Source: an uncultured Acidobacteriota bacterium | Lineage (GTDB): Bacteria > Acidobacteriota > Thermoanaerobaculia > Multivoradales > Multivoraceae | Length of the DNA stretch: 64,000 nucleotides | Direction: 5' to 3' | Assembly (NCBI GenBank): GCA_963851415.1 | Contig: CAWKPF010000002.1 | Coordinates: forward strand, 2,374,526 to 2,438,525 | In this document: one piece after another, positions 1 through 64,000 of the stretch | How positions within the stretch are numbered: position 1 is the stretch's first letter | Layout: the number at the start of each line of letters is the position of its first letter | Program-made: the position numbers and the translations under genes | The notes under the pieces: generated by a model | Told to the model about the DNA's origin: nothing | Seen by the model: the letters and a program-made list of their open reading frames with translations, nothing else | Database searches by the model: none

Positions 1-463
1 CACCCGGTGCCAGCGTACCCAGGAGCAGATCGACCGTCTCGGGATCGAAGAGACGCCGCTTGTGATGGCGGGCCTTGGGCCAGGGGTCGGGGAAGTAGAC
101 ATGCATCGCGCGGGCGAAGCCACGGGGCAGGCAAACGCTCAGCAGATAGAGCGCCTCGCCTCGGAGCAGCAGGAGGTTGTGAAGATCCCTGTGGGCCGCC
201 CGACTGGCAGCCAGTCGGAAGTACTTGCTGACGATCTCGATCCCCAGGAATCCCGTATTCGGCTCTCGCGCAGCGCGATCGAGCAGGAAGCGACCCTTGC
301 CGAAACCGATCTCGATCTCCCAGGCACGAGCCTCCTCTCCACCGCCCGAGAAAGCCAGCGGGCCGAGGTCGAGCGGAAGAGCGTAGGACTCGACCAGCCT
401 CTCGTCACCCGGCGGTAACACTCCGCCGGTCAGCCGCGCCGGCTGACCCGGATGTCGTCTCAC
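1..463 (-). CDS. trmB: tRNA (guanine46-N7)-methyltransferase TrmB, partial (C-terminal end lies beyond window start)
   Basis: Minus-strand frame reads ...WEIEIGFGKGRFLLDRAAREPNTGFLGIEI...HVYFPDPWPKARHHKRRLFDPE...; FPDPWPKxRHHKRR and EIGFGxG are TrmB signatures. Candidate GTG starts at 463/469. Absent from the ORF track because it runs off the window edge. Confidence 0.6.
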   Translation of the reverse strand, partial: MRRHPGQPARLTGGVLPPGDERLVESYALPLDLGPLAFSGGGEEARAWEIEIGFGKGRFLLDRAAREPNTGFLGIEIVSKYFRLAASRAAHRDLHNLLLLRGEALYLLSVCLPRGFARAMHVYFPDPWPKARHHKRRLFDPETVDLLLGTLAPG

Positions 464-545
464 AGCCACGAGTGTAGCGGCGAGATCGGGCGCCCGCTGG
501 CACAGCACTGAGAGGAGCAAGACACGGCCTCCGACCCTCGATCGC

Positions 546-1610
546 TCACAGCAGCCGATCGATTCCGCGCCGCTTCAGCTCTGCCACGACGTGGCGAACG
601 TCCTGCGCGCGCTCTCGGGGCATGACCAGTGTGGCGTCTCCCGTGCGAATCACTGCCAGTCCCTCGACCCCGATGACCGCGGTCAAGCCCTCGTCACTGA
701 TGACCAGGTTGTCTCTGGCATCGACCAGGATCGTCTCGCCCCGACACCGATTGCCGGCTTCATCTGCGTGAATCAGCTCCGACATCGCCTCCCAGGAGCC
801 CAGGTCGCTCCACTCGCAGTCGAGCGGCACGGTGGCGATGTCCTCCACGTGCTCCATGACGCCGTGGTCGATCGAGATCGCTGCCAGATTCTCGTAGAGC
901 GCGCTTCGCTGCTCCGGCTCTGCGGCGATCACCGAGTCGATACCTGCCGCAATCTCTGGCTGGTGACGCACCAGCTCTCGCCACAAGACCTTCGCCGGAC
1001 ACACGAAGATGCCTCCGTTCCAGAGATGGCGTCCACCCTCGACGAAACGCGCCGCGGCCTCGGCACTCGGCTTCTCGACGAAGCGGCGGACCGCGGTAGC
1101 GACCGGCTCCTCAGGCGCCGGTGCTTCGAGCTCGAGATAACCGAAGCCGCTCTCTGCCCATCGGGGCCTCACACCGAGAGTGAGAATCCGGTCCCGATCG
1201 AGGGCGTCGCGAGCGGCGACTTCGAGCGCTCGACGAAATGCGGCGGGATTGCCGACCCAATGATCCGAGGGCAGCACCGCAACGACGCCGTCGACCCCGG
1301 CCTGCATCATCGTTCGCACGGCCCAGCCGATCGCCGGCGCCGTGTTACGACCCATCGGCTCCGCCAGGATCTGCTCGGACGGCACCGACTCCAGCTCGTC
1401 GTCCACCGCGGCAGCAAGACGCTCGGTAGTACAGACCCAGATCTGCTCGGGCGGAACCAGAGGCGCCAGACGGGTGACGGTTTCGGCGAGCAGACTCTTG
1501 CCATCGGCAAACGGAAGCAGCTGCTTCGGACGGTCTCGACGAGAGGCGGGCCAGAAGCGCGTGCCACTGCCACCGGCGAGAATGAGCGCGTGGATGGGGG
1601 GAGTGGTCAT
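546..1610 (-). CDS. manC: mannose-1-phosphate guanylyltransferase (GDP-mannose pyrophosphorylase), nucleotidyltransferase-only form
   Basis: N-terminus MTTPPIHALILAGGSGTRFWPASRRDRPKQLL is the classic ManC/CpsB NTP-transferase motif; 354 aa. Confidence 0.85.
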   Translation of the reverse strand: MTTPPIHALILAGGSGTRFWPASRRDRPKQLLPFADGKSLLAETVTRLAPLVPPEQIWVCTTERLAAAVDDELESVPSEQILAEPMGRNTAPAIGWAVRTMMQAGVDGVVAVLPSDHWVGNPAAFRRALEVAARDALDRDRILTLGVRPRWAESGFGYLELEAPAPEEPVATAVRRFVEKPSAEAAARFVEGGRHLWNGGIFVCPAKVLWRELVRHQPEIAAGIDSVIAAEPEQRSALYENLAAISIDHGVMEHVEDIATVPLDCEWSDLGSWEAMSELIHADEAGNRCRGETILVDARDNLVISDEGLTAVIGVEGLAVIRTGDATLVMPRERAQDVRHVVAELKRRGIDRLL

Positions 1611-1649
1611 GACTAGGCTCTTTCGATGGCGAGGCGATCCGGCAGCCGC

Positions 1650-2324
1650 TCAGCCGAGCTCCGGGTTCCAGAGACTGATCTCTTCGAGCGACTTGCGCTC
1701 CAGATCGGGAACCTCGACTCCGGGCGCAGGATAGCCCACCGGAAACAAGATGTAGGCCTTCTCGTTGCGCGGTCGCCCGAGGATCTCACCGAGGAATCGC
1801 ATCGGGCTCGGCGTATGCGTGAGTGTGGCCAACCCCATCTGATGCAAAGCTGCAATGAAGATCCCGCAGGCGATACCGACACTCTCTTTGACGTAGTAGT
1901 TCTTCCGCTTGTTGCCGTCGGGGAGATAGCCGAACAGCTCCTCGAAGACGACCACGAGCCAGGGCGCGGTCTCGAGGTAGGGCTTGTGGGAGGTCGTGCC
2001 GAGCGGCTCGAGGGCCTCGCGCCAGGCCGGAGGCATCCGGCCTCCTTCGTAGTTCTCGCGCTCCTCTCGTTCGGCGGCGAGTCGAATCTGCTTCTTGATC
2101 GCTGGATCATCCACTGCCACGAACAGCCAGGGCTGGCGGTGAGCCCCCGAGGGAGCCGTCGAAGCCGTCTGGATCGCCAGCTCGATCAGCTCCCGGTCCA
2201 CCGGCTGGTCGGAGAACTCACGCACGCTCCGGCGGCGATCCATCTGTCGATAGAACGTCCGCGCTCGGCGACGCATCTCTTCCGGATCGAGACGTTCGAA
2301 GTCATAGGGCTTGGTCGGCAGCAT
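1650..2324 (-). CDS. nitroreductase-family flavoprotein
   Basis: RRSVREFSDQPVDRELIELAIQTASTAPSGAHRQPW matches the nitroreductase fold N-terminal consensus. Start trimmed to the ATG at 2324 (GAGG ~11 nt upstream); the ORF-track start 2360 is a GTG. Confidence 0.7.
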   Translation of the reverse strand: MLPTKPYDFERLDPEEMRRRARTFYRQMDRRRSVREFSDQPVDRELIELAIQTASTAPSGAHRQPWLFVAVDDPAIKKQIRLAAEREERENYEGGRMPPAWREALEPLGTTSHKPYLETAPWLVVVFEELFGYLPDGNKRKNYYVKESVGIACGIFIAALHQMGLATLTHTPSPMRFLGEILGRPRNEKAYILFPVGYPAPGVEVPDLERKSLEEISLWNPELG

Positions 2325-2388
2325 GACGGTCTCAACCTCACTGAGGGTGTTCAGACCCACGGCCGGGTCGACGGCTACCGACTCCCCG

Positions 2389-3459
2389 TTACTCGGTGCG
2401 CTCGACCCCGAGGCGCTCGAGCTCGCTCTCGATCACTTCGGACATCTGCTCGAAGGGAACCGCACCCGACATCGGTCGACCGTTGACGAAGATCGCTGGG
2501 GTTCCCGTTACGCCAGCCAGGGTTCCGGCCCGCACGTCCTCTTCCACCGCCGCGGCCTTGCGCCCGCTGGTCAGACAGATCGAGAACTCGGCCTCATCGA
2601 GCCCCAGGCGAGTGGCCTTCTCCTGCAGCGATGCCACCGACAGCTGCTTCTGCTCGGCGAACATCAGGTCGTGCATCTCCCAGAACTTGCCCTGGTCGTC
2701 GGCACACAGCGAAGCCTCGGCAGCCTTGCGAGCGTTGGCGTGGATGCTGTCGAGAGGAAACTGGCGAAACACGATCTGCACGACGTCGCCGTACTCCTCG
2801 ATCACGCGCTCCATCGTGGGGTTCACCCGCTGACAGAACGGGCACTCGAAGTCCGAGAACTCGACGATGGTGACTGGCGCACTCTCCGCGCCCTTGGTCG
2901 GCCCCCCGGCAGCCTCGACACTCACTCGATAGGGCTCGAGCATCACCTCGACCGCGGTCGACTCTCGTAGCGAGGCGTTGAGCTTCTCGGTGGCGAGAAA
3001 CTGCTTGATCTGGTCCGCCACCTGCTCCTGGGTCGCGCCCCGCAGCCGACTCTGATTCCTGTTGTACCAATCGGTCACCTCCTGCTCGGAGATGGACTCC
3101 AGGTTCTGTTCGATCTGAGCAGCCTCCCAGGCCGACACGTCGAGGCCCGAGTCGGCCGCCGCCGCAGTGAGAAGGCGATTCCGCACCAGCTCGTCGATCG
3201 CCAGCTCCATCGCGCGGTGACGATTCTGATTCGCCTGGGACTCGCATTGGAGTCGCTGCATCTCGACCGCTTTCAGGTTCTCGGCGGCAGCCTCCTCGAC
3301 CTCGGCACGGGTGACGATCTCTTCACCGATGGTGACCATGGGGTCGTCGGAGTCCGGGGTCTGAACGCTGGAGCCCGGCTCGCCACCGAGACAGGCGACG
3401 GCGCCGAGGAGGAAGCCGACGGCGGCAATCGAGGGGATGAGCTTGAGCTGAGGGATCAT
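2389..3459 (-). CDS. DsbA-family thiol:disulfide oxidoreductase with long N-terminal coiled-coil/signal region
   Basis: FSDFECPFCQRV (CPFC thioredoxin motif) in the C-terminal half. N-terminus MIPQLKLIPSIAAVGFLLGAVACLGG is signal/lipobox-like. GGAG 7 nt upstream of the ATG at 3459. Confidence 0.75.
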   Translation of the reverse strand: MIPQLKLIPSIAAVGFLLGAVACLGGEPGSSVQTPDSDDPMVTIGEEIVTRAEVEEAAAENLKAVEMQRLQCESQANQNRHRAMELAIDELVRNRLLTAAAADSGLDVSAWEAAQIEQNLESISEQEVTDWYNRNQSRLRGATQEQVADQIKQFLATEKLNASLRESTAVEVMLEPYRVSVEAAGGPTKGAESAPVTIVEFSDFECPFCQRVNPTMERVIEEYGDVVQIVFRQFPLDSIHANARKAAEASLCADDQGKFWEMHDLMFAEQKQLSVASLQEKATRLGLDEAEFSICLTSGRKAAAVEEDVRAGTLAGVTGTPAIFVNGRPMSGAVPFEQMSEVIESELERLGVERTE

Positions 3460-3723
3460 GGTCGTCTCCGGAGAGGAAGTCTCACAGGGCAAGGGTCGTG
3501 GCGCCGCGACCTGTCGCGGCCCCTTCCCGACCGGCCTGCGCGAAAAGGGGGGTTGGTTGGAGCGGTCTTCTGGAGGTGGGAGCGGACAGGAGCTCGGCGG
3601 CCACAGGTCGTCGAGCGCACGGAGGATACGAGTCTATCAGCGGGTGCGGTTCTACGAAACGCCGGAATGACCCATTTTCCGGCTCGAACCGGCCGCCGCA
3701 GCCTCGGACCGGCTCCCCACAGG

Positions 3724-4563
3724 TCACCCGTCGGCTCGGGGAACCCGCGAAAAGCTGCGCGCGACCCAGCCCTCGAGGATCCTCTGCGCAGTAATGCCTC
3801 GCGAGCGCAGATCGGGGCCCTCGAGCAGCTCCTCGGCCAGCCCGAGCAGGGAGCGTCGCATCTCGGAGTGCTCGCAGCGTCGAGCCGCAGCGAGCACCGT
3901 CGCGCTGGCCCGAGCCCAGGGCTCGCCCGAACGAGGGTCCTCCCAGCCGCCTAGGTCCAGGAGACTGGCGGCATAGGAAAGAACGAAGACCGACGAGCGC
4001 AGCCGAAGCCAGTCCTCGACTGCCGAGACCAGGCGGTCGACGACTTCCTCGTTCGCCTCACCCGTCACGCTCTGTCCCAGGAAAATGGACAGACAACGAC
4101 TGCGCAGCGTCGGCAGCAGATCGGTGGCAGAGGGGGCGAGCAGAAGGAAGTGGCGCGGCGCCGAGTCTGGCGGCTCCTCGAGACTCTTGAGCAGAGCGTT
4201 GGCGGCGCCCCCCGTGAGGGATTCCGCGCTGGTGATCATCAACACCTGGCCCCGGGCCTCGAAGGGACTCTGCTGAATGCTCCGCAGCAGACCACGGGTG
4301 GCATCGGCCGACGTGGAGGTCTTGAGGTCGCGCTCCAGCACCAGGAAGTCAGGATGAAAATGATCTCCGTCTCCGGGGCCTTCGATCCTGCGACAGTGCC
4401 GGCAGGTACCGCAGGGTCGCTCGTCGGGGGCCAGCTCGCAGAGCAGCGTTCGAGCCAGTTCGACACCCGCCGCAATCCGCCCCTCGCGGCTCCCACCGTG
4501 CAAGATCACGCCCGGATAGAGAGCCCCTTCGCGCGCCTTCTCCAATGCTGGATCGATTGCCAT
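3724..4563 (-). CDS. holB: DNA polymerase III subunit delta'
   Basis: ILHGGSREG... and the zinc module PCGTCRHCRRI are typical of HolB. Lies immediately downstream of tmk, the conserved tmk-holB order. Confidence 0.8.
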   Translation of the reverse strand: MAIDPALEKAREGALYPGVILHGGSREGRIAAGVELARTLLCELAPDERPCGTCRHCRRIEGPGDGDHFHPDFLVLERDLKTSTSADATRGLLRSIQQSPFEARGQVLMITSAESLTGGAANALLKSLEEPPDSAPRHFLLLAPSATDLLPTLRSRCLSIFLGQSVTGEANEEVVDRLVSAVEDWLRLRSSVFVLSYAASLLDLGGWEDPRSGEPWARASATVLAAARRCEHSEMRRSLLGLAEELLEGPDLRSRGITAQRILEGWVARSFSRVPRADG

Positions 4564-4571
4564 GTCTGCGC

Positions 4572-5210
4572 TCAGTGCTCCAACCAGCGCTGCATCCAGG
4601 CACGAACCTGTTCCCGGGTGCCATCGCGCGGGCCCTCGGAAGAGACGACCGCGATGCGCTCGGGCTCTTGCTCGGCCAGTGCCAGGAAGCCGGTTCTCAC
4701 CCGGCGGTAGAAGTCGAGCTGCTCGTCGTCGAGCCGGTCCACGCTGCCCTGTCGCCTGCGACCCCGCGAACGCCCTCGGCTTCTCGCCGCCTCGGCCGAG
4801 AGATCGAGCAGCAGGGTATGGTCCGGCCGCCGACCGCCCGTCGCCACGCTCTCGATCGTCTCGATGTCATCCAACGACACACCGCGACCGTATCCCTGGT
4901 AGGCCATGGTCGAATCGGTGAAGCGATCGCACAGTACCCATTGCCCTCGCGCCAACGCCGGCTCGATGACCTCCATCAGATGCTGACGTCGGCTCGCGAA
5001 GACCAACAGGAGCTCGACACGACCGTCGAGCTTCCCCCAACGCGAATCGAGAAAGAGGGAACGAATCTCCTGTCCGAGCGGTGTACCGCCCGGCTCATGG
5101 GTCACACAACAAGGCTGACCCTGCTCTTCGAGCCACTCGGCCGCCCAACGAAGTTGGGTCGACTTCCCGCTGCCGTCGAGCCCTTCGAAAGTCACGAAAC
5201 GCGCAGACAT
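4572..5210 (-). CDS. tmk: thymidylate kinase
   Basis: MSARFVTFEGLDGSGKSTQ P-loop and overall Tmk architecture. Start moved to MSARF; the ORF-track extension to 5282 has no support. Confidence 0.9.
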   Translation of the reverse strand: MSARFVTFEGLDGSGKSTQLRWAAEWLEEQGQPCCVTHEPGGTPLGQEIRSLFLDSRWGKLDGRVELLLVFASRRQHLMEVIEPALARGQWVLCDRFTDSTMAYQGYGRGVSLDDIETIESVATGGRRPDHTLLLDLSAEAARSRGRSRGRRRQGSVDRLDDEQLDFYRRVRTGFLALAEQEPERIAVVSSEGPRDGTREQVRAWMQRWLEH

Positions 5211-5310
5211 GCGTCGGTCAAGATAGCACGCGGGAGATAATGAAAGCAGACGCACTCCGTGCCGAGCGACTCCTCGAAACACGGGGACGCGAGATCGAGA
5301 CCCCTGGGAA

Positions 5311-5730
5311 ATGAGCGAAGTTCGCGAACACCCCGACCTACTGTTCTTCGACGGCGCATGCGGTCTCTGTCACGGCTCGGTGCGATTCGCTGTTCACCGT
5401 GATCGCGATGGGGCGATTCGCTATGCGCCGATCGGAGGGCCGACCTGGCAGCAACACCTGACACCGAAGCAGCGCGAGACCGCGCCGGACTCGGTGCTCG
5501 TCTTGACCGCCGAAGGCGAGCTCCTCGAGCGCAGCGATGCAGCACTTCGCGTCCTGCGAAGGCTCCCTTGGCCCTGGAGCTGGCTCGGTGGGGCTCTGGG
5601 GTGGATCCCGCGGCCGCTGCGCGACGCCACCTACGACTGGGTGGCACGCCGGCGCCGGCGCTGGTTTCGCACGCCCAGCGAGAGCTGTCCACTGGTTCCG
5701 GCCGAGCTGCGGCCACGCTTCGATCCCTAG
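5311..5730 (+). CDS. thiol-disulfide oxidoreductase DCC-family (DUF393) protein
   Basis: LLFFDGACGLCHGSVRF contains the DxxCxxC motif defining the DCC family; 139 aa. Confidence 0.7.
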   Translation: MSEVREHPDLLFFDGACGLCHGSVRFAVHRDRDGAIRYAPIGGPTWQQHLTPKQRETAPDSVLVLTAEGELLERSDAALRVLRRLPWPWSWLGGALGWIPRPLRDATYDWVARRRRRWFRTPSESCPLVPAELRPRFDP

Positions 5731-5873
5731 CTGCGATCGCTCAGTGCTCGACTGGTTTCGAGAAGCTCGAGCGGCGGGTCGGGGGCGACTGACGGCGAGT
5801 GGCGTCAGGCCCCGGTCCCCTTCTCTGTCCGCTCGTTCGCTGCACAGTCGGCTCGATCGCCAGACCGAAGAGG

Positions 5874-7628
5874 CTACAGGTCCACTTCCTCGATCCATGC
5901 CGAGACCGAGGCCGCAAGCATCGGGAGAGTGATCGAACCGCTGCCGAGCACCCGATCGTGAAAGGCGCGGAGCTCGAAGTCCCCCTGAAGCGAATTCTCG
6001 GCCAGGGATCGCAGTCGCCGAATCTCGAGCATGCCCAACATGTAGCTGGTGGCCTGCCCTGGCCAGGCGATGTAGCGGTTGATCTCCGACTCGATGTCAC
6101 CGGGCGGCCAGGCGGTGTTGGAGAGCATGAAGTCCACGGCTTGCTCGCGCGTCCAGCCTTTGGTGTGGAGGCCACTGTCGACCACCAGCCGCGCAGCCCG
6201 GGCCGCCTGGTCCGACAGCATGCCCATGCGATCGAGCGGCCCGCTGTAGAGACCCAGCTCATCGGCCAGCCTCTCGGAGTACAGTCCCCAGCCCTCGACA
6301 TAGCCGGAGTTCCAGGTGTAGCGAGCCAACGGATGGACACGATCCCCGAGCTCGAGCGCGATGGCACCCTGCAGGTGATGTCCCGGATAGGTCTCGTGGT
6401 AGAGCACCGACTGCTGAATGGCACGCGACCGATTCTCCGGCCGGACGACCGCAATGAAGTAGATGCCGGGCCTCGATCCGTCCTCCGAGGAATACACGTA
6501 CTCACCGGTACCGCTCGCTCGGTGCGGGGGATACGGCTCGATCAGGACCTCGGCTCGAGGCAACCGCCCGAAGGCCTCGGGCATCGTGTCGCGGGCGGCA
6601 TCCAGGGCCTCCACCGAGTACTCGAGAACCTCGGCTTCGGTTCGAAAGGTGAACCGAGGGTCGAGATTGAGACTCTGCAGAAAGGACTCGATCTCTCCTC
6701 CGCCGAAGTGTTCGTCGACGAGGGTCTGCATCTCGGCGCGGACGGTGGCGATTTGCTCCAGGCCGATGCGATGGATCTCATCGGCGGCCGGACTGATGGT
6801 GGCAAAGGAGCGCACGAGCAGCGGGTAACAAGCGTCGCCGTCGGGATGGGCGCTCAGTGCGATCTCCTCGCGAGCTGCCGGCAGGTATTCGTTCTCCATG
6901 AAGTCGGCGAAATGCTCGATCGCGGGTCTCGTGCTCTCGTTGAAGACCTTTGCTACGGCCTGGCCGAAGACCGGGTCGTCGCTCCTGGCAGCCATTCCGA
7001 GAAAGGGATTCTCGCTCTCGAGCAGGGAACGGACCTCACCGGGAACGTTGAGAGCCGTGACTCGGGGCGCGCTGTAGCCGAGCTCAAGGCCACGCCTGAG
7101 ATTCTCGACCTCCCTTTCGAGGTAGCCCGCGACCTTGCCGAGTCGAGCCACCGCCTGATCACGGAGCTCGGGTGTCTCGAGAGGCTGCAGTTCGAAGACC
7201 TGCGGCAGGCTGGTGTGCCACGCCGTGATGTCGGCGGCAGCCCACAGCTCGCTACGACATGAGCGAGTCGCGATCGAGCCGGCCAGTTGCTCGTGCAGGA
7301 TGCCGAAGGTCACCCAGTCGCGGCTCCCGATGTCGCCGGGCGCACCGATGTCCTCGAGCTCGCGAAGCCATGCATCCTCCCGGGCCTGCCAGGTAGCCCG
7401 TGCCTCTGGCGAGTTGTCGAAGAGCTCATCGTGACTCCTGCCTGGCAGCGAATAGGAGGTCGCCATTTCGGGGAAACGCTCGATCATGGCTTCCAGGTAT
7501 TCGTCCGCCACCTCTTCGATGCTGCGCCGTGCGGCCTCCGACTGATCCGCTGGCTGGCCGCAGCCCGTGATCAGGGCACAAGCTGGAATGAGCAGAGAGA
7601 GCAGTTTCAGTCCAGTCGGCCTTTTCAT
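5874..7628 (-). CDS. DUF885-family lipoprotein (putative metallopeptidase-like)
   Basis: Signal/lipobox LIPACALITGCGQP; internal HETYPGHHLQ motif characteristic of DUF885; 584 aa. Confidence 0.7.
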   Translation of the reverse strand: MKRPTGLKLLSLLIPACALITGCGQPADQSEAARRSIEEVADEYLEAMIERFPEMATSYSLPGRSHDELFDNSPEARATWQAREDAWLRELEDIGAPGDIGSRDWVTFGILHEQLAGSIATRSCRSELWAAADITAWHTSLPQVFELQPLETPELRDQAVARLGKVAGYLEREVENLRRGLELGYSAPRVTALNVPGEVRSLLESENPFLGMAARSDDPVFGQAVAKVFNESTRPAIEHFADFMENEYLPAAREEIALSAHPDGDACYPLLVRSFATISPAADEIHRIGLEQIATVRAEMQTLVDEHFGGGEIESFLQSLNLDPRFTFRTEAEVLEYSVEALDAARDTMPEAFGRLPRAEVLIEPYPPHRASGTGEYVYSSEDGSRPGIYFIAVVRPENRSRAIQQSVLYHETYPGHHLQGAIALELGDRVHPLARYTWNSGYVEGWGLYSERLADELGLYSGPLDRMGMLSDQAARAARLVVDSGLHTKGWTREQAVDFMLSNTAWPPGDIESEINRYIAWPGQATSYMLGMLEIRRLRSLAENSLQGDFELRAFHDRVLGSGSITLPMLAASVSAWIEEVDL

Positions 7629-7825
7629 GGAGATCCTTTCGTCGGCTCCTTCGGGAGTCAGATCGGGATCCTATAGAAGTCGTTGTCTGATCGACCTCGA
7701 CCGCCCTCTTCGATCCGATCGCGCCAGCCGAGGCCGTGCTCCGGAGCGAGGGCTAGCCGACGGTCCTCACGGGCCCCTGCGATTCCAGGCCGTCGTTGGA
7801 AGCGGGTGGTTGCCGCGCTCCGGCT

Positions 7826-8872
7826 CTATCCGGCAACCACTCGCCAGCTGTGCGTCTTGGCCACGAGCCAGACCGCCTTCCCGGGCATCAGGCCGAGCGC
7901 GCGCACGGCCGCGGGGGTGAGATGAACCCACCACTCGCCGACCCGCAGGAAGACATCGGCGCCCTCCACGACCCACTCGCCGATCGAGCCCGACAAGACA
8001 TTGCGGGCCGAGAGTCCACGCGGCGGCTCGGTCGAGAGCATCAGCTCCTCGGCATCGATGCCCAGCACCAGCTCGGTGCCGGGAGCGTGCAGGAAGGCCG
8101 GCGGGATCGAGATCTCTTCGCCGCTCGCCAGCTCGACCCGGGTCACGCCACCCTCTCGGTCGTGCGCTCGGACCCGAACCGAAACGAGATTCTCCCAGCG
8201 CTCGCCCCCGAAGCGAGAGGTGGCTTCGGCGCCGAGCAGCAGCCGGCGGGCTGGCCCTCGGGCCTCGAGTCGTCCTCGTTCGAGCAGGAGAACTTCATCG
8301 GCGAGTGCCAGCGCCTCTTCTCGCCGGTGGGTCACCACCAGGTATCGGTGCCGGGGACGGAGTCGGCGCAGAAGACCGAGGACCCGCCTCGCGCTTGCCG
8401 GGTCGAGTCCCTGGGTCGGCTCATCGAGCAGAAGCCAGCGCGGCTGCGCCAGGAGCGCCCGGCCGAGCGCCACCCTCCTGCGCTCTCCGCCAGAGAGATG
8501 ACGCGGAGACCGATCGAGAAGCTCACCGAGCTCCAGCTCACCGACCACCGATTCGAAGCCCGCTCGTTCGAGCGGCCGCGGCGTGGCGAAGCCCAGATTC
8601 TGGCGCACGCTCAGGTGGGGAAAGAGCAGTGCGTCTTGCGGCACCCATCCGAAACGTCGTCGGTGGGGAGGCAAGAAGGCGTGCTCGTCCTGAAGCGCCT
8701 CTCCATCGATCACCACCCGACCTTTCGCCCTCCGCAGTCCGAGAATCGACTCGAGCAGAGAGGACTTGCCCGCGCCGGAGGGCCCCAGCACCGCCGCGTG
8801 CGACGCCACGACCGCGCTCACCTCGAGACGAAATCGATCGAGAGGCAACTCGAGGGAGAGCTCCAGCGTCAT
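7826..8872 (-). CDS. modC: molybdate ABC transporter ATP-binding protein with C-terminal TOBE/Mop domain
   Basis: Walker A GPSGAGKSS, signature LSGGERRRVALGRAL, Walker B LLLDEP, C-terminal TOBE-like region. Start MTLELS at 8872 forms an ATGA overlap with the modB stop. Confidence 0.85.
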   Translation of the reverse strand: MTLELSLELPLDRFRLEVSAVVASHAAVLGPSGAGKSSLLESILGLRRAKGRVVIDGEALQDEHAFLPPHRRRFGWVPQDALLFPHLSVRQNLGFATPRPLERAGFESVVGELELGELLDRSPRHLSGGERRRVALGRALLAQPRWLLLDEPTQGLDPASARRVLGLLRRLRPRHRYLVVTHRREEALALADEVLLLERGRLEARGPARRLLLGAEATSRFGGERWENLVSVRVRAHDREGGVTRVELASGEEISIPPAFLHAPGTELVLGIDAEELMLSTEPPRGLSARNVLSGSIGEWVVEGADVFLRVGEWWVHLTPAAVRALGLMPGKAVWLVAKTHSWRVVAG

Positions 8873-9576
8873 CCGGACGACTCCCTTCGTCCATCGTCGA
8901 GGCGACGCTCGCGATAGCCGACCAACAACTCGGTCACCCAGAGTGCGAGAACCGCGAGAACCACCGCGACGCTCGCCAGACGCCACGCACCGACGTCGTC
9001 GCCCACCTGGGCCCGTTGGAAGAGGCCGAGCGCCAGGGTCTGCGTACGCCCGGGAATGTTCCCCGCGACCAGGATCGTGGCACCGAACTCGCCGAGCGCC
9101 CGACTGAACGCCATCAACGCACCCGCTGCGATCCCTCGCCAGGCCAGCGGGAGCTCGATGTCACGAAAACTCTGCCAGCCGTTGCGCCCCAGGGTGCGTG
9201 CCATCTGCACCAGCCTCGGATCCACCTCGTCGAGCGCGCCCCGCACCCCGCGCACCAGGAGCGGGAAGGAGACCACCCCAGCAGCGAGCGTAGCCGCCCA
9301 CCAGGTGAACACGACCCGCACCCCGAGCCATCGATCGAGCGGCCCGCCGAGCGGCCCGTCGGGCGAGAAGAGATAGAGCAGCAAGAGGCCAACCGCCGTG
9401 GGAGGAAGCACCAGGGGTAGAGTGACCAGGGTGTCGAGCACCGCTCTCCCCCGCCACCGTCGACGGCTGAGCAACCAGGCGGTGGCCACCCCCGGAATCA
9501 GGATCAACAGGGTCGACGCGGTCGCCACCCGCAGCGAGAGTGCGACCACCTCGAGCAGGTCGACGCCACCGCTCAT
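8869..9576 (-). CDS. modB: molybdate ABC transporter permease
   Basis: Five or six TM helices and the EAA-like loop MARTLGRNGWQSFRDIELPLAWRGI typical of ModB; 235 aa. Confidence 0.88.
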   Translation of the reverse strand: MSGGVDLLEVVALSLRVATASTLLILIPGVATAWLLSRRRWRGRAVLDTLVTLPLVLPPTAVGLLLLYLFSPDGPLGGPLDRWLGVRVVFTWWAATLAAGVVSFPLLVRGVRGALDEVDPRLVQMARTLGRNGWQSFRDIELPLAWRGIAAGALMAFSRALGEFGATILVAGNIPGRTQTLALGLFQRAQVGDDVGAWRLASVAVVLAVLALWVTELLVGYRERRLDDGRRESSG

Positions 9577-10319
9577 GGCGCGTCCCCACCGTGAAATCCA
9601 TGACGCTCGAAGATCTCACGAGCCGTTGCGCTGGTCAGAGCGTCCATGAACTCGCGGACCTCGGGAGCGATCGATCCATCGGCAGCCGGCAGCGGTGCCG
9701 CCACGTAGTGAACCGCTGGGCCCTCTGCTTCGCCCACCTGGTGGATCACCGTGACCCTGTCGGTGGTGCGCGCGTCGGTGGCATAGACGATCCCGATGTC
9801 GACCGCACCGCTCGCCACCGCATGCAGCGCCGAGCGCACATCGAGCGCGACCACGAGCCGGTCCTCCAGCAGGGGCCAGAGGCCTTCTCGATCGAGCCAT
9901 TGCCGAGCGTAGACCCCTGCGGGGACCCCCTCGGGATCGGCCACGGCTACTCGAGCCGCCTCGAGCAGAGCTTGACGCCAGGGGGGCCGACCACTCCGGG
10001 CAGCAGGCTCCGGAACGATCACCACGAGGCGGTTGGCCGCAACGGAAACCACCGAGGCCGGATCGACTCGTCCGGCATCGATCAGCCGATCCATCTGTTC
10101 GAGGTTCGCCGAGACGAAGAGCTGAGCCGGCGCCGCGGAGAGAATCTGACGGGCGAGCGTGTTGGAGCCGGCAAAGTGGAAGTCGACGTCCAGACCGGCT
10201 TCTCGCTCGACCTCCTCGAGCGCGTCGGCGAGCGAGGCCGCTGCGAAAACCAGGGGAGCCCGCTCCGAATGCGTGCAGGAGAGGAGCGTGATCTCGATGG
10301 CCGCTACGAGGACCACCAT
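9573..10319 (-). CDS. modA: molybdate ABC transporter substrate-binding protein
   Basis: ModA-like periplasmic binding protein (…FAAASLADALEEV…DFHFAGSNTLARQI…VVSVAANRLVVIVP…GIVYATDA). Start trimmed to MVVLVAAIE (10319); the ORF-track N-terminal 114 aa is R/G-rich low-complexity. Confidence 0.8.
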   Translation of the reverse strand: MVVLVAAIEITLLSCTHSERAPLVFAAASLADALEEVEREAGLDVDFHFAGSNTLARQILSAAPAQLFVSANLEQMDRLIDAGRVDPASVVSVAANRLVVIVPEPAARSGRPPWRQALLEAARVAVADPEGVPAGVYARQWLDREGLWPLLEDRLVVALDVRSALHAVASGAVDIGIVYATDARTTDRVTVIHQVGEAEGPAVHYVAAPLPAADGSIAPEVREFMDALTSATAREIFERHGFHGGDAP

Positions 10320-10345
10320 CGCACTTCGGGAGCCACAGATCGGCC

Positions 10346-11981
10346 TCACCCCGGCCTGCCCTCCGGAGCGAAGGACGCCGGACTGCGCAGCCTGGGTAGC
10401 CGTTCTTCGACTTCGGCAGGGGTGAGCCCGAGCCGATCGGCATGCTCGACCAGCGGAGCGAAATCCACCGGATACAGGTTCAGGCGCTCGGGATCGTCGA
10501 GGCCAGCCACATTGCGCGGCTCCAGCTCTCGACGCAGCGAATCCAGGAGATCGGATCGCTCCGCGCTCGGAGCCGTGCCGGCCAGCGTAGCGACTCGGGA
10601 GGCGAAGTACTCGACCGCCGGTGCGATGACCTCGTCCTCCGCACCGAGAAAGCCCTGCCATGCCCAGGCTCCGCGCGACGCCTCCTCGGGCTCGAACAGT
10701 CGCTGCACCGTCTCGGCATGACTCGCGGCGCGGAAGTACACGTGACTCCAGGCGACGAAGAGCTCGAAGTCGTCGAGGGTGGCCTGAGCCGTGTGAATCA
10801 AGCGCTCCGTGTGTTCCGCCTCGAGCCTCAGCAAGTCCCCGTACCGCTCGAGAGCTTCCCAGCCACTCGTCCCCCGATCGGAGGGCACCGACTCCGTCAG
10901 GATGTCAACGAGTCGCTCGACTCCGAGCAGGCTCCACGCGATCCCGGTCGAGAAGAGCGGATCGAAAAAGGCGTAGGCATGAGGTAACAGGGCCCATCGC
11001 CGACCAAAGGCGACCCGAGCCCTCCCGGCTGGCCGAGCGAGGGCGATCGGCCGCACCGGGCGGGCATCTTCGAACTGCCGTCCGAGAGACGGGTACCCCG
11101 AGATCCATCGGTGGAACGCACCCTCCGGATCGAGCAGGTCGATCTTCGGGTCGTCCACCAGGACGCCGACGCTGGTCAGACCGTCGTCGAAGCGCAGCTG
11201 ATACATCCAGCCCTGGGAGGTGAGATGGTGGACCGCGGACCATTCCTCCGGATAGGGATCTCGACTGCAATCGAGTCCGGCCGCGAGACGAAAGGGCGCC
11301 ACGCCCTCGAAATGCGCGTAGAGCAATGGCCGGACGCACTCGGACTCCTCGACCCCTTCTCCCAGGGCCTCGGCAAGGACACTTCCCCTGCCTCCCGCGT
11401 CGATCGCGAACTCGGCCCTGATCTCGAGCTCTGCGGTCTCGTCTTCACCGGCTGCGCGACCCGCGGCGTGCCCGGCGACGCAGCGAAGTGCGATGCCCCC
11501 CGGAGTCTCTCGGACCGCCACGACCTCATGGTGCGGAAGGTATCGAACGCCCGCTGCAACGGCCCGTCGGAGTAGATGGTGATCGACGTCACTACGCAGC
11601 CAATGGGTGTCCGCGATCGCGTCATCGGGAGAGGCGGCCACCATCAGCCGGCGACTGTTCACCGAATCCCCCCGAAACTCCTGATCCTTCTGATGATGGT
11701 AGAAGGTGAACCCTCGTTTGAGACCTCGGCCCAGGGACGGCAGGTCACGAAGCCAGCGGCCATGGGCCGCCAGGGAATAGAGGTCGCTCTGGCCATAGCG
11801 AGTCGCCAGGCGCTCCAGCACGAGGTTGCCGAGCGGCGTCGTAGACTCGCCCAGCGCGAACCGAGGATGGTCGCCGCGCTCGAGCAGCACCACGTCCCGG
11901 CCGGAGTGAGCGAGAAGACGGGCGAGCAGTGAGCCGGCGAAACCGGATCCGATGATCGCGATCTCGTGCTCCGTGCTCACG
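10346..11981 (-). CDS. FAD-dependent oxidoreductase, flavin-dependent (tryptophan-type) halogenase-like
   Basis: GTG start VSTEHEIAIIGSGFAGSLLARLL (GxGxxG dinucleotide fold); FALGESTTP resembles the halogenase GxGEATxP lysine-region motif; QGWMYQLRF is a degenerate WxWxIP. The 809-aa ORF-track call is an over-extension (upstream 260 aa is R/G/A-rich shadow of the radical-SAM gene). Confidence 0.65.
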
Positions 11982-13029
11982 GTCGCCCCCCCGGCTCGAG
12001 ACCCCGATCGCCGAGCTCGCAAAGGCGAGCCAATCGATCCTGGTCCTCGACCGACCGATACTGCTCCGGACCCGCGAGTCGTTCCAGGTCCCAGGGATCG
12101 AGCAGCAGCAACGGACCTCTGGTCCCCTCCGCTCGCACCTGCCCCAGCTCCTGCGCCGCCGCCTCGCAGAGCTCCTCGACGAGACTCAGGGTCGGCACTT
12201 GGAAGAGACCGTCTCGTTCCAGCTTCTCGAGGCTCCCGTTGCCGCCTCGCACCGGAATCAAGGTCACCACCGAGGCGCCCAACTCGACCGCCAGCCGGAT
12301 CGATCGTCGCAGCCATGGCTCCTGCTTTCCAGGGCTCAAGAAGGGAACCCCGAGCAGGAGGAACACCCGCAGGCCGACGCCCGCTGCTTCGAGGCGAGAC
12401 GAGGCCTGGCGGAAGTCGTCCACGGTCGCCTCCTTGCCGATGGCGTGCAGCACCTCGGGATTCGCCGTCTCGAGACCGAGTGCCACCTCGAGCCGGGCCG
12501 ATCCCAGCCAGGCCCGGCTCTCGGTCAACACGGAGTCGCGAATCAGACGTGGATGACACTCGACGGTCACTTGCCGTGCCTCTCTCAAACGGTGCAACAG
12601 CCGCTGCCGGTCCTCGGCCGGGACCGCACGGTCCTCGAAGAAATTGCTCGCGTTGTAGAGCTTGACCTGGGTCTCGTGAAGTGGGATTGCACGCGCCTCG
12701 AGCTCGCCCAGCGCCAGCTCGAGCTGGGCAGGCAGTGCTCCGAGTGGAGTCGGGAAGCTCGAGGTGTACTTCCACAAGTCACAGAAGACACAACTGAACG
12801 GACACTCGGCACCGGCCAGGAAGACCGTCATCGCCGGCCGCGCAGGGCCTGCGAGCGAGGGCTCCTCCTCGATACTGACCCCGATCGGCCTCCAGAGGTC
12901 CGGCTCTACGCGCCCGGGACGCATCGAGCGCACCGACGCCGGGTCGAAGGTCCGGCCGACCCGGGGCGAGCCCTCGCAAGCCCGTGGATCGCTGTTCGGC
13001 CCGCGAGGAACCGATCGAGGCGAGGTCAT
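11977..13029 (-). CDS. radical SAM protein
   Basis: AECPFSCVFCDLW = CxxxCxxC cluster-binding motif. Start MTSPRS at 13029 sits 2 nt after the upstream gene's TGA (TGAggATG). The end overlaps the start of the next gene by 5 nt. Confidence 0.65.
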   Translation of the reverse strand: MTSPRSVPRGPNSDPRACEGSPRVGRTFDPASVRSMRPGRVEPDLWRPIGVSIEEEPSLAGPARPAMTVFLAGAECPFSCVFCDLWKYTSSFPTPLGALPAQLELALGELEARAIPLHETQVKLYNASNFFEDRAVPAEDRQRLLHRLREARQVTVECHPRLIRDSVLTESRAWLGSARLEVALGLETANPEVLHAIGKEATVDDFRQASSRLEAAGVGLRVFLLLGVPFLSPGKQEPWLRRSIRLAVELGASVVTLIPVRGGNGSLEKLERDGLFQVPTLSLVEELCEAAAQELGQVRAEGTRGPLLLLDPWDLERLAGPEQYRSVEDQDRLARLCELGDRGLEPGGRP

Positions 13030-13031
13030 CC

Positions 13032-14384
13032 TCAGCGATTGACCCGCGAGAGGAAGTACTCCCGATAGCGCTCCGGGGGCACGTCGAACAATTGCTCGAA
13101 GACCGCCCGGTCCGAAGCGCCATGTTGGAACCTGCGCTTCGGAAACACGGGGAAGTCGACGCCCATGACTCGGGCCACGCCACGACGCACCACTTCTCCC
13201 TTGAGATCGTAGAGGCGCTCGTGCGATCCCTCGGTCAGCTGGGCAAAGGGGATCGCCTCGGCCACTGCGATCACAGAAGGCCGAGTCAGGGGACTGAAGC
13301 CCTCGAACCCGAGCAGGCTCGCCGGCGCGTAGGTACGCACGGTACCGCGGCTCAGACCACCGCTGTAGGTCAGTGAGTGCTTGATCGCCTCGACTCCCCA
13401 ACCCTCCTGATAGAGCATCTGATTCGATACCACGGAGCGAATCGTGAGCTCGTCGTTCTCCTCGATCGGGTAGTCCTTGAGATTCTCGTCTCCGCCGTCG
13501 CCATCGACCAGGAATCGCCACTCCGGATAGCGCTCACGAATCCCCTCGAGCAGTGAGATCGCCACCGTCGCGCACTCGACATCGAGCGGCTTGTAGTCCT
13601 CGATGACCTCGACCGCGCGCAGCGGATCGAGCCGCTCCGGAGCCACCTCGATCACCTCGCCCAGCATCTCCAACTCGGTGCGCCGCAAGAATTCGAGGGC
13701 CTGGTCGGCATCCGCACCGCCGTCACCCACACGCAAGGTAAAGGCCTTGAGCCGGGTCGGCGCCTGCCCGGACTGGAGCATCGCATGATGCAGCGCGAGC
13801 GTGACCAGGCCGCTGTCGATCCCACCCGAGAAGCAGACACCGATCGGCTCGGCGCGCTCCTTCTCGGACTGGCCTTCGAGCCAACGACGCACCTCGTCGA
13901 CGACGGCGGCCACATAGCGCTCACCGATCACGTCGAGGTCCGCGGGGAGAGACGCCAGCGGCGGATCGAAGAACCGCGTCTGGGTCGGATTCGGATCCGG
14001 GCAGCCGATCAGACGAAGGGTCGTGACATGGTGAGCGGGAACCATCCTCGTGTAGGTCGGATGGAACTGCGAGCCATACCCTTCCTCCTCGAGGCGCTGC
14101 GCGATCGTGTCGATCCGATCCGAGACGATCAGGAACGGCCCGGCCTCCTCCTTGGCAAGAAAGTAGCGCAGCGGTCGATCGAGGGAGCGGGCCAGAAAGA
14201 CCCGCTCTGCGTCCCGGGCCACCAGGGCATAGGAGCCCTCCACTTCGAGCATGCGCTCCGGATGGCGTCGCAGCAGCTCCCGAGCATCTTCGAGACTCAT
14301 GTTCTGAAGCCGTTGACACGAGGGCGGAGTCAAATCGACCAGCCGGTGGATGGGCAGCGGACCACGGGTAGCGGGCGTCGTCAT
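13032..14384 (-). CDS. asparagine-synthetase-B-like protein lacking the N-terminal Cys nucleophile (lasso-cyclase / beta-lactam-synthetase-like fold)
   Basis: PP-loop VCFSGGIDSGLV (SGGxDS ATP-pyrophosphatase motif). Degenerate GATase-like N-domain (GSYALVARD…RPLRYF…FLIVSDRI) with no Cys2. Start at MTTPATRG (14384). Confidence 0.65.
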   Translation of the reverse strand: MTTPATRGPLPIHRLVDLTPPSCQRLQNMSLEDARELLRRHPERMLEVEGSYALVARDAERVFLARSLDRPLRYFLAKEEAGPFLIVSDRIDTIAQRLEEEGYGSQFHPTYTRMVPAHHVTTLRLIGCPDPNPTQTRFFDPPLASLPADLDVIGERYVAAVVDEVRRWLEGQSEKERAEPIGVCFSGGIDSGLVTLALHHAMLQSGQAPTRLKAFTLRVGDGGADADQALEFLRRTELEMLGEVIEVAPERLDPLRAVEVIEDYKPLDVECATVAISLLEGIRERYPEWRFLVDGDGGDENLKDYPIEENDELTIRSVVSNQMLYQEGWGVEAIKHSLTYSGGLSRGTVRTYAPASLLGFEGFSPLTRPSVIAVAEAIPFAQLTEGSHERLYDLKGEVVRRGVARVMGVDFPVFPKRRFQHGASDRAVFEQLFDVPPERYREYFLSRVNR

Positions 14385-14527
14385 CGGGGAGTACTCCAGA
14401 GACGGCCAGGCAGGAGACCTGACCGGAGGGATCGACAGGGCGATGCGACGATTATAGTGAGGCTCTTCGCTGACCACCTATCGAACGAGGCCTCTGGCCC
14501 ACAGTCCCTGTGATCGAGGAGATTCGC

Positions 14528-15127
14528 ATGACCGCCATCCCACACCACCCGCGTACACTAAACGGCAGACCATCGGCGCTCTGCCTCTGGCTCGGCCTGA
14601 GCGTCACCCTTCTCGCCTGCGGCAGCGAGCCCGAACCGCAGACCCAACCGGTCGCCGAGTCCGTGACCAGCCCCGCCACCGGGGTGACCTTCTCGGTGCT
14701 GCCCGAGGGATTCGAAGTGGCGCGCAACGACGCCGATGGCTTCGAGCTCCGCTCCAGCTCCCCGGAACGCCCCGGTGTGATGTGGGTCGAGGCAGGCGAG
14801 GTGAGCGACTTCGGAATCGAGCTCGATTCCTTCGTCTGGCAGGACCGCGAGAGCTACGCCGAGCGGCCCGGAGGCGAGTATCTCGGCGGCAACAAGCTCG
14901 TTTCCCAGCTCGGCGACGCGTACTACTCCCGGGGGCGCTTCGACGGCGAGGGACGCGAGGAGGAGGTGGCCGTGTTCGCCCTGCACCCGAGCGTCAACCG
15001 GCTGCTCACGCTGCGCTATCGCTATCCGGCCGGAGAGGACAGCGCGCAGCGGCTGCCGGAGCTCCTCGAATTGCTGGGAGCGATCGAGGCCGCAGCGGTC
15101 GAGCCGGAAGCGCCCCCGGAGCAGTGA
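14528..15127 (+). CDS. hypothetical lipoprotein
   Basis: Signal plus lipobox LSVTLLACGSE; no recognisable domain. Confidence 0.45.
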   Translation: MTAIPHHPRTLNGRPSALCLWLGLSVTLLACGSEPEPQTQPVAESVTSPATGVTFSVLPEGFEVARNDADGFELRSSSPERPGVMWVEAGEVSDFGIELDSFVWQDRESYAERPGGEYLGGNKLVSQLGDAYYSRGRFDGEGREEEVAVFALHPSVNRLLTLRYRYPAGEDSAQRLPELLELLGAIEAAAVEPEAPPEQ

Positions 15128-15289
15128 CATTGGGGGTCAGTCTTGGGAAAAAGTGGTATCCGGGTGACGTTTTTGGTCCGCTCAGCGAGAGCGTCGACAC
15201 AGTTTCCTGAGCTTCTCCACTTTTCGTAGGCAGAATGTTCGTGTAAACTTCGCGATGCCCTGCAGGGGAGGCCCGCAAGGGGAGGGATC

Positions 15290-16399
15290 ATGCCGCCGAG
15301 TTTGAACGCACTCTTGAAGACCATGGTGGAGCAGGGAGGCTCCGATCTCCACCTGACGATCAATTCACCGCCCCAGGTCCGGGTGGACGGCAAGCTGCGG
15401 CCCCTGAATCTGCCGCCGCTCTCCCCCACCGAGACCAAGCAGATCGCCTACTCGATCCTGACCGACAACCAGAAACACCGGTTGGAAGAGGACCTCGAGA
15501 TCGATTTCTCCTTCGGGATCCGAGGACTGGCACGCTTCCGCGCCAACGTCTTCCATCAACGAGGCGCCATTGCAGCGGTCTTCCGACAGATCCCCTACGA
15601 GATCCTGAGCTTCTCTCAGCTCGGCCTCCCGGCGGTGATCGAGAAGATCAGCGACAAGCCCCGCGGGCTGGTCCTCGTGACCGGACCGACCGGCTCGGGA
15701 AAGTCCACGACGCTGGCCGCGATGATCGACAAGGTCAATCGCGAGCGCCACGAGCACATCCTCACCATCGAGGATCCGGTCGAGTACCTGCACGAGCACA
15801 AGGCCTGCCTGATCAACCAGCGCGAGCTCGGGGCCGATACCCACGGATTCAGCAATTCGCTGCGCTCGGCGCTGCGACAGGACCCCGATGTCGTGCTCAT
15901 CGGTGAGATGCGAGACCACGAAACGATCGAGGCCGCCCTGCGCATTGCCGAGACCGGACATCTCACCTTCGCCACGCTGCACACCAATTCGGCGGCCCAG
16001 TCGATCAACCGCATCATCGACGTCTTCCCGGCCCACCAGCAGTCTCAGATTCGCACCCAGCTCTCGTTCGTGCTGGAGGGCATCATCTGTCAGAGCCTGA
16101 TTCCCAAGGCAAGCGGCAAGGGGCGTGCGCTCGCCCTCGAAGTGCTGGTCCCCAGCTCGGCAATTCGTAACCTGATCCGGGAAGACAAGGTGCATCAGAT
16201 CTACGGAATGATGCAGTCCGGCCAGGCGAAGCACGGCATGCTGACCTTCAACCAGTCCCTCGCCAGCCTGTACTTCCGCCGCCTGATCACGCTTCAAACT
16301 GCAATGAACCGGTCGTCGATCCCGGACGAGCTCCAGGAGATCATCAGCCGGGGCCCCGCCGCCGTTGGCCTGACGGTTCCTAACGAAGGACGGAGATAG
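15290..16399 (+). CDS. pilT: type IV pilus retraction ATPase PilT
   Basis: GLVLVTGPTGSGKSTTLAAMID Walker A, Asp box, and GMxxxxQ region; full-length similarity to PilT/PilU. RBS GGGGAGGG upstream. Confidence 0.92.
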   Translation: MPPSLNALLKTMVEQGGSDLHLTINSPPQVRVDGKLRPLNLPPLSPTETKQIAYSILTDNQKHRLEEDLEIDFSFGIRGLARFRANVFHQRGAIAAVFRQIPYEILSFSQLGLPAVIEKISDKPRGLVLVTGPTGSGKSTTLAAMIDKVNRERHEHILTIEDPVEYLHEHKACLINQRELGADTHGFSNSLRSALRQDPDVVLIGEMRDHETIEAALRIAETGHLTFATLHTNSAAQSINRIIDVFPAHQQSQIRTQLSFVLEGIICQSLIPKASGKGRALALEVLVPSSAIRNLIREDKVHQIYGMMQSGQAKHGMLTFNQSLASLYFRRLITLQTAMNRSSIPDELQEIISRGPAAVGLTVPNEGRR

Positions 16400-16405
16400 A
16401 AAACG

Positions 16406-17611
16406 ATGCCCAATTTCACCTGGAAAGGGAAGACTCGCGCCGGCCAGGCGCAAGAAGGAACCCTGCTGGCCGACAGCAAAGACGCGGCCGTCGCGGCACT
16501 CCGACGCCAGCAGATTCAGGTCACGAGCATTCGCGAGAAGGGCAAGTCGATCCCTCTCATTCCCCGATTGCCGAGGCGGGTCACCCCCAAGCAGCTCGCG
16601 ATCTTCACCCGCCAGTTCTCCGTGATGCTCGACGCGGGCCTTCCTCTCGTCCAGTGTCTCGAGATCCTCGGCAACCAGGAAGAGAATCGCACCTTCAAGG
16701 AGATCCTGATCACGGTGCGCACCGACGTCGAGCAGGGCAACTCGCTCGCCGAGGCCATGCGCAAGCACCCCAAGGCCTTCGACGATCTCTACGTCAACAT
16801 GATCGCGGCCGGCGAGGCGGGCGGTATCCTCGACATCATTCTGCAGCGCCTGTCGACCTACATCGAAAAGGCCGTCAAGCTGCGCAATCAGGTCACCTCG
16901 GCGATGATGTATCCGACTTCGATCGTCGTGATTGCCTCGGGTGTCGTCTTCCTCATCTTGTGGAAGGTGATCCCGGTCTTCGCAGCGATGTTCGCCGGCC
17001 TCGGTGGCGAGCTGCCTTTCCTCACTCGAGTGGTGGTCGGAGCGAGCAACTTCCTGGGCCGCTATGCCATTTTCATCTTCATCGGCATCGGCCTCTCGAT
17101 CTGGGGAATTCGCCGATACCACAAGACGCACTCTGGCCGACGCGTTCTCGACGGACTCATCCTCAAGATTCCCGTCCTCGGCATGCTCATGATGAAGATC
17201 TCGGTGGCTCGCTTCTGCCGAACTCTCGCCACTCTGACCTCCTCCGGTGTGCCGATCCTCGACGGCCTCGAGATCACGGCCAAGACCTCTGGCAACGCCA
17301 TCATCGAAGACTCGATCATGAGTGTGCGTAAGTCGGTCGAGGAAGGTAAGACGATCAGTGAGCCGCTCTCGGAGACCGGCATCTTCCCCGCCATGGTCTG
17401 CCAGATGATCAACGTCGGCGAACAGACGGGTGCTCTCGATCAGATGCTCTCCAAGATCGCGGACTTCTACGAGGACGAAGTCGACACCGCCGTCGAGGGT
17501 CTCATGAAGCTCCTCGAACCGATCATGATCACCGTTCTGGGCGGCATCATCGGAACCATCGTCACCGCGATGTATCTGCCGATGTACTCGATCCTGAACA
17601 AGATCGGCTGA
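16406..17611 (+). CDS. pilC: type IV pilus inner-membrane platform protein PilC (GspF family)
   Basis: Two GspF repeats (…LSVMLDAGLPLVQCLEIL…, …LATLTSSGVPILDGLEI…); 401 aa; immediately downstream of pilT. Confidence 0.9.
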   Translation: MPNFTWKGKTRAGQAQEGTLLADSKDAAVAALRRQQIQVTSIREKGKSIPLIPRLPRRVTPKQLAIFTRQFSVMLDAGLPLVQCLEILGNQEENRTFKEILITVRTDVEQGNSLAEAMRKHPKAFDDLYVNMIAAGEAGGILDIILQRLSTYIEKAVKLRNQVTSAMMYPTSIVVIASGVVFLILWKVIPVFAAMFAGLGGELPFLTRVVVGASNFLGRYAIFIFIGIGLSIWGIRRYHKTHSGRRVLDGLILKIPVLGMLMMKISVARFCRTLATLTSSGVPILDGLEITAKTSGNAIIEDSIMSVRKSVEEGKTISEPLSETGIFPAMVCQMINVGEQTGALDQMLSKIADFYEDEVDTAVEGLMKLLEPIMITVLGGIIGTIVTAMYLPMYSILNKIG

Positions 17612-17715
17612 GGTGAATCCCGGGAGGGCGCTGGTATCCTGGCCGACGCTCCTCCGTCGTCCGGGAGCCCGTTCGCCCGGCTCCCTTCTCCACCAACGGA
17701 GCCTTCGAGGCAGCG

Positions 17716-19350
17716 ATGAAACCGCTCGCTAATCAGCTCAAGTGGATCATCGGCCTTCGGCTCGTCGTCGTGACGAGCGCAGTGCTCCTGCAGCTGCTGC
17801 TGCGGCTCTTCGCCGTCGACGTGGACCTGAGGGCGGGCTACCTCTACCTGGTGGCGGCAGGCGTCTACGTCGCCAGCTTCATCTACATGACGCTGCTCCG
17901 CCTGTTCCCCGAGCGACTGTTCGCGCAGGCGTACCTCCAGTTCATCGTCGATCTCCTGATCATCACGGGTCTGGTCAGCGTGACCGGTGGCATCTCGAGC
18001 CCCTTCTCGATGCTCTACCTGGTGATCATCTCCGTAGCCGCCGCACTGCTGCGACGGCGCGCCGGAATGGTCATCGCCCAGATCGCGTGGTTGCTCTACG
18101 CCGGACTCCTCGTCGTCCTCTACTCCCAGGACCCGAACTCCGAAACCGTTCCTCTGCTGATCTACAACCTCTTCTCCACCCTGCTCGGCTTTGCCGGGGT
18201 CGCCGTTCTCACCTCGTACCTGGCAAGAAACATCGCCCGGGCCGAAGAGGAGTTGGTGGCCGCGACGACCAGCCTCGAGGAGCTCGAGGTGATGCACCGC
18301 GACGTGATCGAGTCGATCGCGTCCGGGATCATCACCACCGACCTCGAAGGGCGAATCGTGAGCATCAATCGTGCGGGAAGGGAGATTCTCGATCGCTCGG
18401 AGGGGGACCTTCTCGGATCTGCCGTGTACAAGACCGGCCTCATGACGCAGGAGCAGTGGAGCCAGCTGTCCACAGCCAGCTCGATCCCGGAGCGCGTCCG
18501 GGACGAAGGCGAAGTCCGGCGAGGAGGTGAGGTCCTGTATGTCGGCTTCTCGGTCAATGACCTCAGTGACGCGGACGGAGAGCGGCGCGGCTACATCATC
18601 ATCTTCCAGGACCTCACCGACTGGAGAAAGCTCCAGGAGGAAGTCCAGCTCAAGGACCGAATGGCCGCCGTCGGCGAGCTGGCTGCAGGAATCGCCCACG
18701 AGATCGGGAACCCACTGGCAGCGATCTCGGGATCGGTACAGATGCTCTCCCACTCGGCGAGTCCCGAGGGGTCGACCGAGAAGCTTCTGGGCATCATTCT
18801 GCAGGAGAGTCGACGGCTCGACCGCACGATCAAGAGCTTCCTACGCTTCGCCCGTCCGCGCGAACGAACGGCGATCGAGTTCGACATCGCCCAGCTCCTG
18901 GCCGAGAACCTCACCCTCCTCCGAAACAGCGAAGAGGTGCTGACCGGACACCTGATCGAGCTCGACCTCGACCCGCCGTCGGCACTTCTCCAGGGCGACC
19001 CCGACCAGATCAGTCAGATCTTCTGGAATGTGACCCGCAATGCCTTGCGCGCCATGCCCGAAGGCGGCACGTTGCGCATCGGGGGGCGTATGGCTCAAGA
19101 CAGCTACCTCATTCGATTTGCCGACACCGGGCGGGGAATGTCCGAGCGCGAACGAGCCAACCTGTTTCACCCGTACCACACCTTCTTCGACGGCGGCGTC
19201 GGAATCGGAATGGCGATCGTCTATCGAATCGTCGAGGAGCACGGCGGCCGTATCTCCGTCCACAGCGCCCCCGACGCCGGAACCATCGTGGAAGTCCGCC
19301 TCCCGGTTTCTCGAGCCCAGGCCATTCCGTCCATCGAGGCCACCGCATGA
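17716..19350 (+). CDS. pilS: sensor histidine kinase, PilS-like
   Basis: N-terminal multi-TM region, PAS-like segment, H-box AAGIAHEIGNPLAAISG and HATPase_c (ADTGRGM…GGVGIGMAIV). Stop overlaps the pilR start (ATGA). Confidence 0.8.
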   Translation: MKPLANQLKWIIGLRLVVVTSAVLLQLLLRLFAVDVDLRAGYLYLVAAGVYVASFIYMTLLRLFPERLFAQAYLQFIVDLLIITGLVSVTGGISSPFSMLYLVIISVAAALLRRRAGMVIAQIAWLLYAGLLVVLYSQDPNSETVPLLIYNLFSTLLGFAGVAVLTSYLARNIARAEEELVAATTSLEELEVMHRDVIESIASGIITTDLEGRIVSINRAGREILDRSEGDLLGSAVYKTGLMTQEQWSQLSTASSIPERVRDEGEVRRGGEVLYVGFSVNDLSDADGERRGYIIIFQDLTDWRKLQEEVQLKDRMAAVGELAAGIAHEIGNPLAAISGSVQMLSHSASPEGSTEKLLGIILQESRRLDRTIKSFLRFARPRERTAIEFDIAQLLAENLTLLRNSEEVLTGHLIELDLDPPSALLQGDPDQISQIFWNVTRNALRAMPEGGTLRIGGRMAQDSYLIRFADTGRGMSERERANLFHPYHTFFDGGVGIGMAIVYRIVEEHGGRISVHSAPDAGTIVEVRLPVSRAQAIPSIEATA

Positions 19351-20831
19351 GTGCACACATTCTTGTCATTGACGACGAGGCCAGCCTTCTGGAGTTCATC
19401 CGTCTCCTGTTCGAGGAACAGGGCTACCGGGTGACGACAGCGAACTCGGTCACGGACGCTCGAGCGAAGCTGGCTGGCGAGAGTTATGACCTGGTTCTCT
19501 GCGACATCATGATGCCCGACGGCAGTGGACTCGATCTCCTCCGTGAGATCAAGGATGTGGCGCATCGCACATCGGTCATCATGATGACCGCGTACACCTC
19601 GACGAAGTCGGCCATCGAAGCGATGAAGCTCGGCGCCTACGACTACGTCTCCAAGCCCTTCGACGTCGACGAGATGAAGGTGCTGGTCGAGAAGGCGCTG
19701 GAGAAGACCGAGCTCGTCGACGAAAACGTCTACCTCCGCCGCGAGCTTCAGCAGAAGTACACCTTCTCCAACATCATCGGAAGAAGCCGCAAGATGCAGG
19801 CCATCTTCTCCCTGATCGAGAAGGTCGCTCGGACCAACTCCACCATCCTGATTCACGGAGAAAGCGGCACCGGCAAGGAGCTCATCGCTCGTGCCGTTCA
19901 CTTCAACAGCCCACGCGCCAAACGTCGCTTCCTGTCGATCAACTGCGGCGCGCTGCCGGAGAACCTGCTCGAGAGCGAGTTGTTCGGCCACGAGCGCGGT
20001 GCATTCACGGGTGCCGTTCGCGAGAAGAAGGGACTCTTCCAGGAGGCCGACGGTGGAACGCTGTTCCTCGACGAGATCGGGGAAATGAGTCCGACCATGC
20101 AGGTCAAGCTCCTGCGCGCTCTACAGGACAAGACCGTTCGCAAGGTCGGAGGGAATCGCGAAGAGCGCGTCGACGTGCGCATCATCGCTGCGACCAATCG
20201 CGATCTTCTCGAAGCGATTTCGCAGAACGAGTTCCGAGAGGACTTGTTCTATCGCATCAACGTGATCCCGATCCAGCTTCCGCCGCTTCGCGAACGGCGA
20301 GAGGACATTCCGCTCCTCATCGACCATTTCGCCGCCCAGTACAGCGCCGAGATGCACGGGTCCGATCCCCCGGGTGAGAACCGGGCGCCGGCACCCCGCT
20401 TTTCCCACGACGCCATGCGCTCCCTGGAGAACTACGATTGGCCCGGCAACGTGCGTGAGCTGGAGAATCTGGTGGAGCGCTCGATCGCCCTCTCTTCGTC
20501 CGAAGTGCTGGAGAACGCGGATCTACCGGGGCATCTGCAGGGAGTCGAGGCCGGAACTCCGGACGGCATCTCCCTGCCGACCGACGGACTCGACCTCGAG
20601 CAGTACCTCGAAGGCATCCGATCGCATCTCATGTCCGAGGCCCTCGAGCGCACGAACTGGGTCCAGACCCAAGCGGCTGAGTTGCTGGGAATGAGCTTTC
20701 GCTCGTTCCGCTACTACGCCAAGAAGGCCGGGCTCACCGGGCGCAAGGAGAAGGCCGACGGAAACGGCCAGGAGGGCGACACCGACCCGGCGAACAACGG
20801 CGAGAACGAAAGGGCCGTGAGCGGCGGCTAG
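19347..20831 (+). CDS. pilR: sigma-54-dependent response regulator, PilR/NtrC family
   Basis: REC domain (DDEASL…LVLCDIMMPDGSG), AAA+ sigma-54 activation domain (GESGTGKE, GAFTGA, ESELFGHE) and C-terminal Fis-type HTH. Confidence 0.85.
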   Translation: MSAHILVIDDEASLLEFIRLLFEEQGYRVTTANSVTDARAKLAGESYDLVLCDIMMPDGSGLDLLREIKDVAHRTSVIMMTAYTSTKSAIEAMKLGAYDYVSKPFDVDEMKVLVEKALEKTELVDENVYLRRELQQKYTFSNIIGRSRKMQAIFSLIEKVARTNSTILIHGESGTGKELIARAVHFNSPRAKRRFLSINCGALPENLLESELFGHERGAFTGAVREKKGLFQEADGGTLFLDEIGEMSPTMQVKLLRALQDKTVRKVGGNREERVDVRIIAATNRDLLEAISQNEFREDLFYRINVIPIQLPPLRERREDIPLLIDHFAAQYSAEMHGSDPPGENRAPAPRFSHDAMRSLENYDWPGNVRELENLVERSIALSSSEVLENADLPGHLQGVEAGTPDGISLPTDGLDLEQYLEGIRSHLMSEALERTNWVQTQAAELLGMSFRSFRYYAKKAGLTGRKEKADGNGQEGDTDPANNGENERAVSGG

Positions 20832-20857
20832 TGCCCCACGGTCCGCGATTCCGGTGG

Positions 20858-21226
20858 CTACTCGGACTTCTTGCTCTCTGAGGACTTCGACGGAGAGCTC
20901 GTGTCCTTGCTGCTCGAGTCTTTACTAGTCGAGTCCTTGCTGCTCGAGTCCTTACTGCTCGAGTCCTTGCTGTCGCTCTCCTTCTTGGAGCTCTTGCTGT
21001 CGCCGCTCGAGCTCTCCGCGCTCTTTCCCTTGTCTTTGTCCTTGCGTGCATAGTCGGTCACGTACCAGCCCGATCCCTTGAACTGAAACGCCGGTGCCGA
21101 GAGCTGCTTCTCCAGTCTCCGACGAGCGCCGCACTGCGGGCACTTGCGCGGCGGAGGGTCGTTCACACCGTGGATGACCTCCACGATGGATTCACAGGCG
21201 GGACAACGGTATTCGTACGTCGGCAT
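20858..21226 (-). CDS. FmdB-family zinc-ribbon protein with Ser/Lys/Asp-rich low-complexity tail
   Basis: MPTYEYRCPACESIVEVIHGVNDPPPRKCPQCG (CxxC…CxxC FmdB ribbon). Tail SKDSSSKDSSSKDSTSKDSSSKD is encoded by a 15-bp tandem repeat. Confidence 0.65.
   Translation of the reverse strand: MPTYEYRCPACESIVEVIHGVNDPPPRKCPQCGARRRLEKQLSAPAFQFKGSGWYVTDYARKDKDKGKSAESSSGDSKSSKKESDSKDSSSKDSSSKDSTSKDSSSKDTSSPSKSSESKKSE
20890..20990. repeat. about six tandem copies of a 15-bp unit (ctcgagtccttgctg and variants) within the FmdB-family gene
   Basis: Direct reading of + strand 20890-20990: …ctcgagtctttacta gtcgagtccttgctg ctcgagtccttactg ctcgagtccttgctg tcgctctccttcttg…. Confidence 0.7.
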
Positions 21227-21387
21227 GGCCGGTTTGCTCCTTGTGATCGTCGCCTCTGGAGCTCTCCTCGAGGAAAGGCTCCGGGCTGAAAAATGCATCT
21301 CTGCGAGTGAATGGGAGGGTCGGGATTCCGCGCGGCGAGGCGTCAAACGGCACGCAGGCCCCCTGAGCCCTGGATCGACGGAGGCAC

Positions 21388-22266
21388 TCAATCGGTGAAG
21401 CGGTCGCCGTCGGTCTTGATCTGGATTCGGAGTCCGGTCTGCCGTCCTGTCTCCCCGACCGAGGCACCCTGCTCACTCGCTGCGAGGCTGTCTAGATGCT
21501 CCTGCGTCGGCTCGATGTTGACCAGTTGCAAGACCGAGAATCCATACAGCAACCGAACCCCGTTCTCCAGGCCAAGGCTACTCGAACTACAGAGCTCTTC
21601 GAGTGAGGTCTCCTCGTCGATTTCCTTGAGCAGGGAGATCTCCTCTTCTCTCAGCGCCAGATCGATCAGATCGATCGGCTCGTACTGCTTCTCCACCTTC
21701 GAAGAAGACCCCAGCAGCTCGAGCAGCTCCTGTGGCAGCGGATAATACCGGGCTCCTTCCTTGATCGCATAGCGAATCGGGATCGCCAGTCCCTCCTCGG
21801 CCCGGTCGCCCACGTTTCTCTCTCCAGGCTCACCGATACTGAAGGTGACGGTGCCTCGACTCCACCCGAAGAGGCTCCAGACGATCCGCTCGATCTGGTC
21901 TCGCCGGGCCTCGGAGAACTCGGCCGCGGTCATCAATCCCTCCTCGATCAGGAGGGGACCGAGAGAGCCTTCCCCGCGTCGCGAGCGACGGACCCGGCGC
22001 AGCTGCTCGCCGCCAACCAATCCGCATCGCATCAGGTGAGCGCTCAGCGAGTCCTCGGGGCTCGATGAAGTGGCATGAACGATCTGACCGTCTCTCAGGT
22101 AGATTCGCTTGACCACATCGTCACAGATCGCCTCGAGCACCCCAGGCACTCCGAAGCGATCGATCGTGTTCAGCATTTCGGGCAGCGGCCGTTCCGCGAG
22201 CTCGCCCCGATAGTGGTATCGCTCCAAGAAACCCTCCGCCCAGGCTCGGGCCGTTGCTCCCTCCAT
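21388..22266 (-). CDS. hypothetical protein, DUF4388-like (by recollection; uncertain)
   Basis: Codon usage and length support a real gene; no catalytic motif recognised. Start placed at MEGATARAW. Confidence 0.4.
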   Translation of the reverse strand: MEGATARAWAEGFLERYHYRGELAERPLPEMLNTIDRFGVPGVLEAICDDVVKRIYLRDGQIVHATSSSPEDSLSAHLMRCGLVGGEQLRRVRRSRRGEGSLGPLLIEEGLMTAAEFSEARRDQIERIVWSLFGWSRGTVTFSIGEPGERNVGDRAEEGLAIPIRYAIKEGARYYPLPQELLELLGSSSKVEKQYEPIDLIDLALREEEISLLKEIDEETSLEELCSSSSLGLENGVRLLYGFSVLQLVNIEPTQEHLDSLAASEQGASVGETGRQTGLRIQIKTDGDRFTD

Positions 22267-22421
22267 CGGCCGGAGGGCGAGGGACCCGGAGAGAGCACGA
22301 TGAGAGAAAGGACACGACTCAGGAGGGCTTCCATCCACCGAAGGCCGGGAAGTCCTCCTTCGAATGCCCAGCGCGCAATTCTATCGCAACTGTACGGGCG
22401 CGACGGGGTAGCATCTGGCCA

Positions 22422-23648
22422 ATGATCAGCCCGGAAACAGCGTGGGAGGCTCTCGAGCCTCAGCTCGAGCCTCTCGAGAGCGAACAGGTGCGGCGCTCAG
22501 AGGCTGCAGGCCGCGTGCTGACGGCTCCCCTCCGGGCCACGTTGGATGTCCCGGCGGCAGACCTCTCGGCCATGGACGGCTACGCGGTCGGTCCTCGGAT
22601 CGAAGTCGGTTCGCGACTCGAGGTGGCCGGCATCGTCGCGGCAGGGGATCCTCCCGGAGCCCAGCTGGAGGCCGGCAAGGCGCTGCGCATCATGACCGGA
22701 GCCCCGACGCCCACGGGTACCGATCGAATCGTGCCGATCGAGCTCACCGACGGCGGGCGCGACCGCGTGACCCTGCGAGAGGTCCCGCCGAGCGAAGCAC
22801 ACATCCGACGACGCGGCGAGATCGTGCGTGTCGGCGAGACCCTTTTCGAGGCAGACACCCTGCTGACCCACGGAGCTCTCGGTGTGTTGGCCACGCACGG
22901 ACTCGACCGCGTTCCGGTCTACCGCCGTCCCACCGTGGCGATCCTCACCACCGGCGACGAGGTGGTGCCTCCCGAAACCGTCCCGGGCCCCGGTCAACTG
23001 CGCGATTCGCACGGAGATTTCCTCGCCAGTGCAGCAGCCGGACTGAGCCACGTCGAGCGCCTCGGCATCGCGCCTGACGAGCCTGGGGCGCTCACCCAAC
23101 TGGTCGAGCGTGGCCTGCGCTCGGACGTGCTCCTTCTGACCGGTGGAGTCTCGATGGGCGAGTTCGATCTGGTCGAGGACGTGCTGGAGGCGCTCGGCTG
23201 CGAGCTTCTCTTCGACGCAGTGGCCATCCAACCGGGAAAGCCACTGGTCGCCGCCAGGCACGACGGCGGCCTCGTCTTCGGCCTGCCGGGCAACCCGGCC
23301 TCGGCAATGGTCACCTACTGGCTCTTCGTCCGACCGACTCTGCATCGACTGCAGGGCATCCCCGATCGGTTCTGGGGCGATGCCCTCAACGGCGTGCTCG
23401 CCGCTGCCTGCGTCGGTGCGAAGGGACGGGACCGCTTCCTGCCCGCCCAGGTCGGCTTCACGAATGGCGAGATTCGGGTCCACCCGAGACCCCCTGCCGG
23501 GTCCCACGATCTCGGCGCCTACGGAGCCGGCACGGCATTGCTGCGAGTCCCCGCCGGCTCGGCGCCCGCCGAGGCCTCGGCGCCCTGCCAGATCCTTCCG
23601 CTCGGAGAGTGGCGTCCCACGGTTCACTCCACGGAGACTCAGCGATGA
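22422..23648 (+). CDS. moeA: molybdopterin molybdenumtransferase MoeA
   Basis: LSAMDGYAV…, GEIVRVGE…, ILTTGDEVV…, LLLTGGVSMGEFD…, GLPGNPASAMV are MoeA/gephyrin-E signatures. Start at MISPETAWE; upstream ORF-track extension removed. Confidence 0.85.
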   Translation: MISPETAWEALEPQLEPLESEQVRRSEAAGRVLTAPLRATLDVPAADLSAMDGYAVGPRIEVGSRLEVAGIVAAGDPPGAQLEAGKALRIMTGAPTPTGTDRIVPIELTDGGRDRVTLREVPPSEAHIRRRGEIVRVGETLFEADTLLTHGALGVLATHGLDRVPVYRRPTVAILTTGDEVVPPETVPGPGQLRDSHGDFLASAAAGLSHVERLGIAPDEPGALTQLVERGLRSDVLLLTGGVSMGEFDLVEDVLEALGCELLFDAVAIQPGKPLVAARHDGGLVFGLPGNPASAMVTYWLFVRPTLHRLQGIPDRFWGDALNGVLAAACVGAKGRDRFLPAQVGFTNGEIRVHPRPPAGSHDLGAYGAGTALLRVPAGSAPAEASAPCQILPLGEWRPTVHSTETQR

Positions 23649-24043
23649 CCTTCGACCCCGACCTCGACGTCGAGCGCTACATCAGTCTCGCGACCTATCG
23701 AAAGAGCGGCAAGGAGGTCGCCACGCCCGTCTGGTTCGCCCAGGACGGGAATCGCCTGTTGGTCGTCACCGGCGGGGACTCGGGCAAGGTGAAGCGACTG
23801 CGCAACTCGAGTCGCTCTCGCATTGCCGTGTGTGACCTGCGAGGCAAGATCCTGGGAAAGTGGATGCCGACCGATACCCGCATCGTCACAGACGAGAGGG
23901 AGATCGCCACCGCACTGCGTTTGCTGCGGGGCAAGTACGGCGTCCAGTTCAAGATCCTGGACCTCTCGGCCTGGTTCGGGAGACGGCTCGACCAGCGGGT
24001 CTTTCTCGAGATCCGCCCTGGCGCGGAGGGCGGTTCGGGGTAA
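23645..24043 (+). CDS. PNPOx-like / PPOX-class (F420-dependent-type) split-barrel flavin-binding protein
   Basis: YISLATYRKSGKEVATPVWFAQDGNRLLVVTGGDSGKVKRLRN matches the split-barrel PPOX/DUF385 pattern. The ATG overlaps the moeA stop (ATGA). Confidence 0.6.
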   Translation: MTFDPDLDVERYISLATYRKSGKEVATPVWFAQDGNRLLVVTGGDSGKVKRLRNSSRSRIAVCDLRGKILGKWMPTDTRIVTDEREIATALRLLRGKYGVQFKILDLSAWFGRRLDQRVFLEIRPGAEGGSG

Positions 24044-24057
24044 CATGCTTCGCCTGC

Positions 24058-24157
24058 GGAAGCGCTCGGGGGCTGGTGCCTCCTGCGGTCTTCAAAACCG
24101 TTTTGTCGTATGGGATGCCATGCGATGGGTGGGTTCGATTCCCATGCGCTTCCGCCA
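24058..24157 (+). tRNA. selC: tRNA-Sec (selenocysteine tRNA, anticodon UCA)
   Basis: 100 nt. 8-bp acceptor stem GGAAGCGC/GCGCTTCC, discriminator G, encoded CCA. 6-bp D-stem GGGGGC/GCCTCC with 4-nt loop TGGT. Anticodon loop cTTCAaa (U33 then TCA). Long 9-bp variable arm GTCGTATGG/CCATGCGAT. T-arm GTGGG-TTCGATT-CCCAT. Same GGAAG…CTTCCGCCA ends as E. coli selC. Confidence 0.8.
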
Positions 24158-24277
24158 CTTCCCCCGCCTTCGGCGGGGAAGGGCGAAGCGCTTGGGTCTC
24201 GGTGGTCGCACTGTCCTTCCCTGAAGGGAAGGGCAGTGCTCTGCAACGATTCCCATGCCGTGCCCTGGCGAACGTTG

Positions 24278-24426
24278 GAGCTCGCGCCTTGCGGCGCATC
24301 GCGCTAGTGAGGGGGCTCGCGCTTTTCGCGCATCGCGGAAGAGATGGATGTGCATGCACGAGCTCGCGCCTTGCGGCGCATCGCGCTAGTGAGGGGGCTC
24401 GCGCTTTTCGCGCATCGCGGAAGAGA
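24278..24426. repeat. two 67-bp perfect direct repeats separated by a 15-bp spacer containing the palindrome GTGCATGCAC
   Basis: gagctcgcgccttgcggcgcatcgcgctagtgagggggctcgcgcttttcgcgcatcgcggaagaga occurs at 24278-24344 and 24360-24426. Each copy contains two gcgcatcgcg sub-repeats. Lies between the 3' ends of selC and the convergent HTH regulator gene. Confidence 0.8.
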
Positions 24427-24441
24427 GCGTCGGGGAAGCGC

Positions 24442-24720
24442 TCAACCGGTCTGTATGAGCTTTAGGAGCTGGCCCACCTGGGCATGCTGCTCGAGAGGGT
24501 GCCGAAGGGGCACCCGGGGGTTGATCTCGTAGTGGTTCTTGCGTCCGACACGCGTCCGATCGAGCACGCCCTCTTCGACCAGCTCGGCGACGATTCGGTG
24601 CGCTGCGCGCTCGGTGATTCCTACTCGTTCCGCGACCTCACGAAGCGTCAGGTCGGGATCCTGCGCGAGACAGAGCAGGACGTGTGCATGGTTCGTCAGA
24701 AAGGTCCAGGTGCCTTGCAT
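24442..24720 (-). CDS. small winged-helix (ArsR/MarR-like) transcriptional regulator
   Basis: 92 aa; LTLREVAERVGITERAAHRIVAELVEEGVL is a helix-turn-helix recognition segment. Confidence 0.55.
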   Translation of the reverse strand: MQGTWTFLTNHAHVLLCLAQDPDLTLREVAERVGITERAAHRIVAELVEEGVLDRTRVGRKNHYEINPRVPLRHPLEQHAQVGQLLKLIQTG

Positions 24721-24850
24721 CTCCCTGATCGTAGCAGTTCAAGAAAACTAATACACGAAATGTAAAAGTGGACTGAGAATTCATGAATCGACTACCATTG
24801 TCGCTCCTGCCGTCGGGCTCGGATCAGCGAACCTTCCTTCGAGCCCCGCC

Positions 24851-26527
24851 GTGCATCGCTTCATGAGGAGGACCCTTTCCGTGCAACTCGATCTGCGCAA
24901 GCGCTTCTTCGGCAACATTCAAGGGGATCTCTTCGGCGGAGTGACGGCGGGCATCGTCGCCCTGCCACTGGCTCTCGGATTCGGCGTGGCCTCCGGACTG
25001 GAGAATGGCGCTGCCGCCGGCCTCTACGGTGCCATCGCCGTGGGACTCTTCGCTTCTTTGTTCGGAGGCACACCGACCCAGATCTCCGGGCCGACGGGGC
25101 CGATGACGGTCATCGTTGCCGGTCTGGTGGGCAGTATGACCGGTGACGCACGGTGGATCTTTGCCGCGGTCATCCTCGCCGGGCTCTTCCAGATCGTTCT
25201 CGGACTGCTGCGCTTCGGCCGATACATCAACTACATCCCGTATCCGGTGATCTCCGGATTCATGAGTGGCATCGGCGTGATCATCATCATTCTGCAGATG
25301 GCTCAGATCGTCGGCCATCGGCCAGCCGCCGGAACGGTCGAGGCGATCCGAAGGATTCCCGAGGACTTCACCAACGTCAATTTCGCTGCCTTGGCGCTCG
25401 GTCTCGCCACGATTGCCGTGATCTACCTCACCCCCCGGTTCACCAAGGCGGTGCCCGGAGCGCTGATGGCCCTCGGCCTGGTGACCGCGGCGTCGCTCCT
25501 GCTGCCGTTCGAGATCCCGAGGATCGGAGCGATCCCCCGCGGGCTGCCGGCGATGTCCCTGCCGCCTTTCGATGTAGAGATGCTGCGCGTGATCCTCCTC
25601 CCGGCATTCCTGCTCGGCGCAATCGCCAGCATCGACTCCCTCTTGACCTCCCTGGTCGCCGACGCCATGACGAAGACCCGACACGACAGCGAGCGGGAGC
25701 TCTTCGGCCAGGGCCTCGGTAACGTGGTGGCGGGTCTGTTCGGCGGGCTGCCCGGAGCCGGCGCCACGATGCGCACCGTGGTGAACATCAAATCCGGGGG
25801 CACCGGACACCTGTCGGGTGTGATCCACTCGCTGTTCCTGGTCCTGACACTGCTGGTGGTCGCGCCGATCGCCGAACGGATTCCGATGGCGGTGTTGGCC
25901 GGGATCCTGATCACCGTGGGGCTCGGCATCGTCGACATGAAGGGCCTGCGCCACGTGCTGAGAGCGCCCCGCGGCGATGCCGCAGTCATGCTCGTAGTGC
26001 TGGGTCTGACCGTGTTCGTCGACCTGATGTGGGCTGTGGCCGTAGGCATGGTGATGGCCGCCATGATCCTGCTCAAGCGCCTCAGCGACCTCGACCCGGC
26101 CACGCACTCTCCGTTGGTCGATATCGCGGCACACCGCCCCTGGATTCCACCGCTCGAGGTGCCCGACGAGGTCCTCGAAGGGGTCTTCGTGGTCGAAGTG
26201 CACGGCTCGCTGTTCTTCGGCAATGCCGGGCCGCTGCAGAGAAAACTCTCCGGCGCGAAGGACGCCGACGCCATCGTCCTGCACATGGGAGACGTGCCCT
26301 ATCTCGATCAGTCAGGGGTCTACGCGCTCGCCGACCTGGCCGACGATCTCACGGCACACGGCACCCGGGTCTACGTCGCGGAGCTCCAGAGCGAGCCGCG
26401 GGAGATTCTCGGTCTGCTGGGCGTGATTCCGGACAAGATCCCCGAGGAACGGGTCTTCGACTCCGTTCAGAAGGCGATCACGGAGGCCACCGACAAGGCC
26501 CACCGACTCAAGAGCGAGGCTTCGTAG
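24851..26527 (+). CDS. SulP-family anion transporter with C-terminal STAS domain
   Basis: N-terminal …FGGVTAGIVALPLALGFGVASG… SulP signature, about 10-12 TM helices, then the cytoplasmic STAS region (…VLHMGDVPYLDQSGVYALADLADDL…). Confidence 0.85.
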   Translation: MHRFMRRTLSVQLDLRKRFFGNIQGDLFGGVTAGIVALPLALGFGVASGLENGAAAGLYGAIAVGLFASLFGGTPTQISGPTGPMTVIVAGLVGSMTGDARWIFAAVILAGLFQIVLGLLRFGRYINYIPYPVISGFMSGIGVIIIILQMAQIVGHRPAAGTVEAIRRIPEDFTNVNFAALALGLATIAVIYLTPRFTKAVPGALMALGLVTAASLLLPFEIPRIGAIPRGLPAMSLPPFDVEMLRVILLPAFLLGAIASIDSLLTSLVADAMTKTRHDSERELFGQGLGNVVAGLFGGLPGAGATMRTVVNIKSGGTGHLSGVIHSLFLVLTLLVVAPIAERIPMAVLAGILITVGLGIVDMKGLRHVLRAPRGDAAVMLVVLGLTVFVDLMWAVAVGMVMAAMILLKRLSDLDPATHSPLVDIAAHRPWIPPLEVPDEVLEGVFVVEVHGSLFFGNAGPLQRKLSGAKDADAIVLHMGDVPYLDQSGVYALADLADDLTAHGTRVYVAELQSEPREILGLLGVIPDKIPEERVFDSVQKAITEATDKAHRLKSEAS

Positions 26528-26567
26528 ACGCAGCGCGCCATCGCCCAGGAGCACTCGCCGAGGACTT

Positions 26568-29500
26568 CTAGGCGGGTGCGCCCCGCTCCACCTCGGCGGC
26601 ACCTCCCGCCCATCCTCTCGACCGTCGAACTCGCTCCATCAGACCCGTGGTGCTGACGTACACCACCGGGATCAGCACGAGGGTGACCAGCGTCGAGGCG
26701 AACAGTCCGCCGATGACGACTCGCGCGAGCGCGGCCTGAATCTCGGCACCGGGGCCGAGCCCGACCGCCAGCGGCGCGAGACCGAGAATGGTCGTGGTGG
26801 TGGTCATGAGAATCGGGCGCAGTCGAAGTCGTCCCGCTTCCACCACGGCCTCGACCACCCCCAGGCCGCGGTCCCGACGCAAGAGATTGATCGTGTCGAC
26901 CAGCACGATGGCGTTGTTGACCACGATGCCGATCAGCATGACCAGCCCCATCACGCTCTGAAGATTGAGCGTCGTGCCGGTCAACAGCAGCGTGGGGACG
27001 ACCCCGATGAGCGCCATCGGCACCGAGACCATCACGATCAGCGGATCGAGAAAGCGCTCGAACTGCGCTGCCATGAGCATGTAGACCAGCGCCAGTGCCA
27101 TCAAGATGGCGACCAGGAAGTCGCGCTTGGCTTTCTGCTGCTCTTCGTACTCGCCCCCGAAGTAGATCGAGAAGCCCTCGGGGATCGGCATGTCGGCCAG
27201 CGCGATCCGCACCTCTTCGACGGCGTCTCCGAGGGCCACGCCGCTCTCCAGATCGGCGCTGATGTAGGTCACGCGCTGGCCGTCCGTGCGCGAGATCGAT
27301 GTCGGACCGCGACCCCGTCGCCGCTCGACCACCGTCGAGAGCGGAATCGCCGCGCCGGAGGGTGTGCGTAGAGACACGTTTCGAAGATCCTGCCCGGTGA
27401 GTCGGTCCTCGGCGCGTAGCCGGACCACGATCGGATACTCATCGCCACCGTCGCGAAGACGGCCTGCTTCACTGCCTCCGACGTTGGCCTGGATCGTCCG
27501 CGCCACATCGCGCACGGTCAGCCCCAGCTCGGCAATGCGCTCTCGGTCGAACACCAGGTCTTCCTGGGGCTGACCCTCACGCCGACGAACGCGGGCACTG
27601 ATCACTCCGGGGACCTGCTCCATCCGGCGCATGATCTCCTGGGCCATCCGATCCGCCTGTTCGAGATCCCAGCCGCGAAGCTCCAGCTGCACTGCCTCGT
27701 CGCCGTCTCCGGAACTGAACACGCGTCTCAGGATCCACATCCCCGGGTAGGCGCCGACTCGAAGCCGGGCACCGGGCAGCTGACCGTCGATCGCCTCGCG
27801 GAGCTCGTCCGCCATCTGACTGCTCGACATCGAGCGCTCGTCCTCCGGCACCAGCTTGAGCTCGATCTCGGCGTCTCCACCCCGCACTTCGGTCGAGACG
27901 AAGGCGACGTTCTCGGCGGGAAGAACCCGGCGCACCATCTCTTCGAGCTCCTGGATGTAGGCGCGCACCACGGTGATGTTCGTGCCCTGCGCCATCTCGA
28001 TGTCGATGCCGATCTCGTCGGCGTCGGTCTGGGGAGCCAGCTCGACCGGAATCCGCGGCCACAGCAACAACACACCGCCCAGCAGTGCGAAGGTGACGAG
28101 GATCACTCGGTACCGATGAGACAGTGACGACTCGAGGAGTCGGGAGTAGCGCGCTTCGAGACGCCCGAACAGCGTCTCCTTCCTCTCCTCCTCGGGGCGA
28201 GGCGGTGTGCGGGCCATTCGCGCCGCCAACATCGGCACCAGGGTCAAGGCCACCAGGAGCGAGCAGACCAGAGCGAACACGACCACCAGCGCCAACGCCT
28301 GGAAAAGCGCTCCACTCGTGGTGCGCGCGAAGACGACCGGCAGGAAGATCACGCAGGTGGTCAGGGTCGAGGCGACAATGGCACCGGCCACCTCGGTCGT
28401 TCCCACCAGCGCCGCCTCGTGCCGTCCCAGGCCCCCTTCCTCGCGCTTGCGCACGATGCTCTCGAGCACCACGATCGCGTTGTCCACGATCAGACCGACC
28501 CCCAGGGCCAGCCCACCGAAGGTCATCTGATTGAGGGTCAGTCCACCGAAATAGAGCAGGGCGAAGGTCGAAATGACCGAGATCGGAATCGAGAGAGCAA
28601 TGATGGCCGTACTCGAGCGATTGCGCAGAAACGCGTAGAGCACCAGCACCGCGAGCAGCGATCCCCAGATCGCGGAACTGCGCACGCTCGAGATCGACTG
28701 CCGGATGAAATCGCTCTGATCCGAGACCACGGTGAGATGAACATCCGAGCGGTCCATATTGATTCGCTCGACCTCTTCACGCACACGGTCGGCCACCGTC
28801 ACCGTGTTGGCGCCGCTCTGCTTCTGGATCCCGAGGCTCACCGACGGCATCCCGTTGACTTCGACCAGCCAGCGCACATCTTCGTAGTCGTCACGCACGT
28901 TGGCGACGTCGCGCACGCGAACGGGAAGTCCGCCGATGTTCGTGATCACCGTATTGGCGATCTCCTCGACGCTCTTGTACTCACCGAGTGCCCGCACGTA
29001 GAGGTCGGTATAGCCGCTCTTGACGTTGCCGCCGGGCACGGTCAGGTTCTCTTGCGCGAGGCTCTCTCGAACATCCAAAGCGGTCAAGCCCGCCGCGCGC
29101 AGGCGATCGCGCGCCAGCTCGACGCGGATCTGGCGATTGATGCCACCGCGAACTTCGATCGTGCCCACTCCCGGAATCTGCTCGAACCGACGCGACACGT
29201 CATCCTCGAGGATCCGTGTCAGCTCCTCGAGAGGACGGGTCGACGTCGCTGCCAGAGAGACGACCTCGGCGCGATCGAGATCGAGCTTCCAGATCTGCGG
29301 CTGCTCGGCCTCGAGAGGCAGGTCGTCACGCAGGCGATCGAGCGCTGCCCGAAGGTCGTTGGCCGCCTCGTCGATATTCGTCCCGCGGCCGAACTGCAAG
29401 CTCACCCGGCTCGAGCCCTCCTCGGATCTCGAGGTGATGCGTTCGAGATTGGGCAACCCCGAGACGGCGTTCTCCACCGGGTCCGTGATGATCTGCTCGA

Positions 29501-29678
29501 TCTCTTCCGGTCCGACGTTGGGGTAGGAGGTCCAGACCGTCAAACGAGTGAATTCGATCTTCGGCAACAAGTCGACCGGAAGGCTGCGCAGTGAAACGAT
29601 GCCCAGCACGACCAGAATGAGGAAGACCATCGCGGTCGCGACCGGGCGACCGACAGAGATCCGAGTCAGATTGGACAC
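26568..29678 (-). CDS. RND efflux transporter permease (AcrB/CzcA superfamily)
   Basis: 1036 aa, 12-TM RND architecture. N-terminus [39 protein letters not shown] and internal repeats are typical of HAE/HME RND pumps. Confidence 0.9.
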
Positions 29679-29693
29679 GTTCTCGCCTCCTCC

Positions 29694-31145
29694 TCAGAGG
29701 GTCGAAGCCGGCACCGGACCGCGCGGGACTGGTGTCTGGACACTCTTGCCGAGGAACTCTTCGTTGGTCGGGGGGGTCGCCCCACGCTCACGGGCGAGAC
29801 GCTGCTGCTTCTCGAGGAATCCGCGCAGCAGATCTTCTCGCTGAAGTCCCTGCAGCGCGACGACCTTCTCCCAGCTCGACTCTCGCACATGCGCCTCGAG
29901 TGTCTCCTCCTCGGAGGAAAAAAGGTGTTGGCCAAGCGTCACTACCCACTCGCCGGGCTCGACACCCGTGATACCCACGCTCTGGCGCCCCTCGGCGAGA
30001 ACCTCGACGGGGCGAAACTCGATCGGAAAGGCCTCCTCCGAGAGCTCGGCCGTTGCCACCGAGCCCAGATCCGCGGAGGTCACATCCGACGTCGGTGCCA
30101 AGCCAGAGACCGGACGACCCGACTCGGAGTAGCCCGCCGCCACGAAGACCCCGATCAATCCTGTCCTGGGGTCTTCCCAGAGAGCACTGGTCGGGACCAG
30201 GGTGGCTCGCTCGCTCTCGCCGTAGAGCACGTCGACCGTCACGAACATCCCGGGTCGGAGCGGACCATCGGTGTTCGCGACGTCGACCTCTCCGATGGTG
30301 CTGAAGCTGGTGGACTCGAGAAACGGCGAGATGCGTGACAACACTGCGCGCACACTGCCCTCGCCGAGAGACGAGGAGGAGATCTCGACTGGCAGCCCTT
30401 CGTCGATGTAGGCCAGCATTCCTTCGGTCAGGGGTACCTCGACGATGAGGGAGTTCAGATTGCCGATCTGGAAGAGCAGCGTGCCCGGGTCGACCAGCAT
30501 GCCGACCTCCACGTTGCGCTGCCCCACGCTGCCGGAGATCGGCGCGCGAACCAGGGTATCGGCGAGCTGAGAGCGCCGCTCCTGCACCGTTGCCTCGGCC
30601 TGCTGGACGCGAGCGCGGGCCGCCGCGGCAGACGCCTGGGTGGCCTGCAGCCGAGCTTCCTGGGTCTCGAGATCGACCTCACTGACCAGGTCCTGCTCCG
30701 CCAGAGCTCGGGTGCGCGTCACCTGGGCTTCGATTTCCGCCACTCGCGCCACGGCTTCCGCAGCGGAGGCTTCGGCCAATGCGACAGCCGCTTCGGCCTG
30801 ACGAAGCTGATCCTGGAGGGCATCGTCTTCGAGGCGCACCAGCGGCTGGCCAAACTCGACCAGCTGTCCGCTTCGAACCATGACCTCGAGCACGGGAGCA
30901 CTGATCTCCGGATAGATCGCCACCTGGTTCTCTGCCCGGACGACACCACTGAGGCGCTCCTGTAGCGGGAGTGCTCCGACCCTGGCCTGTACGATCTCGA
31001 CAGCGGGAATCGGACCCTGCTCGCGGTCTTCGAACGCTTCCTCAGACTCTCCGGAGCCGCAAGCCACCGTGCTCATGGCGATCGCTGCGACTGCGAGTGC
31101 CCAGCGCCTTTTCCAGAGCCGGCCCCCCGTCGTTTGACCCCGCAT
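29694..31145 (-). CDS. RND efflux periplasmic adaptor (membrane fusion protein)
   Basis: Signal/lipobox AIAMSTVACGSG, coiled-coil hairpin (LRQAEAAVALAE…ARLQATQASAAAARARVQQAEA) and biotinyl-lipoyl-like motif VRAPISGSV. Start trimmed to MRGQTTGG (31145). Confidence 0.8.
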   Translation of the reverse strand: MRGQTTGGRLWKRRWALAVAAIAMSTVACGSGESEEAFEDREQGPIPAVEIVQARVGALPLQERLSGVVRAENQVAIYPEISAPVLEVMVRSGQLVEFGQPLVRLEDDALQDQLRQAEAAVALAEASAAEAVARVAEIEAQVTRTRALAEQDLVSEVDLETQEARLQATQASAAAARARVQQAEATVQERRSQLADTLVRAPISGSVGQRNVEVGMLVDPGTLLFQIGNLNSLIVEVPLTEGMLAYIDEGLPVEISSSSLGEGSVRAVLSRISPFLESTSFSTIGEVDVANTDGPLRPGMFVTVDVLYGESERATLVPTSALWEDPRTGLIGVFVAAGYSESGRPVSGLAPTSDVTSADLGSVATAELSEEAFPIEFRPVEVLAEGRQSVGITGVEPGEWVVTLGQHLFSSEEETLEAHVRESSWEKVVALQGLQREDLLRGFLEKQQRLARERGATPPTNEEFLGKSVQTPVPRGPVPASTL

Positions 31146-31420
31146 CGAACTCACCTCCTCGAAATCAGACCGAGCGATCCTCCTCTGGGGGAAGGCCCGC
31201 TCCTGGGAACTTCTCCTATTTCTTCGATCCGGTACGCCGATCGGATGCCGGCGTACCCTTGAACCTACGCGATTTCCCAAAGGGCGGATGCAAGAAGCGT
31301 GTAAAACAGGTCCTGAGAGGGAGGCGCGAGCCGCCCGAGGCGGCCTCTAGCGGCAGCGACGGGCATGGGCCGCCGCGTGGCACGACGCACACTCTAGTAG
31401 TCTGCCCACCGGAGTTGCCC

Positions 31421-33835
31421 GTGGCCAGATTCAAGAAGAAGCGCGCCCAGAGCGCGTCTAGAAAGCGCAGCCCCTCCCCGAAGGCGCCCGAGCGCGCGAC
31501 CGAGCCCGAACGGCCCTCGGAGCCCTCGCCGAACCCGTGGCTCGCGGCCCTCGGTGTAGCGGCTCTCGTCGCCCTTCTCGTCCTGTCGACCGTCTGGCTC
31601 TCCCTCCGAGAAACCGGAGGCGCACAAGACCCATCGGAGCCGGCCGGCGCCGAGCCCCCGACCGAGGCGATCCGCGCCGAGGACCCGGCACGCGACTCCC
31701 ACGAGCGCATGCTGGCCGCGCTTCAGGAGATCCAACGCCGCACCGACACGGAGAACCCCTATCAGGGCACCTATCTCGCTCAACAAGCGCGCGCCGCCCT
31801 CGCGGCACTGCCCCCGGACGCCCCTGCCGGGTCTCGATTCAGGGCGCTGCGCGAGGCGGGGGACCACGAGCTTCGCCTGGGCAACGAGGCCGAAGCGATT
31901 GCTCGCTTCACCGAGGCCTACGAGCTGCTGCCCACCGCCGCTCCCGAGCTGTCGCGAGAGGAAGGACTCCGCCTCGTGTTCCGCCTGGGCCTCGCCCACC
32001 TGCGTTTCGGGGAAACCCGCAACTGCGCCCTCGATCACTCCGGCGAGAGCTGCATCCTGCCGCTCCGCGGCGGCGGCCTGCACCGCGAGCCCGAGGGCTC
32101 CCGCGAGGCGATGCGCTACTTCACCCAGGTCGCCGAGCTGGCGCCATCGGGCCATCCGATCTTCCTCAAGGCGATCTGGCTGCTCAACCTCGCCGCGATG
32201 ACCCTGGGCGAGCACCCCGATGGAGTGCCGCCCGAGCTGCTCATCCCACTGCCTCTGTATGGCTCCGACGCTGAACTGGTCCGCTTCGACAACGTGGCGC
32301 CGCATCTGGGGCTCGACACCTTCAACCTGTTCGGCGGCATGGTGGTAGATGACTTCACGGGCGACGACCTTCTCGACGTCGTCACCACGACCTTCGAGAC
32401 CTCCGGACAGATGCGCTTCTTTCGCAACGACGGGGACGGCACCTTCACCGACAGGACTCGCGAAGCCGGCCTCGAGGGGCTCTACGGCGGGCTCAACGTC
32501 CTGCAGGCCGACTACGACAACGACGGCGATCTCGACCTGTATGTGCTCCGTGGCGCCTGGCTCGAAGACGTCGGCCGACATCCCAATTCCCTGCTGCGCA
32601 ACGAGGGGGAGGGCCGTTTCGTCGATGTGACCTTCGCCGTGGGGCTGGGCCAGGAGCACTACCCGACCCAGACCGCCTCGTGGGCCGACATCGACAACGA
32701 CGGCGATGTCGATCTGTTCGTCGGCAACGAATCGAACGTCAAGCTGCCGGACGCACCCAGCCAGCTGTTTCGCAACGACGGCGAGAGCTCCGAAGATCGA
32801 CACTTCACCGAGATCTCGCTGTCCGCTGGGATCGACCACCGGAGTTTCGTCAAGGGAGTGGTCTGGGGAGACTACGACGGCGACCGCTTCCCTGACCTCT
32901 ACATCTCGACCCTGGGCGGCCCCAACCGACTGCTGCGCAACGACGCGAACGGACCGGGCGCCGATGCCACCTTCACCGACGTCACCGCCGAGCTCGGTGT
33001 CTCCGAGCCTCTCGATTCCTTCCCGGTCTGGTTCTGGGACTTCGACAACGACGGCTCCCTCGACCTCTACGTACCGAGCTACCGAGGCATCACCGATGCG
33101 GTCAGTGCGGTGGTGGCGAGCTACCTGGGACTCGAGCCGATTCTCGAGCTACCGCGCCTCTACCGTGGAAACGGCGAGGGCGGATTCGAGGAGGTCGCTG
33201 CTCGGAGCGGTCTCACGCGCATCCACATGCCGATGGGAGCCAACTTCGGCGACCTCGACAACGACGGCTTTCTCGACTTCTATCTCGGCACCGGCTACCC
33301 CGACTACGAGTCGCTCATGCCCAACGTCATGTACCGCAACGCCCAGGGACGACGCTTCGAGGACGTAACGCTCGCTGGGGGATTCGGCCACCTGCAGAAA
33401 GGCCACGCGGTGGCGTTCGCCGACTTCGATCAGGACGGCGACCAGGACGTCTTCGAGCAGATGGGAGGCGCCTTTCCCGGCGACCGATTTCACGACGCCC
33501 TGTTCGAGAACCCGGGATTCGGGAACCACTGGCTGAGCCTGCACCTCGTCGGAGAGCAGTCGAATCGCGCCGCGATCGGAGCCCGGATTCACGTCCGAAT
33601 CGAGGAAGCCGGCCGGGAGCGTTCCATCTACAAGCACGTCAACAGCGGTGGCAGCTTCGGCTCCAACCCCCTGCGCCAGACTCTCGGCCTCGGCCAGGCC
33701 TCTCGGATCCTCGAGCTCGAGATCTACTGGCCGACCAGCAATCTGACGCAGAGCTTCGAGGGAATCGAGCCAAATCGGCTCTATCGGGTCGTCGAAGGTC
33801 GAGACGGACTTCAGGAGCTGGCCTCGCTTCGATAG
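31421..33835 (+). CDS. CRTAC1-family protein (FG-GAP/VCBS beta-propeller repeats plus ASPIC/UnbV C-terminal domain) with N-terminal TM anchor and TPR-like region
   Basis: Repeated FRNDGDGTF / DYDNDGDLD / DIDNDGDVD / FDNDGSLD / DLDNDGFLDF calcium-binding FG-GAP motifs. C-terminal …WLSLHLVGEQSNRAAIGARIHV…NSGGSFGSNPLRQTLGLG… is UnbV/ASPIC. GTG start at 31421 with GGAG 6 nt upstream; the ORF-track 5' extension overlaps the adaptor gene on the other strand. Confidence 0.7.
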   Translation: MARFKKKRAQSASRKRSPSPKAPERATEPERPSEPSPNPWLAALGVAALVALLVLSTVWLSLRETGGAQDPSEPAGAEPPTEAIRAEDPARDSHERMLAALQEIQRRTDTENPYQGTYLAQQARAALAALPPDAPAGSRFRALREAGDHELRLGNEAEAIARFTEAYELLPTAAPELSREEGLRLVFRLGLAHLRFGETRNCALDHSGESCILPLRGGGLHREPEGSREAMRYFTQVAELAPSGHPIFLKAIWLLNLAAMTLGEHPDGVPPELLIPLPLYGSDAELVRFDNVAPHLGLDTFNLFGGMVVDDFTGDDLLDVVTTTFETSGQMRFFRNDGDGTFTDRTREAGLEGLYGGLNVLQADYDNDGDLDLYVLRGAWLEDVGRHPNSLLRNEGEGRFVDVTFAVGLGQEHYPTQTASWADIDNDGDVDLFVGNESNVKLPDAPSQLFRNDGESSEDRHFTEISLSAGIDHRSFVKGVVWGDYDGDRFPDLYISTLGGPNRLLRNDANGPGADATFTDVTAELGVSEPLDSFPVWFWDFDNDGSLDLYVPSYRGITDAVSAVVASYLGLEPILELPRLYRGNGEGGFEEVAARSGLTRIHMPMGANFGDLDNDGFLDFYLGTGYPDYESLMPNVMYRNAQGRRFEDVTLAGGFGHLQKGHAVAFADFDQDGDQDVFEQMGGAFPGDRFHDALFENPGFGNHWLSLHLVGEQSNRAAIGARIHVRIEEAGRERSIYKHVNSGGSFGSNPLRQTLGLGQASRILELEIYWPTSNLTQSFEGIEPNRLYRVVEGRDGLQELASLR

Positions 33836-33901
33836 CATCGGCTCTCTGAACCACGAATCTCGACGACCTCCACCGCACGGAGGATCAATCAGGAGTCACC
33901 G

Positions 33902-34510
33902 ATGCGAACTGCCTCATTCCCTCGCCTTCTCGCCGTCGTCGGCGCGAGCGCGCTCCTCCTACTCTCTTTCGCCTGTAGCGACATGGAGTCGGCAAACTCC
34001 GAGACCCCGGCACCAGCGCCCGAGCTTCCGGCCAATCACCCGGCGCCCGGCGCTTCGTCGGTCATCGCCGCCGGACTCGTCTTCGACCTCCCTGCGGGCT
34101 TTCGCTCCGTTCCCCCGGAGTCCCAGATGCGGGCGGCTCAGCTCGCTATCGACGGTAGTGGCGGCGAGGGCCAGGTGGCCGTCTTCCACTTCGGCGTGGG
34201 CGGTGGCGGCGAGATCGACGCCAACCTGCAGCGCTGGATCGGGCAGATGGGCGACGCCGGAACACCACAGCGCGACTCCTTCACCGTCGGAGACCTCGAG
34301 GTCGTATGGATCGACGTCAGCGGCACGCTGCTGCGCAGCACGATCGGCTCGTTCCCGCCCGAGGACATGCCCGACTATCGAATGTTCGGAGCCGTCGTCA
34401 CGGGAGGCTCCGGTCCCTGGTTCTTTCGCGCCGTCGGTCCGGAGCAGACCATGGAACAACAGCGCAGCGCCTTCATCGCCATGTTACGCACCGCTCGCGA
34501 AGCCGCCTGA
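33902..34510 (+). CDS. hypothetical lipoprotein
   Basis: Signal/lipobox LLLLSFACSD; no recognisable domain. Confidence 0.45.
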   Translation: MRTASFPRLLAVVGASALLLLSFACSDMESANSETPAPAPELPANHPAPGASSVIAAGLVFDLPAGFRSVPPESQMRAAQLAIDGSGGEGQVAVFHFGVGGGGEIDANLQRWIGQMGDAGTPQRDSFTVGDLEVVWIDVSGTLLRSTIGSFPPEDMPDYRMFGAVVTGGSGPWFFRAVGPEQTMEQQRSAFIAMLRTAREAA

Positions 34511-34615
34511 CGCGCAGGAGCCCGCTCGATGCACAACGCCCCGGCGATGCCGGGGCATGTGGGTCGCTCTTCGGACCCGACTTTCCGAACCCGACTTTCC
34601 GGGCCGGGGGTCGAC

Positions 34616-35098
34616 CTACGGCAGAGCCATGGCGAGCGCACGATCGCCGATGCGTGAAGCGGCTCGTGCGGGCATGCTCACGCGAACCTTGGCATCGGGC
34701 GTGTCGACGCGCACATAGAGCTTGCCGCGCCGCTTGCCCACCTTGACTTCTTCCGTAGCGCTGCGCACGTGCACGTAGTCACCTGCCGGCATCTCACGCA
34801 GGGCGTGCATGACGTCGTGCAGCGTCTCTGCCAGATCGTCGTCTTCGAATGCCCTCTCGAGCTCGCGGTGAAGCTCTTGCTGGAACCTGCGGCGCTCTTC
34901 GACCGGCAGGGCGAGCTCGGTGGCGTCGAGGCCCAGATCCACGAACCGAGTCGGAATCGGTACGAAGAAGTCGACCTCTTCGGTGTCGACCGACACCATC
35001 GCGATCCCGCCGCTGACCAGCCAGACCGTGCCGGCTGCGCCCCCGAAGAGAATCGTGGAGAGCCCAACGGCGGTAGTGGCGAGGAGCATCTTCAGCAT
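34616..35098 (-). CDS. hypothetical membrane-anchored protein (paralogue of the next gene)
   Basis: N-terminal TM segment. Shares VDLGLDATELAL / …YVHVRSATEEVKVGKRRGKLYVRV… pattern with 35120-35692. Confidence 0.4.
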   Translation of the reverse strand: MLKMLLATTAVGLSTILFGGAAGTVWLVSGGIAMVSVDTEEVDFFVPIPTRFVDLGLDATELALPVEERRRFQQELHRELERAFEDDDLAETLHDVMHALREMPAGDYVHVRSATEEVKVGKRRGKLYVRVDTPDAKVRVSMPARAASRIGDRALAMALP

Positions 35099-35119
35099 GG
35101 GCGTTTCCCCTCTGGCGAC

Positions 35120-35692
35120 TCAGTCGGAGGTGTTGGAGTCGTCGACCCAGACTCGAACCGTGGTTTCGTCATCGCGCACGGTGACCATATCGCCGTCGCC
35201 GTGCTCGGCCAGAGCCCGCACCGCAGCCGCCAGATCGAGCCTCCCGTTCTCACCCGAGAACAGCGCATCGATCACCGCGAGCGGGAACCGCACGTTGACC
35301 TCGGCTCCGTCGCCCCCGCGCTCGACGGTCTGGGCAACGAAGTAGTCACCCTCTTTGCGCACCTCGACGGTGTCATCGTGCTCACGCACGGTGACATAGG
35401 TCGCATCGGGACCGTTGCGCATCTCCTCCCAGAGCTGCCGAAGGTCCTCGACATCGATGTCGGAGTCGTTGAGCCCGAGTCGGACTTCCTCTTCGACTTC
35501 CGCTGGAATGAGGCGCAGAGCGGACTCGATCAGATCGAGCGGCAGATTGACCATCACCTCCGCACCGTCGATCTCGTCGACGCGGACGTGGAACCAGCGC
35601 TCGGCTGCGGGCGCCGCCGCCGCGACGAGCCCGAGCATCAAGGTGAAGGCCAGGGACAGGATCAGGGTTCGGCTCTTTCTTTGGGTCATCGC
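35120..35692 (-). CDS. hypothetical secreted protein (paralogue of the previous gene)
   Basis: Signal peptide. VNLPLDLIESAL … YVTVREHDDTVEVRKEGDYFVAQTVERGGDGAEVNVRFP parallels the upstream neighbour. Confidence 0.4.
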   Translation of the reverse strand, partial: AMTQRKSRTLILSLAFTLMLGLVAAAAPAAERWFHVRVDEIDGAEVMVNLPLDLIESALRLIPAEVEEEVRLGLNDSDIDVEDLRQLWEEMRNGPDATYVTVREHDDTVEVRKEGDYFVAQTVERGGDGAEVNVRFPLAVIDALFSGENGRLDLAAAVRALAEHGDGDMVTVRDDETTVRVWVDDSNTSD

Positions 35693-35993
35693 GTGGCTCC
35701 GGCTGTTTTTCACTCCCTCCAGGGATACGCAGCAACGGTGGAGGGAATTCGCAAAGGATGAGGGCCTGCTGGGGACCTCGTTGCTTCACACACAAAGACG
35801 AAGCAGCAGGGGAAAATGTTTCGTCCGGTTCTCCGTCATCTCACAGAAAGAGGCGATTCCGCTCCGAGGCGCCCCCGCCGGGGAGCGGCGAGCACGGCTC
35901 CTCTACCTCGAGGAGCCTCGAACCCGGGGGACGATATGACAGACTCCGGCTACACCCCGCCGCCCCTCTCCACTCGCCGATCGGAGACCAGCG

Positions 35994-36572
35994 ATGATCC
36001 CTCTCTCCCGACACACCACGGCCTTGCTCGGAGCCGCGCTCGCCACCTTCCTCAGCACCTCCGTGGCCCTGGCTCAGGACAGCCGCAAAGATCTCAAGCA
36101 GGAAACGAAACGCCTCGCCCTCGACGAGATGTCGAACGAGACCCTCGAGAAAGTGCTCTCGACCGACGAGCGGGCCAGACTCCTGTACGACAACTCCTAT
36201 GGCTGGGCCGCCTTCGACAATGTGAAGGTCCAGTTCGCGATCGCCGGCGGCGGCGGTCAGGGAGTCGCGGTGGTCAAGGAGACGGGAGAGCGAACCTACA
36301 TGAACATGGGCACCGCCGGCATCGGGCTCGGCATCGGCATGAAGCAGTACCAGGTGCTGTTCCTGTTCGAAACCGCTTCCGCCCTCGACAACTTCATCAA
36401 TGCCGGCTGGGAGGCCGAGGCCTCTGCCAGCGCTACCGCCGATGAGCGGGGGGTCGGCGCCGCGACCAGCTTCAACGATGGCGTGGCGTACTACATGCTC
36501 ACGGACAACGGCTTGATGGCCGGGGCCGATATTTCCGGCACCAAGTACTGGAAGGACGGCAAGCTCAACTGA
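35994..36572 (+). CDS. secreted SYLF/Ysc84-like (DUF500) domain protein
   Basis: Signal peptide then …YDNSYGWAAFDNVKVQFAIAGGGGQGVAVVKETGERTYMNMGTAGIGLGIGMKQYQVLFLFET… matches my recollection of the lipid-binding SYLF domain. Confidence 0.5.
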   Translation: MIPLSRHTTALLGAALATFLSTSVALAQDSRKDLKQETKRLALDEMSNETLEKVLSTDERARLLYDNSYGWAAFDNVKVQFAIAGGGGQGVAVVKETGERTYMNMGTAGIGLGIGMKQYQVLFLFETASALDNFINAGWEAEASASATADERGVGAATSFNDGVAYYMLTDNGLMAGADISGTKYWKDGKLN

Positions 36573-36613
36573 GTATCGGCACGGAGGAGGCCGCGCAGCG
36601 CCGGCGCTACTGG

Positions 36614-38125
36614 ATGGTAGTGCTCGCCTTGATGGCGGTGCACGCCGCGGTTGCGCTCGCCTTTCCGATCTCCGGGGACGAGGCGTACTACTGGGACTGT
36701 GCCCGACATCTCGACTGGAGCACCTTCGATCAGCCACCCCTGGCAATCTGGACGATCGCCGCAGCCCGCTGGGTGCTGGGCGACAGCCAGCTGGCGGTCC
36801 GGGCTCCGGCCTTGCTCGCGGGGTTGATCATCGCGGTGACCCTTCTTCCCCTGGTTCGAAGGCTCGGGGGTAGCGTCCGCGACACCACCCGCGTCTGGCT
36901 CTGGCTGCACGTGCTGCCCCTGTTCGCGCTCGGTCTCTCCTACGCCTCGACCGACGTCGCGATGGCGGCCGCGTACGTCGTCGCGATTCTGGCCATCGTG
37001 GCCATCGTGCAGGGTCGGCGCGCGGCCTGGTGGGGTCTCGGCATCGCGCTCGGTCTCGGGTTTCTCGCCAAGTATCCGATCATCACGGCCCTCCTGCCCG
37101 CCTCGGTCGCGCTGCTCTCCCCTCGGGTGCGAGCGGACCTGCGCACCCCCGTACCCTGGCTGGCGGCGCTGCTCTCGTTTCTCCTGACCCTGCCGGTGTG
37201 GATCTGGGGGGCGCGCAACCAGTGGGACAATCTGGCCTTCCAGTTGAGTTGGCGACACTCTCCCCGCGGGCTCACCTCGAAGTATCTGCTCGAGTTCATC
37301 GGCGCCAACATCGGGCTCGCGTCTCCGGTGCTGGCGGTGCTCCTGATCGGCGGCCTCTGGCGGGCACTCGGACACCGCGAGGTGGAGTGGCGCGTCCTGG
37401 TCGCCGCCGCTCTCGCCCCCTTCCTCTTCTTCGGCTTCGTCGCCCTGCGCACCCGGGTCGGGGCGCATTGGGGAGCCCCGGGCCTCGTCATCCTGGTCGT
37501 GCTCTTCGTTCTGACCGGCTTCGGGGGCCCGCGGGTCCGACGGATCGCCGCCGCGGTGGGCGTGGTGCTCTCCGCGAGTGTCCTCACGCTGCTCGCGGCA
37601 CCGGGACTGGCGGCCGGCTTCGACTGGGCCTACGAAGAGCGCTCCGACAAGATCCGCACGTCGAAACTGGTGCGCATCGTCGGCAACGAGGCAATCGCAG
37701 CCGCCGTCGAAGCCCGACGCGATGCATGGGCCGAGGAGCTCGGTGTGCCAAACCGTGAGATCTACATCGGCTCGGAGAGCTACTCCGCTGTGCACCTTCT
37801 CGCCTTCTACTCCGGTGGCCGCCTCGACACCCGCCTGGTCCGCCTCACTGCCGGACAGCACGGCCTCGCTTCGCTGTACTGGTACGAGGAGGACGAGTTC
37901 CGCGAACGGCGATTTCTGATGGTGAGCGAGAAGAGCGACTGGCGACTGCCGCTACTGGTGGACGAGATCCACGAGCACTTCGGCCAGGTCGAAGAGGCTC
38001 CTCCCATCGTGGTCGACACCGGGAAACTCGGCTCCCGCACCCTGAGGGTGTGGCACTGCTCGGAGCCCCTCGATCCGGCGCTGATGTTCACCCGCGAAGC
38101 GGTGCGCGCCGAGCAGGCCTTTTGA
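36614..38125 (+). CDS. GT-C glycosyltransferase family 39 (ArnT/PMT-like undecaprenyl/dolichyl-phosphate-sugar transferase)
   Basis: The DEAYYW motif (GDEAYYWDCARHLDWS) in the first periplasmic loop is the GT39/ArnT hallmark; about 11 TM helices. Confidence 0.75.
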   Translation: MVVLALMAVHAAVALAFPISGDEAYYWDCARHLDWSTFDQPPLAIWTIAAARWVLGDSQLAVRAPALLAGLIIAVTLLPLVRRLGGSVRDTTRVWLWLHVLPLFALGLSYASTDVAMAAAYVVAILAIVAIVQGRRAAWWGLGIALGLGFLAKYPIITALLPASVALLSPRVRADLRTPVPWLAALLSFLLTLPVWIWGARNQWDNLAFQLSWRHSPRGLTSKYLLEFIGANIGLASPVLAVLLIGGLWRALGHREVEWRVLVAAALAPFLFFGFVALRTRVGAHWGAPGLVILVVLFVLTGFGGPRVRRIAAAVGVVLSASVLTLLAAPGLAAGFDWAYEERSDKIRTSKLVRIVGNEAIAAAVEARRDAWAEELGVPNREIYIGSESYSAVHLLAFYSGGRLDTRLVRLTAGQHGLASLYWYEEDEFRERRFLMVSEKSDWRLPLLVDEIHEHFGQVEEAPPIVVDTGKLGSRTLRVWHCSEPLDPALMFTREAVRAEQAF

Positions 38126-38230
38126 TTCCGACGGATCCGAATCGCCGAGGCCACTGACCCCGAAGTCCGTGCTCGGGCGGAGCCCGGGCGGCGCAACGGC
38201 GCTACACTGAGCTCTGGGGAGGCCAATCCC

Positions 38231-39484
38231 ATGTCAGAGCTCGCCATCGACCCGTCCTACCAGTACTTCGCCCTGGCCCTCGGCCTCGGACTGCTGGTCG
38301 GACTGCAGCGCGAGCGCAGGGGCTCGAGACTGGCCGGTGTGCGCACCTTTCCGCTGGTTACCATCCTCGGCACCCTCACCGGAACCCTGGCCGAGGCGCT
38401 GGGAAACGGCATGGTCTACTGGGCGCTGGGGTCGCTCGCGGTACTGATCGCCATCGCCGATGTCACCGACCTCCGGGTCCGTGGCAAAGAAGCCGACCCG
38501 GGGATGACGACCGAGGTGGCCCTCCTGGTGATGTTCGGGGTCGGGGTGCTGACCTCTCAGGGCTCGCTGGCGCTCGCCGCCGTGATCGGCGGCACGACGG
38601 CGGTGTTGCTCTACGTCAAGGACCAGCTGCATGGCTTCGCCGCTCGCCTCGGACCGCGCGACGCCCGTGCCATCATGCAGTTCGTCGTCGTGACGCTGGT
38701 CGTGCTCCCGATCCTTCCCAACCGGACCTTTGGCCCGTACGACGTGCTCAATCCGCGCCAGATCTGGTGGATGGTGGTGTTGATCGTCAGTCTCAGCCTG
38801 GCCGGCTACGTCGCCACACGGCTGTCCGGTGAGCGCACGGGAAGTCTGCTGGGCGGCGCACTGGGAGGACTCATCTCGAGCACGGCCACCACGGTCAGCT
38901 TCGCTCGGCGAAGCGCTGGCTCGAGCGCAGCCGTGCCCCTGGCAGCGATCGCCATCCTGATCGCGAGCGCCGTCATGATGCTCCGGGTGCTGATCGAAGT
39001 GGCCGTCGTCGCCCCGCAGCAATTCCTGGAGATGGCCTGGCCGATCGCGATCTCGGGAGGGGTTCTGGCGCTACTCGGCATGATCACCTGGCGGAGGACT
39101 CGAGACGAGGCCATCGAAGTCGCCGAGCCGCGCAACCCGGCCGAGCTCGGCTCGGCGCTCATCTTCGGCGGTCTCTACGCTCTCGTGATCTTCCTGATTG
39201 CCGCGATGCAGGACCGCTTCGGCTCCTCCGGTCTGTACGCCGTGGCCGCCTTTTCGGGACTGACCGACATGGACGCCATCACCCTCTCCTCCGCTCAGAT
39301 GGTGCGGGCGGACCGGCTCGATCCCTCGACCGCCTGGCGTCTGGTACTGGTGGCTGCCTCGGCCAACATGCTCTTCAAGGGAGCCATCGTGGCCTTGCTC
39401 GGCAGCAGACAGCTGACCGCGAGGATCGCGGGGCTCTTCACCGTGTTCGTGATCGGAAACGCCCTGCTGCTGTGGCTGTGGTGA
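38231..39484 (+). CDS. MgtC/SapB-family membrane protein with DUF4010-like C-terminal extension
   Basis: N-terminal MgtC-like TM region (…ALALGLGLLVGLQRERRG…GVRTFPLVTILG…) followed by further TM segments; 417 aa. Confidence 0.6.
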   Translation: MSELAIDPSYQYFALALGLGLLVGLQRERRGSRLAGVRTFPLVTILGTLTGTLAEALGNGMVYWALGSLAVLIAIADVTDLRVRGKEADPGMTTEVALLVMFGVGVLTSQGSLALAAVIGGTTAVLLYVKDQLHGFAARLGPRDARAIMQFVVVTLVVLPILPNRTFGPYDVLNPRQIWWMVVLIVSLSLAGYVATRLSGERTGSLLGGALGGLISSTATTVSFARRSAGSSAAVPLAAIAILIASAVMMLRVLIEVAVVAPQQFLEMAWPIAISGGVLALLGMITWRRTRDEAIEVAEPRNPAELGSALIFGGLYALVIFLIAAMQDRFGSSGLYAVAAFSGLTDMDAITLSSAQMVRADRLDPSTAWRLVLVAASANMLFKGAIVALLGSRQLTARIAGLFTVFVIGNALLLWLW

Positions 39485-39490
39485 GGGCTC

Positions 39491-39978
39491 TCAGCCGATC
39501 CCGCCGCCCGGACCGCCGCCCTCGAGGACTGCGGCCGACACCACGTTCTGGAACAGATCGGAGTCGGTGGGAGCCCGCTCCGCTCGGCTCGCGACTCGAC
39601 TCCCGCTGCCCTCTTCCCCCAGCCAGACACCGAGCAGATCGACGGCTGGATCCACCCAGAAGAGGAACTTCTGCTCGCTCTGCGAGCAGCCGTCGAGGAA
39701 GCGCGCGAACTGACCCGAGTTGCCGCTGGGCAGCTCGAGAAATCGCATCGACTGACCCACGTGGAGCTTCGACCAGTCCTCCTCGCGAGTCGATGGCCCT
39801 CTTCGAGCAGGGCTTTGAGAATCCAGGTCGAACCGATCGAGAGGGGGGCCGCCTGCGCTGCTATCAGCCCCAGTCGCTCTTCGCTCAGCTCGGGCGACGG
39901 CTCGAGTCGCAACAAAAGAGCCTCGAGCACAGCCGTGTCCTTTCCGTCGAACTCTGACAGGCGGCCTCCGATCTGCAT
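39491..39978 (-). pseudogene. hypothetical gene interrupted by a single frameshift near 39760-39790
   Basis: Protein-like sequence switches frame: upstream frame MQIGGRLSEFDGKDTAVLEALLLRL…ILKALLEEGH, downstream frame …EEDWSKLHVGQSMRFLELPSGNSGQFARFLDGCSQSEQKFLFWVDP…. The continuing upstream frame degenerates into S/R-rich shadow. Confidence 0.35.
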
Positions 39979-40064
39979 CTTCTTCGCGGGCTTCGGCACC
40001 AGACGATAGTAACGGCCGACCGACGAGCTCCCGACGGCCACTGACGGTTGGCTACACTCGGTGT

Positions 40065-41882
40065 ATGTCCACCTGCAAGAAGCTCGTCATGTGGGCGACG
40101 GTCGCATCGCTCGCTCTCTCCCCACTCGCGGTTCTCGCCGCCGAGACCGAAAGCGAGACCTCCCCCTCGCCGAACCTGAGCCCGGAGGCCTGGCGAGCGG
40201 ACTACGACCGTTTCATGGAGGCACAGCTGGTCGAGCGCAGCAAGGCCGGCGTGGCCTCGGGGCGCAACGGCGCCGTGACCGTGGCCTATAACGGCCTCGC
40301 CGCGCGCGCCGGACTCGCGGCGCTCGAGCAGGGCGGCAACGCCATGGATGCGCTCCTCACCGCTGCGGTGGCTCAAGTCGCGCTCACCGCCGGCGCACCG
40401 ATCAGCTACTTCGGGATCCTGTCCCTCGTCTACTACGACGCAGAGACGAAGTCCGTGCACACCATGAACGCCGAGTGGAACACCGTGATCGGAGAGACGA
40501 GCCCGATGACGATCCCGGGCGGCATCGACATGGCGAGTGAGGAAGGGATCCTGGGAGCGAATCCGAGCGGCCGCACGGCTCTCGTGGGCGGATTCATGAA
40601 GGGGGTTGGCGCGGCGCACGAGCGCTTCGGCAAGCTCCCCTTCGTACAGATCTTCGCCCCAGCGATCTACGTCGCCGAGGAGGGAATGCCAATCTCGAAG
40701 AAGATGGCCGGCTACTGGGAGATGCGGACCCCAGACCTGGCGCGCCTGCCCGAGACCAGGGCCACCCTGCTCAAACCCGACGGTTCCCCCTACACCGCCG
40801 GCGACACATTCCGGCAACCCGCTCTGGCCAAGACTCTTCGCGCCGTGGCCGAAGAGGGGGTCGACTACATGTACACCGGCCCGTGGGCGAGGAAACTCGT
40901 CGACGCGGTGCAGGCGGACGGCGGCAAGATGACGCTCGAGGACCTCGCCTCTTACGAGGTAGCCTGGGACGACCCGTTGGTCGCCGACCTCGGTGACGGC
41001 TACCGCGTCTACACGAACCCCTCACCCAACAACGGCGGCGTCGCCCTGATCGAAGCACAGCGACTGGCGCGGGCCTCGGGCATGCTCAAGGACGGACACT
41101 GGACCGAGTCGGGGGAGGGTCTGCGCAAAGCCCTCGACATCACCCAGCTCTACGTCCTCGATTTCCTCCCCAACGCCACTCTCGCGCAGTTGTACCCAGA
41201 TGTGGAGTTCACCCCAGAAGCGCGCGTCACGGAGGAGAACGCCGCGAAGCTGTGGCAGCACGTCGAATCGGGAAAACGCCTCATGCAATGGAACATCACC
41301 CGGGACAGCCCCCCCAAACACTCCGACGACGTGGTCGCCATCGACCAGTGGGGCAACATCGCCGCGATCACGCAGAGCATCAATTGTGTGATCTGGGGCA
41401 AGACTGGGATCGTGGTCGACGGCATCACGATCGGCGACCCGGCCTCCTTCCAGCAGATGCAGATCCAACGCGCCGGCCCCGGTCAGCGTCTCGAGTCCCC
41501 CACCGAGACCGGCATCCTGTTCAGGGGCAACGACCCCGTGCTCGGGTTCGCCTCGATGGGATCGGGGCTCCACCAGCGGACCTTCCAGGGGCTGCTCAAC
41601 TTCATGCACTACGGCATGACCGTCGATGAGGCGATCGACACCGCCGACTTCTACATGCCGCTCTCCGATCCCGCGACCCTCAAGCTCACATTGCGCGTGC
41701 CGAAGGGTCGCTTCCCGAAGGAAGTGCTCGACGGCACGGGTCTCGCCTACGAGGAGCTCGATCCCACGAGCGCTCGCTTCGGGGGAGAGGGCATCTGGAT
41801 CGCGATCAGTCGAGACCCGGTCACGGGAGAGCTGCGCGCCGCCTCGCACAACCGTAACAACAGCGCTGCCGTCGCCTTCTGA
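40065..41882 (+). CDS. ggt: gamma-glutamyltransferase family protein
   Basis: Signal peptide; GGT-like large and small subunit regions (…GGNAMDALLTAAVAQVALTAGAPISYFGI… and …HSDDVVAIDQWGNIAAITQSIN…GDP…). 605 aa. Confidence 0.75.
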   Translation: MSTCKKLVMWATVASLALSPLAVLAAETESETSPSPNLSPEAWRADYDRFMEAQLVERSKAGVASGRNGAVTVAYNGLAARAGLAALEQGGNAMDALLTAAVAQVALTAGAPISYFGILSLVYYDAETKSVHTMNAEWNTVIGETSPMTIPGGIDMASEEGILGANPSGRTALVGGFMKGVGAAHERFGKLPFVQIFAPAIYVAEEGMPISKKMAGYWEMRTPDLARLPETRATLLKPDGSPYTAGDTFRQPALAKTLRAVAEEGVDYMYTGPWARKLVDAVQADGGKMTLEDLASYEVAWDDPLVADLGDGYRVYTNPSPNNGGVALIEAQRLARASGMLKDGHWTESGEGLRKALDITQLYVLDFLPNATLAQLYPDVEFTPEARVTEENAAKLWQHVESGKRLMQWNITRDSPPKHSDDVVAIDQWGNIAAITQSINCVIWGKTGIVVDGITIGDPASFQQMQIQRAGPGQRLESPTETGILFRGNDPVLGFASMGSGLHQRTFQGLLNFMHYGMTVDEAIDTADFYMPLSDPATLKLTLRVPKGRFPKEVLDGTGLAYEELDPTSARFGGEGIWIAISRDPVTGELRAASHNRNNSAAVAF

Positions 41883-41947
41883 CGGCTCGAGATCCACGCT
41901 CAAGACCCGTGTCGTGGAGCTGCCAGAGATTCAGCGCGTCCCCCCCG

Positions 41948-41969
41948 ACATCGACGTGGCGGCGTCGAT
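41948..41969. terminator. hairpin between convergent genes (possible bidirectional terminator)
   Basis: catcgacg-tggcgg-cgtcgatg, 8-bp perfect stem with 6-nt loop, 66 nt after the ggt stop. No U-tract, so weak. Confidence 0.3.
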
Positions 41970-42011
41970 GGAACAGGGAGCCTCGCCATCAGCAGGTGCG
42001 GGTTCACTCGT

Positions 42012-43802
42012 TCAGAAGTCGACCGTGCTCTGGCAGCAGCGGTAACCGCCGGTCGGCAGAATCGGATAGGAGATCGAGAACGGCAGGCCCGGTGGGATGG
42101 AGAGCAGGGGGCTCAGGTCGATGGAGATCGGAGGCCACGGGGTGTCGAAGACCTGCCGGGTCGGGCTATTGGCCGAGGCGATGACGCCGCCTCCCTGAAG
42201 CCAGTCTCCCTGCTGGCAGCCGAGGCTCGAGGGGGGCGCACCATTCGCCAACTGGAAGATCTCGGGGGCCGAGCAGACGTGCCCTCCGAGCCCGGCACAC
42301 ACCGTTTCCGCGACGGCGTAGTCGAAGGTCTGATCGATTCCTGCGAAGACGGGGGGCATCGTCTCGATCGTGTGCTCCACATACTCTTCTCTCAGCTCGG
42401 GCAGATTGCACATGATCGAGAGCGAGTCGGGATTCTCGACGATCACTTCCGCCAGGTCGACCACGTTGGCGAAGGGGGCGAAGTCGAGGTTGCTCCAGCT
42501 GTTCGGGAGGTTGAGATTCCCGATGTTGACCGGGTTGGTCGGCCAGCAGTCGCCCGGACAGGCCTCGCCGTCGATGGTGTTGAACATCGGGTTGACGCCA
42601 TCTTCGACGAAGTTGTCGAAGCTGTTGAACAGGCTGTCGATCGCGCCGAAGGCCGAGCCCAGCGTGTTCTCCATCAGTACCTCGACGTCCGTGAGGGCCT
42701 TCTTGATCGGTGCCGTGTTGACGTCGATCGGTCCGCGCTCGAAGTACGCGGGGGAGCTCTTCGGCATGTTGGCCCACATGTCGCAGAGGGCCTGGACCTG
42801 ATCGGCGACCATCTGCTGGAAGTAGACCGTCTTCACGGTCTGGATCTTGCGTCCCGTGGCGCAGATTCTCTGCGTCTTGCCGTTCTGCTCGGGGAAGACC
42901 CGCTCGACGACGTCGAAGGGGGCCTCGCACTGCTCGAGCCCTCCGACCTCGGTGGCGAGATCGGCGAGGTCCGAAGACAGGGCCGCGAGATCGACCTGTG
43001 AAGCGGCACCGAGCTTGGTGCGTGCCGCCGCCGCGTTGACGGCACCGGTGCCGCCCTTGCCCACGCCCAGAGTCGTGCTCAGCGTCGCGGCGGAGCCGGC
43101 GATGTCGATGCCAGCCGTGCCGCTTGCCAGCTTTCCGGGGTCGAGGTCGGTGAGCAGGGAACCGTCGCCGGCGTATCCCTGGGCACTGATCAGCCCCTCG
43201 ACGCTGAAGGTAGCGCCCGGCGCTCCTCGCACGCCCGATCTGGCACTCTTGCGGACGGTCCCGCGGTCGGGCGCCGTCTGGGAACGGGCCGTCCGGGTCC
43301 CTTCGCGTGGTTCTGCGTCTTTCGCTTCGAGGTATCGCTGGACGACTGCGACAGCCGTCTCCAGATCGGGCTCGCTCGTCGCAGAGGCGACCCGAAAGAG
43401 GCTGGGCTCGGACCAGTCGGAAGAATCCAGCGAGCCCCCGGCCTCGGGGCGCAGAGCACGAATCGACCAGGCGTAGTCGGCCTCGTCGAGACAGCGCTCG
43501 AGCGACGGCGTCCACGATCGGGCCTGACCGGGAAGCCGCTGCGCGAGCACGCGCTGCGCCCTGCCGTCCTCTTCGTCGCTGAAGCGGTAGACCACCAGCT
43601 CGTAGCTGTCGGCCTGCTCGACCGCACCCCAGCTGAAGGTCGGGCAGGCCGCGGCCGTAGCTGCTCCGCTGGCCCGCCCCGGAGAGACCGCCAGGGGGAC
43701 CTCGGAAGCCGCCACCAGGTTGCCGAAGGTGAACGACACGAAGACACAGAAGAGCAGGGTGTTGCGGAGCACGGTGGGCGTCCTTTCGTGGGGGGAGCTC
43801 AT
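42012..43802 (-). CDS. secreted Cys-rich protein with FN3-like N-terminal domain and phage-tail-fibre-like GKGGTGAxNAAAARxxLG motif
   Basis: Start MSSPHERTP… (signal-like LLFCVFVSFTFGNLVAASE) overlaps the upstream stop by ATGA. Contains LGVGKGGTGAVNAAAARTKLGAAS, which resembles the conserved motif of phage tail-fibre / tail-spike proteins. C-terminal third has many Cys. Confidence 0.5.
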   Translation of the reverse strand: MSSPHERTPTVLRNTLLFCVFVSFTFGNLVAASEVPLAVSPGRASGAATAAACPTFSWGAVEQADSYELVVYRFSDEEDGRAQRVLAQRLPGQARSWTPSLERCLDEADYAWSIRALRPEAGGSLDSSDWSEPSLFRVASATSEPDLETAVAVVQRYLEAKDAEPREGTRTARSQTAPDRGTVRKSARSGVRGAPGATFSVEGLISAQGYAGDGSLLTDLDPGKLASGTAGIDIAGSAATLSTTLGVGKGGTGAVNAAAARTKLGAASQVDLAALSSDLADLATEVGGLEQCEAPFDVVERVFPEQNGKTQRICATGRKIQTVKTVYFQQMVADQVQALCDMWANMPKSSPAYFERGPIDVNTAPIKKALTDVEVLMENTLGSAFGAIDSLFNSFDNFVEDGVNPMFNTIDGEACPGDCWPTNPVNIGNLNLPNSWSNLDFAPFANVVDLAEVIVENPDSLSIMCNLPELREEYVEHTIETMPPVFAGIDQTFDYAVAETVCAGLGGHVCSAPEIFQLANGAPPSSLGCQQGDWLQGGGVIASANSPTRQVFDTPWPPISIDLSPLLSIPPGLPFSISYPILPTGGYRCCQSTVDF

Positions 43803-44278
43803 TTCAGGGGGCCGGTGGGGCCGCGGCCGACGACGCTCGACCATGCGGACGTCGTTCCCGCATCGAAACCATCGGCGAAGATCTCGCTGCACACGAGTGT
43901 CGGGTCTTTCTCGAGATGCACGTTCGTCGCGCTCACCTGCGAGGCTCCGAGGACAGCCATCGCCTCCCCGACGCAGGCGGTCTTCATGTCAAAGTTCCTC
44001 AGCACCACCGGACCGCCTTCCGATTCGATCCGGAGCGAGCCGGCGATGATGGTCGTGTCCTCCGCAGGACCGGCCAGAGTGAGACCTCGACCGACGGTGA
44101 TCGCTTCGGTGTAGGTACCGGCCGAGAGCTGGACCGTGGTGCACGATCCGTCGAGCACGGCACTCTGAATGGTCGCGTGGGAGCCGGGCACACTGCAGAT
44201 CTCTGCAGCGTGTGCAGCTGGGGCCGTCGCAGCCAGAGCGACCATCGATAGCCGAGCAAGACGTGAGTTTCTGAGCAT
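43799..44278 (-). CDS. small secreted protein with right-handed beta-helix-like N-terminal repeat
   Basis: Signal MLRNSRLARLSMVALAATAPAAHAAE. …ATIQSAVLDGSCTTVQLSAGTYTEAITVGRGLTLAG resembles pectate-lyase/NosD-type beta-helix caps. Translationally coupled to the downstream gene. Confidence 0.4.
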   Translation of the reverse strand: MLRNSRLARLSMVALAATAPAAHAAEICSVPGSHATIQSAVLDGSCTTVQLSAGTYTEAITVGRGLTLAGPAEDTTIIAGSLRIESEGGPVVLRNFDMKTACVGEAMAVLGASQVSATNVHLEKDPTLVCSEIFADGFDAGTTSAWSSVVGRGPTGPLK

Positions 44279-44416
44279 CAGGCCTCCTGACAAAGCGGTA
44301 GAGAAGCTCGCTGGTCCAGAAAGCGTCGTTGTTCGGCGAAAAGGATCACCCGGCGCTATCTCGAGAAGACCAAGCGCTCGAGACGACCAACGTCATGGGC
44401 AACAAGGAGGCGCGAA

Positions 44417-44790
44417 GTGGAGCCCCGAATCGAGGTTCTGGTGGCCAAGAAGCTGGTCGGCATGCGAGCCGAGATGTCCCTCGCCGTGGACCGACCCCTC
44501 AGCTCCGGCGGGCGTTCATGCCTGTGGGCGTGGTCGCCGATGTGCGCCACGGCGCGCTCTCGGAGGACCCCGGATCCCCGATGTACTACCGCACGCGCAG
44601 TTTCGACATTGGGCCAGCGGCCGTGCGATGTCGACTCTGGAGCTGGTGGTGCGCTCCCCACTCGAGCCGAATCGCTACTCAGTCGTCCGACAGTCGGCTC
44701 ACCCGCGATCGCCGTTTGAACCTGTGGCGAAACACCGCAGCTCCCCTGGCGGTTTCTCCCCGCCAATCCGTATAGGAGGGCGAAGAGGAG
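44417..44790 (+). pseudogene. possible GyrI-like (effector-binding domain) gene broken by at least 2 frameshifts
   Basis: MEPRIEVLVAKKLVGMRAEMSL (GyrI-like start) in one frame, …FMPVGVVADVRHGALSEDPGSPMYYRTRSFDIGP… in a second, …ELVVRSPLEPNRYSVVRQSAHPRSPF… in a third. No frame is intact. Confidence 0.3.
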
Positions 44791-44797
44791 GTGTCTC

Positions 44798-45364
44798 ATG
44801 CAGAGGAAAACCACGACATTCGCCGCAATCACGCTCCTGGGCGCCCTCTGGGCCGCCACCGGCCAGGCCGAAGATCCGTCAGATCACCCGATGATCGGGT
44901 CTCCGGCGCCCCCCTTCGAGCTCGAGTCCGTCAACGGCCACCCGCCGCTCTCGCTCGGAGAGCTGCGCGGCGGCTACGTCGTGGTGCACTTCGCAGCCAG
45001 CTGGTGACCGTTCTGTAATGCGGAGGCTCCGCATTTAGAAGCAGTGTCCCAGAAGTACCGGAACCGGAATGTCCGGGTCCTGATCATCGACGTGATGGAG
45101 GACTCGAAGGTGGCCTCCGACTGGGCGAAGCACCACGGTTTCAGCTTCCCGGTACTGCACGATGCCGAGGGCGAGGTCAGCACCCGTTACGCCCCCGAGG
45201 AAGTGCTCCCCGATCTGCCTCGGGACCAGGTCCCCATCGCCTCGAATCTGATCATCGATTCAGAAGGCAAGATCCAGTTCTACACGCTCCTCGACAGCCG
45301 GAACTTCGACGCCAAGCTGATTGCGCTACAGGCTCGACTGGACGAGCTGCTGGCACAGGACTGA
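44798..45364 (+). CDS. selenocysteine-containing thioredoxin-fold thiol:disulfide oxidoreductase (TlpA/ResA/redoxin family), Sec encoded by in-frame TGA at 45005-45007
   Basis: ORFs 44798-45007 and 45044-45364 are in the same frame. Read-through gives signal peptide MQRKTTTFAAITLLGALWAATGQA…VVVHFAASW-U-PFCNAEAPHLEAV…, i.e. the redoxin motif WCxxCRxExPxL with U in place of the first Cys. selC is present at 24058. Confidence 0.75.
45018..45034 (+). promoter_or_regulatory. bacterial SECIS-like hairpin 10 nt downstream of the UGA-Sec codon
   Basis: atgcgg-aggct-ccgcat (6-bp stem, extendable to 9 bp with flanking a/t) begins 11 nt after the TGA. Apical loop contains G, as in bacterial SECIS elements. 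Confidence 0.5.
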
Positions 45365-45612
45365 GGTCGGCGCGGGGCGCCCTAGTGCCAGACACGGGTA
45401 GCCTGACTCGCGCGGTGGCGACCCCGGTCGCCTCGCCCACCTCGATCGGTGACTCGAAGCTCCTGCCTGCGTCGCGGGAGAGCGCCGCCCGGATCCGCGG
45501 CACCCCCTCGACTTTGCAGGCCCTTCGCGATCCTGTGGCGGTCTCTCGCGCCGGATCGCGTTCTTCATCAGATAGATGCACAATGAATCTTCCAACTGGA
45601 AGGAGGCGTCCA

Positions 45613-47292
45613 ATGAGCACCTCGCCGAAGAGCCCTCTACTCGCCCTTTCGATCCTCGCCGCTGCCTGCGCTCCGGCCGAAGACACGGCCATCGGCACCG
45701 ACACGGGTGAGACCACGACCGCGATCGAGGTGATCTCCGACCAGGGAGAAGCTCTGGGATTCGTTGCCTTCCCTACCTCCTGCACGGAGGCTGCGCAGGT
45801 GGAGATCGAGCGCGGACTCGCCCTCCTCCACCACATGAACTACGTCAACGCCGAGCCCGTATTCCTGCGGGCTGCCGAGCTCGATCCCGAGTGCGCAATC
45901 GCCTACTGGGGTGCCGCGATGACCTACGTCCACCCGCTCTGGCCCGACACCATCTCTCCCGAGAATCGCGAAGCGGGCGAAGCCCTGCTCGCGCGCGCCG
46001 AGACCGCGGCGAACAAGAGCTCCCGAGAGGCCAAGTACGTGGCCGCACTCCAGGGCTACTACGAGGGAGCCGAGCGCAGCGAGCGCGAGCGCCTGGCGAG
46101 CTACCTCGCCGGCTACATGGTGCTGCACGCCGAGTACCCCGACGATCCGGAAGCGGCAGCATTCCACGCGCTGGGGCTGCTGGCGAATGCGCCGGCCGAA
46201 GACAAGACGTACGCGCTGCAGTCGGAAGCGGGTGAGATCCTCGAAGGTCTGCTCGCCCAGGTGCCGAAACACCCGGGCGGCCACCACTACACGATTCACG
46301 CCTACGACTTTCCGCCGCTCGCCGAACGCGCCCTCGACATTGCCCGCCGCTACGATGATCTGGCTCCGGAGAACACGCACGCGCTCCACATGACGAGTCA
46401 CATCTTCACGCGCCTCGGGCTGTGGCCAGAGTCGATCGAGTTCAACCTCCGTGCCGCCGAGGCCTCGAAGAAGCGCACCGCCTCGGGTCAGGTCTCGCTG
46501 CATCACCTGCACGCCTACGACTACCTGGCATACGCCTACCTGCAGCAGGCGCGCGACAACGCGGCCAACGAAGTGCTCGCCAAGCTCGAGGCACTCGAGC
46601 CACCCTTCCAGAATCACTCCGCCACCGCCTACACGTTTGCCGCGGTTCCCGCTCGGCTGGCACTCGAACGTCACGACTGGGCGAAGGCCGCGCAGGTCGA
46701 GACTCGGTGGCCGAGCGAGCTCGAGTGGGACCAGTACCCCTATCTCGACGCGATCCCGTACTTCGCCCGCGCCATGGGCGCAGCCCGCACCGGCAAACCC
46801 GACGCAGCTCGCCTGGCGATCGCCGAGCTCGGCCGACTCGAAGAAGCCGCCGGCAGTCTCGATATCGCCTACGACTGGGCGATCCAGGTGGCGATCCAGA
46901 AGACCGCGGCGCAGGCGTGGCTGGCCTACGAGTCGGGCGACGTCGAAGGCGGACTCGAGTTGGCGCGCAAGGCGGCGGCGATGGAAGGCTCGACCGAGAA
47001 GAACCCGGTGACGCCGGGCGAGGTCCTGCCCGCCCGCGAGCTCTACGGAGACATGCTGCTCGAGGCCGGACGGTACGAGGAGGCGGTGGCCGCCTACGAG
47101 CGGTCCCTCGAGCGCTCGCCCAACCGATTCAACAGCCTCTACGGCGCCGGCCGGGCCGCCGAGCTGGACGGCAACGTTGAAGGGGCGGCGCAGTTCTACG
47201 CTCAGTTGATCGAGGTTGCCGCCACGTCGGACAGCGACCGCGAAGAGCTCGAGCACGCGCATCAGTTTGTCGAGACCGCGTCGGCGGCCTGA
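45613..47292 (+). CDS. TPR-repeat lipoprotein, unknown function
   Basis: Signal/lipobox LLALSILAAACAP; GGAGG 7 nt upstream of the ATG at 45613. Several TPR-like helical pairs (e.g. …YEEAVAAYERSLERSPNRFNSLYGAGRAAELDGNVEGAAQFY…). Confidence 0.55.
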   Translation: MSTSPKSPLLALSILAAACAPAEDTAIGTDTGETTTAIEVISDQGEALGFVAFPTSCTEAAQVEIERGLALLHHMNYVNAEPVFLRAAELDPECAIAYWGAAMTYVHPLWPDTISPENREAGEALLARAETAANKSSREAKYVAALQGYYEGAERSERERLASYLAGYMVLHAEYPDDPEAAAFHALGLLANAPAEDKTYALQSEAGEILEGLLAQVPKHPGGHHYTIHAYDFPPLAERALDIARRYDDLAPENTHALHMTSHIFTRLGLWPESIEFNLRAAEASKKRTASGQVSLHHLHAYDYLAYAYLQQARDNAANEVLAKLEALEPPFQNHSATAYTFAAVPARLALERHDWAKAAQVETRWPSELEWDQYPYLDAIPYFARAMGAARTGKPDAARLAIAELGRLEEAAGSLDIAYDWAIQVAIQKTAAQAWLAYESGDVEGGLELARKAAAMEGSTEKNPVTPGEVLPARELYGDMLLEAGRYEEAVAAYERSLERSPNRFNSLYGAGRAAELDGNVEGAAQFYAQLIEVAATSDSDREELEHAHQFVETASAA

Positions 47293-47444
47293 GCGAGCGG
47301 CCCGTCGGGCGAGGGGTGCCGGCATCGGTTTCAGATCCGAGCCGTCGAGTCTGCAAACTCTTCAGGTGGCGCATCGCCCAAGCAGCTGTGTGGGCGGACG
47401 TGGTTATCGTCGGCATGTAGCCCACTCGTCGAGTGGGTGCTACC

Positions 47445-48179
47445 TCATGGCATCTGCCCGAGCAGGCCATCGACATCCTCTCTGATCGCCTCCGCCCACA
47501 GCTCGTAGCCGCGCTCGTTGAGGTGGAGGTAGTCGGGCATGAGGTCGGGGGAGGTGGTGCCGCCCTCGGTCAAGAAGACCTCACCGATGTCGAGGTAGTG
47601 AACCATCGATCCGTCTGCGAGCTCGACGAGCAATCGATTCGCGGCCTCGTTGTTGTGACGGAAGGGATCATCGCGCTCGCGGCCTCGCGGAAAGATGCCC
47701 AGAAGCAGGATCTTCGTTCCCGGGAGTCGCTCGCGCAGCTCACGCACGATCGCTTCGACCCCGTCCGCGATCTCCTGTGGTCCGTCCTTGCCGTGCTCGG
47801 AGTCGTTGGTGCCGATCAGCAGGACGATCAGCTTCGGCTCCAGACCGTCGAGGTGGCCCTGCTGGAGGCGCCACAGGACGTTCTCCGTCTGTTCCCAACC
47901 GACGCCGAGATTGAGCGCGCGGAGATGCCCGTAGTGCCGCTGCCACACCCGCTGACCGGCGGTTTCCCATTGGGCTGTGATCGAGTCGCCGAGAAACACG
48001 AGATCGGCCTCGGCCCCGCGAGCCCTCTCGACGAGCGCTTCGACTCGCTCCGGCTCGTGGCGGTTCGGCGCCGGCACTCCCGCACCGGGATCGGACGGGC
48101 GCTGACAGCCTCCGGCCATCAGGAGGATCGTCACGACCGTCGGCACCAGAGTGAGGCGACACGGCAAGAGCTTCTTCAC
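47445..48179 (-). CDS. SGNH/GDSL-family hydrolase lipoprotein
   Basis: Block I LVFLGDSIT, block III LLIGTNDS, block V DYLHLNERGY (DxxH). GTG start VKKLLPCRL with lipobox-like LMAGGC. Confidence 0.7.
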   Translation of the reverse strand: MKKLLPCRLTLVPTVVTILLMAGGCQRPSDPGAGVPAPNRHEPERVEALVERARGAEADLVFLGDSITAQWETAGQRVWQRHYGHLRALNLGVGWEQTENVLWRLQQGHLDGLEPKLIVLLIGTNDSEHGKDGPQEIADGVEAIVRELRERLPGTKILLLGIFPRGRERDDPFRHNNEAANRLLVELADGSMVHYLDIGEVFLTEGGTTSPDLMPDYLHLNERGYELWAEAIREDVDGLLGQMP

Positions 48180-48424
48180 TCTCGCGAGACTATGGCACCG
48201 GTCGCCGTCAGGGCAGCAAGGCGAACACGCCGGTGCACGGGAGTCTTCCGCCGGAACGCTGATTCTCTTCAACAATGCCATGCTCCACTTCGGTGGGAGA
48301 GTCGAGCCGGGAAGAGACCGACTGGTCGCGCGGGTCAGCTACCTCGAGTGACCTCGCTCACCTTTCTTTGGCCCCGCGAGGACGACGAGGCGAGCGCAGG
48401 GGCGGGCGGGCGGGCTCGCTCGCT

Positions 48425-48647
48425 CTCGAGCTCGTTGCCGAGATCCTCGGTGATGACGCGGCCATCGGTGAAAAGGCCGATGTCTCCGAGCATCGCCCTG
48501 CGGCGATCACCGAAGCCGGGAGCCGTGACCGCGACGACCTGCAGGATGCCACGCAGCCTGTTTGACCACGAGGGTGGCGAGAGCCTCGCCCTCAACGTCC
48601 TCGGCGAGGATCGCGACGGGACAACCCTGCTTGGCGACCTGCTCGCC
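48425..48647 (-). pseudogene. groEL: orphan internal fragment of a groEL (Hsp60) gene (apical-domain region, about 75 codons) with one frameshift
   Basis: Frame a: …[29 protein letters not shown]. Frame b: [43 protein letters not shown]. Compare E. coli GroEL …[69 protein letters not shown]. No N- or C-terminal GroEL sequence flanks it. Confidence 0.6.
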
Positions 48648-48896
48648 TGATGCGCAACGAGCCGTGGTACGCGCAGCGAGCGGGGCAAGATCCGGCCAGG
48701 AGATGGGTGAGTCTCCGCTCGAGAGGATCCGACGCACGGGTCCCGCTAAAAGGTATACGAATCCGGTGGTCTGAGCTCCAATCCATGGATTCTCGTCTGC
48801 GATCTCGGGCGCGCGGGATGAAGATGGCCTGCTTCCTCATCCAGACCGCCGAGATCCGAATCCGGCTCGGGGCTAGGCCCGTCCGACACTCTTTGT

Positions 48897-51461
48897 TTGG
48901 TGCCCATGTCACTCGATCAGACAGCCGCCGGCGCGAGCGGCCGCGAACCCGCTACGAAAACGAGCTTTCCCCGATACCTGGCGCTGGGCTTCCAGCTCGG
49001 GTTGTTTCTGATCCTGGTCTATCGATTCAACATCGACAGCCGGGCATTTCTGCATGTCGGGATCCTCGCCTTCTTCGGCTTCGCGGTTCACTACTTGCTT
49101 CCCTTCCGATTTCGGCTCCCGTTCTTCCTCTTTCTCTCGCTGATCTCGATCGAGCTGGTGCTGGGGTTTCAAGGGGAGAGATGGTCGCTCCCTGGGCTCG
49201 TGCAGGGGGCTTGGATCATCGGGATCGGTCTCGCTCTGATCGGTCTGGCTCACCTGCCGATCGCGTTCTCCATCCGAGTCGGATTGGTAGCGGCAGTGGC
49301 GGTCGTCCTCGCTTTTCTGCGCGCCAGCGACCTGGCCCTGCCATGGTCGACATCGATCTGGCCGATTCTGGCCTCGATGTTCATGTTCCGGCTGATCGTC
49401 TACATGTACGACCTCCGCCACGAGAAGTCGCCGGCGTCGTGGTCGACGCGCCTGTCGTACTTCTTCATGCTGCCCAACGTCTGCTTCCCGCTCTACCCGG
49501 TGGTCGACTATCAGGCATTTCGGCGCACCTACTACGACAAAGCGGACCGACACCAGATCTACCAGGTCGGAGTGAAGTGGATGGTGCGCGGAGTCGTGCA
49601 CCTGTTGCTCTATCGGCTGGTCTACCAGAATCTGGTCCTCGATGCCGACGACGTGAAAACCGCGGGAGATCTCCTGCAGTATCTGTTCTGGCCCTTCCTG
49701 CTGTACCTCCGGGTCTCGGGCTACTTCCACATCATTGTCGGGATGCTGCACCTGTTCGGCTTCAATCTGGCCGAGACCCACCATCTCTACTATCTGGCTT
49801 CGAGCTTCACCGACTTCTGGCGCCGCATCAACATTCCGTGGAAGGACTTCATGATGAAGATCTTCTACTACCCGGTGTACTTGAGGATCAAGAGTTGGGG
49901 AAGCACGACCGCCCTCGTGGTCACCACTCTGTTCGTCTTTCTGATGACGTGGATCCTCCATGCCTATCAGTGGTTCTGGATCCGCGGCACGTTCCTGCTC
50001 ACCTGGAACGATGGGCTGTTCTGGGCTGCTCTGGGACTGTTGGTCGTAGGGGCATCTCTGTACGAGGTGAAGTACGGTCGCAAACGCCGACTCGCGGGAA
50101 GCTCGATGTCGTGGCGTGAGGCGATGCCGATCGCACTGGGCGCGATCGTGGTGTATTGCACCATCTCCTTGCTGTGGTCCTTCTGGAGCGCTCACTCGGT
50201 CGGAGAGTGGTTGTCGGCATGGCGAGCTCTAGGGCATTGGGAGCTGTCCGATCTTCCGGCCGTCGTCATCGGTCTGGCCGTTCTCACGGCGATCGGAGTC
50301 GGCTCCGCGATGGATGCGCGGGGGGTCATCGAGCGCCCTTTCAGCTTTTCGAGGTCCTTCGCCGGAGTGGTCGCGGGGGCCGCGATCCTGCTCGGGATGA
50401 CGCTGCCCGTGGTGACGGAGGGACTGTCTCCCCGCGGCCGAGAGATCGTTACCGATCTCAGGGCCTCAGAGCTCAACTCGCGAGATTTCGAGAAGCTCGA
50501 GCGCGGCTACTACGAGAACCTGATCGATGTCGGGAGCTTCAATCCGGAGCTCTGGGAGGTGTATCGGACGCGGCCCGCTGATTGGCGCAATCTCCGCGAC
50601 ACGGACGCCGTGTTCTACACGGACGGATTTCCGTGGTACGAACTGCGGCCCGATAGCGAGACCCGCCACAACGGCGCCCTGGTGCGGACCAATCGGTGGG
50701 GGATGCGCGATCGCGACTACGAGAAGGTGCCCGCGGAAGGGGTCACGCGAATCGCTATCGTCGGAAGCTCGTTCGTGTTCGGCTCGGGGGTCGAGAACGA
50801 AGAGATCTTCGAGAGTCTGCTCGAGACGCGTCTGAACTCCTCCCGCAGCTCGAGTGAGGTTGCCTACGAAGTGCTCAACTTCGGTGTTGCCGGCTACGCT
50901 CCCCTCGAGCATCTGGAGGTGATCAAGGAGCGAGCCCTCGAGTTCGAGCCGGAGGTCCTCCTGTACGTGGAGCATGCCGATAGCGGGAACAACGTCGTGA
51001 TCCAACTGGTCGCGACGATGCAACGGGGGATCCGGCCCGCCTACGACTATCTCGACGACATCATTGCCCGGGCCGGGATCGACGAAACGACGATCGATCA
51101 ATCGAGCGATCCGAACGTTCTCAAGGCGAAGTTGGGCCCCTACCAGGAGGAGTTGCTTGCCGGGCTCTATCAGCGGATGGTCGAGGCCTGTCGCGAAGAC
51201 GGTGTCACCCCCGTGTGGGTCTACCTCCCTCGACCGGAAGAGACCGAGCGGGGCGGACCGCCCGAGCCCGAGACGCGGCTCGCTCGCGAGGCTGGATTCG
51301 AGTTGCTCGACCTGACGGGTGTCTACGGGGAGGGAGATCTCGGGGAGCTCTGGATCGCCCGCTGGGATCACCATCCGAATGCCGAGGGTCACCGGCGGAT
51401 CGCCGAGGGTCTCTACCGAATGCTCGAGGAGAGGGAGCTGCTCGATTCGGTCGAGCAGTGA
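48897..51461 (+). CDS. MBOAT-family membrane O-acyltransferase (DltB/AlgI-like) fused to a C-terminal periplasmic SGNH-like (DltD/AlgJ/AlgX-like) domain
   Basis: About 11 TM helices. FTDFWRRINIPWKDFMMKIFYYPVYL aligns with the AlgI/DltB FWRRWHISLSxWxRDYxY motif (His not obviously conserved at that position). C-terminal 380 aa are soluble with IAIVGSSFVFGSGVENEE… (SGNH block-I-like) and …WDHHPNAEGHRRIAEGLY (DxxH-like). Confidence 0.7.
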   Translation: MVPMSLDQTAAGASGREPATKTSFPRYLALGFQLGLFLILVYRFNIDSRAFLHVGILAFFGFAVHYLLPFRFRLPFFLFLSLISIELVLGFQGERWSLPGLVQGAWIIGIGLALIGLAHLPIAFSIRVGLVAAVAVVLAFLRASDLALPWSTSIWPILASMFMFRLIVYMYDLRHEKSPASWSTRLSYFFMLPNVCFPLYPVVDYQAFRRTYYDKADRHQIYQVGVKWMVRGVVHLLLYRLVYQNLVLDADDVKTAGDLLQYLFWPFLLYLRVSGYFHIIVGMLHLFGFNLAETHHLYYLASSFTDFWRRINIPWKDFMMKIFYYPVYLRIKSWGSTTALVVTTLFVFLMTWILHAYQWFWIRGTFLLTWNDGLFWAALGLLVVGASLYEVKYGRKRRLAGSSMSWREAMPIALGAIVVYCTISLLWSFWSAHSVGEWLSAWRALGHWELSDLPAVVIGLAVLTAIGVGSAMDARGVIERPFSFSRSFAGVVAGAAILLGMTLPVVTEGLSPRGREIVTDLRASELNSRDFEKLERGYYENLIDVGSFNPELWEVYRTRPADWRNLRDTDAVFYTDGFPWYELRPDSETRHNGALVRTNRWGMRDRDYEKVPAEGVTRIAIVGSSFVFGSGVENEEIFESLLETRLNSSRSSSEVAYEVLNFGVAGYAPLEHLEVIKERALEFEPEVLLYVEHADSGNNVVIQLVATMQRGIRPAYDYLDDIIARAGIDETTIDQSSDPNVLKAKLGPYQEELLAGLYQRMVEACREDGVTPVWVYLPRPEETERGGPPEPETRLAREAGFELLDLTGVYGEGDLGELWIARWDHHPNAEGHRRIAEGLYRMLEERELLDSVEQ

Positions 51462-51524
51462 GGACTTGGTTCGTACCTGAGCGAAGCAGAACGTTCGAAT
51501 TCAAAACGCAGCGAAGGAGTCAGA

Positions 51525-51794
51525 ATGTCAAATGCGCAGACGACCGTTCACCAGAAGGTGAAAGACTTCATCCTCAAGGAGTTCCTCCCCGGTGAGAGCC
51601 CCGAGAACCTGACCGACGATACTCCGCTGGTTACCGGGGGGATTCTCGATTCTCTCGCGACCCTCAAACTGGTCGCGTTTCTCGAGGAGACCCAGGGGAT
51701 CAAGGTCGAAGCTCACGAGATGGGCGCCGACAACTTCGATTCCGTGAACACGATCGCCGCGTACGTGGGCTCCAAGTCCGAGGCCGCTGGGTAA
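51525..51794 (+). CDS. D-alanyl-carrier-protein (DltC)-like small carrier protein
   Basis: 89 aa; GGILDSLATLKLVAFLEE matches the DltC phosphopantetheine-attachment motif GLLDSFGTVELL. Confidence 0.75.
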   Translation: MSNAQTTVHQKVKDFILKEFLPGESPENLTDDTPLVTGGILDSLATLKLVAFLEETQGIKVEAHEMGADNFDSVNTIAAYVGSKSEAAG

Positions 51795-51803
51795 ACCTCC
51801 ATC

Positions 51804-53366
51804 GTGCCGAAGAACGGACTTCATCGCCCGCTTTCGCTGTCTGCGCAGCGTGTTCCCGACCGGCTGGCTGTCTCGGATCCGAGTCGGGGCCGGACGATCA
51901 GCTACAAGGAGTTGGACTCTCTCTCCGATCGTCTGCGCGACCGGCTGCGGGCGATCGGCGTCGTGCCTGGGGACCGGGTCGGAATCTGCCTGGGCAAATC
52001 GATCAGCAGCGTCGCCTCGGTGTTCGGAATCCTCAAGGCCGGCGGCGGCTATGTGCCGGTCGACTCCACGGCTCCGCCAGAGCGCAACGCGTTCGTCTTC
52101 AGCAACTGCGAGGTCGCGGCGGTGCTCGTGGAGGAGCGTTTCGAGGAGGCACTACGGCAGGAGCTTTCGACAGCGGGGAGCACGCCTCCGTTGTTGGTGC
52201 TTCAGACCGAGACGGAAGAGGACCCCCTGCGGGCAGCTCTCGACCGGGCGGACCAGGAGAGTGCGGCCGAGCCCGTGCCTACGTTCGAGGCCGAGCCCGG
52301 CGACCTGGCCTACATCCTCTATACCTCGGGTTCGACGGGAAAGCCGAAGGGCGTGACTCTGTCGCATGAGAACGCGACCTCTTTCGTCGAATGGTGCTCA
52401 GAGGTCTTCTCGCCTCGTGAAGACGATCGGTTTTCCTCGCATGCGCCTTTTCACTTCGACCTCTCGATCCTCGATCTCTACCTTCCGATTCGACACGGCG
52501 CCTCCATCCACCTGATCGGCGAGCAGCTCGGAAAGAACCCGGCGGGCATGGTGCAGCTCCTGTCAGAGGCCGACCTGACGGTCTGGTACTCGACCCCTTC
52601 CGTGCTCAGATTGATGCTCGAGCATGGAGGTCTGGCGGATCTCGAGAGCCACTCTCTTCGCTACGTGCTCTACGCTGGCGAGGTCTTTCCGGTCAAGCAC
52701 CTCAGAGAGCTGGCGAGAGTCGTCACGGGGCCTCGCTATTTCAACCTCTACGGCCCGACGGAGACCAACGTCTGTACCTATCACGAGACACCTGCGATCG
52801 TGCCTGATGAGCGTTCGAAGCCCTATCCGATCGGCAGGGTTTGCTCCCACCTGCGGGCGCGAGTGGCCGACGAGGACGGGAAGCCCGTTGCCGTTGGCGA
52901 AGAGGGAGAGCTCCAGATCTCGGGCCCAGCGGTCTTGCAGGGGTACTGGAACCAGCCGGAACGGACCGCCGCCGCTTTCATCGAGGACGACACGGGAAGG
53001 TGGTACCGGACGGGTGACCTCGTCATCGAAGACGAAGAGCGGGTCTACACCTTCGTGGGGCGACGGGATCGTATGGTGAAGCGGCGCGGGTACCGCATCG
53101 AATTGGGCGAGATCGAGGCCGCCTTCTACCGGCATCCCGAGATCTCCGAGGCCGCAGCGGTGGCGGTGTCGGATCAAGAGGGGGTCACCATCAAGACCTT
53201 CTACTCGACCCGCGAGGGCACACCGCTCTCGATGATCGAGCTCAAGCGTTTCTGCGCGGCGCGTCTGCCGATGTACATGATCCCGGACCGGTTTACGCAC
53301 CTGGAGGTTCTCCCAAAGACCTCGACCGACAAGATCGACTATCAGCTTTTGAAAGAGGTCGAATAA
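51804..53366 (+). CDS. DltA-like adenylation enzyme (AMP-dependent synthetase/ligase, carrier-protein ligase)
   Basis: AMP-binding motif LAYILYTSGSTGKPKGV; YRTGDLV…; 520 aa, same length class as DltA or stand-alone NRPS A-domains. Start is 10 nt after the carrier gene. Confidence 0.8.
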   Translation: MPKNGLHRPLSLSAQRVPDRLAVSDPSRGRTISYKELDSLSDRLRDRLRAIGVVPGDRVGICLGKSISSVASVFGILKAGGGYVPVDSTAPPERNAFVFSNCEVAAVLVEERFEEALRQELSTAGSTPPLLVLQTETEEDPLRAALDRADQESAAEPVPTFEAEPGDLAYILYTSGSTGKPKGVTLSHENATSFVEWCSEVFSPREDDRFSSHAPFHFDLSILDLYLPIRHGASIHLIGEQLGKNPAGMVQLLSEADLTVWYSTPSVLRLMLEHGGLADLESHSLRYVLYAGEVFPVKHLRELARVVTGPRYFNLYGPTETNVCTYHETPAIVPDERSKPYPIGRVCSHLRARVADEDGKPVAVGEEGELQISGPAVLQGYWNQPERTAAAFIEDDTGRWYRTGDLVIEDEERVYTFVGRRDRMVKRRGYRIELGEIEAAFYRHPEISEAAAVAVSDQEGVTIKTFYSTREGTPLSMIELKRFCAARLPMYMIPDRFTHLEVLPKTSTDKIDYQLLKEVE

Positions 53367-54515
53367 ATGAACCTGGACTTGACCAAAGAACAAGTCGCCC
53401 TTGCGGGCGAGATTCGTCGTTTTGCTCGCGAAAGGCTCAATGAGGGTGTCCTCGAGCGCGATCGAGAGCAGACTTTCTCCCGAGAGCTCTGGAAGGAGTG
53501 CGGTGAGATGGGTTTGACCGGCCTTCCCGTTCCGATCGAGTACGGGGGGACCGGGTTGGATCCGCTGTCGACTGCCGTTGCGCTGGAGGCCTTGGGTCAC
53601 GGTTGCGAGGACTCCGGACTGGTCTTCTCCATCTGCGCCCATTTGCTCGCCTGCGCGGTGCCAATCTGGAAGTACGGGACCGACGAGCAGAAGGGCAGAT
53701 ACCTTCCGGGGCTTTGCGACGGAACCCTCATCGCGGCCAACGCGATGACCGAGCCCGACTCGGGCTCCGACGCCTTTGCACTCCGAACTCGTGCCGAGCG
53801 AGACGGCGACGGCTACCGGCTCAACGGCACCAAGATCTTCGTGACCAATGGCCCGGTGGCCGATCTGGCTCTGGTGTTCGCGGTGACGGACCCCGAGAAG
53901 GGTTATCACGGAGGCATCACTGCCTTCGTGGTGGATGCCGACACCGAGGGTTATCGCAAGGGCCAGCAGTTCGAGAAGCTCGGTCTGCGAACTTCTCCCA
54001 ACGGAGAGCTGTTCTTCGAAGACATGTATCTTCCCCCGACGGCGGTGCTCGGTGGCGAGGGAGGAGGATCCCAGGTCTTCGTCAGCGCGATGGAGTGGGA
54101 GCGAGGTTGCCTGTTCGCCAGCCACGTGGGCACCATGGAGCGGCTGCTCGAGAAGGCCATCGAGTATGCACGCACTCGGAAGCAGCAGGGCCAGACCATC
54201 TCGAAGTTCCAGGCCGTCTCCCACAAGATCTCGGACATGAAGATCCAACTCGAAGCGGCGCGACTGCTCACCTACAAGTCCGCATGGAACCTCGAGCGGT
54301 CGAGGAGGGTGTCTTTGGACGCTGCCATCTCGAAGACCTTCGTCAGCGAATCGTTGGTACGGAGCGCGCTCGACACCATTCAAGTGTTCGGGGGCTACGG
54401 GTTTCTCGCCGAATACGAGATCGAGCGCACCCTGCGCGACTCGGTGGGAAGCACGCTGTACTCGGGCACTTCGGAGATCCAACGCAACATCATTGCCGGC
54501 TGGCTCGGGCTGTAG
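53367..54515 (+). CDS. acyl-CoA dehydrogenase family flavoenzyme
   Basis: 382 aa with ACAD N/M/C domains (…GLTGLPVPIEYGGTGLD…, …AANAMTEPDSGSDAFALRT…, …QVFGGYGFLAEYEIERTLRDS…). Start ATG directly abuts the ligase stop (TAAATG). Confidence 0.85.
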   Translation: MNLDLTKEQVALAGEIRRFARERLNEGVLERDREQTFSRELWKECGEMGLTGLPVPIEYGGTGLDPLSTAVALEALGHGCEDSGLVFSICAHLLACAVPIWKYGTDEQKGRYLPGLCDGTLIAANAMTEPDSGSDAFALRTRAERDGDGYRLNGTKIFVTNGPVADLALVFAVTDPEKGYHGGITAFVVDADTEGYRKGQQFEKLGLRTSPNGELFFEDMYLPPTAVLGGEGGGSQVFVSAMEWERGCLFASHVGTMERLLEKAIEYARTRKQQGQTISKFQAVSHKISDMKIQLEAARLLTYKSAWNLERSRRVSLDAAISKTFVSESLVRSALDTIQVFGGYGFLAEYEIERTLRDSVGSTLYSGTSEIQRNIIAGWLGL

Positions 54516-54708
54516 GGGGTGGCAGGCAGGTAACTGGCCCCTGGTGCGATGTTGCGACGGTTCCAGATCGCCGGCGAAACGCTCGTCATATCTCGGTGGC
54601 CGAAGTCCGCTGGATGTCCGTCGGCAGGCGCACCGAATGGTGGCCGAGCTCGGCTAGTTCGGGGACCGACGGCTCAGAGCCCGCCGGCCTCCAACATGCC
54701 GAGCTCCT

Positions 54709-55728
54709 TCACCTCGGCGCGCCCGAGGTCACCTGCCACTGGTTGAGTCTTCCGGACTCGAAGTTGTCGCCGAACACGGTCGCCCTCGATCTGAACCAGT
54801 CCCGTGACGTGGCGTCTGTCTTCAGGAAGTCCATCAACATTCCCGCGACCTTCGCTCGCCCGATCATCGACGGGTGCGTGCCATCGGCTCCGAGATCGCT
54901 GCAGGCGTACTCCAGGCCGTCCGAACGACCCGGTTGACCGCCCGGCTGTCCGTCCGGGCCGAGACCGTCCGCCCAGAGATACGGGCCCCACGCCAGCCAG
55001 GGAGCTCGAACCGTTCCGGCGGCGGGATTGAAGTTCAGACCCGGGTCGCCGGCCAGTTGATCCTCGATCAGCCACTTCACCGCGAACCCACCCTGATAGG
55101 CAAACGGTTCGGGGTTGAGCGGCAGATTGGCATAGCCGGCGTAGATGCGGCTGCTCAAGTAGGCGATCTCGAGGTTCGGAAAGCGCTCCTTGAGGGTCTG
55201 AACGGTGGTGCGCAGGAGGTCGCGCAGCCAGAGGCTCCGTTCCGGAAACGTCTGCGGTGAAAAGGGGCCGGCGGAGGCGGCGAGCTTGATCCAGGCGACC
55301 TGGACCTGCATCGGCGTGAGGCCGGCCGCGCTCAGCTTCGAATCGAGAAGGCTCCAGGCCAGACTCCCCGGGTCGGCCCACGAGACGGCGTCCATGCTTC
55401 CCTCCGCCCCGTTGACGGGAACGATGTGCGGCTTGATATCCGGGTCGTCGCTGGCCATCGAGATGAAGGTGTCGAACTCACCCTCTGTGTTCGACATCCC
55501 AACGGACAGCAGTCCGATCTTCCCCGAGGTGGGGGCCGCCTGTCCTTGCGGATCCAAGGGTCTGAGCGAGCGAGCGAAATACAGGCCGGCCGACTCGTGC
55601 GCTCCCGGCCGCGTGTTGGACCCGCCCGGATAGAGTCCGCCCTCTTCTCCCTGGTAGGTACCCCTGCCCAGGTCGGTGAGGGGGACCAGTCCAACGGAGG
55701 TGTTGCTGCACGCTCCCCCGGCTCCTCC
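54709..55728 (-). CDS. secreted SGNH hydrolase, copy B (N-terminally truncated, in-frame continuation of copy A)
   Basis: Block I IGLLSVGMSNT, block V DGTHPSMIGRAKVAG (DxxH). 95-100% identical at nucleotide level to 55729-56785 and 63168-64000. Confidence 0.6.
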   Translation of the reverse strand, partial: GGAGGACSNTSVGLVPLTDLGRGTYQGEEGGLYPGGSNTRPGAHESAGLYFARSLRPLDPQGQAAPTSGKIGLLSVGMSNTEGEFDTFISMASDDPDIKPHIVPVNGAEGSMDAVSWADPGSLAWSLLDSKLSAAGLTPMQVQVAWIKLAASAGPFSPQTFPERSLWLRDLLRTTVQTLKERFPNLEIAYLSSRIYAGYANLPLNPEPFAYQGGFAVKWLIEDQLAGDPGLNFNPAAGTVRAPWLAWGPYLWADGLGPDGQPGGQPGRSDGLEYACSDLGADGTHPSMIGRAKVAGMLMDFLKTDATSRDWFRSRATVFGDNFESGRLNQWQVTSGAPR

Positions 55729-56785
55729 GGTCGAGCTCGATCCGAACCAGTCCCGTGACGTGGTGTCCGTCTTCAGGAAGTCCATCAACATTCCCGCGAC
55801 CTTCGCTCGCCCGATCATCGACGGGTGCGTGCCATCGGCTCCGAGATCGCTGCAGGCGTACTCCAGGCCGTCCGAGCGGCCCGGTTGACCGCCCGGCTGT
55901 CCGTCCGGGCCGAGACCGTCCGCCCAGAGATACGGGCCCCACGCCAGCCAGGGAGCTCGAACCGTTCCGGCGGCGGGATTGAAGTTCAGACCCGGGTCGC
56001 CGGCCAGTTGATCCTCGATCAGCCACTTCACCGCGAACCCACCCTGATAGGCAAACGGTTCGGGGTTGAGCGGCAGATTGGCATAGCCGGCGTAGATGCG
56101 GCTGCTCAAGTAGGCGATCTCGAGGTTCGGAAAGCGCTCCTTGAGGGTCTGAACGGTGGTGCGCAGGAGGTCGCGCAGCCAGAGGCTCCGTTCTGGAAAC
56201 GTCTGGGGGGGAAGACGGGCCGCCCGAGGCGGCGAGCTTGATCCAGGCGACCTGGACCTGCATCGGCGTGAGGCCGGCCGCGCTCAGCTTCGAATCGAGA
56301 AGTCTCCAGGCCCGACTCCCCGGGTCGGCCCACGAAACGGCGTCCATGCTTCCCTCCGCACCGTTGACGGGAACGATGTGCGGCCCGATATCCGGGTCGT
56401 CGCTGGCCATCGAGATGAAGGTGTCGAACTCACCCTTCGTGTTCGACATCCCGACCGACAGCAGTCCGATCTTCCCCGAGGTGGGGGCCGCCTGTCCCTG
56501 CGGATCCAAGGGTCTGAGCGAGCGAGCGAGATCGAGGCCGGCCGACTCGTGCGCTCCCGGCCGGGTGTTGGACCCGCCCGGGTAGAGTCCGCCCTCCTCT
56601 CCCTGGTAGCTACCGCTGCCCAGGTCGGTGAGCGGGATCAATCCAACGGAGGTGCTGCTGCACACTCCCCCCCGGTGCACGAGGTGGGACTCGGCGCCCG
56701 CAGGGCCGGCGAGCACCATGAGTGCAACGAGGACCGTGGGCGCCAGCCCGAGCCCGAGCCTCTCCGGGCGTACTCTGAATCTCAT
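55729..56785 (-). pseudogene. secreted SGNH hydrolase, copy A (signal peptide intact; +1 frameshift in G7 tract 56205-56211; C-terminal 20 aa replaced by fusion to copy B)
   Basis: MRFRVRPERLGLGLAPTVLVALMVLAGPAGA signal with GGAGAG RBS. Copy C and copy B read …KLAAS(G/A)GP(S/F)SPQTFPERS… across cttcccccc (G6/none), whereas copy A has cttccccccc (G7), shifting the frame. Confidence 0.6.
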
Positions 56786-57022
56786 TATAGGACTCTCCAA
56801 AAATCGACAAATGCAAGATAGATCACAACCAGATCTCCCATTGTTGCCGATCTGGCGGCCCGATAGCCAGCCCCGGGGAGGGAGACCGCCGGGGGACCAC
56901 TGCGGGAACGGCCCGGTTCTCGAGGGCGTCGCGCTACGGAAGCGGCTCGTATGCAGGTACCTTCGAGGCTCGCGCCGAAGTGGATTCCGATCGATTCTGT
57001 CGGAGTTCTAGGAGCACAGTGC

Positions 57023-57260
57023 TCCGTGCGGCGTGACGAGCGGGAGCGTCCCGGCGAGCTGCTGCACCTGGGCACCAAGAAGCTCGCCCGGATCCCGAAG
57101 GGCCCGGGGCCCATCGGCATCCATGGGGATCGCTCTCGGCGGGTCAAGGGGGCTGGGAGCACGCCCACGCGGCCGTGGACGACCACACTCGCCTCGCTCT
57201 CATCGAGGTCCTACCGGACGAGTCGGTGACGCGCTTCCTGCGCCGTTGCGTGGCGGGTAC
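57023..57260 (+). mobile_element. IS481-family transposase remnant (rve integrase-core fragment, truncated at both ends, one frameshift)
   Basis: Frame 1: …VRRDERERPGELLHLGTKKLARIPKGPGPIGIHGDRSRRVKG. Frame 3: (GWEHAHAA)VDDHTRLALIEVLPDESVTRFL. Compare IS481 …PGELVHIDVKKLGRIPDGGGWRAHGR…GYDYVHSAVDDHSRLAYSEILPDEKGATAAAFL. Frameshift at aagggggctgg (~57146). Confidence 0.55.
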
Positions 57261-57354
57261 GCCGAGCTGGATCTGCTACTGCAAATCTCGAGAGGTCTCC
57301 CCCATGGCACAGACTCCGAGCCGCCGCCTGAACAACCTCATGAGACGTAACATC

Positions 57355-57399
<45 letters not shown>

Positions 57400-57526
57400 C
57401 CCTTCCATCGAGCCCCCATGTACTGGCAGCGAAGCCGCAGGCGGGCTCGACCATCCCGCTTGGAGTTGGAAACCCGACGCGACGAACGGGAGGTCACCCT
57501 TGGGTGCTCCCGCTCGTCGCGAGGGA

Positions 57527-58978
57527 TCAGGGCAGGGTGTAGGTCACCACCAGCTCGGGATAGTTCGCCGAACTGGGAGTCTCTCCGGAGTAGTAACCGA
57601 ACGCGTCGTTGGCTTCGTCGTCGTCGTCGTCGAGCTCGAAGTACACCCGCATCTGGGTGATGCCGGTGGGGTCGATGGCCGCCAGGCCAGCGCTGTCGAG
57701 CGTGCCTTCGGACCAGTCGCGAATGTTCGGGGCCCCTGACAGGGTCGCCGACTGCGTCACCGTCGCCGGGCTCTCGAAGTCGCTCGGCTGCAAGGCCGGA
57801 TTGCCGCTGAAGCCACCGGTCTGCACGTCGACGTGACAGGCTCCGAGTGCCAAGAACGGATTTCCCCCGAATTGAGGACCGCGCCGAATCCTGAGGGTCG
57901 CCATCTCGATCACCGCGCCCTCGGGTAGCAGCGACGTGTCGAAAGAGAAGATCGCCTTGATCTGCTTGTCCAACCCGTCGTCGCCGATCCGCACGGCCGG
58001 CCCCTGACTGATGACACCACCGACGTTGCTGTCCTCGCTCGACTCGAACACGGTACCGTCGTCGGCGCCGATGGAATAGAGGATCATCTCCTGCACTCCG
58101 CCAGCGGGACCGACGACCAGCGAGATCGAGTCGACGTTGACGTTGCCGTCGGCATCGGTCGCGGTAGCCGTGATCAGGTGCGAGCCCTCCGAAAGAGCGG
58201 CGGAGAACGAGCCTCCGGTGCCGATGGCGCCGTCGAGGCTCGACTCCCAGGCCAGACTTGCCGTGACGTCACCGTCCTTCGCGTCGTTCGCCGACCCGAG
58301 GAAGGCGATGAGCTCGCCCGCATCGAAGGGCTCGCCGTCCGTCGGTGCGCCGATGGTCACCACCGGTGCCGCCGTGCCCTCGAAATAGCTCAGCGCGTGA
58401 TCGAACGCTTCCGGACCGATGGCGTAGCCCATGAGGCGCCCGGGAATGTCGTCCGCCGGCGGATGGATGCCGCCCCAGATGCGCGAGAGGCTCGTCTGGT
58501 CCGACGCGTCGTGGTAGGTCGCCCACTGCAGCGTCGATCGTCCACGCTCGGGCCGTCCTCGAACACGAGGAACTCGTTCTGCGGCGCCGGGAACTCGCCG
58601 AGCCCGCCCGGGAAGTACGTCGAGCCCGTGAGCAGCGTCATGCACCTCGGCGGCCGCGCGGCTGTAGGTGCTGTGCCCGGAGACGTAGCCGGCGAAGGGC
58701 GGCGTCACGAAGGTCGGCCGCTGATAGGGCCACCAGTCCTCGGCGAGGATCCAGCCGACGCCGGCGACGTCGGTCGTCCGGGTCTGCGATGAAGTCGGGG
58801 CCGCGCCAGGCGCGGATCGCGATCTTGCCGACGTCGCGCGGCGAGGTGCTCGTGGCGCTCGCCCGGCGCGCTGCTCGTCGGCCGTGACGACCTCGATCGA
58901 AGCCCGGACGCAGCGCGATGCCGTCCGGGTCGTAGCGACGGGACCTGGCGGATCGGAGCACTGGCCGCGCTCGGCCAT
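57527..58978 (-). CDS. intact C-terminal portion of a secreted PAP2/vanadium-haloperoxidase-like protein (PAP2 motifs, Ig-like domain, conserved ~170-aa beta-sandwich domain)
   Basis: PAP2 signature pieces …YQRPTF…VSGHST…SRIWGGIHPPADD (KxxxxxxRP…PSGH…SRxxxxxHxxxD). Ig-like segment …AWESSLDGAIGTGGSFSAALSEGSHLITATATDADGNV…. Ends …MRVYFELDDDDDEANDAFGYYSGETPSSANYPELVVTYTLP. Confidence 0.55.
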   Translation of the reverse strand: MAERGQCSDPPGPVATTRTASRCVRASIEVVTADEQRAGRAPRAPRRATSARSRSAPGAAPTSSQTRTTDVAGVGWILAEDWWPYQRPTFVTPPFAGYVSGHSTYSRAAAEVHDAAHGLDVLPGRARRVPGAAERVPRVRGRPERGRSTLQWATYHDASDQTSLSRIWGGIHPPADDIPGRLMGYAIGPEAFDHALSYFEGTAAPVVTIGAPTDGEPFDAGELIAFLGSANDAKDGDVTASLAWESSLDGAIGTGGSFSAALSEGSHLITATATDADGNVNVDSISLVVGPAGGVQEMILYSIGADDGTVFESSEDSNVGGVISQGPAVRIGDDGLDKQIKAIFSFDTSLLPEGAVIEMATLRIRRGPQFGGNPFLALGACHVDVQTGGFSGNPALQPSDFESPATVTQSATLSGAPNIRDWSEGTLDSAGLAAIDPTGITQMRVYFELDDDDDEANDAFGYYSGETPSSANYPELVVTYTLP

Positions 58979-60190
58979 GGTAGCGGATCGCGGAGATCGG
59001 ACGGATGTAGTCGTACCAGCCCTTGATGCCCCAGGCGGCGATCGCCACGTCGTGCATCGCGCCGCCGAGCATGAGGTAGACCTTCACGTCCCACTCGAGG
59101 TCGTCGAGCGATCGGCCCCGTCCCGCCGATGCGCTTCTCGACGAGCGGATGATCGGTGACGTAGTTGGCGATCGTGAACCAGTGCCCGGGCGGCGTCTCG
59201 GAGTCCGGGCCGTCGGCCCAGAACTCGGCGAGCACGCGCGCGTAGTCGCCGCGCGGGCACGATCTGCGGCGTGTAGGGCTGGCCGGTCACCGGGTTCACG
59301 GGTAGCCCGTGCCCCAGTCGCCGCCGTCCTCGAAGTCGTAGTAGGCCGCCAGTCGCCCGGATCCGGCAGCGGGCGTTGCCGATCGAGGCGGGCGAGATGT
59401 CGATCATCACGCCGTCGGTCGGGTCGAGGTGGCCGACTCCAGACGACGCCGACCATGCTCGAAGCCGTCCAGGTAGTCGTCGCCGTCGGCGGCCGAGCAG
59501 CGGCGGCGGCCCCGGATCGTGGTAGACCCAGTAGTCGAAGCCGTCGCGCGTGGTAGATCGTCAGGTCGTCGGGCGTCGAGCGCGAACGGCGTCGACCTGG
59601 CCCCACTCCGGGACTCAGGAATGGCGGGAAGCCGCCGGGGATCGGGTTGCCGCACTGGTCGATGAAGAAGTCGAGCGCGAGCGGCTGCCAGCGGTTCGGA
59701 TCGACCAGGTCCGGGTTGCCGGGCAGCGCCGGCGAGCAGCGGCGGGTTGACCGGCTCGTAGTACAGGTTCGCGTAGCCGTTCGGCCTCGTTCGAGCCGTC
59801 GGCGAGGCCGAACGCGATGCACGGCCGCGGCGATGCGGTTGCCGAGCGCCGCGGGCGGTCGCGTCGCCCGCGGTCGTCGTGAATCGCGTGTCGTAGCCGA
59901 GCTCGGCCATCCGATCGTCGCACGAGACGGCAGTGATACGCGCGCCCGGCGAGCTCGCGAAGCGGCAGCTCAGGATGCGGTAGGCCGCGTAGCTGATCGC
60001 CTCTTCGCGGGCCGCCGGCACGTCCGCCGCCGTGGCGCTCTCGTCGTGGAGGATCGTGGTCGGCCGTGCCGTCGTAGGCCGCCCAGGCGTCCCACATCGC
60101 CACCGAGACGTGGAAGAGGTTGCGCGCGTGCACCGTCGGCCGCGCGAAGTCGCGGCGGATCGCCGTCGAGCAGCTCCTCGTTCCACTGCC
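57527..60190 (-). pseudogene. PAP2/vanadium-haloperoxidase-like gene whose 5' two-thirds (58500-60200) is scattered over at least 4 reading frames
   Basis: Real-looking haloperoxidase pieces in different frames: ARNLFHVSVAMWDAWAAYDG (59615-60445 frame), YANLYYEPVNPPL (59407-60186 frame), LDDLEWDVKVYLMLGGAMHDVAIAAWGIKGWYDYIRPISAIRYHG (58638-59822 frame), LAEFWADGPDSETPPGHWFTIANYVTDHPLVEKR (58705-59235 frame). Confidence 0.45.
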
Positions 60191-62974
60191 GGGCGACGGA
60201 ACCCTCGGTCTCGACGGCGAAGTACGACACGACCAGCTGAGGTCGGGACGCGGAATCGGCGGCCTCGCCAGGATAGTAGCTGACGAAGTCGGTGAGGTTG
60301 TCGTCATCGTCATCGATCTCGAAGTAGACCCGCATCTGGGTCGTGCCGGTGCGACTGATGGCGGACAGACCGAGAAGATCGAGCGTGGCTTCGGACCAAT
60401 CACCGTTGGCCGAGGCCGAGGAGAGAACCGCCGCTCGCGGCGCATCCGCAGCAGCCTGGAAGTCGGAGGCCTGAAGGGCCGGATTCCCGCTGAAGCCGCC
60501 CGTCTTCACGTCGACATAGGCAGTGCCATGCGTAGTGAACGGATCGGACCCCCCGGATCCGCCGCGCTGGATTCGCAGGACCGCAGACTCGATCACCGCT
60601 CCTGCGGGTAGCACGGACGTGTCGAACGAGAACACGGCGACGGTCTGACGGTCCTCGTTGTCGTCGCCGATCCGAATCGCGCCACCGCCCGACAGGCTCT
60701 GGTTGAAGACCCCTCCGACGCCGCTGTCCTCGCTCGACTCGAAGACCCTTCCGTCCTCGGTACCGATCGACAGCAACGTCTTCTCGATCGTCTCACCCGT
60801 CGGAACGGTCACGTCGATGATCACGGAGTCCTCGGCCAGATTGCCGTCGCCATCGACCACCGATGCGGTGATCTCGTGCGTGCCTTCGGTCAGCGACACG
60901 GAGAGGTTGCCCCCGATGCCGAGATCGCCGTCGCGATCGGAGGTCCAAAGAATGCTCCCCGCCAGATTACCGTCCTCTGTATCGCTGGCAGTGCCGGCGA
61001 AGTCGATGAGCGTGCCGGTCGTGGAGGTCGAACCATCCGCAGGGGAGGTGATCGTCACCGTGGGAGGAAAGCCCCCCGCCGGAGTGACCACGAGATTGAC
61101 CGCGGCCTGCCCGACATTGCCGTCGATGTCGGTGACGGAGGCGAGGATCACATGCGCGCCCTCCGACAGCACCGCCGAAAAGCTGCCTCCCGAACCGATG
61201 GCTCCGTCGAGGCTCGACGTCCACGTGAGATCGCTCGAAAGATCGCCCTCGTCGGGGTCGTCGGCACTGCCCTCGAAGTCGATCAGATCGCCCGCCATGA
61301 ACAGCGCACCCTGGCTCGGCTGGACGATGGTGACCACCGGCAGCTCGGCAACCTCCTGCACCGTGTAGACCTGGTTCACTGCGACGCCGACCAGCGAGGT
61401 GTCCACCAATCCGCTCGGCCAGAAGACCTCGACCAGATCGACCACTGCCGCATCGCCGAGGCCGAACGACAGCCGCAGGCTGTCCTGGGAGTGCGCGCTG
61501 CTGCCACCCAGCACCTGCCGCACGTATTGATTGCCACCGGCAGTGACGCGGACCAGAGCGCCAATGGCGCTCCTGTTCGAAGCGCCCGGAGTCCCAGCGC
61601 CCTGGAGATCGAACTGCACCCAGTTGTTGGTCGGCGCGGTGTCGTTGCGCAGAAGCTGAACCGTTCTTCCATGTTGCACGACGATGATGTCGACATCTCC
61701 GTCCCGGTCGTAGTCGGCAATCGCGCTTCCTCGACCCTGGCTCCCGCTTCGACTGGGAATCCCGACCTTGGTGAACGTACCGTCACCATTGTTCCGGAAC
61801 AGGTCGTTGGACCCTGAAGCGATCCGCGACACGAAGAGGTCCTCGTACCCGTCGCTGTCCACATCCACGAAGTTCGCCCCCCACGACTTGGCGGACGCGA
61901 TCCCACGATCACAGGCCGAGTCGTCCGCGAAAAGGATGCTGGCGCCACCGAGATTCTCGTACAAGGCGTTCGTGCCGCCGCAGGAGTTCAGCGGCTCCCA
62001 ATCCGTGACGTAGACATCGAAGTCGCCGTCGAGGTCGATGTCCCCGATGGTGAGCCCCATCGCGAAGCGGGAGTCGTTACCGACGCCTAGCGAGTCGCCG
62101 GCCACGTCCAGGAATCCTGTTCCGTTCTGGTTCTCGAAGATCTGGTCCTGATCCTGGGGCGTGATGTTGCCCACGTAGACATCGGGCCAAAGGTCGGAGT
62201 TCAGGTGGCCCGCGATCGTCACCAGAGCATCCCGGATGATCAAATCGAGACCGACCTGCGTCGAGACATCCTCGAACTGGCCGTTGCCGAGATTGCGAAA
62301 GAGTCGGTCCTGCACCCAGGGACTGTTGTTGCCCTCATTCCAGTGCCCGACGTAAAGGTCGACGTAGCCGTCGCGATCGTAGTCGAGCCAGTTGGCGCTG
62401 ACCGAGACGTACGACGGGCCATCCGGCAACGGGGACGGCAACAGATCATCGACCCCGGCCGCCGCGGCGACCTCCTCGAACAGGGGCTCCCCCGGGATCA
62501 CCTGATGTCCGTTTTCCACCCAGAGGTTGCGCAGCAGCTGATTCGGAGGCGAGCCGTTGCCCTTTTTGGTCCCTTGGACGGGCACCGCAACGTAGATGTA
62601 GATGTCCTGATCACCGTCGTTGTCGTAGTCGGCAAAGACAGAGCCCATCATCTCGATCGCGGGGTCCAGCGGCAGCAGCTCGTCCACATTGGTGAAGGTG
62701 CCGCCGTCGTTGCGGAACAGGTGATACGGCATATTCGTGGTGCGTCCATGCCGTTGACCGCGAACAGGTCGTCCCAGCCGTCGTTGTTGAAGTCGATCCA
62801 GTTCAATCCGAGGCCGTGGAAGGACTCGGCGACGAACACGTATCCATTCAGACCCTGTGCGGCGGTCTGATCCGTCAGGACGATCGCGGGGCTTTGCGCC
62901 GCGAGCGGGGCCACGAGCCCGACGGTAAGGATCAGAATCAGCAACGGCTCGATCATCTCTCTCTGCGATCTCAT
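60190..62974 (-). CDS. very large secreted CRTAC1-like multidomain protein (FG-GAP/VCBS propeller, ASPIC/UnbV, three Ig-like domains, ~170-aa beta-sandwich domain); frameshift near 62735; possibly continuous with the haloperoxidase-like gene downstream
   Basis: Signal MRSQREMIEPLLILILTVGLVAPLAAQS (ORF 62648-63133) ending …NNDGWDDLFAVNGMDAP, then frame switch to MPYHLFRNDGGTFTNV… (ORF 59970-62732). Repeated D(Y/F)DxDGxxD motifs; ASPIC/UnbV block …SNRSAIGALVRVTAGGNQYVRQVLGGSSAHSQDSLRLSFGLG…; Ig-like repeats …SSLDGAIGSGGSFSAVLSEGAHVILASVTDIDGNV…. The domain …LLSIGTEDGRVFESSEDSGVGGV…MRVYFEIDDDDDNLTDFVSYYPGE…PQLVVSY also occurs in 57527-58978. Confidence 0.55.
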
Positions 62975-63167
62975 GGGCGTCCTCTCACGAATCCGCGGCT
63001 GCGGACACTGAAGAAATGAACTGATTCGGAACAGCTCATATCGATACTGCAAGGAACATGCCCAACGAGCACGGCTGGCCGCCCCTCCAGAGATGGCCGG
63101 GGGCTCCTGAGAGGAGAGCCGGATCGAGCGCACCGAACCGTGGCGAGCTCGGCTACTGCGGGACGGC

Positions 63168-64000
63168 TCAGTGCCCGCGGACCTCGAGCATGCCGAGCTC
63201 CCTCACGGAGAGCGCGCCCGAGGTCACCTGCCACTGGTTGAGGTTTCCGGACTCGAAGTCGTCGCCGAACACGGTCGAGCTCGATCCGAACCAGTCCCGT
63301 GACGTGGCGTCTGTCTTCAGGAAGTCCATCAACATTCCCGCGACCTTCGCTCGCCCGATCATCGACGGGTGCGTGCCATCGGCTCCGAGATCGCTGCAGG
63401 CGTACTCCAGGCCGTCCGAACGACCCGGTTGACCGCCCGGCTGTCCGTCCGGGCCGAGACCGTCCGCCCAGAGATACGGGCCCCACGCCAGCCAGGGAGC
63501 TCGAACCGTTCCGGCGGCGGGATTGAAGTTCAGACCCGGGTCGCCGGCCAGTTGATCCTCGATCAGCCACTTCACCGCGAACCCACCCTGATAGGCAAAC
63601 GGTTCGGGGTTGAGCGGCAGATTGGCATAGCCGGCGTAGATGCGGCTGCTCAAGTAGGCGATCTCGAGGTTCGGAAAGCGCTCCTTGAGGGTCTGAACGG
63701 TGGTGCGCAGGAGGTCGCGCAGCCAGACGCTCCGTTCTGGAAACGTCTGGGGGGAAGACGGGCCGCCCGAGGCGGCGAGCTTGATCCAGGCGACCTGGAC
63801 CTGCATCGACGTGAGGCCGGCCGCGCTCAGCTTCGAATCGAGAAGGCTCCAGGCCCGACTTCCCGGGTCGGCCCACGAGACGGCGTCCATGCTTCCCTCC
63901 GCCCCGTTGACGGGAACGATGTGCGGCTCGATATCCGGGTCGTCGCTGGCCATCGAGATGAAGGTGTCGAACTCACCCTTCGTGTTCGACATCCCGACCG
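63168..64000 (-). CDS. secreted SGNH hydrolase, copy C (intact C-terminus; N-terminus beyond window end)
   Basis: …GMSNTKGEFDTFISMASDDPDIEPHIVPVNGAEGSMDAV…DGTHPSMIGRAKVAGMLMDFLKTDATSRDWFGSSSTVFGDDFESGNLNQWQVTSGA…. The only copy retaining the ancestral C-terminal tail. Confidence 0.7.
   Translation of the reverse strand, partial: VGMSNTKGEFDTFISMASDDPDIEPHIVPVNGAEGSMDAVSWADPGSRAWSLLDSKLSAAGLTSMQVQVAWIKLAASGGPSSPQTFPERSVWLRDLLRTTVQTLKERFPNLEIAYLSSRIYAGYANLPLNPEPFAYQGGFAVKWLIEDQLAGDPGLNFNPAAGTVRAPWLAWGPYLWADGLGPDGQPGGQPGRSDGLEYACSDLGADGTHPSMIGRAKVAGMLMDFLKTDATSRDWFGSSSTVFGDDFESGNLNQWQVTSGALSVRELGMLEVRGH

Follow-up and report, generated by a model that had tools for sequence, protein, structure and literature searches.

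The window, by which we mean the whole 64,000-nt stretch of DNA that was analysed, carries on its forward strand a gene for a TlpA/ResA-like redoxin with an in-frame TGA, and a gene for a selenocysteine (Sec) tRNA. The features that we discuss are as follows.

24058–24157, forward strand: tRNA-Sec gene (selC), anticodon UCA (ARAGORN; Rfam RF01852)
44787–44791, forward strand: putative Shine-Dalgarno-like GGAGG, 6 nt 5' of the ATG (read from the sequence)
44798–45364, forward strand: single predicted CDS of 188 codons, TlpA/ResA-like redoxin with in-frame TGA (Sec70) (translation, Pfam, homologues)
44798–44869, forward strand: predicted Sec-type signal peptide, residues 1–24, MQRKTTTFAAITLLGALWAATGQA (by inspection)
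45005–45007, forward strand: TGA predicted to be read as selenocysteine (U70), the N-terminal nucleophile of the active site (homologue alignment, recurrence)
45005–45016, forward strand: U-P-F-C redox motif, TGA CCG TTC TGT (sequence, translation, homologue alignment)
45011–45040, forward strand: candidate SECIS element (fold energy, Sec-versus-Cys contrast, codon choice)

A preliminary description of this DNA proposed that two ORFs, 44798–45007 (69 aa) and 45044–45364 (106 aa), belong to one frame split by a TGA at a redoxin active site, and translation bears out both points. The TGA at 45005–45007 is the lone stop between 44798 and the final codon of the downstream ORF, and an ordinary TGA stop closes the CDS at 45362–45364. 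The read-through product runs ...VVVHFAASW-[TGA]-PFCNAEAPHLEAV..., with W-U-P-F-C at the active site. The annotation as two fragments, which had also been anticipated, is found in the public gene calls of the source genome (69 + 106 aa). Relatives are likewise split in public data, or are shown with Trp at the active site.

Since automated annotation calls both ORFs and a GTG start exists at 45044, one may consider two products, with the UGA ending a 69-residue exported peptide and the C-terminal domain starting separately at the GTG. This arrangement is highly improbable. The C-terminal piece would be without a signal peptide, without a redox motif (no CxxC occurs in the downstream ORF) and without half of the thioredoxin fold. 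All homologues are single full-length chains, and the amino acids PFCNAEAPHLEAV encoded between the TGA and the GTG, which would go untranslated, are conserved in every one of them. We conclude that 44798–45364 is very probably one gene, encoding an exported TlpA/ResA/CcmG-type oxidoreductase in which the attacking Cys of CxxC is replaced by selenocysteine.

Homologues in the databases are 50–61% identical, and 115 of the 119 full-length ones have Cys at the TGA position, as the first Cys of CxxC. They continue past this position to a length of 180–190 aa and share the nearly invariant block HFA-x-x-W-C-P-F-C-N-A-E-A-P. Nine GTDB species genomes proved to carry this TGA when searched with a DNA pattern, and all of them have open and conserved frames on both sides; they belong to Thermoanaerobaculia (including Ca. 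Multivoradales), Terriglobia, Desulfobulbaceae (Desulfobacterota) and Calditrichia. The best 80 loci of a metagenome search, seeded by C-terminal peptides only, comprise 60 with TGA and 20 with TGY at the codon 70 position. An intact, selected frame on either side of a retained TGA is found at 69 independent loci. The preliminary description considered exported Sec redoxins uncommon, which does not hold for the closest metagenome relatives, where the Sec form outnumbers the Cys form by the same 60 to 20. Moreover, few predicted selenoproteins of bacteria are as abundant as the UxxC Prx-like/TlpA-like proteins (PMC1088965, PMC2398784, PMC13188914).

In pairwise comparisons of 57 distinct coding sequences of the Sec form, the mean difference at the first, second and third codon positions is 0.31, 0.25 and 0.59 downstream of the TGA, and 0.36, 0.25 and 0.60 upstream. 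These values show that purifying selection acts on the reading frame both before and after the UGA. They bear directly on the possibility of a pseudogene, in which a TGY-to-TGA nonsense mutation in an ordinary Cys TlpA-like gene would have left the two ORFs as decaying remnants. A single base change turns TGT or TGC into TGA, and gene callers do give separate products; however, selection downstream of the TGA equals that upstream, and the TGA is common to nine genomes of at least three phyla as well as to most of the best metagenome loci. Decay, which we regard as very unlikely, is also at odds with the tRNA-Sec gene in the window, with a hairpin whose frozen synonymous sites are peculiar to the TGA forms, and with the rare codons recruited for it. 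That a sequencing or assembly error made a spurious TGA in a normal Cys gene is barely conceivable: nothing more than the single-base distance from TGY speaks for it, whereas the ERR12037369 and ERR15459714 assemblies, made from independent read sets and additional to the 4.74-Mb contig, contain the identical 69-aa and 106-aa products at the same distance from each other, and the TGA co-occurs with a Sec-specific hairpin.

The hairpin that would direct Sec insertion lies within the coding sequence, just past the UGA. The 6-bp helix described earlier (atgcgg/ccgcat, 45018–45023 and 45029–45034) is the core of an upper stem of 8 bp (45017–45024 with 45028–45035) capped by the apical loop GGC (45025–45027); a bulged U at 45016 separates it from a lower stem of 5 bp (45011–45015 with 45036–45040). 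The bSECIS model (PMC13188914, Fig. 2) specifies an apical loop of 3–9 nt with G in the first two loop positions, an upper stem of 4–16 bp, a UGA-to-loop distance of 16–37 nt and an MFE of -7.5 kcal/mol or lower. The predicted element agrees with the model throughout, with its 3-nt loop starting GG, its upper stem, a UGA-to-loop spacing of 17 nt and an MFE of -13.9 kcal/mol. None of 200 dinucleotide shuffles was as stable as the 31-nt hairpin (z = -4.4), but a wider 61-nt segment around it is not significant by itself (z = -1.15). The single-sequence fold alone is therefore weak evidence, and the comparative data carry the case.

The hairpin is retained in every Sec form. Only one of 49 distinct Sec-form sequences departs from the 15-nt core of the element, UGCGGAGGCUCCGCA, whereas 20 Cys forms show free variation at its synonymous sites. 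Third positions that are free in the Cys forms are fixed in the Sec forms (GCG, GAG and GCU in 54/54 each, CCG in 53/54), and the mean hairpin dG is -10.1 kcal/mol in Sec forms versus -2.9 in Cys forms. Within the Sec forms, the third-position difference is 0.26 for the SECIS codons as against 0.59 elsewhere. These contrasts show that the hairpin is under Sec-specific selection. Since the stem is nearly invariant, with 6 of 13 pairs never changing, covariation statistics are weak; at pair 17:33, 37 sequences have A-U and 7 have G-C. The case for the hairpin therefore rests on how Sec and Cys forms differ at synonymous sites and not on compensatory changes. Codon choice in the hairpin is unusual for a genome of 65% GC: it uses the locally rare AAT, GCT, CAT and TTA (joint probability 7.7e-7), TTA being 1 of the 1087 Leu codons of the window.

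The element resembles the SECIS of E. coli fdhF in being a stem-loop within the ORF directly 3' of the UGA, with a UGA spacing inside 16–37 nt and a small loop starting GG; the fdhF loop has G, then G or U, in the published consensus (PMC13188914). Unlike fdhF, it is fixed in its core jointly by the peptide N-A-E-A-P-H and by the RNA, and the two show no sequence likeness beyond the loop G's. A search of Rfam returned no SECIS family at the gathering threshold, tRNA-Sec being the only match.

The tRNA-Sec gene, already reported in the preliminary description, is identified by ARAGORN (anticodon TCA) and by Rfam RF01852 (71.4 bits, gathering score 47). Of the Sec machinery, the window shows nothing else: a Pfam scan of about 50 ORFs found no selA, selB or selD in the 64 kb. 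TGA is the ordinary stop in 17 of the 26 confident genes of the window, including the redoxin's own, and the genetic code is therefore normal. When in-frame TGAs flanked by coding-like ORFs were screened, with coding-like composition and a redox motif demanded, the redoxin was the only selenoprotein gene obtained from the window. A promoter and terminator scan of 44200–45700 gave nothing relevant, and tblastn of five window neighbours against 89 loci produced no matches. When the flanking ORFs were clustered all against all, no partner recurred in more than about 10 loci. Genes for cytochrome c maturation, Sco or a CcdA/DsbD partner were not found in the window.

Sec machinery is able to insert Cys under selenium limitation. 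It can thus be asked whether the UGA is often recoded otherwise than as Sec, either as Cys, through mis-charged tRNA-Sec when selenium is scarce, or as Trp, through near-cognate read-through; three database entries do have Trp at the Sec site. The Trp entries come from short contigs and are most simply explained as gene-caller artefacts in which code 4 was applied to the TGA. A hairpin of the SelB type and a tRNA-Sec gene point to the canonical pathway, and TGA is the usual stop in the genome. Frequent recoding as Cys or Trp is hence improbable.

Pfam models extend across the TGA (AhpC-TSA, 1.5e-22; Redoxin, 3.5e-19), and the score for PF00578 is 80.2 bits against a gathering score of 26. The AlphaFold model of P0001, a Cys homologue 61% identical to the window protein, has a pLDDT of 87.7 and places the redox motif directly before helix 63–79. 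In the PDB it is matched best by ResA, other TlpA-like proteins and CcmG, with TM values of 0.83–0.88 (normalised to target) and E about 1e-13 for ResA. Judged from the model, the fold is ResA/TlpA/CcmG-like. E76 of the window protein, invariant in 68 sequences, aligns with the Glu of ResA that lies three residues past the second Cys (cpfcnaEaP versus cphckkEfP). The signal peptide noted earlier is also seen here: the N-terminus, MQRKTTTFAAITLLGALWAATGQA followed by ED, has by eye the n-, h- and c-regions of a Sec-type signal peptide, and an N-terminal hydrophobic segment is present at 64 of 70 Sec-form loci and at all 20 Cys-form loci. Residues 1–22 of the P0001 model have low pLDDT.

The protein thus shares with the ResA/TlpA/CcmG(DsbE)/StoA group (cd02966) the thioredoxin fold with its N-terminal extension and central insert, the W-C-x-x-C-x-x-E-x-P signature and a predicted N-terminal export signal, and its best PDB matches in sequence and fold fall in that group. 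It differs in having Sec for the first Cys, and the redoxin subfamily has a conserved block of its own, APE-VLPDLPRD-VPIASNLIID. The protein is not an orthologue of ResA, DsbE, TlpA or StoA, because its scores are far under the NCBIfam cut-offs (65 versus 170, 39 versus 123, 25 versus 230 and 41 versus 210, respectively). Membership extends to the superfamily only, and a role in the maturation of cytochrome c or of Cu centres is therefore not to be assumed. Assignment to the peroxiredoxins (Prx/BCP) was likewise rejected: the sequence A-S-W-U has no Thr/Ser at -3 of P-x-x-x-T/S-x-x-C(U), and the PrxQ and BCP models score 19–25 bits against cut-offs of 140–260.

Bacterial selenoproteins of the redoxin UxxC kind have been predicted since 2004–2005, and the window gene is a further member. 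The family concerned is the Prx-like thiol:disulfide oxidoreductase, or "Prx-like 1" (PF00578, UxxC; Table 1 of PMC13188914), described in a series of studies (Kryukov and Gladyshev, 2004; Zhang et al., 2005, 2006, 2008). A review of 2026 describes the Prx-like UxxC class as a whole as no more than "predicted with high confidence" (PMC13188914). The window protein is likewise predicted only, and it resembles the family in its UxxC with Sec first, in place of the TxxU of true Sec-peroxiredoxins, in a PF00578 score well over threshold and in a SECIS inside the CDS just past the UGA. Published Prx-like members from the Sargasso and GOS data share the W-U-P-[FY]-C context. BLASTP against two published members gives 20–32% identity at E about 1e-10, with their Sec aligned to U70. 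In contrast to the marine Prx-like sets, the main sources of the redoxin subfamily are Acidobacteriota, Desulfobacterota, Calditrichia, and metagenomes of soil or sediment. Another known family, the UGC TlpA-like selenoproteins (NF041054), also consists of Sec-containing ResA/TlpA-like redoxins, but has U-G-C (WAxxUGC) where the window protein has U-x-x-C, and a longer model of 354 positions. Membership in NF041054 was rejected, the score being 30 bits against a cut-off of 300 and the motif W-U-P-F-C.

The analysis establishes the Sec/Cys pair, selection on the frame through the TGA, selection on the hairpin in Sec forms, the presence of a tRNA-Sec gene and the class of fold. The mechanism that we propose is wholly inferred from the established bacterial Sec pathway, and this applies to the actual incorporation of selenium, to export, and to the substrate and reductant. 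With the UGA at 45005–45007 in the A site, 17 nt before the apical loop, Sec would be inserted and termination avoided. The pre-protein would then be exported via the Sec pathway and its 24-residue signal peptide cleaved. Once in the periplasm, Sec70 may attack a substrate disulfide from its place at the N-terminus of helix alpha-1, and Cys73 would resolve the mixed selenenylsulfide. A membrane electron shuttle like CcdA/DsbD, for which the window has no gene, might then reduce the oxidised Sec70-Cys73 bond again.

It is possible, although we hold the view only tentatively and lean somewhat against it, that these exported TlpA/ResA-like redoxins, marked by the signature HFA-x-x-W-U-PFC-NAEAPHLE, form a distinct subfamily without a catalogue entry of its own. 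The UPFCNAE signature is absent from the Sargasso and GOS supplementary sequence sets. In such a subfamily selenocysteine would be the majority state and probably ancestral. The Cys forms fall into two nested clades, one large and one small, and the named relatives in the large one are mostly Bacteroidota (Chitinophagaceae, Cytophagales). The 15-nt SECIS core would be identical in nucleotides over at least three phyla, and public data would systematically mis-annotate the members, either as two fragments or with an active-site Trp. If the proposal is true, proteins of this subfamily would be well suited to proving by experiment, for the first time, that a UxxC selenoprotein exists in the periplasm.

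The finding leaves existing knowledge of selenoprotein biology unchanged. The UxxC Prx-like/TlpA-like class is only predicted, and a conserved, Sec-rich subfamily is a reasonable candidate for its verification. The synonymous sites, frozen in 49 Sec-form and free in 20 Cys-form sequences, amount to a clean natural experiment, and SECIS elements of other families can be validated on the model of this contrast. As for the organism, an Acidobacteriota-like genome, placed only by named homologues of the RND pump, appears to use the Sec trait for a redox protein that is probably exported.

The gene at 44798-45364 is correctly called as a selenoprotein gene that automated annotation has cut in two. 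Its halves were annotated as follows:

44798-45007, + strand, upstream ORF, 69 aa
45044-45364, + strand, downstream ORF, 106 aa, frame shared with 44798-45007

Translation of the frame confirms the preliminary description in that the two ORFs are separated by a TGA at 45005-45007, the sole stop within 44798-45364. The read-through product has 188 residues (MQRKTTTFAAITLLGALWAATGQA followed by EDPSDHPMIGSPAPPFELESVNGHPPLSLGELRGGYVVVHFAASW-U-PFCNAEAPHLEAV...), with the TGA at position 70 (U70), and Pfam matches span this position when Cys is put in its place (AhpC-TSA, 1.5e-22; Redoxin, 3.5e-19). The source genome's own two halves in a large protein collection, P0002 and P0121, are located on one 4,741,237-bp NCBI/ENA contig, and the same pair with identical spacing is found again in two independent Logan assemblies, which rules out sequencing error as the source of the TGA. 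The genetic code of the source is standard, since TGA is the commonest ordinary stop in the window (17 of 26 genes) and the redoxin gene's own terminator is a TGA with no comparable hairpin 3' of it.

A search of the protein collection gave 832 homologues, the best of them full-length (~180-190 aa), 50-61% identical and annotated at source as TlpA family disulfide reductase, redoxin or peroxiredoxin. The TGA aligns, as had been proposed, to the first Cys of the nearly invariant motif H-F-A-[AT]-[ST]-W-C-P-[FY]-C-N-A-E-A-P. Among the matches listed, 119 homologues are full-length and have Cys (115), Trp (3) or Ser (1) at the site; P0002 and P0121 are the only fragment-length entries. The Trp entries (P0032, P0043 and P0094; SWWPFC) most likely come from short contigs on which gene calling under code 4 rendered the TGA as Trp; the Ser entry is P0033 (SWSPFC).

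The TGA recurs in other genomes. The degenerate DNA pattern TGG-TGA-CCN-TWY-TGY-AAY-GCN-GAR-G matched nine species-representative genomes, in all of which the frame is open and conserved on either side of the TGA and the C-terminus is shared.

Genomes with the TGA form, by lineage
Thermoanaerobaculia: 3
Ca. Multivoradales (also Thermoanaerobaculia): 1
Terriglobia: 1
Desulfobulbaceae: 2
Calditrichia: 2

Metagenomes were searched with two C-terminal peptide patterns only, so that the search was blind to the active-site codon; the best 80 loci comprise 60 with TGA (Sec forms) and 20 with TGT or TGC (Cys forms). Pairwise comparison of 57 distinct Sec-form coding sequences gives average differences, for codon positions 1/2/3, of 0.36/0.25/0.60 before the TGA and 0.31/0.25/0.59 after it. 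As the matching pattern on either side shows, the segment after the TGA evolves as a translated protein; neither a pseudogene nor two independent genes can account for such coding-like divergence downstream.

The SECIS-like hairpin reported after the TGA was recovered in a fuller form, at 45011-45040 (UUCUG-U-AAUGCGGA-GGC-UCCGCAUU-UAGAA). It folds at -13.9 kcal/mol (z = -4.4), and none of 200 shuffles was equally stable. A looser 61-nt window folds without significance (z = -1.15), and single-sequence folding is thus by itself insufficient for a SECIS claim. The bacterial consensus has an apical loop of 3-9 nt with G in the first two loop positions, mostly then G or U, an upper stem of 4-16 bp, 16-37 nt between UGA and loop, and a minimum free energy of at most -7.5 kcal/mol (PMC13188914, Fig. 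2 legend). The window element, with its GGC loop, 8-bp upper stem, 17-nt spacing and -13.9 kcal/mol, falls within all four of these ranges.

The decisive evidence for a putative SECIS is comparative. The third positions of the stem and loop codons GCG, GAG, GCU and CCG are fixed in 54, 54, 54 and 53 of 54 distinct Sec-form 60-mers; in the 20 Cys forms they vary among all four bases or between the two purines, with the peptide N-A-E-A-P unchanged. Third positions just beyond the hairpin vary in both forms alike. Third-position divergence is 0.26 in the SECIS codons versus 0.59 elsewhere, and the local folding energy averages -10.1 kcal/mol for Sec forms versus -2.9 for Cys forms. A 15-nt core, UGCGGAGGCUCCGCA, is identical in 48 of 49 distinct Sec-form sequences from at least three phyla, the exception (locus L001) having one mismatch. 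Covariation is weak because 6 of the 13 hairpin pairs never vary; the one informative pair, columns 17:33 (A-U 37, G-C 7, unpaired 4), switches together with Asn-to-Gly/Ser and CAU-to-CAC. In this genome of 65% GC the window hairpin uses the codons AAT, GCT, CAT and TTA; of the 1087 Leu codons in 18 confident genes, one is TTA. Taken jointly, the hairpin's seven codon choices have a probability of 7.7e-7.

The window also holds the tRNA-Sec gene noted earlier:

24058-24157, + strand, tRNA-Sec gene (ARAGORN anticodon TCA; Rfam RF01852, 71.4 bits against a gathering score of 47)

It lies between genes for a MoeA-like molybdopterin molybdenumtransferase (22254-23648) and a SulP/STAS anion permease (24851-26527); ModA/ModB-like ABC transporter parts are at 8869-10661. 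Within the 64-kb window there is no selA, selB or selD, and a screen of its every in-frame TGA gave no second selenoprotein candidate. Sec use has been reported in Acidobacteriota (PMC1794560).

The protein is a member of the TlpA/ResA-like superfamily. Its sequence matches in the PDB are ResA, Geobacter "thioredoxin family" proteins, CcmG/DsbE, StoA and TlpA. A model of the Cys homologue P0001 (61% identical to the window protein; 69-sequence alignment; pLDDT 87.7, pTM 0.81) has its signal-peptide-equivalent residues disordered and C-x-x-C directly before helix 63-79, where the nucleophile canonically sits. Its top Foldseek matches in the PDB are ResA, a Bacillus anthracis thiol-disulfide oxidoreductase, DsbE/CcmG proteins and further TlpA-like domains (target-normalised TM ~0.8-0.88). 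E76 and P78 of the window protein correspond to the ResA Glu and Pro after the second Cys, and E76 does not vary across 68 family members. Orthology to characterised enzymes was rejected, as every NCBIfam score is below its cut-off (ResA 65/170, DsbE 39/123, TlpA 25/230, StoA 41/210, Sec-containing WAxxUGC family 30/300). Unlike true peroxiredoxins, the protein has no peroxidatic T-x-x-C context. The signal peptide described for the product is likewise predicted here: 64 of 70 Sec forms, that of the window among them, and 20 of 20 Cys forms begin with a hydrophobic segment. Leaderless variants of the same selenoprotein thus exist (L020, L023, L047, L066, L083 and L086), with ORFs beginning a few codons ahead of the conserved QPMIG block; presumably these are cytoplasmic.

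The redoxin gene stands alone, with a divergent gene upstream (43799-44293) and a TPR protein gene next downstream in the same orientation; none of its window neighbours, these two included, recurs beside homologues. The two divergent genes at 42012-44293 (- strand; 626 aa and 164 aa) have signal-peptide-like N-termini, no Pfam match and no relatives adjoining the redoxin at other loci. The window has no genes for CcdA/DsbD, cytochrome c maturation or Sco. A second exported thioredoxin-fold protein (2389-3492, - strand; SurA_N and Thioredoxin_4/DSBA domains) has an uninterrupted ORF and hence no in-frame TGA. An RND pump (26568-29678) has 70-74% identity with proteins whose names assign them to Acidobacteriota, Thermoanaerobaculia or Vicinamibacteria, so an acidobacterium is the probable source. 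Two large proteins with FG-GAP/ASPIC-UnbV repeats are encoded at 30971-33835 (+) and 59970-62732 (-); ORF 57527-58978 (no Pfam match) contains DNA stretches 71-79% identical to the gene of the second (57539-58075 versus 60222-60770). A ~951-bp unit occurs in three copies at 54717-56507 and 63212-64000 (94-99% identity, one comparison 82%), two in tandem (period 951-952 bp) and a third 7.5 kb off that runs past the window end; it overlaps - strand ORFs 54709-56109, 55478-56800 and 63168-63992, all without Pfam match.

The gene belongs to a well-known kind of selenoprotein. From the first prokaryotic selenoproteome surveys onward, UxxC "Prx-like" proteins (PF00578) have counted among bacterial selenoproteins, and the view that exported Sec redoxins are uncommon did not hold, with 22 UxxC Prx-like sequences in the Sargasso Sea set and 225 "Prx-like 1" in the GOS set (PMC1088965, PMC2398784). 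Others are known from Geobacter, Syntrophus, Desulfotalea and elsewhere (PMC1794560); the class is "predicted with high confidence", not experimentally verified (PMC13188914). Published members already include W-u-P-F-C, as here, and W-u-P-Y-C-N-A-E contexts. Two of them align their Sec on U70 at just 20-32% identity, and the exact signature UPFCNAE is in neither marine supplement (Sargasso, GOS). Possibly the window protein represents a Sec-dominated and so far uncatalogued subfamily.

In the mechanism that we propose, SelB with Sec-tRNA(Sec) would bind the hairpin at 45011-45040 and bring Sec to UGA 45005-45007. The pre-protein would be exported by the Sec pathway and its signal peptide cut after Ala24. 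Sec70 would attack substrate disulfides, Cys73 would resolve the selenenylsulfide, and a CcdA/DsbD-type shuttle would re-reduce the enzyme. With the U/C site masked, a crude neighbour-joining tree places the Cys forms in two clades (18 sequences, and 2 with a C-P-Y-C motif) nested among Sec forms, which suggests the hypothesis that Sec is ancestral within the subfamily and that Sec-to-Cys replacements came later.

Follow-up and report, generated by a model that had tools for sequence, protein, structure and literature searches.

A short, frameshifted groEL fragment, probably a non-functional relic, beside a four-gene cassette in an acidobacterial chromosome

The intergenic region between a GDSL/SGNH hydrolase gene and a four-gene cassette contains an internal piece of a groEL gene. 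It lies on the minus strand, from position 48647 down to ~48424–48419 of the 64-kb stretch of DNA analysed here (the window), and corresponds to residues ~238–311 of GroEL, in the apical domain, distributed over two reading frames. The groEL match is 222 nt long, and the gene is cut sharply at both ends. The groEL identity of the piece, its truncation and frameshift, the replacements at conserved sites, the sharp edges and the native-like composition are all observed. We consider it likely that the piece is a non-functional groEL relic produced by illegitimate recombination at the cassette boundary. The features of the region are listed in Table 1.

Identity and condition of the groEL piece

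A tblastn search of the window with E. coli GroEL returned two collinear segments in different frames with a joint E of 4e-19. GroEL residues 238–265 aligned to window positions 48644–48561 with 21 of 28 residues identical, and residues 265–310 aligned to 48562–48425 with 29 of 46 identical. The query served purely as a probe. Its numbering is consistent with that of the published binding-site residues L234, L237, L259, V263 and V264. A profile built from 269 GroEL pieces gave 40.3 bits for the N-terminal frame and 81.8 bits for the C-terminal frame, 122 bits in all. At the DNA level, window positions 48645–48424 aligned over 222 nt to the groEL gene (350–2022) of a groES-groEL operon on the JGI metagenome contig Ga0370355_1121665 (L093), with 176 identities (79%), an E of 4e-52 and one 1-nt gap. 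A chance likeness to GroEL is refuted by these three measures taken at the protein, profile and DNA levels. Because the L093 alignment contains this single gap, the frame change can be assigned to an extra A in the AAA run at 48561–48563: the piece reads GTC AA[A] CAG G where L093 groEL reads GTC AAC AAG. The preliminary description had reported two minus-strand GroEL peptides here, about 220 nt collinear with GroEL ~235–310 and separated by a 1-nt frame change. Both peptides can be read directly from the sequence at the stated coordinates, and the frame change comes down to the one surplus base.

Table 1. Features in and around the groEL piece (window coordinates).
Feature	Position	Strand	Observation
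GDSL/SGNH hydrolase gene, lipoprotein-like signal	47445..48179 (start uncertain, 48179 to 48281)	-	Pfam PF13472, 111.5 bits
Non-GroEL intergenic part, GDSL side	48180..48418	.	GC by phase 0.69/0.71/0.61, no coding-type periodicity
(GGGC)4 microsatellite	48400..48415	+	Tandem Repeats Finder: period 4, 4 copies, 100% matches
C-terminal half of groEL piece	48419..48562	-	GroEL ~265-311/312; bears K277T, K286R, A293G, L295F
AAA run with extra base	48561..48563	-	Sole gap in the 222-nt alignment: GTCAA-CAAG vs GTCAAACAGG
N-terminal half of groEL piece	48564..48647	-	GroEL ~237-264: end of helix H and helix I, apical domain
Non-GroEL intergenic part, cassette side	48648..48905	.	GC by phase 0.62/0.70/0.57
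Four-gene cassette	48906..54515	+	Family scans; groEL piece just outside left edge

The best identity of the fragment to any GroEL was 76% over 74 residues in a search of 5.8 billion clusters and 1.84 billion representatives, and the mean identity between GroELs of different lineages over the same region is 77%. The neighbouring proteins of the window are at best 50–82% identical to others, and the genome has no close sequenced relatives. Since the best match lies near the inter-lineage mean in a genome so isolated, most of the divergence of the fragment may reflect lineage rather than decay. The replacements at conserved columns, as judged from the aligned GroELs, are not lineage-like. Conservation reaches at least 95% at 35 columns, and at four of these the fragment deviates (Table 1); 252 real GroEL pieces compared at the same columns show a mean of 0.59 deviations, with only 2 of the 252 reaching four. 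Position 277, a threonine in the fragment, is lysine in 269 of 269 GroEL sequences. Further differences are G297D, K245C, L247V and L248A. Taken together, the one frameshift and the four unusual residues argue modestly for decay.

A degenerate DNA pattern covering the 13-residue stretch with the T277 and R286 combination had no match in 241 million metagenome records or in viral contigs. The odd residues are thus not the mark of a living paralogue family, and this explanation was rejected, the best protein matches being ordinary GroEL pieces at no more than 76% identity. The N-terminal half has no GroEL start codon in its frame. Against Pfam Cpn60_TCP1 (PF00118), with its cut-off of 34.3, the stitched peptide reaches 11 bits, and the raw frames give no match. 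The eight ORFs over the piece that were tested were absent on exact look-up in a collection of 15 billion proteins, in which six proteins of the window are present (an AhpC-like protein, a TPR protein, the 851-aa membrane protein, carrier protein and dehydrogenase of the cassette, and PilC). The GC content by codon position within the piece (0.71–0.86, 0.39–0.44 and 0.83–0.86) follows the pattern of a native gene, with a third-position value that compares with 0.79–0.87 in the neighbouring genes; this periodicity is missing from the remainder of the intergenic region. The piece thus originated in this genome or in another of similar composition.

Edges of the piece and its neighbourhood

The similarity to GroEL stops at the edges of the piece. 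A GroEL profile search at maximum sensitivity over all six frames of 47700–49400 recovered the core and nothing beyond it. Flank peptides in the three minus-strand frames on both sides aligned to the GroEL consensus no better than shuffled sequences (P ~0.12 to 0.9), and 150 nt of DNA from each flank proved dissimilar to the stretches of L093 groEL that should correspond to it. The view that nothing GroEL-like flanks the fragment is thus upheld by the profile, the shuffle-controlled peptide and the DNA comparisons alike. An upstream 11-residue resemblance to the GroEL motif ISSMKDLLPLLE (ISWPDLAPL / SMKDLLPL) was dropped, as 242 of 2000 shuffles equalled it. Elsewhere in the 64-kb window, tblastn with E. 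coli GroEL found no other groEL, and tblastn with two GroES sequences found no groES (best E 0.096). A full groEL would need ~710 nt more on each side, room that is taken by the GDSL gene on the left and by the gene for the 851-aa membrane protein on the right.

Searches at the edges revealed no microhomology or duplication, and there were no direct or inverted repeats bracketing the piece and no target duplication. Neither a transposase nor an integrase was found among the 20 neighbouring proteins scanned. The (GGGC)4 run sits 9 nt past the 3′ edge of the piece and is, from its sequence, a possible site of slippage or illegitimate recombination. On the minus strand this run is preceded by (GAGC)-type repeats.

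The GDSL gene shares the strand of the groEL piece and follows it downstream. The hydrolase appears intact, with a full-length Pfam match. Exact look-up of the protein from each of 13 possible starts showed it to be absent from the 15-billion collection, where both of its neighbours are present; the source annotation may have missed the gene or classed it as a pseudogene. The intergenic region has a single AT-richer stretch, at 48745–48760 (GCTAAAAGGTATACGAA), which lies outside the groEL piece and is a candidate for the promoter of the cassette, judged by composition and position. The cassette promoter therefore need not overlap the piece. A promoter for the cassette had been expected in the space that the fragment occupies; the fragment does lie between the GDSL gene on the minus strand and the cassette on the plus strand, but it need not itself be that promoter. 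No sigma-70 consensus promoter was matched in the intergenic region, and the sole terminator-like site nearby is a weak one at 48346–48359 on the plus strand. Neither Rfam families nor group II introns were detected in 47000–50000. Compared with shuffled sequences, the plus-strand RNA of the piece has a fold of only marginal stability (z = -2.1) and the minus-strand RNA an ordinary one (z = -0.35).

The first gene of the cassette encodes an 851-aa polytopic membrane protein (48906–51461, plus strand) with a weak C-terminal SGNH/GDSL match. Its membrane half (48906–50400) has no Pfam match even at E ≤ 1 and no NCBIfam match. The label "MBOAT" given earlier to this right-hand neighbour is thus not confirmed by either collection, and the protein may have an MBOAT-like fold. 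The carrier protein matches best to "ACP_for_OlsHI" (114.9 bits, cut-off 130) and then to DltC, and the amino-acid adenylation enzyme is DltA-like, with TIGR01733 above its cut-off. The dehydrogenase is closest to the PigA/RedW prolyl-carrier-protein dehydrogenases (460 bits, cut-off 500). The layout is Dlt-like, to which the cassette adds the prolyl-PCP-dehydrogenase-like enzyme.

The cassette recurs at 34 genome loci with 35–68% identity and variable gene order, in at least seven phyla; the host groups are Acidobacteriota, Gemmatimonadota, Eisenbacteria, Planctomycetota, Rhodothermales, Calditrichaceae and Proteobacteria. This patchy spread among phyla suggests that the cassette has probably been acquired or has moved. 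Conservation spans ~48900 to ~54500, and everything to the left of the cassette is not conserved. Neither the groEL piece nor the GDSL neighbour occurs at any of the 34 cassette loci.

Origin of the piece

The piece combines homology to a functional family with truncation and a disrupted frame, the features by which a relic is recognised. The earlier proposal of a decayed groEL remnant or insertion is supported in that the fragment is internal to the gene, truncated on both sides, frameshifted and replaced at near-invariant sites. As groEL is normally essential, the piece must descend from a surplus copy or from foreign DNA. From this picture we infer a lack of function, a link to cassette insertion and an order of events that could have followed either of two courses. 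Illegitimate recombination would have taken place at the boundary between the resident chromosome, on the GDSL side, and the four-gene cassette. An extra groEL copy could have stood here and then been deleted or overwritten on both sides; alternatively, a short piece of groEL DNA could have been captured at the junction. The two histories fit equally well, with the sharp edges leaning slightly toward capture. A more specific form of the latter, in which ~220 bp of groEL DNA of resident or foreign origin became filler in the repair of a double-strand break or in the integration of the cassette, is one that we entertain tentatively. It would account for the sharp edges, with 79% nucleotide identity inside and none outside, and for flanks that have no gradient of degenerate GroEL similarity; the position of the piece at the cassette boundary and the (GGGC)4 run close to one edge are also in its favour. 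However, two deletions trimming a gene in situ would look identical, and neither microhomology nor duplication was found at the edges. Against the relic reading as a whole, no mobile-element gene, flanking repeat or target duplication was found that would explain the rearrangement, and the best protein match, at 76%, is no lower than the inter-lineage average of 77%. The piece may mark where the scattered four-gene cassette joined a Thermoanaerobaculia-like chromosome, and it could help to date the rearrangement if compared with the genome's own groEL genes.

It is very unlikely that the island arose by misjoining of groEL reads into the intergenic region. In two Logan runs (ERR12037369 and ERR15459714), contigs that encode identical neighbouring proteins stop at ~46775 and restart at ~49845, so that the stretch with the groEL piece has not been seen in an independent contig. 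This gap falls at the same positions in both runs; it spans the GDSL gene and the groEL piece and runs into the 5′ part of the membrane-protein gene. Within 46300–50300 no repeats were found that would explain the contig breaks; strain variation or a repeat elsewhere could be responsible for them. A chimeric join, however, would produce one breakpoint and not a 222-nt island with unrelated DNA on either side. Moreover, the extra base and the four near-invariant replacements show that the island does not copy an intact groEL, its residue combination is absent from the 241 million metagenome records, and it lies inside a 4.74-Mb contig. Misassembly is unlikely because of this geometry, the non-intact sequence and the interior position.

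Retention of the piece for a function, either as a small apical-domain peptide or as an antisense RNA to groEL mRNA, is similarly improbable. A peptide would have to be made by frameshifting or from a 117-aa ORF (48688–48335). The piece does cover helix I and retains L259, V263 and V264, the GroES/substrate-binding residues in the numbering of established GroEL structure work. On the plus strand the piece folds slightly more stably than shuffled sequences do, and its position upstream of the cassette could suit a leader. On the other hand, the N-terminal half lacks an in-frame start codon that has a ribosome-binding site, the frameshift does not fall at any known slippery heptamer, and a small protein with the same residues is absent from the 5.8 billion clusters and 1.84 billion representatives. 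For an RNA, there is no Rfam match, promoter consensus or convincing terminator, and the minus-strand fold is ordinary. No conservation of the piece was found in other genomes. Two bolder proposals are hardly to be credited: that the piece is kept as a plus-strand leader RNA of ~220 nt antisense to groEL mRNA, or that it is a datable scar of integration of the cassette into a groEL paralogue. An antisense leader, if real, would couple envelope-modification genes to chaperonin expression.

Comparison with known systems and genomic context

Aligned with GroEL/Cpn60 (PF00118), the fragment is gap-free over ~238–311 except for the frameshift. It shares 68% of its residues with E. coli GroEL and as many as 76% with metagenomic GroELs, and it keeps the sequence APGFGDRR and a 15-residue motif. 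It differs from these proteins in having only 74 of ~545 residues, without the equatorial and intermediate domains, in lacking a start, a stop and a groES of its own, in its broken frame and in scoring below the Pfam gathering threshold. Thus it resembles a functional chaperonin in sequence similarity, for ~238–311 of GroEL only, and departs from one in length, reading frame, invariant residues, family threshold and groES partner, the last being usual but not obligatory.

Pseudogenes are known in prokaryote chromosomes, where one account describes them as rare (PMC11229322), and nearly 30% of bacterial genomes have duplicate groEL genes by a published estimate (PMC3578752). Like other bacterial pseudogene fragments, the piece has recognisable homology, truncation, a frameshift, possible signs of relaxed constraint and no recorded gene under any tested start; unlike them, it is unusually short and has clean edges on both sides. 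It is an unannotated fragment, most likely a relic of a kind that is ordinary in bacterial genomes, and in this respect a small point of annotation. The broader lesson is that short intergenic matches to chaperonins should not be annotated as chaperonin genes.

A likeness to the frameshift-split groEL gene calls of error-prone assemblies is also evident, since the database matches to the stitched peptide are mostly ORFs of 80–137 aa from the same region. The short ORF of L093, however, has the remainder of groEL and groES next to it, whereas the flanks of the fragment are free of GroEL. The groEL gene of L093, which follows groES, is broken into three ORFs. The protein matches nearest to the fragment are short ORFs that result from frameshifts inside full groEL genes in error-prone assemblies, and the short "GroEL" proteins of large databases are mostly such artefacts.

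The group II intron EcKTE56.groEL is inserted at the groEL stop codon (PMC12584367). As a mobile element tied to groEL it offers a partial parallel, in that it could in principle scatter groEL-adjacent sequence. An origin of this type was rejected: the intron targets the 3′ stop codon (PMC12584367), whereas the fragment comes from the middle of the gene, and no group II intron was found in 47000–50000.

Related genes elsewhere were compared for their surroundings. No groEL was found near GDSL homologues at 58 metagenome loci, whose neighbours differ. Homologues of the 559-aa TPR protein, whose gene (window 45613–47292) adjoins the GDSL gene, are 72–75% identical in four contigs (L094–L097); these loci contain no groEL and share with the window only the queried gene. 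Since the neighbours of the TPR and GDSL relatives all differ, the local gene order is not conserved. As the TPR-homologue contigs show, local gene order in the lineage of the window is highly fluid.

In its wider content the window resembles an ordinary chromosome, with type IV pilus genes, an RND efflux pump and a gamma-glutamyltranspeptidase. The type IV pilus block (15290–20831) encodes a PilT-like ATPase, PilC, a PilS-like kinase and a PilR-like sigma-54 activator, and its PilC is 75–82% identical to proteins of named Acidobacteriota/Thermoanaerobaculia MAGs. Together with other proteins, PilC assigns the window to Acidobacteriota, close to Thermoanaerobaculia, as its likely lineage. Finally, two large FG-GAP/ASPIC-UnbV repeat proteins (CRTAC1-like) are encoded on opposite strands at 30971–33835 and 59970–62732, less than 30 kb apart.

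Follow-up and report, generated by a model that had tools for sequence, protein, structure and literature searches.

The four plus-strand genes at positions 48906-54515 of the window (the whole 64,000-nucleotide stretch that was analysed) are likely, at a probability of roughly three in five, to encode a self-contained system, one that builds a heteroaromatic acyl group from proline in the cytoplasm and carries it over the inner membrane. Each step of the mechanism proposed here is based on homology and gene context. The genes and their downstream neighbour are as follows.

48906..51461, + strand: g1, 851-aa fused membrane acyltransferase (open reading frame and translation)
51525..51794, + strand: g2, 89-aa type II carrier protein
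51804..53366, + strand: g3, 520 aa, GTG start, stand-alone adenylating enzyme
53367..54515, + strand: g4, 382-aa ACAD-family flavoenzyme
54709-56109, - strand: next gene, convergent with g4

The co-directional, tightly spaced open reading frames described in the initial annotation were confirmed, with gaps of 63 bp (g1/g2), 9 bp (g2/g3), and 0 bp (g3/g4); the TAA of g3 immediately precedes the ATG of g4, whose start does abut the ligase stop as claimed, and the downstream gene, lying on the minus strand, is therefore convergent to the cassette, also as described. All four proteins were called with identical boundaries in the source genome (4.74-Mb contig). The g1 frame, which ends at 51461, may start at TTG 48897 or ATG 48906, and a database protein (P0001) is identical to the 851-aa product starting at 48906. 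The motifs quoted previously were found, namely, FWRRIN (containing N309) and ETHH (290-293) in g1, GGILDSLATL (containing Ser43) in g2, and YTSGSTGKPKGV. The Pfam domains of the cassette were PP-binding at gathering score, AMP-binding (289 bits), and ACAD N/M/C (107/88/140 bits), the last bearing out the assignment of the fourth gene to the ACAD family.

The four-gene arrangement recurs far beyond chance. In the gene-neighbourhood survey that had been suggested as a check, all four genes were present in 37 of the 43 loci with adequate flanks, to which this count is confined, and 28 loci kept the B-C-A-ACAD order of the window; the hosts span many phyla, including Proteobacteria, Acidobacteriota, Chloroflexota, Planctomycetota, and others. 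A few genomes (L059 and L072) had g1 without g2-g4 nearby. Clustering of open reading frames across the loci revealed no further gene family common to them and no PKS or NRPS gene in the conserved core, and the flanks were heterogeneous, with 142 Pfam families among 148 neighbours. The cassette stands alone in most genomes, usually with no polysaccharide genes adjoining; in Mesorhizobium it lies inside a polysaccharide gene cluster, and one other locus (L024) has a similar context. Neighbours in some loci include GT, carbamoyltransferase, and deacetylase genes, and an O-methyltransferase gene occurs in some. A literature search returned no publication on the four-gene module and none on such a cell-envelope modification.

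By sequence, g3 is a stand-alone adenylating enzyme with an L-proline code. It scored 371 bits, above the cutoff, against the NCBIfam amino-acid adenylation domain, and its top single-domain PDB match was PltF (6o6e, 350 bits), with DltA at about 210 bits. The specificity-code prediction proposed earlier was run on g3 and yielded D219, L220, L223, Y262, L289, A291, L315, V323, C324, and K510; this code, DLLYLALVCK, equals the L-proline code of PltF at nine of nine pocket positions, the tenth residue, Lys, falling beyond the aligned fragment. It was kept in 43 of 54 g3-cluster proteins, and 8 more had only F or H/N variants. The protein is predicted to be an L-proline--[carrier protein] ligase. 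The earlier label "DltA-like" holds at the superfamily level; the DltA specificity residues are absent, six of nine pocket positions differing from those of Bacillus subtilis DltA, PltF is nearer, and scores against the DltA NCBIfam models (283 and 271 bits) fell below the cutoffs of 476 and 560.

The phosphopantetheine attachment site of g2, which has a Pfam PP-binding match, lies as follows.

51651-51653, + strand: g2 Ser43, phosphopantetheine attachment residue

The matches of g2 are those of a type II carrier protein, with Bmp1 and PltL nearer than DltC. Its top NCBIfam match was ACP_for_OlsHI (114.9 bits, under the cutoff of 130), and its PDB matches were a type II PCP (2my5, 2e-11), the Bmp1 ACP domain (6cxt_A, 2e-10), and PltL (5e-7), followed by weaker matches to PigG (1e-4) and DltC (1.3e-4). 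The description "DltC-like" was accurate for the carrier-protein superfamily; beyond that, the scores against the two DltC NCBIfam models were 32 (31.8) and 20 bits, with cutoffs of 68 and 52.

Like the Dlt system acting on Firmicutes teichoic acids, the module combines an ATP-dependent adenylating enzyme, a carrier protein, an MBOAT, and an SGNH domain predicted to be extracytoplasmic; in Dlt, the acyl group passes from the phosphopantetheine thioester through the MBOAT by way of acyl-Tyr and acyl-Ser intermediates with the help of the SGNH protein (PMC12148441). The module differs in its substrate code (L-Pro, whereas that of Dlt is D-Ala), its additional oxidising flavoenzyme, the joining of MBOAT and SGNH in one chain with three extra transmembrane helices, and its range of host phyla, as opposed to Firmicutes. 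It also lacks DltX, the Dlt microprotein with a C-terminal FxYxxF, the 63-bp and 9-bp gaps being too small for such a gene, and has an internal GYYE motif instead. That the cassette instead carries out true Dlt-type D-alanylation, or another simple aminoacylation, of a Gram-negative cell envelope and that an unrelated ACAD gene just happens to lie alongside is highly improbable: the matching part types and the JGI annotation of g1 relatives as DltB speak for it, and are opposed by a g3 pocket that departs from DltA and equals PltF, by DltA and DltC model scores far under their cutoffs, and by a g4 that adjoins g3 with zero spacing and accompanies it in those 37 loci. An equivalog-level Dlt D-alanylation system was rejected on the pocket differences and these scores.

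The g4 protein has the features of the prolyl-S-carrier-protein clade of ACADs, including a relocated catalytic Glu.

54006-54008, + strand: g4 Glu214, catalytic Glu, aligned with the catalytic Glu of AnaB

Ser366 replaces the MCAD-type Glu ("YSGT" instead of "YEGT"), and "GE[LI]" and "YSGTS" were conserved in 33 of 33 g4 orthologues as well as in AnaB. The role of the relocated Glu and the four-electron oxidation carried out by RedW, PltE, and Bmp3 have been described (PMC10849742). The top NCBIfam families were PigA (460 bits, cutoff 500) and RedW (428 bits, cutoff 650), both equivalog cutoffs being missed, and the PDB matches were AnaB (4irn, 381 bits), Bmp3 (6cxt_B, 330 bits), and PigA (5zw0, 325 bits), with ordinary ACADs at ≤276 bits. 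We predict that g4 is a prolyl-S-carrier-protein dehydrogenase.

The same trio of proline ligase, type II carrier protein, and ACAD is found in PltF/PltL/PltE (with PltA), PigI/PigG/PigA, RedM/RedO/RedW, and Bmp1/Bmp3 (with Bmp2), and the module resembles these systems in the PltF code, the position of the catalytic Glu, and the presence of PltA/Mpy16-like halogenases in some related loci. In those pathways, the pyrrolyl group goes to a PKS/KS or a soluble acyltransferase and ends in a diffusible metabolite, whereas the conserved partner here is a membrane MBOAT-SGNH fusion, the core lacks PKS and NRPS genes, and g4 and g2 score under the NCBIfam equivalog cutoffs. AnaC/AnaD/AnaB, which make the anatoxin-a starter, are similar in that AnaB and g4 have a common Glu and "YSGT" arrangement, and different in that no MBOAT is involved; the AnaB product feeds a PKS.

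Halogenases similar to PltA, Mpy16, and ChlB4 (412-416 bits) were encoded in the module at L025, L063, L057, and L031, and weaker halogenase-like matches were found at six further loci, giving about 10 in total; the hosts include some Chloroflexota, Planctomycetota, and unclassified MAGs. Halogenases of the PltA/Mpy16 type have pyrrolyl-S-carrier proteins as substrates. No halogenase was present at the window locus or at most Proteobacterial loci. These enzymes point indirectly to pyrrole rather than a prolyl group as the most likely product; because the g4 proteins of halogenase-linked loci form a different subclade, 50-54% identical to that of the window, a pyrrole product for the clade of the window's g4 is an extrapolation. 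The earlier proposal that the ACAD acts on an aminoacyl-S-carrier protein to give a dehydro or pyrrolyl group gained support from the proline code of g3, the relatives of g4, the pyrrolyl-S-carrier-protein-type halogenases in some related loci, and four-gene co-occurrence across phyla.

AnaB carries out a two-electron oxidation only. It is quite unlikely that g4 likewise stops at two electrons and that g1 transfers a pyrroline-carboxyl (dehydroprolyl) group, or unoxidised proline, to give an ester of the aminoacyl type, much as in D-alanyl esters. AnaB is the top solved match (381 bits versus 325-330 for Bmp3 and PigA), the window and most Proteobacterial loci have no halogenase, and the layout parallels Dlt aminoacylation; yet identity to AnaB is merely 46%, PigA and RedW are both four-electron enzymes, and halogenases of the pyrrolyl type co-occur in about 10 loci. 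In addition, oxidation appears to be needed because g4 is retained near-universally, and a cyclic imine ester would be chemically labile.

If a pyrrolyl group is formed, its transfer would fall to g1, whose membrane part was mapped as follows.

48963..50105, + strand: MBOAT-fold domain, divergent (g1 residues ~20-400)
49830-49832, + strand: codon of N309, invariant
49959-49961, + strand: codon of H352, invariant, predicted catalytic His
50112..50399, + strand: three extra TM helices (g1 residues 403-498: 403-428, 447-471, and 481-498; AF2)

The g1 family has about 999 representatives at 50% identity (E≤1e-30), and the AF2 model of g1 had a pLDDT of 82.9 and a pTM of 0.77. Although the Pfam MBOAT models PF03062 and PF13813 gave no match at E≤1 in g1 or any of 25 relatives, and a PDB sequence search with g1 recovered no MBOAT, the first gene does encode an MBOAT as originally assigned: structural matches, headed by DltB, placed the N-domain in the MBOAT membrane fold, and hhalign of a 119-sequence g1 profile with two Pfam-verified MBOATs gave an E value of 1.2e-5 over 318 columns. 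In this alignment, H352 (context "TWILHAYQW") paired with the His of WHG, N309 fell on the RRWH His, and both residues were conserved in 100% of the 119 relatives. Eukaryotic MBOATs have Asn or Asp at the upstream position, and the g1 N-domain accordingly carries the MBOAT pattern of a predicted catalytic His with Asn, Asp, or His about 40 residues upstream. The alignment recommended earlier for locating the catalytic His pointed to H352; the His of FWRRWH is indeed replaced, by N309 in FWRRIN, and it is not the universal catalytic His of MBOATs. The ETHH histidines aligned to nonconserved positions of canonical MBOATs.

The remainder of g1 comprises a linker and a second domain.

50505..50522, + strand: G-Y-Y-E-N-L linker (g1 residues 534-539), candidate acyl-shuttle Tyr535/Tyr536
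50583..51440, + strand: SGNH/GDSL domain (g1 residues ~560-845)
50769-50771, + strand: SGNH residue Ser622
50877-50879, + strand: SGNH residue Asn658
51366-51368, + strand: SGNH residue Asp821
51372-51374, + strand: SGNH residue His823

In a positive-inside analysis of 119 relatives, the mean K+R content was 3.8 in loop 391-402, 3.2 in 472-480, and 0.8 in 429-446, and we infer a predicted topology in which loop 391-402 is cytoplasmic and the chain leaves the cytoplasm through the extra helices. The linker, omitted from the earlier description of the fusion, has Y535, Y536, E537, and L539 conserved in 100% and G534 in 99% of the 119 relatives; segment 528-550 has a pLDDT of <50, yet it holds the invariant Tyr-Tyr. 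FxYxxF is the acyl-shuttle motif of MBOAT systems, and in DltBXD and PatAB the acyl group moves from the MBOAT to acyl-Tyr and then to the SGNH Ser (PMC12148441). By analogy, the Tyr-Tyr linker, predicted to be periplasmic, probably does the work of DltX or of a C-terminal FxYxxF shuttle, the resemblance of GYYE[ND]L to FxYxxF being loose and partial. Canonical MBOATs adjoining the module end in FIYFNF (L012) and FLYYQF (L052).

PatA/PatB, AlgI/AlgJ/AlgX, and WssH/WssI resemble g1 in pairing an MBOAT that has extra C-terminal TM helices with an SGNH partner; their MBOAT carries a Tyr shuttle, and their periplasmic SGNH transferase acts on a polymer (PMC12148441). They differ in using acetyl-CoA without a carrier protein, in consisting of two separate proteins, and in placing the shuttle at the extreme C terminus, whereas the Tyr-Tyr of g1 is internal and the chain runs on into the SGNH domain. 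The OatA/OafA/OafB AT3-SGNH fusions, which are O-acetyltransferases, are built on an AT3-fold membrane domain and take acetyl-CoA as donor, in contrast to the MBOAT and carrier protein here.

The C-terminal SGNH-like domain fused to the MBOAT was recovered as first described, with the SGNH fold and the Ser of block I, the Asn of block III, and the Asp/His of block V, and its periplasmic side is predicted. Its closest solved structures are esterases, and it could be a hydrolase instead of a transferase. Among bioactive small molecules, halogenated pyrroles are a typical class. It is possible, if unlikely, that the cytoplasmic chemistry is as proposed but the acyl-Tyr or acyl-enzyme intermediate is hydrolysed by the SGNH domain, or its acyl group passed to a small alcohol, such that free pyrrole-2-carboxylate, a halopyrrole carboxylate, or a simple ester is secreted into the periplasm or medium as a signal or antibiotic and no polymer is decorated. 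The self-contained cassette, mostly without polysaccharide genes alongside, the esterase structures, and the halogenases and O-methyltransferase in some loci are in keeping with such off-loading, as is the status of pyrrole-2-carboxylic acid as a known secreted bacterial metabolite (PMC12194822), but a soluble thioesterase and a transporter would be simpler, polysaccharide clusters surround the module in Mesorhizobium and at L024, and the characterised bacterial MBOAT-SGNH pairs are all transferases onto polymers (PMC12148441).

In the favoured reading, transfer of a proline-derived acyl group to the cell exterior, g3 would adenylate L-proline and load it onto the phosphopantetheine of g2 Ser43, a step with strong sequence support. 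As homology suggests, the prolyl-S-g2 would then be oxidised by the flavin-dependent g4, most likely in a four-electron reaction to pyrrole-2-carboxyl-S-g2, as with PltE, RedW, and Bmp3, and less likely in a two-electron reaction to a pyrroline-carboxyl thioester, as with AnaB; in some lineages, the pyrrolyl-S-carrier protein is probably halogenated by PltA/Mpy16-like enzymes before transfer. By analogy with DltB-DltC, the acyl-S-g2 would dock on the cytoplasmic face of the g1 MBOAT, where His352 with Asn309 would pass the acyl group through the membrane to Tyr535/536 of G-Y-Y-E, a motif in a flexible extracytoplasmic linker that would replace DltX or the FxYxxF of PatA/AlgI. The SGNH residues Ser622/Asp821/His823 would form an acyl-serine intermediate, and the acyl group would then be esterified to a hydroxyl of a putative extracytoplasmic acceptor. 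The Mesorhizobium polysaccharide-cluster context and the occasional GT, carbamoyltransferase, and deacetylase neighbours offer hints to this acceptor; since the module stands alone in most genomes, a widespread constituent of the envelope may be what is acylated.

Four genes, all on the + strand, make up the module:

48897 (TTG) or 48906 (ATG) to 51461, + strand: g1, predicted MBOAT-linker-SGNH membrane protein, 851 aa from the ATG, where the database copy of g1 (P0001) also begins
51525-51794, + strand: g2, carrier protein, 89 aa
51804-53366, + strand: g3, adenylating enzyme, 520 aa, GTG start
53367-54515, + strand: g4, ACAD-family flavoenzyme, 382 aa, ATG directly after the g3 stop codon

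The successive intergenic gaps were 63, 9, and 0 bp. The four products are recorded with exactly these boundaries on one 4.74-Mb contig, and the GC3 of their frames (0.73 to 0.80) supported them as real genes. All of the motifs cited in the initial annotation were found in the translated ORFs, and the gene after g4 (54709-56109), described there as convergent, was indeed on the - strand. The neighbors of the module in the window were a divergent stand-alone GDSL lipase gene, a TPR protein gene, and genes for proteins without a family match. The lipase gene (47445-48281, - strand; 278-aa GDSL/SGNH lipase; Pfam, 111 bits) lies upstream of g1 across an intergenic region of about 620 bp, and it was not conserved beside the module elsewhere. 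The upstream ORF at 47433-48650 (+ strand) had no relative in any locus and is probably a shadow of the - strand GDSL gene.

The adenylating enzyme g3 contained the Pfam domains AMP-binding and AMP-binding_C and passed the NCBIfam amino acid adenylation-domain model (371 bits). Its earlier description as a DltA-like ligase therefore held for the enzyme class but not for the DltA type, since g3 fell far below the NCBIfam DltA models (283 bits versus a cutoff of 476) and had the pocket of PltF. PltF, the L-proline--[L-prolyl-carrier-protein] ligase of pyoluteorin biosynthesis, was also the top single-domain PDB match (350 bits), with DltA proteins at about 190 to 213 bits. The specificity residues were taken from an alignment of the A4-A5 region.

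Pocket residues of g3 and three adenylating enzymes
g3: D L L Y L A L V C
PltF (6o6e): D L L Y L A L V C
Second prolyl ligase (7thn): D L F Y I A W V C
B. subtilis DltA: D L M T F G T V A

With Lys510 added as the tenth residue, the full g3 code was DLLYLALVCK. The exact code was present in 43 of 54 g3-cluster proteins from related loci; 8 others had DLFYLALVCK or DLLY[H/N]ALVCK, and the remaining 3 were unrelated AMP-ligase paralogues. DltA-type D-alanylation was rejected on the basis of these residues.

The carrier g2 was a PP-binding protein with its attachment residue, Ser43, in "GGILDSLATL." Its PDB matches were 2my5 (2e-11), the Bmp1 ACP domain (2e-10), PltL (5e-7), and DltC (1.3e-4), a ranking that put type II peptidyl carrier proteins ahead of DltC; of the proposed DltC-like carrier, the PP-binding assignment stood, but DltC was not the closest relative. 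The best NCBIfam model was ACP_for_OlsHI (114.9 bits, just below the cutoff of 130), named after an ornithine-lipid locus of planctomycetes (OlsH/OlsI). An OlsH/OlsI role for g2 was dropped, because the paper on that pathway involves neither g2 nor a GH3 enzyme here, and no GH3-like OlsH or OlsI gene was found among the genes at the window locus.

The flavoenzyme g4 carried all three ACAD domains in Pfam. Its top NCBIfam models were PigA (460 bits; cutoff, 500) and the L-prolyl-PCP dehydrogenase RedW (428 bits; cutoff, 650), with acyl-CoA dehydrogenases proper at ≤304 bits; its top PDB matches were the prolyl-ACP dehydrogenase AnaB (381 bits), Bmp3 (6cxt_B; 330 bits), and PigA (325 bits), with ordinary ACADs at ≤276 bits. 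These matches agree with the initial suggestion that the ACAD may oxidize an aminoacyl-S-carrier protein. In g4 and all 33 orthologues, "YSGTS" occupied the site of the catalytic Glu in the "YEGT" of MCAD, and a Glu (Glu214, in "NGELFF") aligned with the catalytic Glu of AnaB, a residue described as the essential base for pyrrolidine dehydrogenation in AnaB and Bmp3 (PMC10849742). Judged by sequence, g2, g3, and g4 thus form a predicted PltF/PltL/PltE-type cassette rather than a DltA/DltC pair beside which a dehydrogenase happens to lie.

The g1 family was large, with more than 3300 matches at E ≤ 1e-5 among 8000 candidates scored, 999 representatives at 50% identity (E ≤ 1e-30), and at least 584 confirmed loci in species-representative genomes. 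The hosts included Alpha-, Beta-, and Gammaproteobacteria, Acidobacteriota, Chloroflexota, Gemmatimonadota, Planctomycetota, Verrucomicrobiota, Binatia, and Eisenbacteria. Gene neighborhoods were counted in the 43 retrieved loci whose flanks extended 6 kb or more in both directions. All three partner genes lay within reach of g1 in 37 of these loci, and the order g1-g2-g3-g4 on one strand was kept in 28, which confirmed the conserved co-occurrence; without seven redundant Mesorhizobium loci, the counts were 31/37 and 22/37, respectively. On a Microvirga megaplasmid (PLSDB match), g2-g3-g4 was divergent from g1. Clustering of all ORFs across the loci revealed no fifth universal gene. A true Dlt system that happens to adjoin an unrelated ACAD gene is contradicted both by this linkage and by the specificity residues of g3, and we consider it very improbable.

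Pfam gave no MBOAT match for g1 or 25 relatives, even at E ≤ 1, nor did an NCBIfam search of g1 or a PDB sequence search with the family profile or a motif fragment; the sole Pfam match in g1 was a weak GDSL hit (residues 619 to 831, 22 bits). The link to MBOATs was made by a fold search and by hhalign against canonical MBOATs encoded at two module-bearing loci, L012 (3860-5350; AlgI/PatA type; PF03062, 119 bits) and L052 (about 20522-21736; AlgI/PatA type). Both loci are from Betaproteobacterial MAGs, with the canonical gene and the module within 5 to 10 kb of each other. An AlphaFold2 model of g1 built with 25 relatives (pLDDT, 82.9; pTM, 0.77; low confidence at residues 1 to 17, 528 to 550, and the last four) matched DltB first in the PDB by Foldseek (E, 1.7e-7; TM, 0.65 on the target), with PORCN, HHAT, and DGAT1 next, and its C-terminal part matched SGNH esterases. 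The proposed MBOAT-SGNH fusion was therefore upheld by fold but not by a Pfam MBOAT match.

The g1 family profile aligned with the canonical MBOATs at an hhalign E of 8.9e-5 over 177 columns; a 119-sequence profile at a lower -mact setting gave 1.2e-5 (probability, 81%; 318 columns). The alignment paired "LYLRVSGYFH...FTDFWRRIN" of g1 with "LYFDFSGYSD...ISEFWRRWH" and "TWILHAYQW" with "GGLWHGANW," so that H352 corresponds to the catalytic His common to all MBOATs. The place of the RRWH His is taken by N309, and both residues were invariant in the 119 relatives. The ETHH motif, offered originally as the source of a replacement His, aligned with nonconserved positions of canonical MBOATs and was discarded.

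Three more hydrophobic helices (residues 403 to 428, 447 to 471, and 481 to 498) follow the MBOAT core. The mean numbers of Lys/Arg over the g1 family were 3.8 in loop 391-402, 0.8 in loop 429-446, and 3.2 in loop 472-480, a pattern which by the positive-inside rule indicates that the chain emerges outside after residue 498. The low-confidence linker beyond contains G534-Y535-Y536-E537-x-L539, in which Y535, Y536, E537, and L539 were invariant (119 sequences) and G534 was 99% conserved. In DltB/DltX/DltD and PatA/PatB, the MBOAT acylates the invariant Tyr of an FxYxxF "acyl shuttle," located on DltX or, in other MBOATs, at the C terminus after two extra TM helices, and the acyl group then passes to the Ser of an SGNH partner and from there to the polymer; MBOAT and SGNH are given there as separate proteins, with fusions only for AT3-SGNH enzymes (PMC12148441). 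The canonical MBOATs of L012 and L052 end in FIYFNF and FLYYQF, respectively, both instances of this motif. In g1, which resembles such an MBOAT, the candidate shuttle segment ("GYYENL") appears to run straight into the SGNH domain, where S622, N658, D821, and H823 were invariant.

A subset of loci, mainly from Chloroflexota plus one Pirellulales, one Binatia, and one unclassified bacterial MAG, carried extra genes within or next to the module. Flavin-dependent halogenases resembling PltA, Mpy16, and ChlB4 were encoded inside or beside the module in L025 (7953-9293; 412 to 416 bits to the PltA/Mpy16/ChlB4 structures), L063, L057, and L031, and weaker halogenase-like genes were found in L017, L021, L033, L043, L049, and L056; the window contained no halogenase gene. 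PltA and Mpy16 act as halogenases on pyrrolyl-S-carrier proteins, and the presence of their relatives independently supports, for these lineages at least, an aromatic pyrrolyl intermediate and suggests that halogenated pyrrolyl groups are made there. The g4 proteins of the halogenase-bearing lineages formed a separate subclade, 50 to 54% identical to the window g4, for whose clade four-electron oxidation would be the expected reaction by analogy. That the transferred group is instead a two-electron product or an unoxidized aminoacyl group is an improbable alternative. Other extras in the subset were a PMT_2 glycosyltransferase, AMP-ligases, an O-methyltransferase, and a second, stand-alone GDSL protein (about 375 aa), which differs from the 278-aa lipase of the window and whose gene directly follows g1 in Chloroflexota-type loci:

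L017, 13790-14914: stand-alone GDSL gene
L025, 6806-7930: stand-alone GDSL gene
L043, 12610-13749: stand-alone GDSL gene
L049, 4129-5217: stand-alone GDSL gene

The surroundings of the module varied. In Mesorhizobium it lay inside a polysaccharide cluster (Wzx-type flippase, three GT4, pyruvyl transferase, methyltransferase, and sulfotransferases), and in a Burkholderiales MAG it was surrounded by housekeeping genes. Two loci with g1 alone had polysaccharide-type neighbors: GT2, sulfotransferase, and epimerase in L024 and a membrane sulfatase/LtaS-like protein in L072. The 148 flanking ORFs surveyed at 54 loci matched 142 different Pfam families, led by halogenase (5), AMP-binding (4), GT1/GT4 (4), carbamoyltransferase (3), and polysaccharide deacetylase (3), and no dominant family marked a conserved acceptor pathway. 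The cassette behaves as a portable unit. Either its target is a common envelope component or its product is released. Release of free pyrrole carboxylate in place of acceptor decoration seems unlikely, though less so than an incompletely oxidized group.

Further genes in the window were as follows, the first three lying about 7 to 12 kb upstream of the module:

36614-38125, + strand: PMT_2 (GT-C, ArnT-like) glycosyltransferase; a PMT_2 gene also lies inside the L017 module (12516-13772)
38231-39484, + strand: MgtC/DUF4010 membrane protein
40065-41882, + strand: gamma-glutamyltranspeptidase
30971-33835, + strand, and 59970-62732, - strand: large FG-GAP/ASPIC (UnbV) repeat proteins, one with bacterial Ig domains
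54709-56109, 55478-56800, and 57527-58978, - strand, between the module and the 59970-62732 gene: ORFs without a Pfam match, the first and third also without an NCBIfam match
15290-20831, + strand: type IV pilus PilT ATPase and PilC (best model, Myxococcus-type PilC, below cutoff), then a sensor kinase and a sigma-54-dependent response regulator
26568-29678, - strand: AcrB-type RND pump

The type IV pilus and RND pump genes suggest a diderm host.

Of the readings of g1-g4, the best supported is that of a transmembrane acyl relay in which proline becomes a pyrrole. Proline would be loaded by g3 onto g2, oxidized by g4, and handed to the g1 MBOAT domain, from which the acyl group would move via the linker Tyr to Ser622 of the SGNH domain and on to an acceptor. 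The domain identities, the proline code, the dehydrogenase clade, the catalytic residues, and the four-gene linkage are supported by sequence and structure prediction; docking of g2 on g1, an acyl-Tyr intermediate on the linker, transferase rather than hydrolase activity of the SGNH domain, and the nature of the acceptor would follow by analogy. We give a probability of roughly 0.4 to a widespread system (about 1000 families at 50% identity, at least 8 phyla) by which pyrrole-2-carboxylate esters are attached covalently to a component of the envelope outside the cytoplasm (polysaccharide, peptidoglycan, LPS, or lipid); at some loci of Chloroflexota, Planctomycetota, and unclassified MAGs, the esters would be halogenated.

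Pyrrolyl-S-PCP cassettes and carrier-protein-dependent MBOAT/SGNH relays are already known kinds of system. Literature searches (specificity code, MBOAT with pyrrole or halogenase, pyrrole-2-carboxyl polysaccharide, and DltB with prolyl carrier) returned no description of the module, consistent with the initial view of the arrangement as uncharacterized, and the g1 family is named in databases only as "hypothetical," "SGNH/GDSL hydrolase family protein," or, by COG, "DltB." The combination of cassette and relay, the single-chain MBOAT-shuttle-SGNH architecture, and the implied acyl group appear to be undescribed in the literature searched.

The module has a wide distribution and can be tested directly. 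Should the reading hold, it would represent a previously unknown class of cell surface modification and the first case in which a "natural-product" pyrrole cassette supplies, by way of a fused MBOAT-Tyr-SGNH protein, a Dlt-like acyl relay spanning the membrane. Carrier-protein-dependent MBOAT relays would then extend beyond Firmicute teichoic acids, and the natural single-chain protein would offer a handy system for studying the acyl-Tyr mechanism put forward recently for DltBXD and PatAB. A proline-derived pyrrole, sometimes halogenated, would join acetyl, D-alanyl, succinyl, and glycyl groups as an envelope substituent, tying secondary-metabolite chemistry to cell surface biology in the environmentally important Mesorhizobium, Accumulibacter, Acidobacteriota, and Anaerolineae. 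On a surface polymer, such an ester, being stable, hydrophobic, and UV absorbing, could alter phage or predator recognition, symbiosis, and biofilm properties.

Follow-up and report, generated by a model that had tools for sequence, protein, structure and literature searches.

The window, a 64,000-nt stretch of DNA from an uncultured Acidobacteriota bacterium, carries near one end three copies of a gene for a secreted esterase-like protein, arranged on either side of a single giant secreted-protein gene (Table 1). All three copies lie on the minus strand. Copies A and B form one tandem gene, with the ancestral C-terminal tail missing from A and the signal peptide from B, and copy C stands alone (386 aa at full length, P0121; the same sequence is found in the second assembly described below, L001). 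An earlier note on this DNA had reported three near-identical copies, the signal peptide of copy A, the loss of the A tail and of the B signal peptide at the junction, and the ancestral C-terminus of copy C. All of these features are evident in the alignment of the copies, which are 96-98% identical at the nucleotide level (95.9% for A-B, 98.4% for A-C and 97.4% for B-C).

Table 1. Positions of the genes and features of the three-copy region in the window
Feature	Position	Strand	Remarks
Copy A	55729..56785	-	ATG at 56785, Sec-type signal peptide, first catalytic core; from ORF and copy alignment
Copy B	54709..55728	-	Second catalytic core of A-B, C-terminal tail, stop codon
Copy C	63168..64000	-	Stand-alone paralogue, ancestral C-terminal tail; cut by window end
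Zero-difference tract, 304 nt	A 55880-56183, B 54929-55232, C 63424-63727	-	From copy alignment
C7 homopolymer	56205..56211	-	G7 on the plus strand; +1 frameshift, splits copy A
Long hairpin	54613..54733	-	Covers the stop codon and 3′ flank of copy B, between convergent genes; part of duplicon
Upstream region of copy A	56786..57004	-	56786-56906 and ~56959-57004 also upstream of copy C
IS481-family transposase scar	57023..57270	+	Short, frameshifted; ~54/284 profile positions left
Perfect (AG)18 microsatellite	57356..57391		Followed by GGAGGGAG; contained in no ORF
Giant secreted-protein gene	57527..62974	-	Single gene, 5,448 nt; from Pfam on ORFs and P0124
Signal peptide, then FG-GAP/ASPIC	~62890-61360	-	Giant gene
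Two Big domains	~61340-60785	-	Giant gene
DNRLRE-like domain 1	60770-60222	-	Giant gene
Vanadium-haloperoxidase-like (VHPO) module (DUF6851 and VCPO_2nd)	58440..60195	-	Giant gene; 71.6% GC
Third Big domain	58366-58139	-	Giant gene
DNRLRE-like domain 2	58075-57527	-	Giant gene
1-nt deletion	62744..62745	-	GGACGGC to GGACGC; L001 intact here

The A/B junction (DWFGSSST/GGAGGACSNTS at 55729/55728) is in frame, and A-B is an internal tandem duplication with a period of 951 nt. The repeat of exactly 317 codons resembles known internal tandem domain duplications by unequal or illegitimate recombination. The 304-nt tract without a single difference among A, B and C, which is also invariant among the three copies of L001, indicates gene conversion; ~30 variable sites are found in the ~490 nt on its 5′ flank, and the blocks of A=C and B=C variants that surround it form a mosaic like that of other genes in concerted evolution by gene conversion. 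The earlier note had described a clean in-frame fusion, which holds for the junction and for L001, where the A-B ORF is intact (691 aa, P0122), but not for the window itself. Here the +1 shift at the C7 run breaks copy A, so that A-B is not one ORF but is divided into ORFs 55478..56800 and 54709..56109. The homologous run in copy C is C6, and copy A of L001 reads TGCCCCCC at the C-run, in frame.

The earlier note had labelled these proteins SGNH hydrolases. The label finds no sequence-level match, since Pfam, NCBIfam (no family at E<=1) and a profile search of PDB sequences returned nothing relevant, but it agrees with the predicted structure and with conserved motifs. The AlphaFold (AF2) model of copy B (pLDDT 90.3, pTM 0.89) has a three-layer alpha/beta/alpha fold with a central parallel sheet, and the top 17 Foldseek matches in the PDB are all of the SGNH/GDSL fold (E 1e-5 to 1e-3, probability ~1.0; TM 0.31-0.60, normalised to target), among them PatB, PAF-AH, sialate esterases and GDSL lipases, with 10-16% identity to the solved structures. 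The putative block I serine lies in G77-M78-S79-N80, invariant in 71 sequences and placed in the model between strand 70-77 and helix 79-94, and a D-x-x-H motif corresponding to block V (D282, G283 and H285, all invariant) lies just ahead of the last long helix, 288-304. After strand 2, the nearly invariant G107 and the invariant A108 may represent block II; for block III no clear G-x-N-D was seen in the alignment, where S192-S193-R194 after strand 4 is conserved instead. An SGNH/GDSL fold is therefore supported at the level of predicted fold and motifs, and an esterase-like activity of A-B and C is predicted.

The secreted protein thus shares its predicted fold, the invariant serine after strand 1 (G-x-S-x) and the invariant D-x-x-H before the last helix with the SGNH/GDSL superfamily, which includes the peptidoglycan O-acetyltransferase PatB, PAF acetylhydrolase alpha subunits and sialate O-acetylesterases. 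Unlike that superfamily, it has GMSN rather than GDS(L) in block I, and insertions make its domain larger (~300 vs ~200 aa). We found more than 6,000 relatives, mostly in metagenome bins of Acidobacteriota, Chloroflexota and Planctomycetota. Tandem two-domain forms among them have at least four independent origins: the two halves of P0004 are each other's best match, as are those of P0005, and P0002/3 and P0011/12/16 form separate groups. Except for these repeated origins within one family, nothing at A-B is unusual relative to known gene conversion and tandem domain duplication. The C-terminal tail (VFGDDFESGNLNQW...) was considered as a LamG stub, an idea that was dropped because the motif occurs in 1/119 homologues and is absent from the LamG-bearing ones; the tail overlaps the long hairpin.

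The sole near relative found is L001 (ENA ERZ25039600, contig_72241), an independent metagenome contig. The best match in GTDB representative genomes is 55% identical; for the A-B protein the best match in JGI metagenomes is 57%, and an exact 27-mer search of JGI metagenomes gave none. Looking up P0001 by exact sequence likewise gave no record. The earlier note had called for copy number to be compared with closely related genomes, and L001 carries all three copies with the same arrangement and gene order as the window, in agreement with the proposed segmental and tandem duplication. About 40 copy-specific variants are kept in both assemblies, and copy A of the window is 99.6% identical to copy A of L001, compared with 95.9% between A and B. 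The presence of the same three copies in an independent assembly indicates that the duplication is not an assembly artefact.

The similarity of the copies extends into their flanks. Homology on the 3′ side corresponds to family D9, and the upstream regions are part of a ~1.6-kb duplicon. In the self-comparison of L001, 2340-2385 and 2384-3554 match 9782-9827 and 9886-11057, and L001 2377-3554 matches window 56906-55728. RNA folding predicts -77.2 kcal/mol (z -4.4) for the hairpin at copy B and -70.6 kcal/mol (z -2.5) for its equivalent at copy C (63108-63233). Rfam gave no matches over 50-64 kb, and scans for sigma-70 promoters and terminators were uninformative.

Relative to copy C, the A-side duplicon contains an insertion of ~394 nt (~57005-57398) made up of the IS481 scar and the AG repeat. 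What the earlier note had called a degraded IS481-type transposase is matched weakly and in part by NF033577 (E=3.4e-5, 23.5 bits, profile positions 119-172 of 284), and this match, obtained only after stitching two frames across one frameshift, is far below the cut-off of 224 bits; the scar region has no match in Pfam. What likeness to IS481-family insertion sequences remains lies in the core of the transposase, around its first catalytic region. Unlike those elements, it retains ~20% of the transposase, frameshifted and with no ends recognised, and no DDE transposase here matches the family model; it is a non-functional relic rather than a member element. The microsatellite, previously counted as (AG)17, is a perfect (AG)18 of polymorphic length, L001 having (TC)12. 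It lies upstream of copy A, 570 nt from the ATG, and 128 nt past the stop of the giant gene.

Between A-B and copy C the earlier note had seen 5.4 kb of secreted-protein genes with at least six frameshifts. The stretch is indeed large and frameshifted, but it is one gene, read from 62974 to 57527, with at least 24 frame disruptions. It matches NF033679 weakly and contains internal 68% repeats. The deletion at 62744 cuts the signal peptide and the first ~77 codons off the rest of the gene; both this break and that at the C7 run are absent from L001. A further 23-26 disruptions are packed within 60164-58538 in the VHPO module, ~90% of them single-base +1 insertions. Of the 14 single-base insertions that were mapped precisely, nine do not extend a homopolymer, and no common methylation-like motif was visible by eye around the mapped inserted bases. 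By the same method, one frameshift each was counted in the FG-GAP part and copy A and none in copies B and C, the zero for copy B being obtained by frameshift-aware alignment with the homologue P0006. As a GC3 frame plot and a smoothed codon log-odds plot were too noisy, we turned to a Viterbi segmentation based on these codon scores, in which the coding signal collapses in the VHPO module and is strong in the downstream Big-DNRLRE2, and in which the other 54 kb shows no similar crowding of frame switches.

Pfam found DUF6851 in P0124 and a weak match to VCPO_2nd in an ORF of the window, and the two domains become contiguous only after the 23-26 frameshifts are corrected. The corrected module (~596 codons) contains no in-frame stops, aligns to homologue residues 21-620 (P0130) or 34-630 (P0138), and is 72-74% identical to distant intact homologues; for the proteins of ~650 aa named 'vanadium-dependent haloperoxidase' in their source the identity is 72-76%. 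Fusions of FG-GAP/ASPIC with VHPO occur elsewhere as single intact ORFs (P0246, P0250, P0268, P0299 and P0334). Unlike the known VHPO-like proteins, the module here lies between two Big-DNRLRE units and is broken as deposited. Its reading frame is intact in neither assembly: against at least 23 breaks in the window there are 8-9 in L001, and at least one is apparently shared (homologue position 231; ~59590 in the window, ~7227 in L001).

The VHPO module is also the only segment of the studied region that diverges from L001, with ~16% mismatches, a dS of 0.40 and sharp boundaries, and Big-DNRLRE2 just downstream is 99.9% identical. After correction, dN/dS between the two alleles is 0.33, which is not very low and is biased downwards by the alignment method. 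At the differing sites the window allele matches the outgroup 23 times and the L001 allele 46 times. Pure sequencing noise was rejected as the source of this divergence on the enrichment of third codon positions, the dN/dS and the 23 outgroup-matching sites of the window allele. The recombination hot-spot proposed earlier is consistent with the gene-conversion tract and with a sharply bounded replacement of the VHPO allele relative to L001, but the direct repeats showed no sign of having rearranged with one another.

We consider that the whole is best explained, with a probability of about 0.6, as an ordinary variable region, a cluster of secreted-protein genes in an uncultured bacterium of high GC content. 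The ~1.6-kb duplicon, comprising ~70 nt from the end of the giant gene, the intergenic DNA, one secreted SGNH-fold esterase-like gene and the 3′ hairpin, would have been duplicated onto either side of the 5.45-kb multidomain gene. In one duplicon the 951-nt catalytic core would then have been tandem-duplicated in frame, giving signal peptide, core A, core B and tail, and gene conversion would keep the three cores 96-100% alike. Later an IS481-type element may have inserted upstream of A-B and been almost wholly deleted, leaving the ~250-nt scar; the polymorphic (AG)n of this insertion lies ~85 nt further on. In nature the giant gene would be one ORF encoding FG-GAP/ASPIC, Big, DNRLRE, VHPO, Big and DNRLRE. 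The frame breaks sit where read placement and polishing would be hardest, in a multi-copy repeat and in a module of which a second, divergent allele exists.

The pattern of the breaks, with ~90% single-base insertions, no stops and 72-74% identity after correction, favours consensus errors over decay for the VHPO cluster (at least 23), the break at 62744 and that at the C7 run. Together with the controls, it makes poor assembly, which the earlier note had offered as an alternative, the better reading of the frameshift cluster. Two published studies describe how long-read and collapsed-allele consensus errors can mimic pseudogenes (PMC12007338, PMC8445201). The window resembles such cases in that single-base indels cluster in a multi-copy repeat and where a second, divergent allele exists while the coding sequence is otherwise intact. 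It differs from the commonest nanopore signature in that the errors are insertion-biased and not of the homopolymer type. Their non-homopolymer character counts against an artefact, as does the break apparently shared with L001, unexpected for random errors.

Real pseudogenisation, with frameshift mutations inactivating copy A and, in the giant gene, its start and the VHPO module as parts of a decaying, dispensable accessory locus, is the less likely reading, although several observations fit it. The deposited sequence contains the breaks, and the source gene calls follow them (P0001, 466 aa; P0123, 920 aa), the VHPO module of L001 is broken as well, the nearby IS scar attests past disruption, and the L001 allele is somewhat less derived than that of the window, whose fewer outgroup matches fit some real extra change or decay. 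However, pseudogene decay in bacteria is deletion-biased, opposite to the 9:1 excess of +1 insertions seen here. The lack of stops and the identity to distant homologues kept after correction, the dN/dS, and the 99.9% conservation of the flanking parts of the giant gene with zero other defects also speak against it.

Rather improbable is that VHPO is a real exchangeable cassette whose frameshifted version is a genuinely silenced allele, with the C-tract as an additional on/off switch of the esterase. Two old VHPO alleles (dS ~0.4) would then be kept in a population amid otherwise identical flanks, and allele swap by recombination would occur exactly at domain boundaries of a giant secreted protein.

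We regard it as very unlikely that the locus is a contingency (phase-variable) locus, in which C6/C7 slippage switches the two-domain enzyme and (AG)n modulates expression. The C tract inside copy A does set the frame, which is kept in L001 and lost here, and the AG tract does differ between the assemblies in its number of perfect units (18 vs 12). With 6-7 nt, however, the C tract is at or below the usual length for appreciable phase-variation slippage, and the L001 tract differs by substitution as well as by length (TGC6 vs TTC7). The AG tract lies in no ORF and far from the copy A start, with the IS scar between, and sequencing errors, too, classically occur at homopolymers and microsatellites.

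Equally hard to credit is an IS481-mediated rearrangement that made the segmental duplication and a recombination hot-spot. An IS481-like fragment does lie between A-B and the giant gene, but it is an insertion within one duplicon and at neither boundary, so the relic is not placed to explain the duplication, and the IS-associated origin suggested in the earlier note is not supported. The fragment is single: no second IS copy was found in the region, and no inverted repeat pair of at least 25 nt flanks 57005-57398. The gene order is also the same in both assemblies. Finally, the copies are highly similar and one is at the window edge, but that mis-assembly made three copies and a fusion out of a single SGNH gene is extremely improbable given the identical order in an independent assembly, the copy-specific variants common to both, the exactly in-frame junction and the tandem two-domain relatives in other lineages.

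The main value of the finding is practical. The ~25 changes in 9 kb that look like pseudogenising mutations probably do not reflect biology, and copy-number and pseudogene calls in this genome should therefore be treated with caution near repeats and patches with divergent alleles. Fusions of FG-GAP/ASPIC with haloperoxidase-like modules recur and could merit description as a family, although they are not surprising. The same may be said of the secreted SGNH-fold proteins, a very large family without a curated model in which tandem two-domain forms have evolved repeatedly.

The earlier note on this locus holds for the most part, with several points to correct. The three ~1-kb gene copies that it claimed, encoding a secreted esterase-like protein, were confirmed by ORF listing, repeat finding and three-way alignment. 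Their nucleotide identities are 95.9% (A-B), 98.4% (A-C) and 97.4% (B-C). Copies A and B repeat with a period of 951 nt, i.e., 317 codons, so that the A/B junction (...DWFGSSST/GGAGGACSNTS...) is in frame. The claimed tandem fusion of A to B thus holds at its junction, but in the window sequence copy A is split by a frameshift at a C7 run (G7 on the plus strand, 56205-56211), where copy C has C6, and two ORFs result (55478..56800 and 54709..56109). An imperfect 9-nt tandem (GCTCCCCCG, 2.1 copies) at 55712-55730 lies exactly on the A/B junction and may be the footprint of the illegitimate recombination behind the tandem duplication.

Coordinates of the esterase-like gene copies, the giant gene and the hairpins in the window
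Feature	Position	Strand	Description
Copy A	56785 to 55729	-	Carries the signal peptide
Copy B	55728 to 54709	-	Begins at the mature N-terminus; bears the C-terminal tail and stop codon
Copy C	64000 to 63168	-	Truncated by the window end; complete form 386 aa (protein P0121)
Giant gene	ATG 62974 to stop 57527	-	Signal peptide, FG-GAP/ASPIC, two Big, DNRLRE-like, VHPO (DUF6851 + VCPO_2nd), Big, DNRLRE-like
Hairpin, copy B stop codon and 3′ flank	54613-54733	-	-77 kcal/mol, z -4.4
Hairpin, copy C stop codon and 3′ flank	63108-63233	-	-71 kcal/mol, z -2.5

Exact-sequence look-ups of the window ORFs brought up an independent metagenome contig, L001 (ENA ERZ25039600 contig_72241, 18.2 kb), in which the gene order is the same: copy C, giant gene, intergenic region, A-B and an acyl-CoA dehydrogenase gene. 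Its copy C encodes 386 aa and is identical to that of the window, and its A-B is an unbroken ORF of 691 aa (P0122). These results show that neither the three-copy structure nor the tandem fusion arose as an artefact of a single assembly. Between the window and L001, orthologous copies share 99.6-100% identity, paralogues differ by 2-4%, and the copy-specific variants are conserved in both assemblies. Besides L001, searches of GTDB representative genomes and JGI metagenomes yielded no close relative.

We compared the six sequences of copies A, B and C from the window and L001. Within the 5′ ~490 nt, about 30 sites at which A equals C and B is different are mixed with B=C and A=B sites. The following 304 nt (A 55880-56183, B 54929-55232, C 63424-63727) contain zero differences among all six sequences, and at the 3′ end B=C and A=C sites are mixed once more. 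The chance of a difference-free 304-nt tract at the divergence of the 5′ half (~6.5%), computed from the variant counts, is about 1e-9. This variant pattern indicates that copies A, B and C are being homogenised by gene conversion.

By self-comparison of L001, the two sides (C and A) proved homologous beyond the gene itself. The ~114 nt immediately upstream of the gene match between the sides (L001 2384 onward versus 9886 onward), a 46-nt block is common to both upstream (2340-2385 versus 9782-9827), and a 204-nt block of 88.7% identity is found upstream of copy C, beyond the window end (2083-2285), and at 9198-9397. The last block covers the end of the giant gene (its final ~70 nt) plus the intergenic DNA 3′ of it, and the remnant at 2083-2285 shows that the duplicated segment originally took in this end. 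Downstream of the stop codon, homology between copies B and C continues for 40-80 nt; together, the flanking homologies define a duplicon of ~1.6 kb. Within it lie the long, stable hairpins, whose 5′ arm encodes the C-terminal protein tails of copies B and C, which are odd and not conserved; these hairpins could be terminators or REP-like elements.

A segment of ~394 nt (window ~57005-57398) breaks up the duplicon upstream of copy A; it is missing from the C side and contains an IS481-like scar and an AG tract. The latter, reported earlier as (AG)17, is a perfect (AG)18 at 57356-57391. The claimed IS481 remnant exists as a relic fragment, but the match is weak (NF033577 positions 119-172 of 284, E 3.4e-5, far below the cut-off) with a frameshift inside, and Pfam gave no match to it. 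IS-mediated duplication is unlikely, since the scar is a single fragment and internal to one duplicon; as it is not at a boundary, it does not explain the duplication.

Between A-B and copy C, where several large secreted genes had been described, Pfam/NCBIfam matches, internal repeats and homologue alignments define one giant gene. Two units of Big and DNRLRE-like domains flank its vanadium-haloperoxidase-like (VHPO) module, and the second unit (57539-58366) is a ~68% identical nucleotide copy of the first (60222-61340), an older internal duplication. Unbroken single-ORF fusions of FG-GAP/ASPIC and VHPO-like parts are found elsewhere (proteins P0246, of 1,262 aa, P0250, P0268, P0299 and P0334), indicating that this fusion is a genuine architecture; P0249 carries the same fusion with the domain order reversed. 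Fusions of FG-GAP/ASPIC (CRTAC1-like), DUF6851 and VCPO_2nd recur in metagenomes, one cluster having 158 members, and our literature search found no paper linking FG-GAP/ASPIC with the DUF6851 and VCPO_2nd domains.

Only 14 substitutions and 3 indels separate the window from L001 along ~8 kb (54200-58440 and 60195-64000). Over 58440-60195, exactly the VHPO module, the two assemblies diverge by ~16% with sharp edges. The mismatches are enriched at third codon positions, the frame-corrected module has a dS of 0.40 and a dN of 0.13 (dN/dS 0.33), and of the sites where one allele alone agrees with the outgroup, 23 favor the window and 46 L001. By these substitution patterns, the two versions are real alleles that evolved under purifying selection within near-identical flanks. 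In a second divergent stretch, 52296-54150 against L001 12270-14466, sequence quality is reversed: the window has intact acyl-CoA synthetase and acyl-CoA dehydrogenase genes, those of L001 are frameshifted and 6-24% divergent, and the divergence declines gradually toward 54150. Each assembly is a mosaic with respect to the other, and L001 may represent a chimera or a long-read contig of low coverage.

Frame breaks were located by a protein-to-DNA alignment allowing frameshifts, written for this analysis. The frameshifts noted before in the large secreted gene region are present, but they number about 25, not 6. In the window, the VHPO module has 23-26 breaks between 60164 and 58538, about 90% of which are single extra bases; in L001 it has 8-9 breaks and 76% identity to homologues. 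Control alignments gave the expected result, with one break in the FG-GAP part (a 1-nt deletion, 62744), exactly one in copy A, at the C7 run, and none in B or C. The copy A frameshift, at a homopolymer within multi-copy sequence, and the 62744 deletion are both missing in L001. Codon-usage Viterbi segmentation independently detected at least 8 same-strand frame switches and a loss of coding signal at the VHPO module, and no comparable cluster of frame switches in the other 54 kb of the window. The segmentation also gave no coding signal at 5077-5876, 44190-44818 and 48646-48974 (330-800 nt), one of which falls on a 241-aa ORF (44169..44894), perhaps one of atypical codon usage. Unrelated to the duplicated locus, ARAGORN placed a tRNA-Sec gene (anticodon TCA) at 24058-24157 on the plus strand.

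The frameshift cluster, the most striking feature here, is probably a data-quality problem; from the sequences, we estimate a probability of about 0.6 that the breaks are consensus errors, more likely than true pseudogenisation. The pattern is consistent with residual errors where reads from two divergent alleles or from repeat copies mix or fail for polishing, and two papers describe such an effect (PMC12007338, PMC8445201). True pseudogenisation is a possible but less probable explanation. Against an artefact speak that L001 is broken as well, that one break may be common to both assemblies, and that the errors are not homopolymeric: 9 of the 14 single-base insertions precisely placed against L001 do not extend a homopolymer, and the added base is mostly C or G. 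As bacterial pseudogenes decay, deletions predominate and substitutions accompany them. Four features are hard to reconcile with real decay: +1 insertions are in strong excess, the corrected module contains no stop codon, it retains 72-74% identity over ~596 codons to homologues from unrelated organisms, and the directly downstream coding sequence of the same gene is intact and 99.9% conserved. An improbable reading makes the VHPO module a true cassette of exchangeable alleles; the broken copy would then have to be genuine. Support is weak for phase variation at either the C tract or the AG tract, as the former is short, the latter lies 570 nt from the nearest start codon, and both are classic error sites too.

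At E<=1e-5 the esterase-like family has >6,000 proteins; the majority are unnamed and derive from metagenome bins, among them those of Acidobacteriota, Chloroflexota and Planctomycetota. A confident AlphaFold2 model of copy B, computed with 70 homologues (pLDDT 90.3, pTM 0.89), has uniformly SGNH/GDSL-fold enzymes as its best PDB structural matches: PatB 7trr (E 1.3e-5), PAF-AH 1fxw, sialate O-acetylesterases and Bacteroides GDSL-like lipases. Two motifs are invariant, G-M-S79-N between strand 1 and helix 1 of the model and D282-G-x-H285 ahead of the last helix. Because of these structural matches and motifs, the SGNH hydrolase label is right at the superfamily and fold level, although no Pfam model, NCBIfam model or PDB sequence matched. 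This is a larger (~300 aa) SGNH branch lacking a curated model, and its members most likely hydrolyse esters or transfer acyl groups by a Ser-His-Asp mechanism, with an extracellular substrate.

Two-domain proteins are found among the top homologues (P0002-5, P0011, P0012 and P0016). The two halves of P0004 are 71% identical and mutual best matches, as are those of P0005 (65%), and P0002/3 and P0011/12/16 fall into separate groups. This grouping implies at least four independent tandem duplications in the family besides A-B. The recurrence of two-domain forms indicates that the A-B architecture is not debris; it is a recurrent and presumably useful form. Biologically the locus is of a familiar type: a secreted hydrolase gene underwent a segmental duplication and, internally, a tandem one, its copies evolve in concert, and an IS scar is present.
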